DNA of 50,783 nt, filler included, from Jimgerdemannia flammicorona (Eukaryota), in NCBI GenBank assembly GCA_003990765.1. It is 2 parts of 2 records of this genome, joined end to end, with 100 filler letters (N's around TTAATTAATTAA, not from the genome) between each part and the next. Parts side by side here need not be neighbours in the genome. Positions count along the whole stretch, not along the records: positions 25,445 to 50,783 come from RBNJ01000845.1; 1 more part is not named here. The stretch is one strand, 5' to 3'. The notes below the pieces were generated by a model. The model worked only from the letters and a program-made list of their open reading frames with translations, ran no database searches and was not told the origin of the DNA. The translations under genes were made by a program, and so were the position numbers. Every line of letters begins with the position of its first letter. Within the stretch, counting starts at the first letter, position 1. This document shows positions 1 through 50,783 of the stretch, in pieces.

Positions 1-180
1 TTGTTTTTGGGGGGGGGGGGGGAAAGGTAATCTTGCCCCTATTTTTGTGATAGTTTGTGTAAGGGCGTATTTGGAACCATGGAGAAGGACAAGGGAGATT
101 ATTATCTACGAACCTGGAGAAGGGGGCGGCTTATTGATAGTGATTCACTGACTGTCCCCCGTAACTCTCGAATCCTACAG

Positions 181-451
181 CCCTCTGAGGTCAAGAAACC
201 CGCCCCGAAAGTCGCTGCGCCCAAAAAAGCCACACCCCCGTCCGAGGCCCAGGGAAAGTACGTGGGCTAGGGAGGAGGGGACTTTATATCGTTGCGACCT
301 CGTACGTGTGTATTTGCCAGCCAGCTACATCAGCACTAACCCGTTCTCACCTTCTTCCCTGCCGCGTACCCATATACATCACAGTGCCCTCCGTATCGTC
401 ATCCCCGTCGCGATCCTCGGTGCCTGGCTCGCCTACCGCTTTTTTGCTTAA
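181..451 (+). CDS. 3' exons of a tail-anchored membrane protein, probably cytochrome b5 (5' part lies outside the window)
   Basis: Acceptor CAG at 178-180, exon 181-257, GT..AG intron 258-384, exon 385-451. Spliced product is PSEVKKPAPKVAAPKKATPPSEAQGNALRIVIPVAILGAWLAYRFFA*, a Pro/Lys/Ala linker plus a C-terminal TM helix typical of fungal cytochrome b5. The heme domain is not visible, so the product name is inferred. Confidence 0.55.
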
Positions 452-1352
452 GTACACCACTGCCCCCTCCCTCCGCATGTTACAATACATTTCCACGAAC
501 ATTCATAAATAGGGGGCGGAGGGGCTTGTAGAGCGTATTTCCCGTTTTAATTGTCATTTGTTCCTCTTCTTTCGATCTGATTCCCGTGCGATTCCTTAAT
601 ATACCGTGTGCGAGCGTACGCGTTTCATGGCATGGATTGGGCAATGGATTGAGCGTGAATTGGTTGGAAGGATGTGGGAGCTTTGGAGTTGCGTAGGCGT
701 GGGTGAACAGGTGACATGGTGGATATCGTCTCTTTGTTGCACAACCGTTAGAGTTCAAGCACAATATGCGCATTCTCATGATCAAGGTCAAGCATTGATT
801 TTGCCGCCGTTTTCTCCAAATCGAGTCACCAACTCTTTTCATTGTATTGATCATCGCATGTTCTCGAGCATGGTGTTTCGGGCCTCCACATATCACGAGA
901 GCCAGGACGACACGATCAGTGTCACATAGCCGCGCACGTGCGACGACTGGAATGGAATCTGCAGACACACGTATAACGCAATCCATAACTCTAATTAAAG
1001 AGGAAAACGGGGAAACGATCAGTTAAAAAGTTAATATAAGAGAAAACCGAGAGGGACATTACGATATGCATTTAAAATGGGCATACATCGCGCAGCAGAT
1101 ATCGATCAGATTCGTCCAAACATTTGAGCGCATGCCGTTATCCCGCGGATCCAAACCCCGCGGGCTCGCCATTTGCGGTCGCCCCGTGAGCCAAGCCACC
1201 CTTGCTGTCATTGGGCCCGAGCTAATGGAATGACGGTCATGTCAATGAGATGACGGTCATGTGGATTGACTCATCGTTAAATGTGAATAGCGGGGAGACT
1301 CGTTTGCCGCAGCCCTTTTTTTTTTTTTTTCTTCTTCCCTTTACCCCCCCCC

Positions 1353-4317
1353 ATGTCCACCTTCGACGGCCAGTGTCGCGAGTACCCCGCGATATGCATC
1401 GACAACTTTGAAAAAGCCCGCACGGCGTGTTTCCTTTCCCATCCGCACAAAGGTAGCAAACTCCACCCAATCCATCAACCACCCCGTCTCTGCGGTCTAC
1501 TCACCCGTCCCCCGACAGATCTCCTCCTAGGCCTCGACAATCCGCGCTTCGACCGCCCCGTATACTGCTCCGAGATCACGGCCGGACTCTTGCCGTGTCT
1601 GCAGACCGGACGGGACATGGATGATGGCTCGAGAACTTACGCTCACCTCGAGCCATGGCTGAGACCCATCCCGCTCATGCAACCGACGGCCGTGGCACTC
1701 GATGACGGGGAGAGCGTGGTTGTAACATTGTTGCCATCGAATCATTGTCCAGGGGCTGTTATGTGAGTTTTTTTTTTTTTTAAAAAAAAAAAAAAATCGT
1801 GATGTTGCTAGAACTGCTGTTCGGAGCCAACAGATCATGGTTTCACGTCATTCCGTCTAGGTTTCTCTTTGAAGGCGACAATGGTACAGTGCTCTACACA
1901 GGTACCGCTCTTCACTCCCACTTCCTTCCCTTTGATTTCAACATAAATTACGTCCGATTTCAAGCGTTTATGCAAATCTCCCCCCCTCCCCCCAAGGCGA
2001 CTTCCGCGCCGATCCCGCCTTCCTCACTAAACACGAGGCTCTCTGTTCCACAACCACCACATCCGGTCGCGTGACACCACTCTTACGCCCCGTCGATCAG
2101 ATCTACCTGGATACGACTCTCTGCCACGATACCTATGACACCTTCCCGTCCAAGGTACGCATACGTCGGTTTCATCTGCCTTGGATGTTGTGGTATATGT
2201 ATCCCGAAGATGTTATTGATAGGATAACTCTATTTTAAGCAACGATCCCTTGACGCTCTCGTCGCCATTATCGATTCCTACTCGTCCAACACGACCTTCG
2301 TCCTTGACTGCTGCACTCTCGGCTACGAGGAAATCTGGTCGACTGTTGCGCAGGCGTTCAATACCAAGGTGCGGTACAGTACACCATGCACATGCGTCTC
2401 CTTCGGTATTCTCTTCGCTGTCCACTAAACCCCGACCACAATTTCATCCCATCTCCCATCCAATTTCCACAGATTCACGTCTCCCCCAACACTCACGCTC
2501 TCTACACTTCTCTTCACCCACACGTCCCTCACCTGCGCGACGTGCTGACGATGTCTGGCGCGACGCGGTTCCACTCGTGCGACGCAGCGGGTGGATGCAC
2601 GGATATCGCGCGTAGGAAGAAGGTCGTCATGGTGCGGCCCGGGGCGGTGGGATGGGCCGCAGAGAGGCCGCAGCGCCCCGATAGAAAGGGCAAGGCCGTG
2701 GCAGGCGGAGTATGGGATTTGTATGGGGATTGCGTAAGGAGAAGTGTTGAGATGGATGTGCGTGGGGGCGGATGCAGGGAGTGCGTAGTGAGTTGATCTT
2801 TGTTCTCTCTCTTTTTATTTTCTCTCTCTCTTTTTCAGGAATTGCACGAAGGCTCCCTGTATGATAGGGTAGAGCAGAATAGGATTGGGGCGTTAGGCAG
2901 CAGCCCACGCTAGATCGTTCACCTTTTACCACACCTCTACCCATAGAATCTCCTCTTTGCCACACACTCCTCCCTCGCCGAGCTTCAGGCCTTCGTCCGC
3001 CTCCTCCGCCCTTGCTCCATTTTCCCCACCGTCCTAGACCGTGACCGCTTCACTCACTCGAACGTGGTCACCCGGTTCCGAGACGCGTGCCGAAAAGATC
3101 CGAGGGGCGTCGATGTGATTACCGGACGTGAAAAGGATGCTGAGCGTGGGAAGGCCAAGATGACGGCCAGGAAGGTAGAAACGACGTCGTTGGAAATAGG
3201 GAGGAAGAGAAAGTCAGAATGTTTGGAAAAAAGCTCGTTTGAGAGCAAGAATGAGGAGGGCATAGAAGTGGAGGAGGGGAGCAGCCGGAGGGGGAAAGCA
3301 GATGAGAACAATGTGGAGATGATCTTGAAAAGCATAACCACCACCACCGCCATAACATCAAAATTGGACGATGCAATGATTGTCAACCCCTCAAATCACA
3401 ATTCCATCAGCCCCGTACATCTACACCGCACCCCAGCGATCGAGGACCCTTTCCTTATCCTCTCATCTTCCCAAGACTCTATTGCTGATGAGACCCCCTC
3501 CACTTCCGACGGTGACGACTGTCAGGTTATGGATCTAGTGGCGGTGAACGTACACGGAACGATGAAGGGTAAAACTGACGAGGTGGAAAGGAGGGGGACG
3601 TGGGTGGATCCAATCGTGCTAAGCGATGGGGAAGAGAACGTGGTGGAGGTTGGGCGGCGGAGAGGGGCGAAGACGGAGAGCACGGCTACGGTGGTACCTG
3701 TGAAAGAAACACAGAAAGAACTTCCGAAGTGGGTGAAGAGGTTGAGACGGGACGGGGGTAACAGAGATAGGGAGCGGGATCGGATTAATCGTGGCGCGCG
3801 CGGAGACGAACCGATCGTGGTGGGCGAGCTGCTGGCAGCGGAGACAACTCACGTGGAGATCACACCCGTCCTCTCTATCCCCTCGTCCCCCACTTCAACT
3901 GTACCGCCGGTGCCGGAGACCGCGATGCACAGAGCGACTACCTCCATCCCATCTGACACCATCCTCTCCATTTCCTCTACCGCTTCGATCGTATCACCGA
4001 TACCGGAGACAATACATGGGGAGACCACCCCGCTCGACCCCGTCGTCTCAATCGCCTCCTCGATCGCCTCGAGCGCCTCACTCTCGCACCCGATCAGTCT
4101 CTTCGTTGCCATTACTCCCTCGCCGCCCCTACACTCGCCTTCGGACGCGCTACAGCCGCAACCAGAGGAGGTCATCGCCGTCGCCCTTGAACAGGATAGC
4201 GACGGCAGCCTTCCGGTGGACATGGACGAGGTGGAGAGTATCCGGCGCGAGTGGGAGGAGACAGGGAGGGGGCCGTTGTTGGGATGTTGTCAGACAGGAA
4301 ATGGTGGGAAAGCGTAG
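1353..4317 (+). CDS. DCLRE1C: Artemis (SNM1C/DCLRE1C)-like metallo-beta-lactamase/beta-CASP nuclease, about 6 exons, long disordered C-terminal tail
   Basis: N-terminus MSTFDGQCREYPAICIDNF resembles Artemis MSSFEGQMAEYPTISIDRF. Spliced motifs: FLSHPHKD, NHCPGAVMFLFEG, VLYTGDFR, IYLDTT, LGYEE, FATHSSLAEL. GT-AG introns at 1453-1518, 1763-1860, 1902-1996, 2155-2239, 2369-2472 and about 2789-2946. Stop at 4315-4317. Confidence 0.9.
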
Positions 4318-5105
4318 ATAGTACGGAATTTAAACTGTGGATAATTATTCTAATGTACAAATAGATGAAATAAATTATATACTTTCAATGGCCTCTTAGT
4401 ACCGACACACCAAATAATCATCCCAATGGGCAAAACACGAACATGTATTACATACGCAGCACTACAAAAAAAAAAACCTTCCGTTTCTTGCTGTCAAATG
4501 GACAGAACTACCTTGTATGCACGACCGGCTGCTATCTGATATCAAGATGTAGAAAAATGTAACGCACAGATCACAGATTTCCAATAATGAGATGGTGCAC
4601 AGTATCGAGACCACAAGATACTGCAACATTTCTCTCTGTTGTTTCTCTCAAGTTTTCGGTTGTTGTTCTAGCCCATCCGAACGTCCTTGCGGAGTTGCTT
4701 ACATTCCCGAAGTTTCTGGTAGAGTATCGTGGCGTATTCGAAGTGAAAATGTGTTTGGGAATCGGAATTGCTAAAGTAGAGACAACGCAGAAAGCATACC
4801 ATTAAAACCACACTGAGAGAAATGATACGAGAGGTTCGATGGACGTGAGGGCAGTGGTGGCGGGTTTTTGAAGGACAGACGGTACGGAAATGTGATAGCG
4901 AGTGGGGTTTGAATTCTTGTAGGAGCCCCAACGTGTGGCGGATAAACGAATATAGTCGAAAAGGAATTGGTAGGATAGATCACCCCAAAAACAAATGGTT
5001 CCAAGATCATAGAGGAAAGGTTAATCAGCGCAAGTTCTTTCCCATAAAAACTATCATCGAGTCATAATGACCGTTGCCAACATCGGTAGATATACAATAT
5101 ACTTC

Positions 5106-6498
5106 TCATTTATCTGCCTTCCTCCCCGACACAATCACAAACTCGCACACCTCCCCGCCTCTAAACCATCCACACATCCACTCCACGACCGCCAGCCCAA
5201 CGCTAGTCACTGGTGCAGTCCTGACCCCGACCTCCTCACACTTCTGCCTCTGCCTCTTAATGAATTCAGCAAGCCCACCAAACACCTTCTCAGGCGGCAC
5301 AACCTCAAACTTCACATCTACAAACCCAATCGTGCGCATCCTAGCCTCGTACTCGGCGCGCGTGACCATATTCTCAAACGGGATCCTTCCCATAGCGCAC
5401 ACAGCGCGCAGCGCCCATCTGCGCCAGGGAGTTGTTGGCACAGCTGCGGGGTGGAGGGCGACATCTGCGAGGGCGACGGAGCCGGACGGACGTAGGATCG
5501 GGAGAGCGGATGCGAGGAAGGACCAGCGAGTATTGTAGTGATAGGCAGAGTCGATAGAAAGGATGGCGTCGAAAAGGGGCGAGGCTGGCGGGAGAAGATT
5601 TGGGGTGGACGCAAGGTTGGAGGCATCACCGAGGAGAAGCCGGGGGTGGGGCCCGGGGTGGGTGGGTGAGCGCGTGGTTAGGCGGGAAGTGGCGAGGGTG
5701 TGTTGCGTGGTTTCGTTGGTGATGCCCTGGAAGGCGGGTGGAAGGTGTATGCGATGAGATGAGTGTATGGGATAACATAGGAACTGTACGAACATTGTGG
5801 TAGTTCACGCCGTGGTTTACCGTAACGTAACAGCCGTATCTTTCTAAATGCGGATTTTGATTGGTATCGTGGGATTGACAAGTTATCGTGCGAGCGGGAA
5901 AGGTAAGGTACGCGTACAAGGGCATGCATCTTCAAACTCACCAGCTAGCAAGAAACACGAATCGCCGCACCCGAATCCGACGTCTACAACGCAGAGAGAG
6001 TATGCGAAAGAAACGGCAAAACGGGCGAATTATCGCCTGCCATCGAGTCCAGTACCCCCTTTCCATCTGTCTCTACACGACAAAACAATATCCTGACGCC
6101 TACATACCCAACACTCTTCCGCCCTCTTTCACCCCTGCCGCCTCGGCCACCTTGTTGACCAACGCGCGACACGCTTCCTCGAACGTCATCCCATCGCGCC
6201 CCCAAAGACCAACGTTGAACCACCATGTCTGCGGTGGGACATGGAGGTTGAGAAGGGCGTGATTAAGGCCGTACATATCGCTTTCGGCGGGTTCGTTCGG
6301 GTTATTTTCTGCAGGGGAGAGGCCCAGGTGGTGATGGAGGATCTCGGAGAGCACGGGAACGTAGTAGGCGAGGATTGTTGCCAGAACAAAGCCATACAGA
6401 AGAGACGTGAGGTGAGAGGTGGTGAAGAATAGGATAGGATAAGTGAATAGGAAAGATAGGGTGGCGGTGAGGCGAAGTGATCTTGGGATGGTTCGCAT
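5106..6498 (-). CDS. Class I SAM-dependent methyltransferase with N-terminal membrane helices (multi-exon)
   Basis: Exon 1 has two hydrophobic segments, then WFNVGLW...ACRALVNKVAEAAGVKEGGRVL, which splices to DVGFGCGDS (motif I, near 5945-5985). The last exon has FDAILSIDSAYHY and LRPSGSVALAD. Substrate unknown. Confidence 0.85.
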
Positions 6499-6816
6499 GG
6501 TGGACCTCGCGGAATGAAGGAGCTTTCCTGTGGCTTTTGATCACGTGCGAATTTCCATTCGAGAGTAATCCATTTTTATTATTCGCATATGCATTTGCGA
6601 TCCACAGCCTCACAATCTACTATTCAAAACTTCTAATCTGTACAGTGCATCGAACAGGGGTACTAAACTTCAATACATGCAATTATGGTAACAAATGGAC
6701 ATTACAAAAAATAATGTGAAGCAAGCTGCGCAAAAGTTTGGATGTTCCAAGATCTGCCATCCACCATGCTTGATCACGTTACGGCTTCCCGCTCACAATC
6801 ACCCTTCTCACCGATA

Positions 6817-9800
6817 CTATTTTAAAATTTCTGTATCTCCATCGCCATCAACTCCAACAACGGTTCGTTCTGCCCCCCGCTTTCCGCGAGTCTTGTTACC
6901 TCCACCACCGCCACGAGACGTACCTCGCCCCTTCTTCGGACTCTTGCTCTTGCTTCCCTCGCCATCATCCTTCTCCGTCTCTATCGGTCGCTCGACTTCC
7001 TTCCCCTTCCCCTTCTTCACTTTCTTTGCAGTCTCGCCCTGTCCCGCCTCCGCCTCCGCCTCCACCTCCACCTCCCTCTCCGCATTCCTTGATCCGCCGC
7101 TCCTTACTCGCACCGACCCCACGAACGTAGGAGACGCGACGACGGGCGACGTGGCCGACTCCAAACTTTCTTCCATACCGAGCCCACCGAACGTGCCGAC
7201 CATCATGGGCCACGCGAACACCGCCTCGAACCGCGCCTGCATCAGCCGGAACTCCTCCGTCTGCTGATCGGCGTCCGAGAGGAGGGTCGGTTTCGACTGT
7301 TGTTGCTCTTGCTGTTGCGCCAGCGAGTCTGGAGGAGGTTTGGCCTTTCCGCTGGCGGACCGCGTAGTTGGCGGATGTGTGACGGGCGTTTCCGAAGCGA
7401 TGTTCATGGTCGCGACGAGGTTGGCTGTGAGCGGGAAATAGAATCATTACGTTACCCATCTGCCTACAAACAAACCCCAACTTCGTTCATCACAAAAAAC
7501 ACCCACACCCAATCCACCCCATCACTCACTTGGTGCGCGCACGCCCTTCTTGCCCTTCCGGCCCTTTCCCTTTGTTCCTTCCGGCGCCTCCGGCGTTCGT
7601 TTCTGCCATTCGACCAGCTCGCGCAGCGCACGCACGTTCGCTTCTGACGGGGCGAGCGGACGGATGAAGTCCGTGGCGCCAAAACGTGCAATAACGTCAT
7701 CGTCCTTGCCCTTTTCCTTTTCCTTTTCCTTTTCCTTGTCTTTTTCCTTGTCTTTTTCCTTGTCCTTGTCCTCTATGCGGAAGATCTGGGCGTGCGGGAT
7801 TATCGTCAAAAAGTGAGACTTCTGATACTGGTAGAGGCGCAAAGCAACGATGACGATCACAACACATCATTGACAGAGAAATGCAACCTACCTGCATCAA
7901 ACCGGCCAATGTAACCACAACAGGCTTTTTGATCCACACCCTCTTCTTCCTCTTTGTCTCCCTAGACCTCTGCGTCACCCCCTTCTCGCCAGCTTTCTCA
8001 CCGTCCTTACCCCCCTCTTTCTGCTTCGCCTTCCCCTTCGCTCTCTTCACAGAAGTGGTATCAACCTTCGCCTTCTTCTTAGCTCCGCCCGCCCGCTCCG
8101 ACACACGCCTCCTCTTCGCCCTGGGCGTCTCCTCCTCCTCCTCCTCCTCCTCCTCCTCCTCCTCCTCATTCTCCTCCAACTCCTGGCTTGCTCGCCTCTT
8201 CCCACTATTCCGCTTCTTCCGCTCCTCCCCCGTCGTCGTAGAATCAGGCCCAGGCTCGAGCATTTCCCGCTCCCGCTCGAGCATTTCCCGCTCCCGCTTG
8301 ATCATCTTCCACCGACGCCAACATTGATTGTCTGTGCGCCGGGGTATGTCCTGCGCAACGCGCGACCAGTGGCCCTCGCCGAGCTGGTCGACTTTGGAGA
8401 TGAGGATAGCGTCCTCCTATAGGTGTCGATGATGGACGGGAGGAGGAGTCAGAATGAAATTGCTATCGACAACCAGAACAAAACAACCACAAAGAACATT
8501 AGCAGCCTACCTCAGCCGACCACGGTCCTAAATCGACATCAGGACACAGCACATTCATCCACCTCTCCCTACACTGCACATCGGTTCTCCCAAGCACATG
8601 CTGCTGAATTTTGACCCAATTCCCGCTTCCATAAACTTCGACCGCGTTCCTAAGCGCAACATCCTCATCTTCCCTCCACCTGCCCCTCCTAATGGCCGGG
8701 TTTAACGTCTTGCTCCATCGATGTAAACACTGTTGCCCGGTGCGATTATCGAGAATATGCGCGACCTGCTGCCAGTTTTTCTCGCCGTAGATGGTGACAG
8801 CCTCACGCAGCAGATCGTCCTCGACAAGGTCCCATCGCCGCCGCACAATGTCCTTGTTCAGCCGCGACTGGTAGTGCCGGAAGCACTGCGACGCCGTCCG
8901 GTTCGTCCCCAGCTCGAGCGCAATTTTTGCCCAGTGGCCCTTGCGACCGTGCTTCACGACCAGCTGGGCCAAGCGCGCCGATTCGTGCTTCCCCCATTCG
9001 GATTTGTTGATCACAGGGTGGTCTTGGCCTGTCCATTGGATCAGGCATTCGATAGGGGTGCGCGTGGGGACCTGGAGTGGCAAGGTGGAATGGAGCAAAT
9101 GTGAGAAGCGGCGCGAAAGGAAGATGTGTTATGAACGTAAAATCGAAAACATACATGCTGCTTCGAAATCATCTCCCAATCCAGCTTTTCAACGTTGGGC
9201 ATTTCCAACTTCCGCTTGGACAACTTCTCGACCGTCCACAGGTCTTTACCCCTGCGTAGCGAAGTAGTGGGAGGAAGACCGGAAGATGGTAAGTAGTTGT
9301 TTTCATAAATAGCGCAACCAGCATCCACACCACGTCCCGCTGAATCGCAAGCAGGCGCGTACGGCCTTAAACACACACTTCTCATAGAAATCGTCCGCGA
9401 TCATCTTCATGTTCTGCAGGCGGATCGCGTGGGCCAGGGCCTCGCGCTCCTTCTCGGTCCCTTCGAAGCATAGGTTCGATTCATGATGAGATGATAAAAT
9501 ACAGGATACGTCCATGAATCAGAAAAAAAAAATGTGAAGCACTTACAGCGCCTGTACTTGTACTGTGGATACGCCTTCCGTCTCTTGGTGTCCTCGTTCT
9601 CGGGTGGGACCTAAAAGATACGTTCAACAACACATATTTTATCAGTAACCCTCGTCCACCAAAGGCTCCACGCAGCATTTCTCCTCCAAAAATAAAAATA
9701 AAAATAAAAACTCCTCCAGATACCCACGTTCCCGTCAATGTCGACAAAGAAGGGAGAGCCGAGCTTCTTATTGGGTAGGCCGGGGTTTTCGCGCTGCATG

Positions 9801-10721
9801 TCGCGTTGCTTGCGGATGCGGGCCTGCTGGTTGAAGAGGTCGCGAACCTTTTTCTGGGTGTTCGAGATCGGGGGTATTTTGTATTAGGGTGAGGAGCCGA
9901 CTGACGCGGAAAACACGAGATTTAACACATAAATATTCCTAGAGACCCTCTCGTGTTATAGAAGGTCTGAATAAACCGACTTTTCTATACTCTTTCCTCA
10001 ACTCACGATCCCTACCCACATTTGAAGACATACTTGCATAAGCTTATTTCTCGCCTGCGCCTCCTCGACGGCGTCGATTTGCTTCTTGATCATGTCCTGA
10101 TATCTCCGGTTCACATCCAGTGCTTCTAGTATATCCGAGCGCACCTCGTCTGGCCCTGGCGGCGGCGGTGGTAGCGGCAGATTGGTCGCTATTTCCATCG
10201 TCTCCATGTCGGCCGAGGGTGATAGAGATAGCGAAAGTGGGAGCGGCGGGATGTCCGTCACGGAGGTGGTGATAGAGCGCAGTAGTGAGTTGTCGTCTTG
10301 CAGAGAGAATATCAAAGTAGAGGCCGTGGTTGTCGGAGCGATCGAGGTGGAAATGACGGGTTGGTCGGGAATGGTGGGAATGGTGGTGGTCGTTGTGGGG
10401 TCGGGCGCGTCATCCTCGTCGTCGTCGTCTGAGGCGTTGTCGTCCTCGGACGTGTCGTCAGCTGTGCAGTGTGAAAAGAAGGGCGGCGGATCGAACGTAG
10501 ATGAAGTTATTTTAACGGGCTTATTATGAGATCTTCTGGTGCGCTATTCGACTTAACAGTTTTATTTATACAAATATAGTACCAGTGAACAGCTTGTCGT
10601 ACTCTACACCATACTGCTTGAAGAAGTCCTTGAGCTCGTGAGTGGTGTCGTCGTCGCGTAACACTTCGGTGTGTTCGCCAGCGGGGGTCCCTGTTGTCGT
10701 CAAAGCCAGTAGGTCGTTCAT
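6817..10721 (-). CDS. SNAPC4: Multi-Myb-repeat protein, SNAPC4/SNAP190-like (snRNA-activating complex subunit 4)
   Basis: Coiled coil EALDVNRRYQDMIKKQIDAVEEAQARN, half repeat LDWEMISKQH/RTPIECLIQW, then tandem Myb repeats (NRTASQCFRHY, NRTGQQCLHRWSKTLNP, RTDVQCRERWMNVL, RRTDNQCWRRWK), followed by a charged low-complexity tail. Many GT-AG introns. The ATG at 10721 is a best guess. Confidence 0.75.
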
Positions 10722-11604
10722 GATGTGGCCGCTTAAGAGGACTCGGGGTGTCCTGAGGAAACGCTCAGGAAATATGGGACTTGCAAAACTAAAAAGTAAG
10801 CCTTCCAGGTCTGTCGTAGTCTTTTTTCGGGGCAAATTTTTCACAACAACGATGACATCACACACAGTCATTCCCACAATCCCCCACTCCCGTCACTCGG
10901 GTTGACCTCTTCATGCCATCGGCCGTCGTAAATACCCTTTGAACAATTTAAACAAGTGGACACAAAAGTTCGTGGTTGAGACAAGCTTCTCCGTTTCCTT
11001 CTACGCGTTCCCGTCTACGAGACTTTGTTGGGTACCTTGCGCACAGTTGTCGCAGATGTTTAGGCGCGTGATGTGGTGATAATGCGAGGGATTCGTATAT
11101 ATATTAACAAAAAAAAAAAAATAGAACAATAGAAAGTGAAACACGGTGAAACCTGAAATGTCCGATCGCTCGGCCTCCAGAGCTTAGCGGTCAAACGCTA
11201 CGCTAGGCATGACAACGATTTTGATTATTCCCTTCAAGGGAGCCGAATTTCAAGGGCGGGATACTTTGCGCATCACTCCAACGTAATCAAAACATAACCT
11301 GACCTACTCCACCATCATATACGATAATTCCTTCGATTCTGCATCACAGATATCTACCATGTTTTTCAATCTGGCGCTCTAATTCGGTCACACATCCTCA
11401 TCGCACATAGTGACGACGCCAGTGTGCCTTAAGTGGCCAAACAAAGAACATGTTTGAGATCCTGAACTCTGAGAACAAACATTATGCGCCTCGACCCAAT
11501 AAGTCCGTTACACATGCCGATAAATAAAAAGACATCTGACCATCACCTTATTACCGACAAAAATTCTAAAGACTGGTTTGCACCGTTCTCCTTTTCGCCG
11601 AAAA

Positions 11605-14394
11605 ATGGATGAAACCTCTGAAAACCTCGGCCCGGAGCAGCACAATCTCAACGGCAATGAAGCCTTCAAAGCTGGCGATTTTCACGCCGCATACAAGCAC
11701 TACTCGAAAGCCATCAAGAGGGTCAATCCAAAATGCGCCAAGTACTACACGAACCGCGCCCGCGCAAGCCTCAAGCTCAAACGCTATGCTATTGCTTACG
11801 ACGACGCCGACGAAGCGCTCAAGATCGACCCTGCGAACGTCAAGGCCCACTACTGTAAGGGCGAGGCGCTCTTTGGAAGACTTGACTATCAGCTCGCCCA
11901 GGACCAGTTCGAGAAGGCGCTCCAGTTGACGCCGCACGACAACAATATCCGTCTGAAAATTGACGAATGCAAATCGCTGCAACACGATAAGGAGGTTCAC
12001 CAAGACGAGGTGCAGAAGACAATGCATGCCAACACGACAAAAGAGTGCGAAAATCTCATGGCGGAGCTCAAAAAAGGTCGGTTACCTATCAGTAAAAACT
12101 TCGATCGCAGCCTAGTCGATAGTGCGGCAATGAAAAAAGAAATGGGTGTTTTGGAGGCCACTGTCCCGATAGTCATTGAAGCTCATTGCTATAGAGATGG
12201 TCTACGCGGAAAACAGCAGGATTACGCGAAAGCAATGGAGCTTTTTCGCAAGGCTGCTGATATGGGAAACGCGGAGGCGCAACACAACCTCGGAGTGCTT
12301 TACGGCAGCGCTAAGAATGGACCAGTTGACTTCGCGAAAGCTCTGCATTATTTTAAGATGGCTACTTCACAGTCACTTTTTCAGCTTTCTGGCGTTCCTC
12401 GTCTCGGTGTCGCCCTGGCCCACAACGCCCTTGGAAATTATTATAGTAATGGACTTGGTGTTGAGCGCGACCTAGACAAAGCATTCCAACATTACCAACT
12501 GTCGGCTGCGGGCGGAGACCCTTTTGGGATGAGCAATCTCGGTGTTGCCTACGTGGAAGGCCGAGGCACACCTGTCAACATGCCCAAGGCAATCGAGATG
12601 TACACCAAATCCGCCGAGAAGAACCATCCCGTAGCGCAATACAATTTGGGCTCTATTTATGCCCTAGGAAAGCATGGCGTCGAGAAGAACATCCGGCTGG
12701 CCCGCGATTGGTACACCAAAGCAGCAGCAAACAATTACTCGCTCGCGAAGGTTGCCCTGGCAACGTTGGAGGAGCCTTCTTTCGGTTCTTCACACGGTTC
12801 TTCCCTCGGTTCTTCCCTCGGCTCTCTTCAAAAGGCGGCGGAAAGTGGCGCAGCAGAGGCAATGTACATGTTGGGGGAGGCATATGAAAAAGGAGTCGAC
12901 GGGCAGGATCCGGACATTGAACAGGCGCTACACTGGTTCCAAAAGGCTGCGAAGCAGAACCTTCCCGTGGCGCAATATCGGCTTGGACTCCTCTACCTCA
13001 ACAAGATACCAACGTCCGTCGAACCCAACCGGATCAACAAAGGAGTCAAATACATCCGAGATGCCGCCCAGCTGAATGACCCTCAAGCGCAGTTGATGTT
13101 GTCAGGGTTCTATCGATATGGCGACTACGGCAACAAAAGAGATATAGCCAAGGCTAACAGCTGGCTCTCAAAGGCGAAAGAAAACTGCGTCGATATCCCA
13201 AGTGCTTTACTTGACGTACTTAACAAGAAGGAGGAAAGCAACATTGAATTCGAACAAAAACTTCGTCGTGTTCAGAAATGGGAGCTCTCACAAGGACTCA
13301 CGGACAACAACGCCACAGAACCCATCACAAATCAGGAGCGCATACTGAGGTATTCCCGTTCGAAATTCGAGAAACGTTTTGATGATCCGGAGCGCGCCAA
13401 GGAATTCTTCGAGGAGAGTAACACCTTTACGGGATTGGTGGAACAAGGTCGGGCCTCCACTTCCATTTTGCACCCTACAACATCCAACACGGACATCGAA
13501 GATCGGTACTCCTTGGACAAGCTCGCTGCGTACGCAAACACCCGAGTCGGAGATATCATGATAGCCGCAAAACAGCATTACCTCCGCGGTATCGGCTTCT
13601 TACGCGATGGGGAAATTAGAGGCTTCGCCCACGAATTGTTCCAAGCGTTCAAACTCTGCGATTTCGTCTGCTCTATCCCGGAAGCATTGTGCAAGTCAGG
13701 CTTGTATATCCTACAAGATTTCATCCTCAAGAATCCACACGACGCCGAGGCAAAATTCATTATTGCAATGCTTTCCGTGAGTTTGAAACAACCATTTAGC
13801 ACGGTCATCTCCATATTGGATGAGTGCGTCAAATTACGCCCACAAGAGCCCGCGTTCTACAAATTCCGAGGAAGTATGAAGGCGTTTTCGGATAGGTATA
13901 AAGATGCCGTCTCAGATTTCGATGTCGCGGTGCAGATTCTCGGTCCAAAAGATGGCTATTCCGCTTACTACATGCGTGCGGCGGCAAAGCGTCAGGATAT
14001 CCAGATGGCGAAATCTACTTTGCTCGACTATCAAGTATACCTCGAGCATGCCCCTCCTGGAGATCGCAAGATTCCCGAAGCGCTGTATAGTATGGCGATG
14101 TGCTACTGCATGATGACAGATATGGAAAAGGCGGCTGAGTTCTATGACCGCGGTCTCGAGGCTGAAGCCAAGCGTCTTCCGATCTTTGGTCCCTTCGATT
14201 TCCCACCAAAAGCGGTGATAGGATCCCTCCTGAAAATGGCGTCGTTTTCCAAGCATATAAAGAAGTGCCCTATATCCATGTGCGAAAAGAAGGCTAAAAA
14301 AGCTTGCAGCCGGTGCAATAAGGTCTGGTATTGCAGCGAGGAGCATCAAAAGGCCCACTGGAAGGAGCATAAGCTTGTTTGTGCCAAGAAATAG
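11605..14394 (+). CDS. Intronless TPR - SEL1-repeat - TPR - MYND zinc-finger protein (929 aa)
   Basis: Single open frame. N-terminal TPRs (GNEAFKAGDF, YYTNRARASLKL), about 8 SEL1 repeats (AQHNLGVLY, AQYNLGSIY, AMYMLGEAY), further TPRs, and a C-terminal CxxxxC...CSRCNKVWYCSEEHQKAHWKEHKLVC (MYND). Confidence 0.9.
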   Translation: MDETSENLGPEQHNLNGNEAFKAGDFHAAYKHYSKAIKRVNPKCAKYYTNRARASLKLKRYAIAYDDADEALKIDPANVKAHYCKGEALFGRLDYQLAQDQFEKALQLTPHDNNIRLKIDECKSLQHDKEVHQDEVQKTMHANTTKECENLMAELKKGRLPISKNFDRSLVDSAAMKKEMGVLEATVPIVIEAHCYRDGLRGKQQDYAKAMELFRKAADMGNAEAQHNLGVLYGSAKNGPVDFAKALHYFKMATSQSLFQLSGVPRLGVALAHNALGNYYSNGLGVERDLDKAFQHYQLSAAGGDPFGMSNLGVAYVEGRGTPVNMPKAIEMYTKSAEKNHPVAQYNLGSIYALGKHGVEKNIRLARDWYTKAAANNYSLAKVALATLEEPSFGSSHGSSLGSSLGSLQKAAESGAAEAMYMLGEAYEKGVDGQDPDIEQALHWFQKAAKQNLPVAQYRLGLLYLNKIPTSVEPNRINKGVKYIRDAAQLNDPQAQLMLSGFYRYGDYGNKRDIAKANSWLSKAKENCVDIPSALLDVLNKKEESNIEFEQKLRRVQKWELSQGLTDNNATEPITNQERILRYSRSKFEKRFDDPERAKEFFEESNTFTGLVEQGRASTSILHPTTSNTDIEDRYSLDKLAAYANTRVGDIMIAAKQHYLRGIGFLRDGEIRGFAHELFQAFKLCDFVCSIPEALCKSGLYILQDFILKNPHDAEAKFIIAMLSVSLKQPFSTVISILDECVKLRPQEPAFYKFRGSMKAFSDRYKDAVSDFDVAVQILGPKDGYSAYYMRAAAKRQDIQMAKSTLLDYQVYLEHAPPGDRKIPEALYSMAMCYCMMTDMEKAAEFYDRGLEAEAKRLPIFGPFDFPPKAVIGSLLKMASFSKHIKKCPISMCEKKAKKACSRCNKVWYCSEEHQKAHWKEHKLVCAKK

Positions 14395-15741
14395 TCGATT
14401 CAGCGAAGTTTCACATTTATTTGCCGATTGATAGGTAGTTGAGAGGGAAATAGTTTATGTTGTAAACCTGTAGACTACATACACAGCACAATTTTTAACA
14501 TAAAGTCAATTGGTCAAAGCGTATGAGCGGATCAGGTGCGTTTGAGGTGATCACTCTTAAGCCTGTGAATTTAGTTGCTCTCGACAATGTCCGACGTGAG
14601 CGCAAATGCTCAACAATGAGGTGTCTGTTAAAAAAAAGAAAAATAAGGTTAATATAAATCGGTAGGATGCGAATCGAAGTGGCTTAGCATGATTTATAAA
14701 GAGGACGTGACTTGAAATTGTTATTTTTAAAAGTGGCCGAGCATAAATTGCGATGAAACTCGATGTAGAATGGAAGCGCAGAGATTCTGAAATCAGTCCC
14801 CAACAAGTGTCAGCATGCACCCATCGAAAGAATTTTTGTAGCGGAATGGCGGATGAGTGAGAAGTTGAAGAGGTGCGTACGTCATTCTATGGGAGGATTT
14901 TAATGTTGGTGAGTGTTTTGAAAGGAAGTATTGGAGCTGGCCGAGAAGCAGCCATCCTTCACGAAGCACACATCTTTTCAAAGCCACTCCGACCTCCTCC
15001 TAACTCTTTTCTTTAGCTTTGCTCGCGATCCTCCGCCCTATTATGGAGGCTAGTAGGATCCGGGATGAATGTGCCGTGTCGGCTGAGCCGGTTTGCGGAG
15101 GACACTGAAAGACTGAAAGAGATGTGATACGCAATATGGTTAGCGTGGTTAGCGGGGCTATGTACATTTGATTCGCTTGCTTTGTTTGATCACGTTTTTA
15201 TGCATTTTATTGTTGGTGTGGGAAAAATGATCGTTTCATGACGGGAAGTGGCATGGCTAAGCAGAGAATGGATACAGCTCGGGTCATATGAAGACGTTCT
15301 GCATGTAAGGGTGAAAACGGGATTGACTACAATTTTCATACGGAATGCGATTAAACATATAACATTACGCTGATTAGTTTTATTTTCGAGAAACGCAATG
15401 GCCCAACCGGTATAACAACTCCTTGGGTTTCGGAAAGGTAAAAATGTAGCGAATGCCCCTACATGTGCACGGTAGCAATAGCGTGAGCTGTCAAAAGATG
15501 ATCTTTCCTATGGTGCGCATGGATAGGAAACCTGGAAGCTTGTTGTGGATAGCAACGTTTTGCTGTTACATGCCGGCATTGATGGAAGTTAGTAACAGAA
15601 CTCATGGCAACATGCATAGCGTTAAATATGTATACCAAGATCTCTTTACCTCGCACCATTAGAACTACAATTTCCTCAGGTTTATATCCAATCCCTTCAA
15701 TACCAAACCCAAGCCCGCAATTTTCATACACCACTCGAATC

Positions 15742-16251
15742 ATGTCCAGCCCACATCACACCCAATTCGAAGTAAACGAGCTGGTCGCGACCTACGGCCC
15801 CATGATTGACCACGTCATCCACCACACCTTCACCCATTTCGCCAAACAAATGACCGGCGACTGGAGCCGCTGGATGTGCATGAAAGCGGTCATCGTAATT
15901 AACGGCGCTGGTCAAGTCGGGCTGGACCATGCCAGCGCGATTGAGACCAGGTGTGCCAGATACCCTGGCGAGAGGCGGCAGGTGGACTTGAAACCGTTCC
16001 TGCCACGCGAGTACATTGCGCGCGACGACTGGTGGCGGCTCTGTCGCTGCTTGCTCCCGTTCACCGAGCCCCGCGTGGAACGACCGGCAGCTGTGAATAG
16101 CTTTTGGCGTGAGCTTGAACGCAACATTGATATCGGGGAGGTTCGGACTCGTGAAAAACGCTTAGGCTCTGAATTATATTATTACATAGAGTTCGGTATG
16201 GATCTACGCAATTACACGAGAGTTAGTAGCCGACAACAGATCCGGCGATAG
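15742..16251 (+). CDS. Hypothetical protein, 169 aa, single exon
   Basis: ORF MSSPHHTQFEVNELVATYGPMIDHV... with GC3-rich codons and a globular-looking composition, set in AT-richer flanks. No family recognised. Confidence 0.5.
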   Translation: MSSPHHTQFEVNELVATYGPMIDHVIHHTFTHFAKQMTGDWSRWMCMKAVIVINGAGQVGLDHASAIETRCARYPGERRQVDLKPFLPREYIARDDWWRLCRCLLPFTEPRVERPAAVNSFWRELERNIDIGEVRTREKRLGSELYYYIEFGMDLRNYTRVSSRQQIRR

Positions 16252-16505
16252 GAATAGATAATTAGTAGCTTGGCATTAAAATTCCATTGTGGAGTTTAAA
16301 CCTTGCTTGAGCCTATTACACGACACGATATAATTGTTACATTTTGTGAATATGATGGGCGCGATAAGGTTAGTTCCTCTCCACCATGCTTTAACGACGC
16401 GTATATACATTTTGAGACCCAAGCCACATTGCGCAGTCCCATATCATATACCGTCTTCCGCATCCTGTCAAGGACACGCCTCTTCACAACCCCACGCTAT
16501 GTGAG

Positions 16506-18440
16506 ATGACTTCTCTATCCTCCCTTCCCTTTACCCAGTCCCCCCTCTACATATTCGCCCACCAGTTTTTCTACATTCTCACCGGCCTCTTCCAGACTCT
16601 CGGCGCGCAATGGTTATACTATCAGGGCGCCGCTTGTGAGTGTGTCGCGCGCGTCTCTCTCGAACTGTTGCATACTCTGCGCTTAGGGGTTTCACCTTCG
16701 CTTAGCATGTAGACGGGACAATAAAACGTATTGTTTCATATTCATAAAAGCCACACAACCTTCACTTGTCTTTCTCACAACACCAGCCGGCAAGGCCTTC
16801 ACCACTAGTACTGCGCAGTACTTTGGCATGGCTTGCATTGGACTCTTCCTGCCGTGCATGGGCCGTAGCACTTTTGGCAAAAACTTCGAATACGTGAATC
16901 TTCCCACCATCAACGACGTAAGTTCTGCCTTTCCTTTTTCTCGGTTTGCGTCACTGGCAAGAATCCGATCGCGTCGTCACATAGCCAACCTTTGCCAACA
17001 CGCATTCATGCAACCCCGAATAGACGAAAGCAGAACCTCCCGTTTTCGTTCCCGACCAAAAATCGGCTCGGTCCAAGCACACCCCAGCACCCATGAACCA
17101 CCGCGCGCTGATCCGGCTGGCGAGCCTGGACGTGGTGGCCAACTTCCTCGTCACGGTCGGGTTCTTCTACGTCGGGAGCGGGGTACGTACTATCGCCTTG
17201 TCATTGGTAATCCCAGTGGTTTGCGATCTTTCTTGATTCTTATACTGGTTCATACACAGATGTACCAAGTAATCTATTCCTCAGTGGTGATCTGGTGCGC
17301 GATCCTGTCGTACTTCTTCATGGGCCGCAAGCTCGCCCCCACTCAATGGTTCGCCATCTTCGGGACGTCGGCAGGGCTTGCACTCAGCACGTTGGGGAAC
17401 GTCGGGGCTGGTGGGGATGGTGGGTTTCTTGGGATGTGGGGCCAAGTAGGAGTTTGGTGCGGTTGTGTGCGATGAGAAAGGAATTGATAGTGGGCATGAA
17501 ATGCATTTATTCGCAATGTCAGGGTCGGAGAGCTCACTACCCATCTTTCCATTCCGCACTCCTTAGCCACTAGCAACGCGACCCTCATGTTCGGGATGTT
17601 TGTGACCCTCTTCGCTACCTTTCTTTACGGTTTGTTCCCCTCCTCCTCTCCTTCTCCTTCTTTCCTTCCTCCCCTTCTCCTTTTAATCCTCCCCTCCTCT
17701 TCCAGCCGGTGTCTACGTTCTAGCAGATTATATTATGACGCCGAACGCGGTGTATTCTGCGCCTTCGCCCTTCCGGATGTGCTTCTGGATTGGTTTCTAC
17801 TGCCTGTGCTACGCATTGCTCTGGGTCACGACGTACACGATCCCCCGCCTGGACGAGCTATTCCATCTCACGCCAGGGACTACGAGTACGGAAGTCGCAT
17901 GGTGCTATGCCATTTTGGTTGTGGCGAGCCTGGTGCACGCGGTGAATTATTATGAGGTATGTGTATAATCTGGGCGGGTTGTGGGAGCGGGGAGTCGGGG
18001 ATGGCGTGGTAGGAGGCTTCAAAATTAATAATCCGATCCGTGGAAACGTTATAGGATGGGCACACACTAGATACATCGTTCAACGACGGTATTAACTTAC
18101 CACGTCCTTCCCTCAATTTCTCATACCCTGCAGCTTATCGAGAAGACGGGTCCTGTTGCAGTTGGTGTCCTGAACGGCCTCCGCGCCATCCTCGTCTTCG
18201 GCCTGAGCCACCAGTGGTACTGCGAAACAGACCTGACACAGTGTGAGTTCACGTTTCCTGTGGGTTGCAAACGTTGGCGAGGGGTCGGTTTATTCAGGTT
18301 TCTCGCCACTCACTCTTTCTGCCCTCTGCGCTGCAGGCTTCACGGTTTACAAGGGGTGGGGTAGCATCACGGTTGTCGGGTGTGTGCTGCTGTTCACGCT
18401 TGGCGGGAGAAAGGGCGCGGAGAAGGACGGGAGACATTGA
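16506..18440 (+). CDS. SLC35/EamA-like (nucleotide-sugar transporter family) multi-pass membrane protein, multi-exon
   Basis: Spliced segments include LASLDVVANFLVTVGFFYVGSG-MYQVIYSSVVIWCAILSYFFMGRKL..QW, GVLNGLRAILVFGLSH and KGWGSITVVGCVLLF. About 10 hydrophobic helices. Confidence 0.8.
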
Positions 18441-18993
18441 GGTGATTGGTGTTGGGGTTGAGATTTCTTTGGGGGGAGGCTTATAGATTGAGAATGGAAT
18501 AGTTTTTATTTTGTTTTATTTGTGTTATATTTTTTATGGGGGGTGACGAATATCAAATCCTAGTTCGCGGGTGATAAAATGATGATTAGTAGGTTCTCAT
18601 TTTTGGTAGCACAGCCACAAAGGATCAGATGGCGGGCTAGGGCAAAAAAAATACCTTGCAACCCTTGAGGAATGCCCTGGGGGTTTAAGTCATGGTTTGC
18701 ACAATCTCGAACTGTGATAGATATTAGGTGGGATCAAACAATTGCGACTATGTTTTGACCATGATCAGGGTCTCCACCGATAGGTTGAGAGTCTGCGTAG
18801 TAGGACGGTTGAGAGTATTATAAGAAATAAGGGTGCGAAGCGAAACAGCTCTGAACATTCTTTAATTTAGATCTGCGTATACAATGAAGCATCGTTCGTT
18901 AATTGCCTAAATATTCGGGGAGTATTTGAGGTGTGGGGCGGGGACATAGGAAGCAATTTACGCCATAAGACAAATCGGATACGTGAACAACAA

Positions 18994-19032
<39 letters not shown>

Positions 19033-19924
19033 AAGGTGCGAGTACAATTGAAGCGACTCCTGACTCCGTCGAGAACAGGTACTGTGCATCATAATTTAAA
19101 CGAAAACGACTCTGCCATGCCGGATCCGATGTCGAAATGCAAACGCAATTAAACGGGTTCAGTATGAAACAAGAGCACGTATCGCGGCTTGGTCTCAATA
19201 GTACCATAAAAGAGAGTGGCTGTATACACCAACTTGGTGCTAGTGCGGCTGATTGAATCATAAATAAATAAAAATGTTAACCCAAACTTTACAGTTATGC
19301 ATTATTAATTGGAAACACTTCTCTTATTTAGCTGTCATCACAGTTGATATCTTTATTCCTAAAACCTTTTTTTTTTAATTAACTCAATTTTTTTACATCA
19401 TGCTAATTATTTGTTCGTTGTCACTGCCAAATTGCAGTTTTCGTCGTTATTTGAGAACGGGGAATTTGCAACGCCAAACATAGTTTAGCTGGGATTGGTT
19501 ACACCGAGCCAGATTCGGGGCGCCGTATGAGGAAAGGCTCTAAGCACAAGGTCACAGGGGTTGAAAGAGTGTGAGCCATTCCCGTAACTCATCTGTGTAG
19601 ACCTCGGCAGGCCATGCTTCTTGTGGGCGAACTTTGTTTGTTAATGATTATGTTACAGGAACCGAAAAACCGAGTCGCTGGAAAAAACGAGAACCGCAAC
19701 GTTGTAGGAAGCGAGTCGTTGGAATGTTTGGAATAGCTCGAAGAGGTCGAGTCAGCAGGAAAGCAAAATATTAATTATAATAAGCCCAAGTCACGGCATC
19801 CTCACATAAGCAGAACGAACATTAATGGATTCGAGAACACCTTTCCCATGACCAAAAGTGATTGCTCACGTAACGGAGCAAGGTAACGGACTGTTGTGTA
19901 CTGTATGGCGGCAAGGGTACTGGT

Positions 19925-19992
19925 AGAATGAATTCGTGCAGATACTAAATTTAACCATGCAGAATGAATTCGTGCAGATGCTAAATTTAACC
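19925..19992. repeat. 36-bp tandem duplication
   Basis: AGAATGAATTCGTGCAGATRCTAAATTTAACC occurs twice at a period of 36, with one mismatch. Confidence 0.9.
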
Positions 19993-22367
19993 GAAAACAC
20001 AATCAAACAAACCAGGTTCCAAATTAGGAATTGGACGTGAGTGATGTAAAATGTAAACAGATAATGCATTGGGGATTTATTGGCAAGCGAACCAGACCTT
20101 TTTTTTTTTTTCTCTGGACGCAGTGTGTCGTAGGCGGAAGCGGAAGAGTTTGTGGTAGTTTCTTGGCTTTAAGATATACGGAGCGATACTTGGGGGAGCG
20201 GGAAGGCATGCTGATATGTTTGACTGCTATTGATTGCCCGAAATTAATTTCAAGTACTTACTGGTCGGTCGCTTTCAGCGGTAGATAAATCGGTAGCATA
20301 CAATCTATTCTAGCATTTTATTTTATTTTTGATGTTTTGTTTATATTTATTCCTCCTCAGGGATAAGATCAGACAATGCCCATATTCGGATCTCTCTCTG
20401 ATCGACCATCGGACAGTGGAACATGTGACCTTCGTATTCTCCTCCGTCAATCCATTCTTTGCCACTTGGACAACGAACCTGATCGTCCCTAAAATCCTCC
20501 GACCACTTCGGTGGCGGGGGGATTTGGTTCGGGTGCTCATGGGATTGTAACTTAAAGGACCGACGTAGAAGGAGCTGCACTGCGGGCACATTGGCTGCAG
20601 GTGCACGGTGCGTTGGTGTCTGTTATACACTCATTGGCGGTCGCGAGGTAATTATATAGTAATTACATTTCTGACCATCGAGGCCGGGGACTGGGGTTTG
20701 GGTTGGAGGGTTTGATATCTGGCTCACTATGTCGATGGGAGCGGCTTGCGATGCGGGAAACCCCTAAGTAGGTAAAGAACATAAATCCCGACGCGGGCAG
20801 ATTAGCGCCTGATCTGTCACATAGTATTGATTCATAGATTTCTACGAACAACCAAATTGAAACCTGTTGCTCAAGTTAATACGTCTCGGGTTCTGCTGAC
20901 ATGGATGCATGTCGCCACAAAACAGGTTGTACTCCTCATTTACAGACGGTTTTGATTATCCCAACATGTCATCAGATTGCACCTGCCTACCCAAGATAGA
21001 GAAATGGACGCGTTTTCTATCCCTTATTCCCTCCACTAGTTCGTGCGAGACCCCCTATCATATCCGGGCTCCGACGCTCTTTTGTTTGAGAGGGTCAACC
21101 ACAATCCAAAGCTCCCGGCGTCAGAATATATCTAATATGCTATTTAATTTCCGAGAGTCAAATACATCTGACGCTACTTCGTTCCAGGCATAGGCCTCAA
21201 TTCTGTCTTTGTACGACACCGACCGACGCTCGGTCTCCACTTCCAATAACCCCCCCTTCTTTCTTCCCGAAATCTTTCAGCTATTACGTTATAATTAATT
21301 AGAATAAGTATGTACAGTTGTGTAGTCGTGCTAGGTTCATTGGCAAAAATTCCACGTTACTTAAACGAAGCTATGCCCATCGTAGATATAGCAAGCAAGA
21401 TCTTGTTCTTGTGATTCTTTGACCATATCGTCCTTAGGTCCGAAGAACATCTCCAGGATCTCAGACGTGACGTAATTGCACCATGCAAGGTCCAATCACC
21501 ACAACCGCGGGCAGTATGCCCCCCCCCAGGCTTGACTGTTGCTGGTCGAACGGCAAGGAAATCGGGGGTCCAAGGTCGTGGATCGTAGACCGAAAACACG
21601 CCACTTGATGACTTTGGTGCGGAAAGACCGAGATGGTGCACAAAATGGACCATTCTGCAGCTGTAGTCGGAGTGATGGGAGCGACCCATCACTATGTTGC
21701 AAGTGAATGTTGAAGGCGGCGAGAGAGGAGGCGGAAGGACTCGGTCAAAGCGTCGGTCTTGGTGTTTGGACGATAAGATGAGGAATAAAAAATCGGGTCT
21801 CTGATTCTGGGTAATTGCCACACGATGAACCGGCTTATAAGATGAACTCCGCTTATATAATCTACATTTACATATCGCCATCGTTGAATCGGCTAGTACG
21901 ATCTACATGCCGTCATCTCATTTTTTCAATTTAAAAATTCCATCAATACCTGTGAGCAATTTTTGCCATTCATCTCTGTTCAATATCTCCCAACCATGTC
22001 AGCGACTCAAAGTGATAAAGCTGCGAATTCCTCTCTCTCTAATGTTCCTGACGGGATCAGAGTTACACGTAATATACAAGAAGATGAAAAAGATCCAAAT
22101 ATTTGTTGCCAAGCGATGACAGTGAGCTGAACCGTCTGGATTTACAGCACTTCGTGGTACGATAAGTTTCTCTGGCCCTGGTGATAAAGTATAGAAGCCG
22201 TGTCTATAGTAAAACGGTCGCAATTGTGGTGGAATATTTTTACAGCAATAGTGCCCGACTGTCTGCAGTCATTAATTCTTTACTTTCCGTCTCTTATCTC
22301 ATTCTACTCTCTCGCGCATGGCTCTCATACAACATATCTCGTATAGTCATCTATGCATGATTCCAAT

Positions 22368-22438
22368 TTAGATGCGCAATGATTGTACCTGATCAATTAT
22401 TTGATTAGATGCGCAACATACCTGATCAATTGTTTGAT
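22368..22438. repeat. Imperfect tandem duplication (about 35 bp) upstream of the P450 gene
   Basis: TTAGATGCGCAA...TACCTGATCAATTRTTTGAT occurs twice. Confidence 0.8.
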
Positions 22439-22916
22439 ATAAATTTCCATTCACGAACCTTGGTCCGCAAATCTCAGGTTATGATTTTTGTCAACAAACC
22501 AGGGTAAAACGTGATGTTCAGTGCGGCGAATCTATAAACCACACCACGTGACTAAATAGTGTGGCTGCTGCCAAATCAAAATAGTCATGTGCTTGTCAAT
22601 GATTGGGTAAAATAATTATACATCACTAAAAATCATTGTGATACCTAATGATGACGTATTTCCATTTTAAGACGTAACATAACCGCCTGTCAAGTTGTAG
22701 TAAATCAATCAGAGGATCATTCTACAGAATTATATTTTTTTTCTAGTTTATGAGGATTATAGATTCGCCGCACTGTACTATTCCGATTGAAATAGGCAAA
22801 GGACATCGGTGACGATCCATACTCCGTGCCGCAAATCTTCTCACGTCCAAGCCACGAATCACGCCTTTTAGTATTGATTAATTCTGGGCAGTGCATCTTT
22901 AGCCGGTTGTCAGAAC

Positions 22917-24774
22917 ATGGATGCAACTGGGATTACAGCATCGATCGTCGCATTGCTATGCGGTGCCCTCATTTTCCGCGACATCAACCTTCGGCTAAGG
23001 TAACAAATTTTCGCGTCAACGTTTTGTTGCGAAACTCCCCCCCCCCCAAAAAAAAAGTAACTAGTTTCATGTGCGCAGGTGGAGAAACGTAAATCTCCCT
23101 GGTCCACCTCGCTACCCCCTGATTGGAAGCCTCATTGTCAACGCCAGGGATATCATGGATATGTTTAAGAACCAGTCCCGTTTTGGTACAGTATCGGCAT
23201 TCTTCCCGTTGAACAATCCCATCGTGCTGACGAGCGATCCCGAGGACTTCAAGAGGATATTTACTACGAATATTGCTCCCAAAGGTAGATAAATTTGTTT
23301 CGTTTTATTTATTACGGTACAGTTCTCCAACATGACGTTTTATACACACAGGGAGTACCGTCGAAAGTTTGGGCCAATACCTAGGTCCGAGCGGGATCGT
23401 CTTTTTGGACCACAACGGCCCGGAAATGACGCCATGGAAGACGCATCGTCAGGCTATTGACCAGGCTTTTCGAGTGTCTTCACTGCGAAGTTTCCAGCAC
23501 GCTATTCAAAAGCATGCGGAGGATTTCGTGCAGAGGCTCGAGAGTCAGGATGGTAAAGAAGTCGATATGGTTGTAGAGTTCAGAAGAATTGTTTTGAACA
23601 TTACGTCAGAACTAGTTGGTAAGCATCAAATCTGTTTGTTTTCTTGACAATAGTCGGTGGTGCGGTTTTACAAACCTCGCAGCTAAAATCTACCTTCTTA
23701 ACAAGGCGCTGGTGACGCTCCCGCCGAATTTCTTGCCGCCATGACCGACTTGATCTGGTCGCTCGATTCTCTCCTCATCCGTACACACCTGTCTATAGGC
23801 GGGATCTACTTAAAGTGGTTGAAGCGACGGTCCTTCAAGATTGTTGACAACTTCCTCAACGAAGCGATCCGTGCCAAGCAAGCCGAACTCGCACGACTTA
23901 CAGACGAAGAGCTCTTAGGCCGCCAATCCAACAACCTCCTCGAACTCCTCCTCCTCACCGGTCAATTCACGCCGAAGCAGATTCGCGACCACCTCGTTAT
24001 ATTCTATCTCGCGGGCCTCGACACCGCCGCCAGCCTTCTTCCATCTGCCCTTTTCCAGATTGTGCAGCACCCAGATGTGTGTCGTCGCGCCGTTGCCGAG
24101 CTCGGTTCTGTACGCAGCCCGCTCGCGTACGATGACCTCAAGAAACTGCGTTACACGACACATTGCGTGGAGGAGTCACTCAGAATGCGTGGGCCCATTA
24201 TCGTGACGGCGCGTGACTTGGATCGGGACTACGAGCTCGCTTGTGGACAGGTCGTACCGTCTGGGACGATGTTGTTGGCGCATTTGCATGCCGTGCATTT
24301 CTCAGAGGAGTGGTGGACTGAGCCGCAAAAGTATAATCCTAGTAGGTTCGATAAGGAGGAGAATGGAGGGGTTGTGGAACCAAAGCACCCATTCGCCTAT
24401 GTACCATTCGCTGCCGGACCTAGGATATGCATAGGTAAATAACTGTTCAATTTTTTGTGCGGAAGATCATCTCAAGAGTTTCTGGCCAACTAATTTCTCA
24501 AAATGTGACGAACATTGTAGGACGCAATCTCTTCTTCTCCGAAGCTCTAACGCTTTTGCACAAGACTCTGACACGTCTGTCATTTGAAATCATCGATCAT
24601 CCTGATAATGGCGTCGTGTTGGAAGGTCATGGGTATGCTACACCGTTTCATTGGCGCTGATTGTCCCCCAATGAAGATGATCTAACCTATCTGGCCCATA
24701 CTAAACGTTTTATTGACTTCGGCTACAGATTGAGCATCCCGAAGATGGTCAAATTTCGTGTCATGAAGCGCTAG
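22917..24774 (+). CDS. Cytochrome P450 monooxygenase (6 exons)
   Basis: N-terminal anchor MDATGITASIVALLCGALIF, PGPPRYPLIG hinge, I-helix AGLDT, K-helix EESLR, PSRF, and heme motif PFAAGPRICIG(R). The last exon LSIPKMVKFRVMKR* ends at 24774. Confidence 0.93.
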
Positions 24775-25064
24775 CACAACGAAGAGTAACAAATACCACA
24801 CCAATTCATTCGGCAACACCCCCGTACGGGAAACTTACAAAGATGTTCGGGTCTTTTTAAACGAATTGTATTTGGTTTGCGTCTATCATATTGATATATA
24901 ACAAAGCCTGTTTGGAGAAAATGAGCTTGGAGGGAAAGAGACGAGAGAGAGAGAAACTCGAGAGAAGTGTGTTGATGCGTTTGGCCACCGTCGCTCGCTC
25001 GCGTCATCGATCAAGTAAGCATAAAATGAACGTGCGATTTCCTTTCTGTCATAATCGACATCAC

Positions 25065-25284
25065 CTACTCCAAGCAAAACCGAGAGAAGCCAGTGTGGAG
25101 AAAATTGGATGCTCTACGTCCGAACGCAACCAGTCCACCAAATGGCACTTGCTGCTGCATGGTGTTCTTTCCGAGCTTGTGGCTGCCGTGGTCGGGAATG
25201 TCGACAATGTCGCAGTATTGTTCGCCATAAATCCTATTCTTCAATTCACTATAAATGTGGTTTGAATGTTTCGGAGTTGCCATT
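25065..25284 (-). CDS. Possible terminal exon of a gene truncated by the gap
   Basis: On the minus strand, a pyrimidine tract and CTAG acceptor precede a 72-codon open frame. No homology recognised. Confidence 0.2.
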
Positions 25285-25344
25285 CTAGCATCACGGGAAT
25301 TCCCGGGACAAAAATAGGAAGATAGTAAAAAAAAAAAAAAAAAA

Positions 25345-25444
25345 NNNNNNNNNNNNNNNNNNNNNNNNNNNNNNNNNNNNNNNNNNNNTTAATTAATTAA
25401 NNNNNNNNNNNNNNNNNNNNNNNNNNNNNNNNNNNNNNNNNNNN
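25345..25444. other. Assembly gap / synthetic spacer
   Basis: 44 N + TTAATTAATTAA (stops in all six frames) + 44 N = exactly 100 nt, with poly-A runs on both sides. Confidence 0.97.
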
Positions 25445-25515
<71 letters not shown>

Positions 25516-25517
<2 letters not shown>

Positions 25518-25761
25518 GATAATCATATTATCTATAAACCATCATTCATCTTTCTATATCATAGTGGAAGATTTTATTTATCATTTGCTGGAAACTTGCT
25601 GGTATATTATATATTCTAAATAGTATTCATAGGTAGACATATATTCCATCTAAGGTAATGAAGGCTGACTTTTTACTTACTGTTTCTGTAAGATCAATTT
25701 TATAAAATTCTGAGTATAAGTTCAAAGTACTATAATACTGTACTTTATCTTCTAGAGCTAT
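25516..25761 (-). mobile_element. Ty3/gypsy reverse-transcriptase fragment (third copy of the same family)
   Basis: Minus-strand translation gives YYSTLNLYSEFYKIDL..KSAFITLDGIYVYL..PASFQQMINKIF, homologous to the RT at about 32060-32280. Confidence 0.8.
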
Positions 25762-25974
25762 ATTGATATATTTATATCTATTATCTAAGTATATAATATA
25801 TATTTTACATTTTGTTTTATTCTTTATTATTACTTTAAACTTTTTGAATTTCTCCAAGATCTCACTTTTTACTATTAAAGAAGTATACATATACTTTATA
25901 TAATTATTAATAAATATAATAAAATATCTCTTCTCACTATAGGAAGTAGTATATATCAGACTATATATATCTAT

Positions 25975-26475
25975 TATAATATAGTGGATATATAACTAGA
26001 TAAGTATGTCAGATTTCTATATCTTGAAAACTTGATCTTCTTTAACTCTACAGAGTCCTTAGAATGTAGGAGTGGGTGAGTTCAAAGTGTATCTATCCAT
26101 AGACTTACTAGTTCTCTTACTTTCTCTTTACTTTGAACTATTTTAATCTGAGATTTTATTTACTCTAGATACTGGGAATATTTATACAAGTTTGCTAGCT
26201 ATGTATAAGGTAGCTAAGTTATGACTATGTTTTCTGTAAGTTATTTTTTATAAGTGTTACTTCTTGACATCTGTTAAATCTTTGATAATTATCAAAACTT
26301 TAACATCTGTAAAATCTTGACATTTGTGAAGAGTTTAACATTTATAAAAACTTTAATATTTGAGAAATATAGCTACTATTTGTAAGGTTATACTATATTT
26401 GGAAATCAGATTTAAATACTACAATCAAATGTCTTTTCTCTTGATTTATATTCCTAATTTAGATCAACCATCACA
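25975..26475 (-). repeat. 3' LTR of the outer gypsy (501 bp)
   Basis: Ends in CCATCACA (TGTGATGG on the minus strand), matches 38905-39334, and contains six 18-bp repeat units. Confidence 0.9.
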
Positions 26476-26516
26476 ACTTCCTTCTGAATAGGTGATTTAT
26501 CTCTGAAATATCCTAT

Positions 26517-26978
26517 TTACTTAAACTTTTAAGTTTTCATCAGTTGTATCTCCTTATACTGTATAATTTGTATCATTATATTCTTTTAGTAATATCTTTT
26601 AATATATTTAAAGTCTCCTGAAACTACTTCTCAGAAATGGGCTAGAGCTGGCTCATCATCTTTAAACAACTTATTAACTTACTTGATGACTATGATCTGA
26701 GTATTAGAGAGCTAGTACTCTCTAATCTAGTTTTCTTTTTCTATCTCTGACTATGAGTTTAGTAGCTATCTTAACTTAAAGTATTCTTGAAACTCAGTCT
26801 GATTCTGGTAGATCTTAAAATGTGAGATTTGTGACAAATATATCTGGATAATACTCTAGATACTATCAAAGGATTCTTCTATAATTAATGGCTCAGTAGT
26901 ATACTATTGTCTTTCTATGACTAATTATATAGTACTGATAATTCTGAGGGCTGTGGCAGTACTTTATTAATTAGTCAT
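26517..26978 (-). pseudogene. ORF3 of the outer gypsy (unknown protein, disrupted by stops)
   Basis: 462 nt, the same length as the inner ORF3. Reads LSQISHFKIYQ..EFQEYFKLR..KLFKDDEPAL..QIIQYK..KFK*. Confidence 0.8.
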
Positions 26979-28540
26979 AATACTTCTTGAGTCTATTTTA
27001 GTAAATAGTAGTAGAGATGATTATATCTGAGAGTTTTTATAGCCAAAAGGTAGTTTCTTTTATATCTTATATAAGGTAAGATCTTTTCTACTTAGGCTTC
27101 AGTTTTCCTAACTATGAAGCTTTTATTATATTCTAATATGTATATCAGGACTTTGTCTCCTATCTTAATAATCTCCAGAGGCTTGTAAACCTTTTCTGTA
27201 TTATTCTGCTATAGTGTCTGTACCTTAGTTATATAATTCTCAATCTTTTTTCTGATTTAGATTGTCTCTATATTTCTGTATCTATATATTTCTATATCAT
27301 ATCTCTATTTGATGATAAGATTCCTTGAGAACTTTCTTTTCTAAACAATATCTCTCAAGAGATGAAATAAGTACTTTGTGATTAGATATCCTAAAGAGTA
27401 GATAATACTATTAGCAGATAGTGATCTCAGTTTTTATAGTTATTATAAATCTTAGTAATGATATTCTTGAGAGTCTTATTGATTCTTTCTACTTGTCTAT
27501 TTCTCTGAAAGTGATAGGCTGTAGTCTAAATATACTGGATCTTATACTTTTTGTAGAGAATCTCAAAGAACTAGTTCACAAATTCTGTTTCTCTGTCTGT
27601 AGTTACTTGTGCTGGAGTCTTGAATTGGCAGATAATTTCTTTATAGAAGAAATCAGCAATTAACTGTGTATTGACTTCTTTGAGGAGTCCTGCCTCTATC
27701 CATTTTGTAAAAAGGTCTATGATGATAATAATGTATTAGTTTCCAGTTAAAGTCAAGGATAAAGAACCAATTATATCTATTATAATATATATAAGAATAT
27801 TGGTTCTATATATACTGATCTGAGGTTTTGATTTTATTGGTCTTATTTCTATTTTTGATATTTGTTACAGATCTTGACAAATCATCTGATAACTTTCTTC
27901 ATTCCTAGTTATCACATTGTTCTTCTTGCTTTTTTATAGGTATTTATTCCTTCTAGATGGCCAAGTTTATATACTGATTTCATTGTTTTCTCCTTCTTAT
28001 ATTTGGATATAACTAGTAGCTTTTCTTTCTTTAGTATTTCTCCATTGGTCTCAAATTATTTTCATATTCAATTGATAAATATTTGTTTCCATTCTTTCAG
28101 ATATTGAGGTATCTTACACTATCTCAAATAAGTAATAATTCTGTAGTAGAGTTTCTTATTCATAATTGATTTGCTGGTTGGGGGTTTTTCAGAATATCTA
28201 TGAGAGAATATCTACATTGGTATTGATTCTTCCAGAGTAATATATGATAGTTATATTATAAGCTTACAACTTCATAATCTATCTAGTATAGATTCCTTTG
28301 GGTTATCCAGTGGTCAGTAGCTAGATAAGGGCTGAGTGATTTGTCTGAATGATAAAGTATGTATCTCTCTGCAAGATAGTAGTGGAACTTCTCTATGGCC
28401 CAGATAACTACAAGATATTCAAACTTGTAGAATTTATACTCTTTTTCAACTTCTTAGGTTCCTTGGCTGAGATATGTGATAATATATTCTACTTTATCTT
28501 TCTTCTGGACCAGGACTGCTCCTAGTTTTTATACATATAC

Positions 28541-29006
28541 TGTGATGGTACAGCCAAATTTGGAAGAAGGAAATAGGGAATAGACACTTGATCGCACCCA
28601 GTCTCAAAGTAGTATAGCCTTATAGTTAGCAGTCCTTGATTTCAACATTGTCTAAATTCTTAGATATTGTCTAAATTTTTAGACATTATCCAAATCAAAT
28701 GTCCCGATTTAGTATAGCATTTAGACATTCTCTAAATATTTCAACAAAGTCCAAATGGCTCATCTATTACTTAGCCACCCTCTCATAGCTAGCAAACTTG
28801 TATAAATAACCCAGTATCTTAGAGTGAATAAACCTCAGATCGAAAGTGTTAGAAAAAGAACAAGTATACTGATAAAAGGACCTTTGGGATTATCTCTTTA
28901 AACACATTTGGCCTCAAGGAACTACTGACTCTGGGAGTCAAGAAGACAAGAATTCAAGATAAAGAAATCCAATGTACTTGCCTATCTTAGCATCTACTAC
29001 ATTACA
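28541..29006 (+). repeat. 5' LTR of the inner gypsy
   Basis: TGTGATGG...ATTACA, with TATAAATA and AATAAA inside. About 94% identical to the 3' LTR by eye. Confidence 0.95.
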
Positions 29007-29105
29007 ACTTAGTGCCCATTGGCTGGTGATTCAAGATGAATCTCTCACTTTCAAGCTGAACAACGAACAACTACAACAAGAACCCATACAACACAATCAG
29101 ACAAA

Positions 29106-32100
29106 ATGGACATAAGACTACCCATATTCCATAGATACACCTCTGATGAATCATTTATCACCTTCATCGACAATTTCAAGCAGTATGCTGCCATAAGGAC
29201 CTTAAGTGCAGTACAACAAGCAGCTCTACTCCCTGTAAGCCTCAGAGGCCTAGCAAGAACTATATTCACTATAGCTAATATTGCGGGAAATGATGATCCA
29301 GCAAGACTCCTAGCTTTCAAGACCTGGCTCTGAGCAACCTATTATACAGATGAAATCAAACAAGTACTCAAGGATCAACTGAATACTATCTGCCAAGGAA
29401 TGTCTGAAGACCCAAACACATTCTATACAAGAATCCGACATCAAATAGTCCTTGCTGACTATCCCGATGCAGTTCAAGACCAAGTGGCCGAGAATATCTT
29501 CATGAAAGGCATTCATCAAGAAATCACTTTAGCTATCTGATCTACCCCAATGGCTCTGGACCTGGGCCAGAAGGTTACCTATGCCCAAAGATACTAGACT
29601 GCCAGACACCCTCAAGGCCATACAATAGAAAGAATAACAGGAGTAAAAATTGAACAAGTACCAAGGGTCACCAATATAGTCCCAGCTACCATAGTCAACC
29701 GAAATACTCAATGACAACCACAAGAACAGAGAAGAGTTGACCCAATGGAGGAACTGGCCAAACAGTTCGTAGAAATGACTGCACACCTCAGTAATATAGT
29801 CAAAGAGTTCAAGAAGAAGCCAGTACAGAAGTTTGTCACTACAAATGCAAGACGATCAATAACATGCTACAATTGTGGAGAAGAAGGCCACTATGCCTCT
29901 GAATGTATGACAGAAACCAAGTGAAAGACCAATCTAAGCAATGCAATCAGAAACTGTGAGCAGGCAAATACTATCACCTTTGAGGAGATTGGAGAATCTG
30001 AGGAAGAGAGGAAAGAATGGGAAGCTTACCCTGCCACCTCAAGCAAGAAGGATGTCCAATCCAGTCCCTACAAAAGATCTCTAGGCAGACCTCCTAAGAA
30101 GGCCCAGATACAAACAAGACAACCAGAAACAGTCATCGAAAAAGAGAACCAGCAGAGTGAAGCTGATCAAGATATAGAGCTGGAACAAGATGCTGAACTT
30201 GAATGAGCGGTAGAAGATATCTTCAGAAACACCACCCTATCAAGTGAAGGGAAGAAGGAGCAGAAATTGCGTAAGAGCAAGACCTTCAAATATGATATCT
30301 TCAAGGACCTCAAGGACCAAAAAGTCAATGCAATCTTTGGCCAACTAGCAGAAATCCCAACCTTCAGACAACAAATGAGGACAGGAATCTCAGATATTGG
30401 CAAAGACCAAGGTTGGAAAATAATTGAAGCCAATAATGCACAAGAAGATTCAGATGAAAAGAGTGAAGATAATCGGAAAACATCAGTCTATGCTATCTGC
30501 CAGATCGAGGATCGAGTCTTTGAAGCCATTATTGATATGGAAGCAGGGGGATATCTCATTACCAAGAAAGCAGTAGACCACCTAGGCTGGGAGATAGAAG
30601 AAGCCACCAAACTGGTATTCATTACAGCTGATGGAACATGAGCAACACCCTTGGGAAAGATCCGAGATGTACCAATCAAGTTCAGAGAGGCCACTATCCC
30701 TGTGGATGTCATCGTCATCAATGCAACCAACTATGATATCCTCATCAGCAATCAATGGCTTCATAAAGCCAAGGCAATAATTGACCTCAGTGCACAGAAG
30801 ATATAGATCATCTACTGGGGAAAGAAGATCAGAATTATCATCAATATCCACAAAGGAGTCTACCCCGAGATGGAGGAAGATCAAGAAGAAGAAGCCTATA
30901 TGGTTACTACAAAGAAAGGAAAAGGCAAGCAATTGACAGAGGAAGAATGGTATATAAGAATTACAGATGGATATGCCCCACTAGGAAGGTGCCCCTATGG
31001 TGAAAGAATATACTGTGTCCAGCACTTGGATTGCTACTACTCTTGTATCATTGAGGTGAAGAAGATCACCAATAAGCCAAAGAAGAACTAGGAGGAACTA
31101 GAAGATGGACCACCAGAGTTATTGGATGATAGTGATGATGAGGATAAAGATATCACAGTCAAGATATAAAGGATTCACCCTGATACAGTCACACCACAGT
31201 ACAAGTTAGAGAATACAGCTAGAATGGACCTATCTACTACTACATACACAATACTCAAACCACAGACTACTACTATTCTAGGAACAGGAATTGAAGTAAC
31301 CATCCCACCAAACCATGTTGGAATCCTCAAGACAAGGAATAGCCTAGTGAAAAGCAAAATATCTATAGAAGGAGGAGTTATTGATTCAAATTATACTGGA
31401 GAAATCCTTCTCCTTGCCAGGAACCACAACCCAATAATCCCATTTGAAGTAAGGAAGAAGGATCGGCTGGCACAAATGCTCATCCTACTTGTCCTTAATC
31501 CAAGAATCAAGGAGGTTGCAAACATCAGACAAACTCAGTGAGGGAGAGCTGGATTCAGCTCTATAGGAAGAGGAGTCCTCGCAGTAACTAAGATCACCAA
31601 ATTGGAGTACAAGATGGAGGAAAGCCAAGACAAACACACCTATACAATCAGAAGAAACTTCCCCCTCAGAGAAGAATTGTAGAGCCTCTTGCATATATTC
31701 GAGGATGTACTGGCCATGGATTTCAAGGACATCAAGACCAAGAAACCCTTGTATTATTATAATATCAATACTGAAGATACAAAGCCAATCTATCAGAAGG
31801 CCCGCCCCATTTCACCAGCATACAGAGAATAGCTCAATACAGAGATCAAGGAAATGGAGGAATCTGGTATCATTGAAGAAGCCATCAGCCCTTGGTTCTC
31901 TCCCATCATCCTTGCATCAAAGAAAGAAAGCCAACCAGGAGAATTTACACCAAGACTCTGCACAGACTATAGAAGACTCAACGAGGTCACAGAGAAGGAC
32001 AGACAACCATTGCCAAATATTGGTGATATTCTTATCATACTGGGGAATAAATCATGATTCTACATCACTCTGGATCTGTTCTCAGGATTCTACCAAATTG

Positions 32101-33089
32101 GCCTTACACCTGAAGCCAGCAAAATATCAGCCTTCATCACCCCTGATGGAATCTATGTCTATCTCTGCATGTCCTTTGAAATGTGCAATGCACCAGCAAG
32201 CTTCCAGTGAATGATAAACAGCATCTTCAGAGATGTTATGGAAAAATAGATGATGGTATATGTAGATGATGTGATTATCTTCAGCCAAACAGCCAAAGAG
32301 CACTTGGAACATATTGAGGAAATCCTCAGAAGACTTCACAAATATGGTCTCTACATCAAGCCCAAGAAATGTAAGTTCAGAGAAGAAGAGATTGCATACC
32401 TTAGACACATTATCAACTGTGAAGGAACATACACAGACCCCACAAAGATCAAAGCAGTAGTAGTATACTCAGTACCTACCAGCATCATGGAAGCCCGAGC
32501 CTTCATGAGACTTGCATCCTACTACAGAAGATTTATTAGAAGATTCTCCCACATTGCCAGCCCTATCTATAATCTGTTCAGAAAAGAGGTTAAGTTTCAG
32601 TGAACTCAGCAGCAGCAACTAGCCTTCAATGAGCTCAAGACCAGATTGACCCAGGCCCCAATCTTGAGAAGACCTGACTGGACTCAGGAGTTTATTCTGC
32701 AAACAGATGCCAGTGTAATAGGAATTGGAGCTGTCCTTGCACAAAAGAAAAATGGTGCCAAATATATGGTAGCCTATCTCAGCCAAGGTACTTGTGGGGC
32801 AGAGCAGTCCTATGAGTCTTATAAGCTGGAATGCCTTGCAGTCATCTGGGCTGTAGAGAAGTTCCACTACTACCTAGCTAGAAGACACTTCACCATTCAG
32901 ACAGACTACTCAGCACTCACCTGATTGCTCACCACCAGCGAGCCCAAAGGAATCTATGCTCGATGGATTATGAAGCTGCAAGCATACGATGCCACAATCA
33001 CCCACTACCCTAGAAGAACCAACACCAATGCTGACGCCCTCTCATAGATACCCCAAAGGACCCCACTCTCACAAAATCACCATGAATAA
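29106..33089 (+). pseudogene. Gypsy ORF1: gag-protease-dUTPase-RT-RNase H in one frame, many premature stops, no net frameshift
   Basis: Zn knuckle CYNCGEEGHYASEC; PR AIIDMEAG (decayed DTGAG); RT PRLCTDYRRLN, LDLFSGFYQI, YVDDVII; RH LQTDAS, ECLAVIWA, TDYSAL, NADALS. ORF-track pieces at 29106, 30267, 30870, 31224, 31854, 32250 and 32646 are all in the same frame. Confidence 0.93.
31161..31568 (+). pseudogene. dut: Trimeric dUTPase domain inside pol, between PR and RT
   Basis: All five motifs are recognisable though decayed: ARMDL, TRNSL, EGGVIDSNYTGEI, DRLAQML and (R)GRAGFSSIG. Confidence 0.92.
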
Positions 33090-34275
33090 GGAGCTGTACT
33101 ACAGAATCATCAGCTACCTGGGGCAGCAAAAGATGCCCCTGCATCTGGAAGAATGGACAAAAACAATTATTAATCGGACATGGAAACAATTTGAAACTGA
33201 TGGAGAAATACTCAAGAAAGGACAACAATTAGTCATCCCCAAGCACCAGAAGAATCAAGTGATGAAAGAAGTACATAAACAGAGTCATATAGGAGGAACA
33301 AATACATATGACAAAGCAAGAAGAACCATGTGGTGGCCCAGAATGGAAGAAGATATCAAACAATTTGTCAGAACCTGTGACAAATGCCAGAAACAGAAAT
33401 AAGACCAACAGGATCAAGCCTCTGGATCAGCAGACATTGAACCAATACCATTTGCCCACATTGTAATGGATGTAATTGGCCCTCTACCCCTAATATTGAC
33501 TGGCAACTGATATGTCATTATAATAGTGAATCTATTTACAAAATGGGTAGAGGCCAGACCCCTCAAGGAAGCCAATACACAGTCAATTGCTGATTTCTTT
33601 CATAGAGAAATCATCTGCCAATTCAAGACCCCAAAGCAAGTTACTACAGACAGAGGAACAGAATTCGTCAACCAGTTCCATGAGGTTCTTTACAAGAAGT
33701 ATAAGATCTAACACATCAAGACCACAGCCTATCACCCACAAGAAAATGGACAAGCAGAAAGAACCAACAAGACTCTCAAGAACATCATTGCTAAGATCTG
33801 TAATGAATATGGAAACTGGGACCACTATCTACCAATAGCATTATCCACTCTGTGGGATATATGATCACAAAGCACCCATTTTATACTATGAGAAATGCTA
33901 TTCAGTGAAGAAGGTTCTGGTGGAAGTTTGTCAGCAGGTAATGATGCAATCTGGAAGCATGTGGACACAGAGATATGGAGATTACATCAAATTAGAAAAA
34001 AGGCAGAGGATTATATAATCAAGGCACAGGCACTATAACAGAATAATGCAGAAAAAACCCACAAGCCCCTGGAGATTATCAAGATAGGAGATGAAGTCCT
34101 AGTATATTGGAATATGGTAGAAGCTTCTTGGTCACGAAAACTGGAGCCCAAGTGGGAAGGACCTTATCTGGTACAAGATATAAAAGGGACTACTTTCCAG
34201 CTATGAAAGTCCTCAGGCACAATAATTCTCACCACCATTCATTGAAACTGACTCAAGAAGTACCATGGCCAATAA
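33082..34275 (+). pseudogene. Gypsy ORF2: integrase (HHCC, DDE, GPY; no chromodomain), in the +1 frame relative to ORF1
   Basis: MNKELYY...VHKQSHIG...CDKCQ...MDVIGP...TDRGTEF...ENGQAERTN...KLEPKWEGPY...KKYHGQ*. Confidence 0.9.
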
Positions 34276-34726
34276 CCGAAGCACTGCGATGGCACTCAAG
34301 ATCACTAGTGCTGCCCAAAGAGCCATTGAAAGACAATGGCACACCACCGAGCCTCCGACCATAGAGGCATACTATGAGGATATTTAGAGTATTGTGCAGA
34401 CTCATCTCTCTCAGATCTCACACTTTAGAGCCTATCAATATTGGGCAGAATTCCAAGAGTACTTCAAGCTTAGACAGGTACTCAATCAGGATCCAGCAAA
34501 GACCAAAGAGGACTGGATTGCTGAGTGTCAACTCTCCCACTCACAGATCACTATTGTCAAAAGGATCCACAAGTTATTTCAAGAAGATGAACCAGCAATA
34601 GACCACCTGAGAGGAGTAATCCCCACTGACTTCGAGAAAGTAAGAAGACATTATTGGGAAACAGTCATGCAGCAAATTGTACAGTATAAGACCATACAGA
34701 CAGTTGAAGCCTGGGAGTTTAAATAG
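34265..34726 (+). pseudogene. Gypsy ORF3: 153-codon protein of unknown function (one internal TAG)
   Basis: The ACCATGG start overlaps the end of the integrase. Reads MANNRSTAMALKITSAAQRAIERQWH...EFQEYFKLRQ...EAWEFK*. Conserved in the outer copy. Confidence 0.8.
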
Positions 34727-34763
34727 ATGCCTCAGGGATAAGACCATCTATTCAGGAGGAAGT

Positions 34764-35229
34764 TATAATGGTACAGCCAAATTTGGAAGAAGGAAATAGG
34801 GAATAGACACTTGATCACACCCAGTCCCAAAGTAGTATAGCCTTATAGTTAGCAGTCCTCGATTTTAACATTGTCTAAATTCTTAGACATTGTCTAAATT
34901 TTTAGACATTATCCAAATTGAACGTCCCAATTTAGTATAGCATTTAGACATTGTCCAAATATTTCGACAAAGTCCAAATAGCTCATCTATTACTTAGCCA
35001 CTCTCTCATAGCTAGTAAACTTGTATAAATAACCCAGTATCTTGGAGTAAATAAACCTCAGATCGAAAGTGTCAGAAAAAGAACAAGTATACTGATAAAA
35101 GAACCTTCAGGATTACCTCTTTAAACACATTTGGCCTCAAGGAACTACTGACTCTGGGAGTCAAGAAGACAAGAATTCAAGATAAAGAAATCTGATGTAC
35201 TTGCCCATCTTAGCGTCCACTATATTACA
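34764..35229 (+). repeat. 3' LTR of the inner gypsy
   Basis: TATAATGG (from TGTGATGG)...ATTACA, 466 bp. Confidence 0.95.
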
Positions 35230-38200
35230 ATACTTATATATATCTACAGGATAAATTTCTGAGTCCAATCAGATCTTCTGAGGATAGGTGCTTAGGTCAG
35301 CCTAATCTTGAGTTTATTAAATACTTTTTATTATCTGCTAGTCCAATGAAACTTGATATCTTTCTTATTGAGTTTGTAGATTAGATCTATAATATTAGAG
35401 AATTCTCTAATAAATTTATAGTAGTATATATGAAGCAAGTCTCATAAAGGCTTGAGCTTTAGTAATAATGGTGAGTCTTAGATATATTACTACTACTTAA
35501 ATCTTAAATAGGTCTATATATATTCTATCTCAGTTAATAATGTGACTAAGGTAGAAGATCTCAATTTCTGCAAACTTACACTTCTTGGGCTTGATGTAAA
35601 GACCATACTTCCTTAGCTTCTCTATCATCTACTGGATGTACTGCAGATATTCTTCTGATATCTTACTGTAGATGATAACTTTATTCATATAAACTATTAT
35701 CTATCTTCTTATATTATAGCAGAAGATTTTATTTATCATTTACTAGAAGCTTGCTGATATATTATACATTCTGAATGATATTTGTAGATAGATATAAGTT
35801 TCATCTGAAGTAATGAAGGCTGACTTCTCACTTGCTACTTCTGTGAGACCAATTTGATTAAATCCTAAATATAAGGTACTATAGTACTATACTTCATCTC
35901 CTAAGATTATAAGAATATTACTGATGAGAGACAGTGGTTGGCAATTCTTCTTTATAGCTAGATTGAGCTTCTTATAATTAGTGCAGAGTCTTGGGGTAAA
36001 TTCTTTTAGTTTGTTTCCTTTTTTTAGAGCTAATATAACTAGTGAAGCCCAAGGACTACTGGCTTCTTTAATGATACTAACTTCTTCTATCTGCTTGATT
36101 TCTTCTCTGAGCCATTTGTAATAGACTAACAGGATTAGTCTTGCTTTTTGATAAATTGGTTCAGTGTCTCCTGTATCTATATCATAATTGTAATATAGAG
36201 TCTTTTTCTTGATATTCTTGAAGTCTATGGCTAGGATATCTTTGAATTCATAGAGTATCTTCTTGAGTTCTTTCTTGAGCAGAAATTTATCTCTAATGGT
36301 ATAGCTATACTGTTTGTAGTTTTCTCCTTGTAATCTAGTTCAGTGATCTTGGTACTAGTAAATACTCCTCTTTCTATATATAGATCTGAATTCTTTCTTT
36401 TCTCTTTCTGTTTCCTCCAACTTCTTGACTTCTATAATCTTTGGCTGAAGAACTGAGAAGATCAATATCTGTATCAATTAGTCTTTCTTCTTATTTGGAA
36501 ATAGAATCATAAGGTTGTAGTTTCTAGCAATAAGTACTATTTCTTCAATATAATCTAAATTGATAACTCCTCCTTTAATAGTAATCTCATTCTTGGTCAG
36601 ACTACTTCTTATCTTGAGGATCCTGACATAGTCCTTTAGAATGGTCATTTCCAGACTAGTTACAAGCAGAGTGGTTATCTGGGACTCTAGTATAGTTTTC
36701 TCTACTGTGGCAATATCTATTCTAGCTATATTCTCTAACTTGTATTCTGATAGAACTGTATCAGAGTGGATTTTCTAAATCTTGATCTTGATTTCTTCTT
36801 TATTGTCACTATTCTCTAGGAGGGCTGATGGTTTGTCATCCTCTTCCTACTCCTTTTCTTGCCTTGTCTGTTTCTTAAGAGTCTTCTGTCTTCTTTTATA
36901 GTAGATTTTCTTAATTCTGCTGATATATTATAGTATATATCTTTCAATAATCCTTTTGTCTCATTCTTCTTTATAGATCTATCTGACTTTCTTCTTCTTT
37001 TTCTAAGTAGTCACCATATAGACTTCTTCTTGCTCACTTTCTTCTTCCTTTATTTCAGACAGTACTTCTTTGTTAACATTGATGGAAATTTGTATCTTCT
37101 GACCTCAGTAAATGATCTGCATCTTCTGAGAATTAAGGTCAGTTATTACTCTGGCTTTATGAAGCCACTGGTTGCCAATGAGGATATTATAGTTAGTAGT
37201 ATTGGTTATGATCATATCTACTAGAATAGTTACTCCTCCAAACTTAATGGAAATATCTTGGATCTTTTCTAGAGATATAGCCTTGTGCTATCTGCTATAA
37301 TGAATATCAATTTGGTTACTTCTTCAACCTCTCAACCTAAGTAGTCTACTACTTTCTTACTGAGGAAATATTCTTCTGCTCCAGTGTCAATGATGGCCTC
37401 AAAGATTCTATCTTCAATTTGATAGGTTATATAGACATATTTCTTGCAATTATCTTCACTCTCTTCTTTAGAGTCTTCTTGAATATTGTTGGCCTCAGTT
37501 ATCTTTCATTCTTGTTTCTTGGTTATTTCTACAAGTCCATATCTCATTTGCTGTCTAAATATGAATATTTCTACTAGCTGGCCAAAGATTGTATTGATCT
37601 TTTGTTAACTGAGATCCTTGAAGATATCATACTTAAATGTCTTGGTTTTGTATAGCTTCTTTTCCTTTTCTCCTTCACTGGCTGAGATAGTTTCTCAGAT
37701 GATATCTTGGACAGTCTGTTCCAGCTCTATATCTTGATATATTTCTTTATCTTGGCTTTCTATAGCAGTTTCTATCTGTTTTTCTACAAAGTTCTTCTTG
37801 GATCTCTCTGGTGATCTCTTATAGAGTTCCTTTCAGACATCTTTCTTAGGAGTCTATATAGGGTTGGTCTCTCATTCTTCTTTATCTAATTCTTTGATTT
37901 CTTCAAAGGTAATAGTGTTGGCCTATTCCTTATTCTTTATAGCATTACTTGGCTGAGCTTTGTACTTGGTCTCACTTATATATTTATATAAGTAGTGATC
38001 TTCTTCTCTATAAGTATAGTAGATATCTCTCTTCTTGTCTGAGGTAACAGCAAACTTCTGAACTAGGTGATGGTCTCTTTCTCTAATTTTCTTTATCATA
38101 TCTCCAAGATGGGTAGTCATTTTGGCAAACTTCTTAACAAGTTCCTCCATAGAGTTACTGTTTCTCTATTGCTCTATAGCTCTTAGCTAAGGTGGGTTTC

Positions 38201-38904
38201 AATTGATCACTATGGTAGAAATCACACTAGTTGCCTTGAGTACCTCAATTCTGACTCTAGTGACTCTTTCTATTATATGATCTTATAGATATCTGGCTAT
38301 CTAGTATTGCTGGATATAGGTAACCTTTTATACTAGATCCAGAACTACTAGTAATAAGTAGATGGTCATGACTATCTGAGTGAACTCCTTTTATAAAGAT
38401 TGCTTTAACCACTTGATCTTGAATAGTATTAATATAATTGATAAGAATTATCTGATATTATATTCTGGTATAGAATGTATTTAGATTTTTACTTATTTCT
38501 TGATATATTATATTGAGCTGATTCTTCAGGGCTTGCTTGATCTCATCTATATAGTAAGTAGTTTAGAGCCAGGTCTTCTATGCTACTAGTATGGCATTAT
38601 TATTATTTTCTATATAGGTTATAGCTATGAATACTACTCTTACTGATTCTTGGAGACTAAAGGATATGAGAGCTACTTGCTGTCTTGCTATCAGGGTCCT
38701 TATAGCAGCATACTGCTTGAAATTATCAATAAAGATAATAATTGATTCATCTGAAGTATATTTATAGAATACTAGTGGTCTCATATCTATCTTGTCTAGA
38801 TGTCTTGGTTCAATTTGTATAGTTGTTCAAGTAGTAACAGTTATTTGTTGTTCAGCTTAAAAGTGAGAGATTTATCTTGAATCATCAGCCAATGAGCACT
38901 AAGT

Positions 38905-39334
38905 TATAATGTATTGAATATATGTATAACTAAATAAGTATGTCAGATTTCTGTATCTTAAAAACTTGATCTTCTTTAACTCTGCAAAGTCTTTAGGATA
39001 TAGGGATGAGTGAGTTCAAAGTATATCTATCTGTAGACTTACTAGTTTTCTTGTTTTCTCTTTACTTTAAACTATTTTAATCTGAGGTTTTATTCACTCT
39101 ATATACTGAGAATATTTATATAAGTTTGCTAGCTATAAGATAGCTAAGTTATGACTATATTTCCTGTGAGTTATTTTTCCCAAGTATTAATTCTTAACAT
39201 TTGTGAATAGTTTAACATTTGTGAAATATGACTACTATTTATAAGACTATACTATATTTGAGAATCAGATTCAGATACTGTGATTAAATATCTATTCTCT
39301 TAATTTATATTTCTGATTTAAATCAACTATCATA
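38905..39334 (-). repeat. 5' LTR of the outer gypsy (430 bp)
   Basis: Matches 25975-26475 but has only two repeat units. Adjacent to a PBS/leader nearly identical to that of the inner element. Confidence 0.88.
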
Positions 39335-40045
39335 CTATATAAATTAAATCAAGTATACTAGATATAAGTTTTATTCATTTTTGAAATAGTCATTAGAATG
39401 CTTTATTTGCTATATAGTCTTCATAGAAGTTATTATTGAGATATATATATATTTATCAGTAATCTACTTACTAAACTATTTCTGATCATTATTTTTAAAC
39501 TTGATTTGTCTATATATCTTAAGTATTAATATCATATATTAGATATATCAGATGTAGTTGTTACATATATAGAGACTTTCATATTATTTGATATACTATT
39601 GATCATATATATAAAGATTGTCTTGTTTTGTATTATAATCACCTTATCATACTTCAAACTATATACTATTACTATCATTGAGTGTATATATTTCTTTATT
39701 ACTATAGGCCAACATTTTGCCAATTGAGAAGAGGTTCTTTTCTATCTTCAGAGTATATAGTATGTATATTCTAAAAAAATACTGATAGGCTCTATAATAT
39801 TCCTATAAAGATATATGATAATATTATTATCTAACTTAATTAGTACTAGAACTTATATATGGAGAACTATTCTTAGTAGATTATTATATATTATATAGTA
39901 TCTGAATCTATAAGCTATATATATTATTATTATTAGCTATATTGGTATATACTTTGTTATTAACATTATTATCTTTTGCTAGCTCAAAAGTATATAGCTT
40001 AGATATAGATATAGGTGTCTTCTCTATATACTCAGTATATATATT

Positions 40046-40046
<1 letters not shown>

Positions 40047-40110
<64 letters not shown>

Positions 40111-43100
40111 TAGTCTCTTGAACTCCTTTATTACCAAAACACATCTATATTATATTAGAATATAATATCCAACCTATCCCACTATCCAATCTTCCTAGGA
40201 GAGATTCTACCAACTTTTACTTATTTGAAAACCACTTAACCCTCCAATACCTCCATTTGACCCCTGCTCTACATATACACCTTTAATAAGCTAGTAGTAG
40301 TAGCCACTCTGTGGCCTCCAGCCCACTCACTAGCCAGTCAAGAGATCCTCCATCAGTCCATTCCATCTTGATGACTGCTTTATAATACTCAACCACTGTC
40401 TATTCTCAAACACAAAGAGCTAATGCTCAGCCAACCCCATCCAAATCACTAAGACTCAGTTATATATAAGCTACTCATTCTCTACTCTCTCTATAAGCTA
40501 CTTCTTCAAATCCTCCCAATGGCCCCTCACCTCATTTCTCCTCCTACTGATCTCCAGATACTTCTCTACAGCAATCTAGAAATCACCAAGCACCTCATAC
40601 TCTCCTAGTCAATATTCAGATAACTGTATAAAAACCCCTTCCTGTCCTACATTAAGGCAATCCTCATACTCAAACTTACCCCTCTCAACCAAATGACCAG
40701 AGTAGAAGTTTAGCATGACATTTCTCCTTAGTATATACCACCACTCAGAACTTAGAGAGAAACCACTGCTTGACCTCAGTACTTTAGGTCCAAACTCTAG
40801 TTCAGTTCCACTCCTCACCTATACTAACACTCTGCCAACCCACTGGCTACATATCCAACCCCATCACCCTCTGACACTCAATCTCATCTCTAATATTAAA
40901 TTCAATAAGGAGAGAGTTACTAAGAAGGAGCCTATTCTAGTACTATATTGCTAGCCTCCAATATATTGCTCTACTACTATAGCCCAATATGATACACCCC
41001 TACAGCAATCCCCTACTAGAATCCTTTAAAGTACAACCTCCCACTATTCTGCAGGTCTACTAGTAATAGAAGATCCCTTATAGAGCCCCTCAGGGAAACC
41101 CTCAGCTCTTATACCTTCTGCATTAAAGGAACCCAGCTATCCTCTCTCAGTTTCAGCTATCAGGCCCTCACACAATGAAGCTTTCTCAGGAAATCCACTA
41201 GACTAAGACCTCTACAGTTCACAGATAGTGAAAGAGTACTTCAGTCAATTTGACTTCAGTGCTCTGCCTAGATCTAGTCCTTAGCCAATCTCAGCAGCTA
41301 CCTTACTACTTAAGAAGAGAAATTTAGATAGTAGACCAAGTACCATATCTTCAGTAGCCAATAGATATTCAGAATTACCACTCTGCTAGTTAGAGAGATG
41401 TAGCACACTCCCTAGCTCTGAAGTACCTCACCCTAACTTGAGACTCTGCTCTCTCACCAGACTCTGGTCAGAACAGACTTATATACTGATAGATAGATAC
41501 CAAGATACTGCACAGCTTTGCCAGCTGGAACAATTGTTCCAATGATATTCCCTCCCATCATCCTATTCCCAAGCACCATAATCTCACACTTATATCAATT
41601 CAACCTTATATCAGAACATGCCTCATATCACTCTACTGTCTCCTTCAACATCTCTACATCAGCTATAGAGTGAAGTCTCACTACCATATTATCAGCAAAG
41701 GTACCCACCTTCTAAATGACTCTGAAAACTAACAACTCTACTACTCTATGCCATATCCTATCTATAAGGAGTTCCAAAGAGAGAGTATAGAGAATGAGTG
41801 ACAATAGATCCCCTTAAGGGACCTCTCTTCCTAGGATGAATATTGCATCCTTATGGCTATTGTATAAGATAGCAACCCTACTATCTTTTAGTAAGCTGAT
41901 TATAGAGATCTAGAATTACCATGAGACTCTAATTCTGTTAAATATTTTACCTAGCTAGATATGTCTCACCCAATCATAGGTCTTTTCTTAATTCAAAAAA
42001 ACTAGTCTCTCATCCAGACTACTTATCCTAGCTTCTTCAATGATACCATATACTCATGCTGTACCATTATAAATAAGGTGGCCCCCAATAAAGCTATACT
42101 GCTCCTCACCTAGTATCAATTGGACTACATGCTATAGTCATACTACTATCATCTTGGTAATCAACTTTCTGTCTATGTCCAGGAGCATAATCAGCCTCTA
42201 GTTCCTCCAATCCTCTCTACTACTCTTATTCTTATAGAGTAATATCACTAAGCCAAGATCCTGCTTGCCAACCCATCTCTCTGTCAAGAGAACATAATCA
42301 CACAGTACTACTATCTCTCCAAGAACTCAAGAAACTCTCATCATTCACTTTCAGAAATCCCAAGAGAGCCCATCCTCACCTGAGGCTGTATCTGACTTTG
42401 TAGTAGAAATGACCTACTGAATCTCCTCCTCCTGAACAGACCAGGACAGTCATTCAATACTATCTACTGGAGGCAGATTCTAGTCCTCCAGAGTAAGCTC
42501 AATGTCCTCAGCACCCATACCCCTAGCCTTCTCACTCTACAAATTGCTCTATTATTCCTTGAGAGAGCCAAGAATCTGCTAGGTACTATGAATGATCACA
42601 CTCTCAGAATCAATCATGCTATCTCACCTCTACTTTATCTGTCTGGCCCAAAGCAGTCAAGAAAGATACCTAGAGGGTCTCTCTCTCTCCTCCAATCTCT
42701 ACCATTATAACTAAGCAACCATTCTCTTCACACATATCTCCTTCTTCTCTCTCAAGATAGTTTATAACTCTATTACCTCTAGTTTGATATGTACCAACCT
42801 CCAATCATCAACCCCTTCCAAGCTCAGCAATTCAGCCCAAGCTCTCTGCAGCTGAGTAAGTCTTCTGGAGGCCCAATGCACCCTCTCTCTCTTCTGCCTA
42901 CCTACCATCTGACCAGCCTCCTCTCAGTAAACCCTGGTATTCTCCTTCAATCACCTCCAAAAAGTATCTATAGGAAGGCCCTCACTGATTCAACTGCTAA
43001 TCTTCCACTGAATATCCATAACCCATCTGTCTCACAGCTCTCTTTCCACTAGTAAAGAGGAGTTGAGATACCAATGTCCAGGCCCATCTCCACTCCTTCT

Positions 43101-45873
43101 AAATAACCCTGTCCCAGCAGTCTTCAATGATTAGACCATAGATACTACTCAGTCTCCAGTGACTTTCAAACATCCAAACCTCAGCAGTCCACTGTCAGTA
43201 CTCAGTCAATTCTTATCTCCAGACCATTAGTCCAGTGCATATAAATCCTCCTATCTCTCCAGAACCCCCTACTAGTATCCACTAGAGAACTCAGCCTTTC
43301 TACTTCCTCTCATATTTCCAGCCCCCCACTCCTACCTCCAGCTCCCTACTCTCCATCAATTCTATCCACCAGCATATTCTGGATCATATTAAAGTCCTCT
43401 CTAAGAATGTCCACTCCAGTCTCCATGAGGGTCCCACTTTTCTGGAGTCTCTTCACTCACTTCACCTATTCACCCAATACAGCAGGGCAGTAACAGGAAC
43501 TTATAGTAACCAGCTCCCAATCTGGTTGAATTCACTCTCTCCAAACAAGACAGTCTCCTCAGCTCCTCAGATTCTATATCTCCCCTTTGCTACTTTGGAC
43601 TAAGATTCCAATCTTGTTCTTCCAAACTACCTCACCTCTCTATTCCTTCATTCAATTCAGTATATCCAAGTTATCTTCATATCTAACATCCTGCAAAAGA
43701 AAGAGATTAGCCTCCAATCTCTTTAGCTAAGTAAAAATATTCTGACTTTGAACTGATCTCCTTAGCCCATTTATATTCAAAGAAAAAATATTGGTTATAC
43801 TATTTATAAGAAGTAATATTAAGAGTCAAGTATCATCTTTACAATTTCACATTCATCTCCTCCTATGTCAAGTCTAAATTATGCTCAATAGTCACCTCTT
43901 TCTTTTTAACTCTCTTAGCCTCCAATCTAACTAGTAGTTCAGCTAGTTCTCCATCCTCCTTTTCCTTGAAGTCCTCATACAGATCTCCTGTCAGAGCTGC
44001 AATCTATATCTCTCACCAGTAGCAACTGTCAGCTCTACCTCTCTTACCTTATCAATCTCATATCCTTTCTCTTCCAAGAAAACTACAAGCACCTCTACCT
44101 TCAGAGCCTCTACTACTCCATTGCTATATAGGATTTGCACCCATTGATCATTACTAAGTACTCTTAGGTCTATATCTCCCAACTCCTCAGCCACTAAGTT
44201 ATTCATCATCTGACATATCCATTGTAGATTACCCACCTCCTTATCACCTAGAGTCACTGGCCTCTCCTCCCCAAGCATCAAGGTATTAGTCTCTATACTC
44301 ACAGTCTCATCTTACTCCTCCTCAAAGACATCTACTAATTTATCCTTACTAGCTACCACTACCTGTCTCTCTTTCACTATCTCAGAAACTCTAAAGTATA
44401 CTTGCTAGACACCTTGTATAGATACATCCTCTACTGCTCAGCCCCTTAAGACTGGACCCCATCTAATAAGAGGAGGAGTATCCTCTCAGACTTTAAATAT
44501 ACCATCTATATATAAGTCTTTACTAGGTATCTTCCTGGCCTCTTCCAGACTCTCTTCTATATTCTCCCCCCAAACACTTACTTTGGCTCCTCCAGTATCC
44601 TCAATTCTATCAGTATCTCTCTTTACCTTATTCTCCAGATTCACCAGCAGCTCTCTCTGCTACTTGCATCCTTGAGATCTCTCTTACAGCCTCTTATCAA
44701 TATGAATGCACTTCCCATCTACTATCTCTAAATGTGTTGACTCCATATATACCTTCCAAGCCTTTGCTCTCTACTCTACTGCACTACTTAGCTTCTCCAG
44801 TACCTCTAACAAATCCTCCTCCTCCTCCTTACTTCTCTTTATCCTCATCACCTTGTATATGAAGGTCCTCCACACTATCACCAATGGCCAATTATGAGTC
44901 TTCTCAGTAGCCTCTCTTCTGGCCAACCAAATCTGAACATCAATACTCTATCCTAAACAAGATCTCTTTCTAGACCCAAAACCTAACATTGACCACCTCT
45001 CTATACTCAGTCATGACTTTCTCAACTCTCTTCCTTATCTCTACAGTAGTTACCATAGATACTCCTTTTACCAGCAATTGAACCACTCTGGGGTCCTACC
45101 TCAAGCAGTATATTATCAGAACACACACCTCCCCAACAGTCAGCCCAGTCCAGCCTTCAGTATATCCTCCAATGGTCCAATCTCCTCAAAGCCTACCTTC
45201 ACCTCTTCCAAATCCCTCAGGAACTTTACAGATACTATACCCTCTATCTGCTTAGCAATCAGCCCAAAACCATTTTTGATATCACTACTAAGCCTCAGAA
45301 GCACAAAGTAACTGTAAACTCTAAGATCAACTTCTTGAGTAATGGGGCTACTACTAGGCCCATTATACTATCTGCCAGATCCCCTATCTATCTGGGCTCC
45401 ATCTCTCAGTCCTACTATCAGCAGTTATATCTGGATTTTTTTCCAGATCACCAGTTACTGCTCTATCAGTAGTCATACTCCCAGCTACTATACCTCTAGC
45501 CCTTCTACTCAACACCCCCAGGAGAGTTCCTTCTGGTCCCCTAGCAGCAGTCTTCTCTTTGCCACTCTGCAGCCAACTATCTAGTCCAGCTATCAGATTC
45601 TTCTGCTTGACTTTCTCAGCAAAGCTTATTCAATTCCCCTCTGGTCTCACTATACTTTCTCCTCCAATACTGCCAACCCTCCTTCCTCTCAATAAAGTGC
45701 TTGACATCCTCAAACCTACTCTCTGACCTCTCCCCACATGCTGCCAGCTGAATACATTACCACCCTGTCTAGTAAACTCTGTAGAACTCTGATTTAAGGA
45801 CATATTCTTAAGATATTTCTCTAAAGAATAGTATAAAAGTAAGTAATATGTATTTATATAATGTGAGATATAT
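40047..45873 (-). mobile_element. Full-length non-LTR retrotransposon (L1/Tx1-like; ORF1 + APE endonuclease-RT ORF2), degenerate
   Basis: Poly(A) tail seen as T63 at 40047-40109. ORF2 remnants: FSLNINGL and FLLQD (APE, about 43690-43790), EDFN, WRLIML, (Q)GDLLSLILYTLSLE, FADNM. Approximate TSD TACTCAGTATAT(AT)ATTR at 40029-40046 and 45874-45889. Confidence 0.88.
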
Positions 45874-47469
45874 TACTCAGTATATATTACTTATATATAA
45901 AATATATCTCTACTCTAATTATTATCAGTTTTGATAGTATTTGTATTATATTGCTCTTGCTATTTTTTTGATTTCTTCTACTGCTTTTATATTGCCAATA
46001 TTAATCTCTATACTTATTTTTTATTATTCTCCTTATTCTTATATATAATAGTAGTTATTCTATATATATATATCTATATTTGCTATAGTAATGATAGTTA
46101 TTATCAAACTTAGTAAATTCACATTTTTGATCTTATTGGTACTTCTTGTCTCATTTATATAATCTATAGAATGTTTTTTTATATTATCATTACTATTTTC
46201 TTAATATATCTCTTCATTAATAAGACTTGTTGTTATATAAGTATAGTTTGTAAGTTTTTTATGCTTATATATAGCTACTACTATGATATTATATATCTTA
46301 GAAAGGCCTCTTATAAGAGTCAGAACTTGTCTTTATTACTAATATACTATACTAATATATTTATAAAATTTATCTAATTTATCAGATTATTAATATATTT
46401 GGTATATTTTCAGATACTCTTCTTAGAGTTTATTTATAGATTAAATAACTGAGATTTTAAATAAAATTAATTCAATAAGAATACTTATATATGATAATTA
46501 TATAGAATCTTTTACATATTATAGACTATTATAGTATATATTATAAGCTTTATTTATTAGTTTGATAATAAAAAAGTAGTTTCTCATAACACTTTGTAAT
46601 TTTTTGCAGTATTATAATATTGAATCAGTACTTATGGTTTTGTATACTTTATCAGACTACATTATTTTAGAAGATTGCTTATATAGAATATTCAAATAGT
46701 ATAGCCCTTACTATCAAAGATTAAAATTGATCTCTTGGCTATATTTATACTTATTACAGAAATTATAACTATTATATCTATTCCAGGAGTACTCATGTCT
46801 ATTATAGTTATATTTAGTATACTCATACTGACTCTCTGATTCATCTGTTACAATATCTTAGTATAGAATAGTATATAGTCTTAGAGAGATATTTCTTATT
46901 AGCTATTAACTAGAGCTTATAACCTTTGTTATAAATATAGAGTAGAAGAGAAGAGTAGTAAAGAAGAGTATTATTTAGTATTCTAAATAGCATCTATTTA
47001 TATATTAAAATTAGTGATATAATTAAAAATATATTATTATATATAAGTTATATTATTGAGATATATAATAATGAGAATTTCAATACTATAGTTAGTTATA
47101 TAACAATTAGATAGTAATTACAACTATATAAAATACTCTATAGATAAGAGTGAATAAATCTCAGTCTGAAAATTAAAGCAAAAGTCAATTGTCTAATATC
47201 TTAGGAGGAGAAATCTGCCAATGAGCTACTATTAAAAAGATTGTAAACTTCCTTTTTTACTCTAGTCTACTTTCTGATAAAAAGTCTAATTTGCTGCCAA
47301 GTTTGAATAAAGAACTTTGCTATTATTTTTAAAAAGAAGTTTATCTATATAAAGCTAGTTTAGAATAAGATATATCTTTATAGTGAATTTGTTTATACAA
47401 ATGAAGTAATCTTTAATATAACTTTACTTACTTTTATATTTTTTATCTACTTATCAGATAAGTCAGAAG

Positions 47470-47660
47470 AGAAATCTATCAATTTGAGAAGAATCTATAC
47501 TATATATCCGAGTTTTCTGCTATTTTTAAAAGAAATTTATCAATTCAGAAAAAATCTATATCATCTGAGTTATCTATTATTTTTAAGAGAAATCTACTAA
47601 TTTAGAAAGAATCTACATTACTTAAGTTATTTGCTTTATTTAAAAAATCTGCTGAAATCA
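47470..47660. repeat. Degenerate tandem repeat, unit about 55-60 bp, 3-4 copies
   Basis: AGAAATCTATCAATTYRGAARRAATCTATA..YGAGTTWTCT..TATTTTTAA recurs. Confidence 0.65.
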
Positions 47661-47905
47661 CTATATTATACTAGATTACCTAATTAAGAAAATATCAAAA
47701 TTATCTATATTATGCTAATCAGTACTTTTAGAATATTTTTTTACTTTTTAATAAAGTAACTGAGAGCTCAAGTCAATCTATATAGTAGCTTTAACCTTAT
47801 AATTTATCTCTATTAAGCTAGTACATTATATTTGAGAGCTTAACTGGAAAGATTCTCTTTAAATCTATATGACTTTTTAGCTTACAAAAACTCAATAATC
47901 AAACT

Positions 47906-50640
47906 TGTTGAGATTACAGATTACAACTTGATATAGCACTCGATATAGATAATTTGTGGTGCAGTGGTATTGGGGTGATATCATCAATAATTGTATAAAA
48001 GCATGTAACATTAGGTGATCAATAAATATTCTTCTTCTCCCATCCTTCCTATTCCTCCTGAGTTCACAATAAAGGTTATGAGCCCCACTAGTGAAAGCAG
48101 ATAATATATACACCTCTTTAGTATATACTATACTACAATGTATGAAGATATCAAACCCAGGAAGCCCAAGCTCAAGTGCTGCAGCACTAAGTCTGGCAAG
48201 TAACACAAGTGGAGCGGGTACTGGCATAGATACTACAGTCCCTCCAGTGGGTACCCTGGTGATTACTTCGGTAGCAGCTATGATGATAAAAAGGATGATT
48301 TCTGTCTTTGATGGTAAGGATTACGTCATATGGGCATACCATATGAGGAACCTCTTGAAGGAATGCAGTCTAGAGGGCTACTGGAAGCCACAGGCTCAAG
48401 TAATGGGATACGATACAGCAAAGGATCGCAAGACATTGAGGGAGATCATGTTCACTCTATCGAATGAGCAAATGAAACTCATTATGAATGCTATGATAGC
48501 AAATGAAGCCTGGGAGACCCTACATGATTATCATCAACAAGCATCTGCATCTAACAGATTCCACCTGAAGAGATAGTTATTCAATCTACAGAAGAAGCCC
48601 AAGGAGAGTATTCAAGAGATGCCAACCATATCAATGATCTGATGAATCAGGTGAATTCTTTTTCTATACTGGCAGACCTCATCAGGGAGGAAGACAAGGT
48701 CCTAGCCCTTATACAAGACCTTCCCAATATGTTTAATATGGTCATATCTGCTATACAGAAATCTGATAAGCTCTCAGACTATAAGCATATCATCACAAGC
48801 CTATTAAATGATGAATTGAGGCAGAACAATGGTGCAAATGAAGACTACGATGAGAAAGCATTCTATGGCACATGTGGTCAAGACAAAGGAAAGTCAAGCA
48901 AAGGACAAGGACAACATGATGGTCAATATGCTAAATTCAGTGGTAAGTGTTTCTACTGTGATAAGCCGAAAGAAAAGGAAGACCAACATGGTCAAGCGAA
49001 CGTCATGGACACCAACAATCAAGGTGGCGATAGAATGTTTTTCGTAGAGATGGAGAGCTGCTAACATACTGATATAAGCTATATGCCTGACAGTGCTAAT
49101 GTATGCAGCGAAGAAGTTTGGCTCATAGATTCCAGTGCAATACAATATATGATGGCACACCACAAATAGTTCTCTATATGCGAGAAGTTCGAGCATCCCA
49201 TACCTATTAAGCTAGGTGATAACAATGTGATCTATGCTCAGGGCAAAGGAAATATCAGTATACATCTGCATGAAAAGGTCAAAGAACTCTCAGACACCTT
49301 TGCGGACATACTATATACTCTGGATATAGGCAAAAATCTCTTCTCAATAGGACGAATGTTAGTCTGAGGAGACAAAGGAGTAAACATATGCCTGAATAGA
49401 GTAATGATAATCAATCTAAAGAACAATAAGAAATTAATATATATGTCAAAAAGAGAAAATCTTTATGCAATTGATGGTATGCTGAATGGTACATTAGTAT
49501 ATTCCGCAATAACAAATGACACCTAGTGTATATGGTATAAATGATTAGGATACATTGGCCAGACAAGCTTAGAACAGATGATGAGGAATAGCTCAGTGAA
49601 AGAATTGCCAAACTATACATCTCTGAACTTCTTTTACGATGACTGCGTGGTGAATAAGGCTTCTCAGAAATCTTTTCAGGAATAGATGAAGTGAGCAAAT
49701 GGTATACTCAACCTTATATATGTATATGGACATTTGCAGTCCCATGCATACATCATCACACTCTGAGAAGAAGTACTTCATTACTTTCATAGACGACTAT
49801 ACTCGTAAGGTCCATATATACTTCCTCTCTGCAAAGAGCAAAGTATTCGAGAAATTCAAAGAATTTAAGGCAAGCATGGAGAATGATATGAAATGTCAGA
49901 TAGGGATGCTATGCTTAGATAATGAGACAGAATACATAAATAAGTCCTTTAAACATTTTTTAAAAGAGTATGGAATATGACATATTAGAACGGCTTTCTA
50001 TACACTGCAACAAAATAGCATGGCAGAATGGTTCAATCGAATGATCGTTGAGATGGTCCAAATGATGATGAATACAGCTGGCCTACTGCAATCCTTCTGG
50101 GCTGAAGCATTGAACACAGCAGTATATATACATAATCGATATATTTCTCAAGCCTTATGTAAAGAGAGTGATATACAGTCTAAGGATGATAACCTTATAC
50201 CTGAAGAACTGTAGAGCAGATCCAAGCCCGATGTCTCACACTTATGGACATTTGGAAGCAAGGCTTATGTATTGGATAAAAGAGAAAATAGAGGAAAATT
50301 CGAGCCTAAGGCAGATAAGCATATATTCCTTGGATATGACAGATCAGCATATAGGCTGTAGAATATGCAAAAGCATGGTATAATCATTTCTCACAACATT
50401 CAGTTCAAAGAGAAAGCAAAGGAAATTTGCATGGAAATTCCTATATCTGTAACCAATCTAATAGTAAGTAGAATTATACCAATGGTGAGCACAAATACTA
50501 TACTAATGATTCCAGCAATAGTGACACAACTAATGCCTATGAGATCAACAGTACAAGCCAACATCTTTCTCCAGTAATATTCAGGTTATACAATCTTTTA
50601 GCAACACTTTCGACGCAGTTTCTGAAGACTAGCTACTAGT
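47906..50640 (+). mobile_element. Ty1/copia element (5' LTR, gag, PR, integrase), degenerate; RT not reached in the window
   Basis: Short LTR TGTTG...CAATA at 47906-48071 and PBS GGTTATGAGCCC. Gag FDGKDYVIWAYHMRNLL, Zn-knuckle remnant CFYCDKP, PR WLIDSSA, IN DICSPM..KYFITFIDDYTR..LDNETEY..QQNSMAEWFNR..FWAEALNTAVY. Right end approximate. Confidence 0.92.
48074..48086 (+). promoter_or_regulatory. Primer-binding site of the copia/Ty5 half-tRNA(iMet) type
   Basis: GGTTATGAGCCCC lies 2 nt after the LTR and lacks the usual TGG. It resembles the copia and Ty5 PBS, which pairs with the anticodon arm of initiator tRNA-Met. Confidence 0.75.
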
Positions 50641-50783
50641 ATCATGGCTACCGACGAGAATCCTGAGGTGTGTACTGGGCAGGGTGGCCCTGGAGCATTT
50701 GGATGGCAGCATGTGGGGAGAGGACCTGGCTTGGGGGGAAGCATGAGGGGCCTGCTGGTGGGAGGACATGGTGGAGGAGGAGG

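Follow-up and report, generated by a model that had tools for sequence, protein, structure and literature searches.

The locus described here raises the question of which process converts C:G to T:A pairs in the repeats of an early-diverging fungus, at CpA as well as at CpG. The evidence base is one window, meaning the whole analysed stretch of 50,783 nucleotides, with three to four elements in it. A protein comparison at NCBI matched the ORF at 11524-14394 at 100% identity to a protein named for Jimgerdemannia flammicorona (Endogonales, Mucoromycota), and the next-best matches are three J. flammicorona paralogues. The window therefore derives from an early-diverging, non-ascomycete fungus, which a preliminary description of this DNA had put as a condition, and an ascomycete with ordinary RIP is ruled out.

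Organization of the window

Two N gaps (25345-25388 and 25401-25444) separate genes on the left from repeats on the right. The following features were delimited:

1..25300, unstranded: gene-rich control region, signature absent, CpG o/e about 1 (by CpG o/e and dinucleotide composition)
25974..28540, minus strand: 3' part of an older, related gypsy element (outer), host of the inner insertion; GC 0.25-0.33, CpG nil
25974..26516, minus strand: 3' LTR of the outer element
28537..28540, unstranded: target-site duplication ATAC (4 bp), partner copy at 35230-35233
28541..29006, plus strand: 5' LTR of the inner Ty3/gypsy element, TG...CA; T/A state here at 15 of 29 transitions
29103..33044, plus strand: gag (zf-CCHC), protease, dUTPase, RT and RNase H in a single frame with 18 stops (by domains and frame)
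33040..34762, plus strand: integrase region (Integrase_H2C2, rve) in the +1 frame, stops present (by domains and frame)
34764..35229, plus strand: 3' LTR of the inner element; T/A state here at 14 of 29 transitions
35230..39339, minus strand: 5' part of the outer gypsy element
38904..39339, minus strand: 5' LTR of the outer element
40047..46199, minus strand: non-LTR (LINE) retrotransposon with RVT_1 and many stops; its poly(A) tail is the T run at 40047-40109
48300..50783, plus strand: Ty1/copia element truncated by the window end; CpG o/e 0.33

The inner element is a genuine LTR retrotransposon, with TG...CA LTRs, the ATAC duplication and a purine tract just 5' of its 3' LTR. Its LTR ends, target duplication and the order gag-PR-RT-RNase H-integrase are hallmarks of Ty3/gypsy elements. 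The 18 stops in ORF1 (29103-33044) comprise 11 TGA, 6 TAG and 1 TAA codons, and this frame carries many stops without a net frameshift, as had been described; a single frame shift lies 3' of it, and from about 33040 integrase is encoded in the +1 frame. The inner and outer gypsy elements acquired stops at the same codons independently of each other.

CpG o/e per 2-kb bin is 0.97-1.24 in the genes to the left of these gaps, in agreement with their earlier characterization as CpG-rich, and 0.00-0.33 in the repeats on the right. Ratios in ORF-free non-repeat DNA of the same window are 1.03 for CpG, 1.10 for CpA, 1.02 for CpC, 0.88 for CpT and 0.82 for TpA. No trace of the mutation signature of the repeats was detected in the gene-side DNA of the window, its ORF-free parts included.

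Differences between the inner LTRs and their direction

Ungapped comparison of the two inner LTRs (28541-29006 vs 34764-35229, 466 bp) gave 30 differences, comprising 29 transitions, one transversion (C/G at 28730) and no indels. This reproduces the previous by-eye tally, and an independent count also returned its split of about 12 differences in CpG, 13 in CpA/TpG and 4 in CpC context. Expressed as changed over available sites, values are 12/20 for CpG, 13/53 for CpA, 4/34 for CpC and 0/69 for CpT (CpA vs CpT, Fisher p = 8e-6). Three reciprocal CA/TG pairs occur among the 12 CpG differences, and the 13 CpA-class differences oppose CpA/TpG to TpA. Outside CpG lie 17 of the 29 transitions, which there make up 17 of 18 differences (p = 0.007 against a 2:1 expectation).

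A single template gives rise to both LTRs of an insertion, and their differences thus arose after integration. This reading would change if the copies were mosaics of many family members assembled together, with LTRs that do not stem from one insertion. The window is indeed scaffolded across N gaps, and the family is high-copy: 1617 contigs of a soil metagenome run (0.05 share of words) matched the element stretch, 76 of them at at least 99% and 221 at 95-99% identity. Such an artefact is nevertheless very improbable, given the matching target duplications and intact architecture, the 76 independent contigs that match the stretch, and a protein-based polarisation that yields the same spectrum; a mosaic would shift the age estimate and not the spectrum.

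For the polarisation we used P0321, a close family member with 89% identity to the inner RT-RNase H (residues 1050-1314), at nonsynonymous sites only. Previously, C:G to T:A had been read from the LTRs themselves; the tally stands, but the direction does not follow from a sequence pair alone and was set by this comparison. Among 26 unambiguous changes, 24 turn C:G into T:A in the window copy, the other two being one A>G and one C>A. Changed over available sites are CpG 8/19, CpA 12/85, CpC 4/66 and CpT 0/74, with 16 of the 24 C:G to T:A changes outside CpG. The LTR pair and RT-RNase H taken together show CpT changes at 0 of 143 sites. In CpA-class changes the ancestral codons are already CpA or TpG (CAT/CAC to TAT/TAC, GCA to GTA, ATG to ATA).

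Two other sources of polarisation were considered and set aside. Near-length gypsy polyprotein homologues were not used because they are too distant (the best has only 42% identity); they resolved 2 of the 18 stops (R at 32208 and W at 32601). The outer element, itself too mutated to serve as an outgroup for the inner one, was kept for rates only.

Other elements of the window, neighbour and strand tests

The outer LTR pair differs by 55 transitions and 10 transversions, with changes at CpG 4/4, CpA 27/46, CpC 12/18 and CpT 12/64. In the LINE, polarised by P0171, P0172 and P0177, the values are CpA 29/94, CpC 28/96, CpG 3/5 and CpT 1/80, and mutation rates are alike on the two strands. Pooling the four data sets gives CpG 27/48 (0.56), CpA 0.29, CpC 48/214 (0.22) and CpT 0.05, so that the rate at CpA and CpC sites is 5 to 6 times that at CpT (CpA+CpC vs CpT, p = 4e-16). 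Relative to the inner element, the older element around it carries 518 C>T and 505 G>A, while changes the opposite way number 168 and 244. The older element has no CpG left, and as elements age GC drops from 0.42 to 0.21-0.33.

Repeats of the window thus accumulate C:G to T:A changes after insertion under a rule set by the 3' base, CpG > CpA >= CpC >> CpT. The changes hit both strands and whole elements in at least three kinds of retroelements, and spare neighbouring genes and ORF-free non-repeat DNA. Three points go beyond the preliminary description: near-complete sparing of CpT, CpC about equal to CpA in older elements, and two further elements of the window that follow the rule.

Neutral mutation combined with decay of methylated CpG, with non-CpG transitions as either background or second mutations at former CpGs, would account for CpG as the most mutable context in the pooled data. 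In the metagenome contigs, 1242 variable places were found, and context counts cover the 40 listed, at each of which all contigs differ from the window. Of these 40 fixed differences 34 are transitions and CpT sparing is absent, as such decay would also have it: the window has T/A in 6 CpA, 5 CpT and 3 CpC contexts, and C/G in 10 CpT, 7 CpA, 2 CpC and 1 CpG. We interpret the listed differences as differences between subfamilies. This combination is hardly credible, however, in view of the excess of CpA and CpC over CpT, the lack of CpT changes in the inner element and the fall in GC with element age. The suggestion that CpA to TpA events are all second hits at ancestral CpGs, and no more frequent than in single-copy intergenic DNA, fails on both sides, as ancestral codons polarised by P0321 carry CpA/TpG, and CpA, CpC and TpA are normal in ORF-free gene-side DNA.

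Neighbours other than the 3' base were without effect. At CpA, rates between outer and inner elements show no influence of the 5' neighbour (ACA 0.42, CCA 0.43, GCA 0.52, TCA 0.41), no CHG effect was seen (CAG 0.38 vs CAT 0.56, CTG 0.29 vs CTA 0.34), and no TpCpG preference appeared in the small numbers available (TCG 0.58, ACG 0.46, CCG 0.63, GCG 0.60). Runs confined to one strand or one copy were sought in both LTR pairs and none was found; C>T and G>A are interleaved there and balanced in every 400-bp bin, which answers the earlier question of whether mutations cluster by strand in the negative for either pair.

These results bear on a single-strand deaminase of the AID/APOBEC type, or on editing or reverse-transcriptase error during retrotransposition. 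AID/APOBEC enzymes read the 5' base and produce strand-coordinated clusters. That the targets are retroelements, that the gypsy element encodes a dUTPase and that the sense strand of the LINE family is strongly C-poor would fit such an origin. Against it, LTR differences post-date integration, both strands are hit in an interleaved manner without clusters, and dependence on the 5' neighbour is absent, which leaves it with very little probability.

The GC skew of the LINE (+0.45 in sense) was considered as a product of sense-strand C>T in the window copy and rejected, with close family fragments being likewise G-rich and C-poor. Compared with six homologues, the window copy has 113 G>A and 38 C>T, roughly proportional to its G:C content (per-site rates 0.28 and 0.37).

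Proposed origin and comparison with known systems

The most likely cause, to which we give somewhat better than even credence, is cytosine methylation of repeats in all contexts by DIM-2-like methyltransferases, followed by deamination. Reading of the 3' base without a 5'-neighbour or CHG effect suggests a DNMT-like activity. Repeats would be heterochromatic and, assuming non-CpG 5mC, methylated at CpG and non-CpG cytosines by DIM-2-like enzymes of the DNMT1 family; methylated or enzyme-bound cytosine would deaminate to thymine, and the flank preference of the enzyme would give the context rule. Changes would build up slowly, and damage would therefore rise with insertion age; interleaving of C>T and G>A in the LTR pairs and their balance per 400-bp bin argue for gradual rather than burst-like accumulation.

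According to the accessible part of PMC9963178, Endogonales have DIM-2-like homologues and RID-1 is found in Pezizomycotina alone; for J. flammicorona AD002, three proteins of the DIM2 class are given in Dataset S1 of that paper. A different classification, cited in the available text of PMC8298701, places RID in arbuscular fungi and its loss in sister Mucoromycota. Neurospora DIM-2 prefers CpT according to a review (PMC13297926, in part) and Z. tritici Dim2 skips CpG, so the Endogonales enzymes would need their own specificity. The CpT preference of Neurospora DIM-2 is the opposite of the CpT sparing observed here and stands against the methylation reading, as do the 40 listed metagenome differences without CpT sparing.

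A true RIP-like defence, with homology recognition in particular nuclei (e.g. before meiosis), active deamination by a DIM-2 paralogue instead of RID, and many light rounds, is a less probable, rather doubtful alternative. Dominance of transitions (29/30 LTR differences, 25/26 polarised by P0321), nearly equal damage to the two LTRs (15 vs 14), stop codons shared by independent origin and restriction to repeats are in line with it, although targeting of duplications and of heterochromatin are not separable within one window. Support also comes from the DIM2-class proteins of J. flammicorona and from Neurospora, where DIM-2 is able to mediate RIP via the heterochromatin pathway (bioRxiv 10.1101/115501, in the part available). 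On the other side are the absence of one-strand or one-copy runs in both LTR pairs, the abundance of near-identical copies in the metagenome, a context order and a composite index unlike those of RIP, and, as far as the text of PMC9963178 goes, RID in Pezizomycotina only. A repeat content above 77% in the 240-Mb genome of the species (PMC10386755, partial text) would be odd for efficient RIP. The earlier inference of repeat-directed mutagenesis or heavy non-CpG methylation is supported overall, with methylation the more probable of the two.

Beyond the methylation reading, we raise only tentatively that Endogonales have an active enzyme-driven defence, evolved independently of RID, in which one or more of the expanded DIM-2-like paralogues deaminate repeat cytosines followed by anything but T. 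Such a defence against transposons by mutation would be a first for Mucoromycota, and surveys based on indices or k-mers would have overlooked it, since CpA/TpG is replenished by CpG decay and CpC is unscored. Mutagenic transposon defence is treated as a trait of Dikarya, chiefly ascomycetes. In the accessible parts of the sources, a 2025 kingdom-wide screen, which may not include J. flammicorona, found repeat-enriched mutation signatures in ascomycetes only (PMC12543289), and a 2021 paper did not detect a RIP signature in Mucoromycotina (PMC8647823). Here, a clean C-to-T signature with a context rule of its own is confined to the repeats of a member of Mucoromycotina. This repeat-specific pattern, CpG/CpA/CpC and almost never CpT, is not reported for this early-diverging mycorrhizal group. 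If general, it would make non-CpG methylation, or a new mutator, readable from sequence in a mycorrhizal lineage that cannot be cultured, turn DIM-2-like paralogues into testable candidates, and mean that such processes escape the standard RIP indices. Transposon ages estimated from LTR divergence in these genomes are also affected, as almost all of that divergence here belongs to the C-to-T process.

The context spectrum matches none of the described processes. Decay at CHG/CHH in plants likewise makes non-CpG cytosines of transposons mutable, but no preference for CAG or CTG is seen here. Decay of methylated CpG, as in basidiomycetes, Rhizophagus and animals, similarly leaves CpG lost from old repeats and normal in genes, whereas about two thirds of the changes here are non-CpG; for some basidiomycetes, Horns et al. 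in 2012 reportedly described a TpCpG rule.

RIP in Neurospora crassa and other Pezizomycotina is alike in being almost exclusively C:G to T:A, confined to repeats and decided by the 3' neighbour, and in producing stops and AT-rich relics. Its full context order is CpA >> CpT > CpG > CpC, and single premeiotic events mutate mainly one strand, giving single-strand runs. The LTR pairs of the window lack such runs, and the composite RIP index in the repeats is near or below zero (-1.07 to +0.31), so that the classical index is largely blind to the signature. RIP favours CpA (PMC12543289, available part) and depends on RID, reportedly absent outside Pezizomycotina in the text of PMC9963178 at hand, while CpG leads here and young copies still abound in the genome.

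In Z. tritici, Dim2 drives mitotic C>T in methylated repeats, and according to the accessible part of PMC8016269 more than 98% of these changes are at CpA with CpG spared, unlike the pooled CpG and CpC changes of the window. Accumulation of C>T in repeats, here without bursts, and the DIM2-class genes listed for J. flammicorona are shared features. By functional analogy, the process in the window may resemble the Dim2-dependent C-to-T mutagenesis of Zymoseptoria more closely than classical RID-dependent RIP.

Anatomy of the window and identity of the host

A gene-dense left half is followed, right of the N gaps, by transposon DNA throughout, in which CpG observed/expected ratios (o/e) are 0.00-0.33. 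The right-half anatomy was resolved by self-comparison combined with Pfam scans.

Main features of the window
1-25300: gene-dense left half, GC ~0.5, CpG o/e 0.97-1.24 in every 2-kb bin
25345-25388 and 25401-25444: two N gaps
28541-35229 (+): inner Ty3/gypsy element
25974-28540 plus 35230-39339 (-): older related gypsy element, split by the inner one
40047-46199 (-): LINE with a poly(A) tail (63 T at 40047-40109)
39.3-40.0 kb and 46.2-48.2 kb: AT-rich relics
from ~48.3 kb to the window end: copia element

The segment 25445-25754 opens, immediately after the N gap, with a run of 71 A; next come ~220 bp from a third gypsy copy, resembling 35688-35903 and, reversed, 32081-32280. One AT-rich relic includes a 57-bp tandem repeat of ~2.5 copies (47467-47650).

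Among the genes of the left half, one has a DRMBL domain and others code for a three-repeat Myb, a TPR/Sel1/MYND protein and a cytochrome P450; the genes are CpG-rich, as the preliminary description had remarked. Over 78% of its length, the 956-codon ORF of the TPR/Sel1/MYND protein (11524-14394, +) is 100% identical to a Jimgerdemannia flammicorona protein at NCBI, and its next three matches (55-73% identity) are paralogues in the same species. The family is expanded, with at least three such paralogues, and is likewise expanded among Glomeromycotina matches. J. flammicorona, an ectomycorrhizal fungus, belongs to Endogonales (Mucoromycotina), so the host is an early-diverging fungus, the case that the preliminary description had considered. 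A review (PMC10386755) puts the genome at ~240 Mb with >77% repeats.

Spectrum and direction of change in the inner element

The ends of the inner element read TG...CA, a 4-bp target duplication (ATAC) flanks it, and its 3' LTR is preceded by a purine tract. In LTR retrotransposition the LTRs of one insertion are identical at the time of integration, and with these hallmarks identity at insertion follows for this pair. The two 466-bp LTRs align without gaps and differ at 30 positions, by a transition at 29 and a transversion at 1, in agreement with the by-eye count of the preliminary description.

Differences between the inner LTRs by context (sites are positions where one or both copies have C or G)
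CpG: 12 differences at 20 sites
CpA: 13 differences at 53 sites
CpC: 4 differences at 34 sites
CpT: 0 differences at 69 sites

CpA and CpT differ strongly (p = 8e-6), and transitions make up 17 of the 18 differences outside CpG (p = 0.007 for an expected 2:1 ratio). Internally, a single frame (29103-33044) runs unshifted through gag, protease, dUTPase, RT and RNase H but is interrupted by 18 stops, in line with the earlier reading of many stops without a net frameshift; integrase lies downstream in the +1 frame. The dUTPase domain (PF00692, E = 9e-19; 31170-31540, +) is situated between protease and RT of the gypsy polyprotein.

A sequence pair alone cannot reveal the derived state. A search for shorter relatives yielded a JGI record of 279 aa, P0321, with 89% identity to the RT-RNase H part. 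Differences affect 29 of 265 aligned residues; 26 are explicable by one unambiguous base change and 3 are ambiguous or multiple. Read from P0321 to the window codon, 24 of the 26 are C:G to T:A (15 G>A, 9 C>T), accompanied by one A>G and one C>A. Rates, calculated only for sites where C:G to T:A alters the residue, are 8/19 for CpG, 12/85 for CpA, 4/66 for CpC and 0/74 for CpT (CpA+CpC vs CpT, p = 0.002).

The possibility that the CpA events are second hits at old CpGs is ruled out by the ancestral codons inferred from P0321, since those of the CpA class are CAT, CAC, GCA, ATG, GTG and GAT. Ordinary RIP in an ascomycete host, the other explanation named against the preliminary description, fails with the assignment to Endogonales. 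The RIP-like pattern reported there is real, and stronger than was visible at that stage. The RT-RNase H stretch carries 24 nonsynonymous changes in 795 bases, close to the density per LTR (~15 in 466), and therefore the whole element has been mutated, beyond its cis-duplicated part.

Copies of the element were also found in X1, an unrelated soil metagenome, where 1617 contigs match it: 76 at ≥99%, 221 at 95-99%, 573 at 90-95% and 747 below 90% identity. Transitions account for 87% of 1242 variable places (C>T 365, G>A 274, T>C 241, A>G 203; 159 transversions). At odds with the rule seen in the window, CpT sparing is absent among 40 of these, at which all contigs differ from the window, and which we interpret as fixed subfamily or strain differences. 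Family contigs on 28541-34763, with 76 in the highest class, place J. flammicorona or a close relative carrying the same transposon family in the X1 sample.

The context rule in other elements and in control DNA

The outer LTR pair follows the same rule. Its 432 aligned columns hold 55 transitions and 10 transversions, with changes at 4/4 CpG, 27/46 CpA, 12/18 CpC and 12/64 CpT sites (p = 2e-6). Between the two gypsy elements, inner C or G is opposite outer T or A in 518 and 505 cases; the converse counts are 168 and 244, next to 783 transversions. Forward rates from inner to outer are 0.57 for CpG, 0.43 for CpA, 0.41 for CpC and 0.29 for CpT; backward rates are 0.15-0.22.

Throughout this alignment, taken in 400-bp bins, the two strands are in balance. 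The check for strand clustering proposed earlier gave none: C>T and G>A are interleaved in both LTR pairs, with no runs by strand or copy. There is no effect of the 5' neighbour (ACA 0.42, CCA 0.43, GCA 0.52, TCA 0.41), and a preference for CHG was looked for and not found. At several codons (29331, 29595, 32055, 32208 and 32247 among others) the inner and the outer element have each acquired a stop independently, with pairs such as TGA/TAA and TAG/TAG, a recurrence compatible with a strongly targeted process.

A library-wide HMMER search yielded three close fragments for the LINE (P0171, P0172 and P0177; 52-60% identity). Polarised by these, changes are found at 29/94 CpA, 28/96 CpC, 3/5 CpG and 1/80 CpT sites (p = 3e-9), with similar rates on each strand (0.28-0.37). 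Pooling the four data sets gives 27/48 for CpG, 81/278 for CpA, 48/214 for CpC and 13/287 for CpT (CpA+CpC vs CpT, p = 4e-16). Base composition of the old relics tells the same story as the mutation counts: the remaining cytosines are in CpT/ApG (o/e 1.5-2.0), with CpA, CpC and GpG under-represented and CpG absent.

A very C-poor, G-rich sense strand marks the LINE family as a whole (40110-46199, -: 11.3% C, 28.7% G and no CpG), and the C that remains is found in CpT twice as often as expected. Close fragments of the family share its Gly/Val/Trp-rich, Pro-poor make-up, and thus C appears to have been lost from this one strand in the active LINE lineage, possibly through transcription-linked asymmetry or RNA editing.

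As a control, 4668 bases of ORF-free DNA in 19 segments of the gene-rich half were used. They lack the signature (CpG 1.03, CpA 1.10, CpC 1.02, CpT 0.88, TpA 0.82), and the pressure is therefore confined to repeats.

Mechanism and comparison with described systems

The C:G to T:A process shown here is post-insertion, repeat-confined, strand-symmetric and governed by the 3' neighbour. A cytosine-5 methyltransferase would set the context rule, since such enzymes, like RIP, typically read the 3' base, and densely methylated repeats would then deaminate gradually. We lean towards this course. A RIP-like process triggered by homology is less likely, as it is opposed by interleaved strands, damage graded with age and the survival of numerous young copies, the same features for which gradual deamination is preferred. 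The many near-identical copies in X1 also speak against efficient classical RIP.

According to PMC9963178, RID-1 is exclusive to Pezizomycotina, and DIM-2-like homologues are reported from Endogonales and Glomeromycota. For J. flammicorona AD002 its Dataset S1 lists at least three DIM2-class proteins, and no Jimgerdemannia row stands in that part of the DNMT1 block where Endogone appears. As precedents, other studies describe Dim2 driving C>T in methylated repeats during mitosis in Z. tritici (PMC8016269) and Neurospora DIM-2 as able to mediate RIP (bioRxiv 10.1101/115501). A review (PMC13297926) names CpT as the preferred context of Neurospora DIM-2, and Z. tritici Dim2 spares CpG (PMC8016269), so a lineage-specific specificity has to be assumed, which counts against the simple version of gradual deamination.

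In published work, a RIP signature was not detected in Mucoromycotina (PMC8647823), repeat-enriched signatures are called unique to ascomycetes (PMC12543289), and RIP is cautiously suggested from indices for the entomophthoralean Zoophthora (PMC11105155). No report of the pattern in Endogonales was found in the papers and passages covered. Across the plainly hypermutated repeats (26000-50000), values of the classical composite RIP index span -1.07 to +0.31, and index-based screens would therefore class most of this DNA as free of RIP. Surveys of this kind would miss the process because CpG decay feeds CpA/TpG and CpC loss is unscored.

Methylated-CpG decay affects CpG only, whereas changes in the window also include CpA and CpC. 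The spectrum differs as well from that of RIP, in which CpA is favoured (PMC12543289), and from the Z. tritici process, with >98% at CpA (PMC8016269). It matches none of these described spectra. From this one window we infer that the process is C-to-T mutagenesis directed at repeats and connected with cytosine methyltransferases, with a context rule of its own and in a lineage for which the literature covered describes no such process.

Follow-up and report, generated by a model that had tools for sequence, protein, structure and literature searches.

Organization of the nested gypsy elements

The window, by which is meant the whole stretch of Jimgerdemannia flammicorona DNA analysed here (50,783 nucleotides, filler included), contains a gypsy-type LTR retrotransposon inserted in an older element of the same family. 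The inner element is read from the plus strand, while the outer element lies on the minus strand and is found in two parts on either side of the insertion. Between integrase and the polypurine tract of the inner element lies a third reading frame, ORF3, with a second copy in the outer element. The features are as follows, where L001 denotes a metagenome locus described below.

28545-35230, plus strand: inner gypsy-type LTR retrotransposon, inserted in the older same-family element
28545..29007, plus strand: 5' LTR of the inner element, a 463-nt direct repeat, 94% identical to 34768-35230 (blastn)
29106..34275, plus strand: decayed gag-pol of the inner element, with CCHC knuckle, protease, dUTPase, RT, RNase H and integrase
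31170..31541, plus strand: dUTPase domain in pol, between protease and RT (Pfam PF00692, E 1e-17)
34039..34206, plus strand: integrase C-terminal GPY module, translation ...KLEPKWEGPYLVQDIKGTTFQL
34223..34225, plus strand: TAA closing the ORF3 frame 13 codons 5' of the ATG, at the same place in the inner copy, the outer copy and L001
34265..34726, plus strand: ORF3, 153 codons and stop, 462 nt; ATG in ACCATGG, stop TAG at 34724-34726
34273-34275, plus strand: pol stop TAA of the inner element, end of the pol frame
34385..34387, plus strand: in-frame TAG at codon 41 of ORF3, which breaks the inner copy
34754..34762, plus strand: polypurine tract AGGAGGAAG, just 5' of the 3' LTR, read directly
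34768..35230, plus strand: 3' LTR of the inner element, 463 nt (blastn)
25974..28544, minus strand: 3' part of the outer element (3' LTR at about 25974-26473, ORF3, integrase), cut by the inner insertion
26517..26978, minus strand: ORF3 copy of the outer element, 462 nt, with 13 in-frame stops and heavily C-to-T mutated
35231..39332, minus strand: 5' part of the outer element (5' LTR, gag, PR, RT) (blastn)

The domain order of the inner gag-pol was read with Pfam from L001, a nearly intact relative. In the inner element this region carries many stops and frame breaks and is split into stop-to-stop pieces, and Pfam applied to pieces of the stretch recognized dUTPase, Integrase_H2C2 and rve in it; the inner element is dead. 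The GPY region gave only weak, sub-threshold Pfam matches, to MLVIN_C and SH3_Tf2-1, and no chromodomain was found by Pfam after the GPY module in the inner element or in L001. The polypurine tract is kept in L001 and occurs in the outer copy with G-to-A changes. A target-site duplication of the inner insertion was not evident at the boundaries inspected.

The two parts of the outer element were aligned to the inner one by blastn, in which outer 26424-28522 matched inner 34815-32727 (71%) and inner 28766-32699 matched outer 39152-35247 (66%), and the outer LTRs were paired with each other as 25974-26277 with 38904-39207 and 26335-26473 with 39194-39332. The GC content of the outer element is 0.25-0.33, and C>T and G>A changes make up 545 of the 994 substitutions private to it, without a strong CpA preference. 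The host clearly hypermutates these elements, C-to-T.

Position, start and state of ORF3

ORF3 follows the integrase C-terminus and precedes the polypurine tract, and the same layout is found in L001 and in the outer copy. A preliminary description of this DNA had reported a 462-nt ORF with an ACCATGG start between integrase and the polypurine tract. Position, length and start stand, but the frame is not open, as the TAG at codon 41 leaves 34388-34726 (112 codons) as the longest open stretch of the inner copy. The same codon is TAG in the outer copy as well, and Q or R in intact relatives. The colinear outer copy of identical length that had been reported on the minus strand was found there, though with its 13 stops, and the blocks IERQ, LSQISHF, EFQEYFKLR, KLFxxDEPA and QIxQYK, said to be kept, are indeed present in both copies. 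A tblastn search of the stretch with P0001, an intact relative, gave two real matches, the inner and outer ORF3, and a single further row, at E 6.3, that is due to chance.

ORF3 is read in the +1 frame with respect to pol, whose stop follows the ORF3 ATG by 11 nt in the inner element and by 44 nt in L001. The pol tail past ...RYHG is variable and ORF3 residues 1-25 are conserved; changes in the overlap with pol, sorted by ORF3 codon position, number 1/2/10 (by subtraction of counts). The N-terminal helix and the position of the Met are common to the window subfamily, to which the copies in the window belong, and to a distant second subfamily. Because the upstream TAA is present in all three copies, the pol tail is variable and the ORF3 N-terminus is conserved, the simplest reading is that ORF3 would be translated separately from its own ATG. 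The GC3 of ORF3 is 0.47, like that of pol (0.48-0.50), and there is therefore no sign of recent capture of ORF3.

Intact relatives and locus L001

A search of 5.8 billion protein sequences was followed by matching of the candidates, and all seven matched at E <= 0.01. P0001 is intact, with 153 aa and the same start and end, and the inner ORF3 is 79% identical to it over 153 residues. Among metagenome contigs one locus was found, L001, of 6479 nt, in which an intact 153-codon ORF3 lies at 5795-6256 behind the integrase. No further DNA copies were found in viral contigs with queries from both subfamilies, nor in prokaryote genome contigs. Judged by its domains, L001 represents a Ty3/gypsy element that is nearly intact, with CCHC, protease, dUTPase, RT, RNase H and integrase and without a chromodomain. 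Pfam placed the following domains in its gag-pol frame, and the integrase H2C2 and core domains downstream, in separate frames.

Residues 206-222: zf-CCHC
Residues 418-507: aspartyl protease
Residues 648-775: dUTPase (E 2.7e-28)
Residues 892-1057: RVT_1
Residues 1120-1248: RNase H

The proteins sort into two ORF3 types, and similar backbones carry either type. L001 has a pol close to that of the inner element and an ORF3 of the other type, and ahead of its 5' LTR the opening 40 nt of the locus code for the tail of an ORF3 of the first type. This points either to exchange of ORF3 alleles between backbones or to chimeric assembly.

Selection on the ORF3 protein

The inner, outer and L001 copies of ORF3 are all 462 nt long and were aligned without any indel. 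Differences between the inner and outer copies over the whole frame fall on codon positions 1/2/3 as 55/37/82. Nei-Gojobori pN and pS between L001 and the inner element were calculated region by region:

ORF3, 152 codons: pN 0.195, pS 0.791 (saturated)
Integrase, two pieces: pN 0.043-0.065, pS 0.27-0.28
Gag to RNase H: pN 0.079, pS 0.466

Despite saturated synonymous sites (pS 0.79), the two ORF3 proteins are 67% identical (102/153 residues), without indel. When the stretch overlapping pol is excluded, differences at codon positions 1/2/3 are distributed as follows:

Inner and L001: 34/23/77 (p 1.2e-8)
Inner and outer: 52/33/72 (p 7e-4)
Outer and L001: 44/25/69 (p 2.5e-5)

The comparison was repeated with transversions only, because C-to-T hypermutation could distort such counts. 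Transversions between the inner copy and L001 number 12/13/34 at the three positions (p 4e-4), and when omega is calculated from transversions alone the three copy pairs give 0.19, 0.26 and 0.37, while the two shifted frames give 1.83 and 1.81. Since omega is well below 1, the ORF3 frame was selected as a protein, and past purifying selection on ORF3 is clear. Such selection had been proposed in the preliminary description, and it is borne out by the third-position excess, by pN/pS and by a transversion-only omega of 0.19-0.37, which is independent of C->T sites and not about 1. ORF3 is very probably a real gene.

Between L001 and the inner element, divergence in ORF3 greatly exceeds that in pol (dN 0.225 against 0.044-0.083), a comparison along the length that possible chimerism of L001 weakens, whereas the codon-position tests are unaffected by it.

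A second subfamily and the C-terminal tail

A profile search of 1.84 billion representatives returned only four matches, one of them distant (P0010, E 2.3e-4). P0010 led to a second subfamily of 11 proteins out of 38 candidates, which measure 165-168 aa at full length and are known here from protein sequences alone. Their identity to P0001 is 20-26%, and hhalign of subfamilies A1 and A2 gave a probability of 97.1% and E 4.8e-11 over 109 columns; on this profile comparison the two ORF3 subfamilies are homologous. All family members come from metagenome or assembly records.

Common to both subfamilies are an N-terminal helix, the motif EFQ, and a conserved R...LF helix followed by AL.H..G(I/V). 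Both end in acidic residues around tryptophan, EAWEFE in the window type and ELDEWDL in the sister type. In the second subfamily the last 35 residues are strongly acidic, with a net charge of -9 to -13, and rich in aromatics, with conserved Y/F/W residues, and in the window subfamily the tail is short and weakly acidic, with a net charge of -3.

Predicted structure and searches for relatives

In eight members tested, the maximum Kyte-Doolittle mean over 19 residues is 0.19-0.89 and GRAVY is -0.33 to -0.80, and no membrane segment was found by hydropathy. AlphaFold2 run with 8 sequences reached a pLDDT of 52.4. With 21 sequences the best model is all-alpha, with eight helices, pLDDT 85.0 and pTM 0.81, and the other four models have pLDDT 59.6, 57.8, 54.5 and 53.7. 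The fold is uncertain because only one of five models is confident and the first run stayed at pLDDT 52.4. The ORF3 protein is soluble by hydropathy and predicted to be all-helical, and its layout would consist of an N-terminal helix, a helical core at about residues 40-125, and a long C-terminal helix with the acidic-tryptophan end.

Searches for known relatives were made at the levels of sequence and fold. Against Pfam, 21 members at E <= 1-5 gave no family beyond scattered weak unrelated matches; the PDB sequence search gave chance rows only (E 0.044 and 0.26). In the ESM Atlas, P0001 led to unnamed or unrelated clusters only and P0014 to no usable match, and VIA-align gave no match for the ORF3 protein. 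Foldseek of the ORF3 model against PDB and BFVD matched no known fold; no capsid was among the listed fold matches of these two collections, an absence that does not exclude one. A comparison of A3 with the L001 Gag by hhalign gave a probability of 0.4%, and no similarity of ORF3 to the element's own integrase was found. By the searches run, ORF3 founds an undescribed protein family without known relatives.

These results agree with the preliminary description, in which ORF3 was taken for a soluble, alpha-helical protein of no recognized family, neither env-like nor a chromodomain. No 19-residue Kyte-Doolittle mean exceeds 0.89 in the eight members, no Pfam chromo signature occurs in ORF3 or the family members, and the best AlphaFold2 model is all-alpha; no family was recognized in Pfam, PDB sequences, Foldseek (PDB, BFVD), VIA-align or the ESM Atlas, and no match to a described retroelement domain was found by sequence or fold.

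Relation to known additional ORFs

To our knowledge, additional ORFs are widespread in LTR retrotransposons, almost none of them has a known role, and fungal cases are barely described. Sense additional ORFs located from pol to the 3' LTR, termed aORF-3S or ORF3, were reported in Ty3/gypsy elements of plants (PMC7264820) and bdelloid rotifers (PMC5408684). The present ORF3 shares with this class its place after integrase and before the polypurine tract, its sense orientation, its conservation among copies, its restriction to a lineage and a likewise unassigned function. Most members of the class, as described in these two reports, either resemble env, with membrane segments, or represent captured enzymes, whereas the present ORF3 is soluble, helical and without detectable relative.

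In fungi, an 'add. ORF' without assigned function is marked in some gypsy elements in the legend of Figure 3 of PMC2864245; by that legend alone it may or may not be ORF3. A dUTPase between protease and RT was reported in basidiomycete gypsy elements such as PosPlaTy3-5 (PMC2864245, PMC5408684), and the inner element and L001 share this position of the dUTPase, a likeness of domain order only. Boty-like elements of Botrytis cinerea likewise carry an additional gene without assigned function, brtn, between pol and the 3' LTR (PMC7264820, 10.1101/2021.04.13.439636), but brtn is described as antisense to gag-pol (PMC7264820), whereas ORF3 has the orientation of gag-pol and runs across the pol stop. 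The C. elegans element Cer1 encodes CERV, likewise an accessory, family-less protein of a gypsy-type LTR retrotransposon, which shows that such elements can carry Rev-like regulators (PMC10309623). By its description there, CERV has 517 aa, a five-exon message sharing exons with gag, and a G-domain-like fold, by which it is set apart from ORF3, with 153 aa, located after pol and without such a domain. No description of the ORF3 protein was found in full-text literature, in which papers are not searchable by sequence and from which the figures and supplements of PMC2864245 lay outside the search.

By its layout, ORF3 is a sense accessory ORF of a chromodomain-less, dUTPase-bearing Ty3/gypsy lineage and takes up the interval from pol to the polypurine tract. 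ORF3 is a well-supported gene and not a new kind of system. Its kind, the sense additional ORF, is already known; it appears as a soluble, non-env member of that kind, whose family was not found described.

Possible roles of ORF3

ORF3 may act as a trans-acting nuclear regulator or adaptor of its element that raises element expression, a role put forward tentatively as possible rather than probable. The preliminary description had suggested an accessory factor such as a transactivator, an anti-silencing protein or an integration-targeting protein, all of which are conjectural. The functional reading is drawn from anatomy: a small, soluble, helical protein with conserved ends and an acidic-aromatic tail, an integrase without chromodomain, and evolution faster than that of pol. 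In this view a component of the element, in the simplest case LTR DNA or the genomic RNA, would be bound by the helical core, and the acidic-aromatic tail would recruit a host factor in the manner of an acidic activation motif, resulting in more element expression. Foamy virus Tas, HTLV Tax/Rex and lentiviral Tat/Rev act in trans as small, soluble proteins; their genes lie 3' of pol and are read from subgenomic messages, and some retroviral accessory regulators carry acidic activation regions. ORF3 differs from Tas, Tax/Rex and Tat/Rev in that no sequence or fold likeness to them appeared in the PDB and BFVD searches. The weak acidity of the window subfamily tail speaks against the regulator view.

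A wider and rather doubtful proposal is that ORF3 and its sister subfamily represent a new class of fungal retrotransposon host-interaction proteins. They would serve as a stand-alone replacement of the chromodomain, steering integration, or in anti-silencing or anti-hypermutation, would dock on a host factor via the conserved C-terminal acidic-tryptophan motif, and would be swapped between backbones by recombination.

Integration targeting is also conceivable, though unlikely: as a cofactor, ORF3 would bind integrase or the intasome while its tail tethers them to a host chromatin protein. Tethering by short motifs is the rule for the integrases of Ty5, Ty1, Ty3 and MLV, and here no chromodomain follows GPY in the element, the start of ORF3 coincides with the end of integrase, and both subfamilies have kept the tail. 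The chromodomain of chromovirus integrases is found at this very position, immediately behind the GPY module, but ORF3 is unlike it in its separate frame, its own start and the absence of a chromodomain signature. ORF3 moreover bears no likeness to integrase, and no chromatin-reader fold was matched, both of which argue against targeting.

Two further roles are each quite improbable. As an RNA-handling factor of the Rev/Rex/CERV type, ORF3 would export, stabilize or package unspliced genomic RNA. In Cer1 a spliced message yields a nuclear protein that is lineage-specific and belongs to no family (PMC10309623), and the messages for ORF3s of LTR elements are typically spliced (PMC5408684), in which case the spliced element would need such a factor; but no arginine-rich or other RNA-binding motif was recognized in ORF3, CERV as described has another length and layout and another place in its element (PMC10309623), and no consistent splice donor/acceptor pair was found in L001 by the motif scan. 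As a counter-defence factor, ORF3 would act against host RNAi, DNA methylation or C-to-T hypermutation. Its excess divergence over pol and the occurrence of two ORF3 types on similar backbones form a pattern that fits host-interaction genes, and the outer element records hypermutation by the host; yet overall omega is well below 1, with no diversifying selection seen at the available resolution, the excess divergence may stem from recombination or chimeric assembly of L001, and both window copies were mutated anyway.

It is very unlikely that ORF3 is the C-terminal domain of Pol, reached by a +1 ribosomal frameshift in the overlap, instead of a separate protein. The +1 frame and the overlap of 11-44 nt speak for it, and Ty1 and Ty3 use +1 frameshifting, but between gag and pol. 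Against it, the ORF3 frame is closed 13 codons 5' of the ATG in 3/3 copies; the two ORF3 types place the pol stop differently, so that the junction of a fusion protein would vary between them; the first 15 residues, counted from the Met, are conserved; and ACCATGG is an optimal start context. No conserved slippery motif was seen by eye in the pol/ORF3 overlap, and no fused or longer ORF3 protein was scored among 214 candidates, which is weak evidence. Finally, that ORF3 has no present function, being a chance or relic frame, a feature of young copies, or an RNA or DNA sequence constraint next to the polypurine tract, is extremely unlikely: both window copies are dead and the family is tiny in databases, but the reading is contradicted by pN/pS, the codon-position counts and the transversion-only omega, that is, by 67% protein identity at saturated pS, by a third-position excess in transversions alone and by an omega that reaches 1.8 when the frame is shifted; length and layout are also retained in the homologous subfamily, at about 25% identity.

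ORF3 offers a clean study case, being small, soluble and under strong selection, and its two subfamilies, though divergent, have a terminal motif in common; it is abundant in sequence data from soil and belongs to an element without the usual integrase targeting domain. Should ORF3 turn out to regulate expression, silencing or the choice of integration sites, it would reveal the way in which fungal retroelements deal with their hosts, and the tail motif would then be a handle for finding the host partner.

Expression route

By analogy with other ORF3s, the protein would be expressed from a subgenomic message, either spliced or internally started. A motif scan of L001 found one YAG acceptor (5744) 5' of the ATG and one GTAAGC donor (762, in leader/gag). 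The spliced model joining 762 to 5744 in L001 was rejected, as the joining gives the wrong frame; the rejection concerns this one model, and the message may still be spliced. No splice-like joint was found in the DNA-type contigs with at least 80% likeness, from a soil metagenome (X1, 1633) and from X2 (446), which are uninformative on expression; these contigs cover the element, with lower depth over ORF3.

Codon 41 stop and hypermutation

Codon 41 of ORF3, the accessory frame between the integrase and the polypurine tract (PPT), is TAG in both copies of the nested gypsy pair, at 34385-34387 in the inner element and within the outer element's ORF3 copy (26517-26978, minus strand), and is Q or R in intact relatives. 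Either a mutational hot site took a C-to-T change twice in parallel, or gene conversion carried the stop from one nested copy to the other. In the outer element (25974-28544 and 35231-39332), C-to-T/G-to-A hypermutation has a weak dinucleotide preference, the mutated fraction of available sites being 0.43 for CA, 0.39 for CC, 0.45 for CG and 0.27 for CT. It thereby differs from classical RIP, which is CpA-biased. The inner copy has the same hypermutation in milder form.

ORF3 types and protein domains of the gypsy relatives

Two types of ORF3 are found on L001, a metagenome contig with a nearly intact gypsy relative. Its nucleotides 1-40 hold the final codons of one type (…KTIQTIEAWEFE*), followed by the PPT and then the LTR, and its 3' end carries a full-length ORF3 of the other type at 5795-6256. 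Three origins would account for this layout: tandem elements with a common LTR, ORF3 alleles exchanged between elements, or an assembly that is chimeric.

Between the protease and the reverse transcriptase (RT), both elements encode a dUTPase domain:

Window 31170-31541, gypsy element: dUTPase domain, Pfam E 1e-17
L001, frame 774-4616, residues 648-775: dUTPase domain, Pfam E 2.7e-28

The literature already reports the order protease-dUTPase-RT in basidiomycete gypsy elements (PMC2864245; PMC5408684) and in rotifer elements.

The gag-protease spacer of L001 (…GESEEEQEEWEAYPATSS…) contains an acidic-tryptophan stretch resembling the C-terminal motif of ORF3, and its counterpart in the window lies at about 29990-30050. 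When Gag was compared with ORF3, this stretch was the sole alignment and was non-significant; the likeness may be a common short docking motif, or chance.

Surroundings of the nested pair

Just beyond the LTR of the outer element lies a short stretch:

25517-25754: fragment resembling the gypsy family's RT region, 72-78% to 32081-32280 and 35688-35903

Both flanks of the nested pair (25445-25539 and 39990-40109) contain many overlapping inverted-repeat registers of 66-95 nt, 72-98% complementary; they resemble simple repeats with short units, complementary in composition, on either side of the insertion site. In the 5.8-kb block at 40100-45900 the plus strand is strongly depleted in G (G about 10%, C about 30%), with a GC skew between -0.3 and -0.54, and AT-rich stretches border the block on both sides; a Pfam search of eleven of its stop-to-stop frames (79-124 aa) found no family.

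Positions 1-24500 of the window carry eukaryotic host genes at a GC content of about 0.5:

2947-4317: DRMBL fragment
7697-9128, minus strand: Myb repeats
11524-14394: Sel1/TPR protein with a MYND finger at its end
23702-24442: cytochrome P450 exon

At 48082-49064, two neighbouring frames match Retrotran_gag_2, a copia-type Gag family (E 5e-6 and 9e-9), so a third, copia-like element occupies the window's right end.
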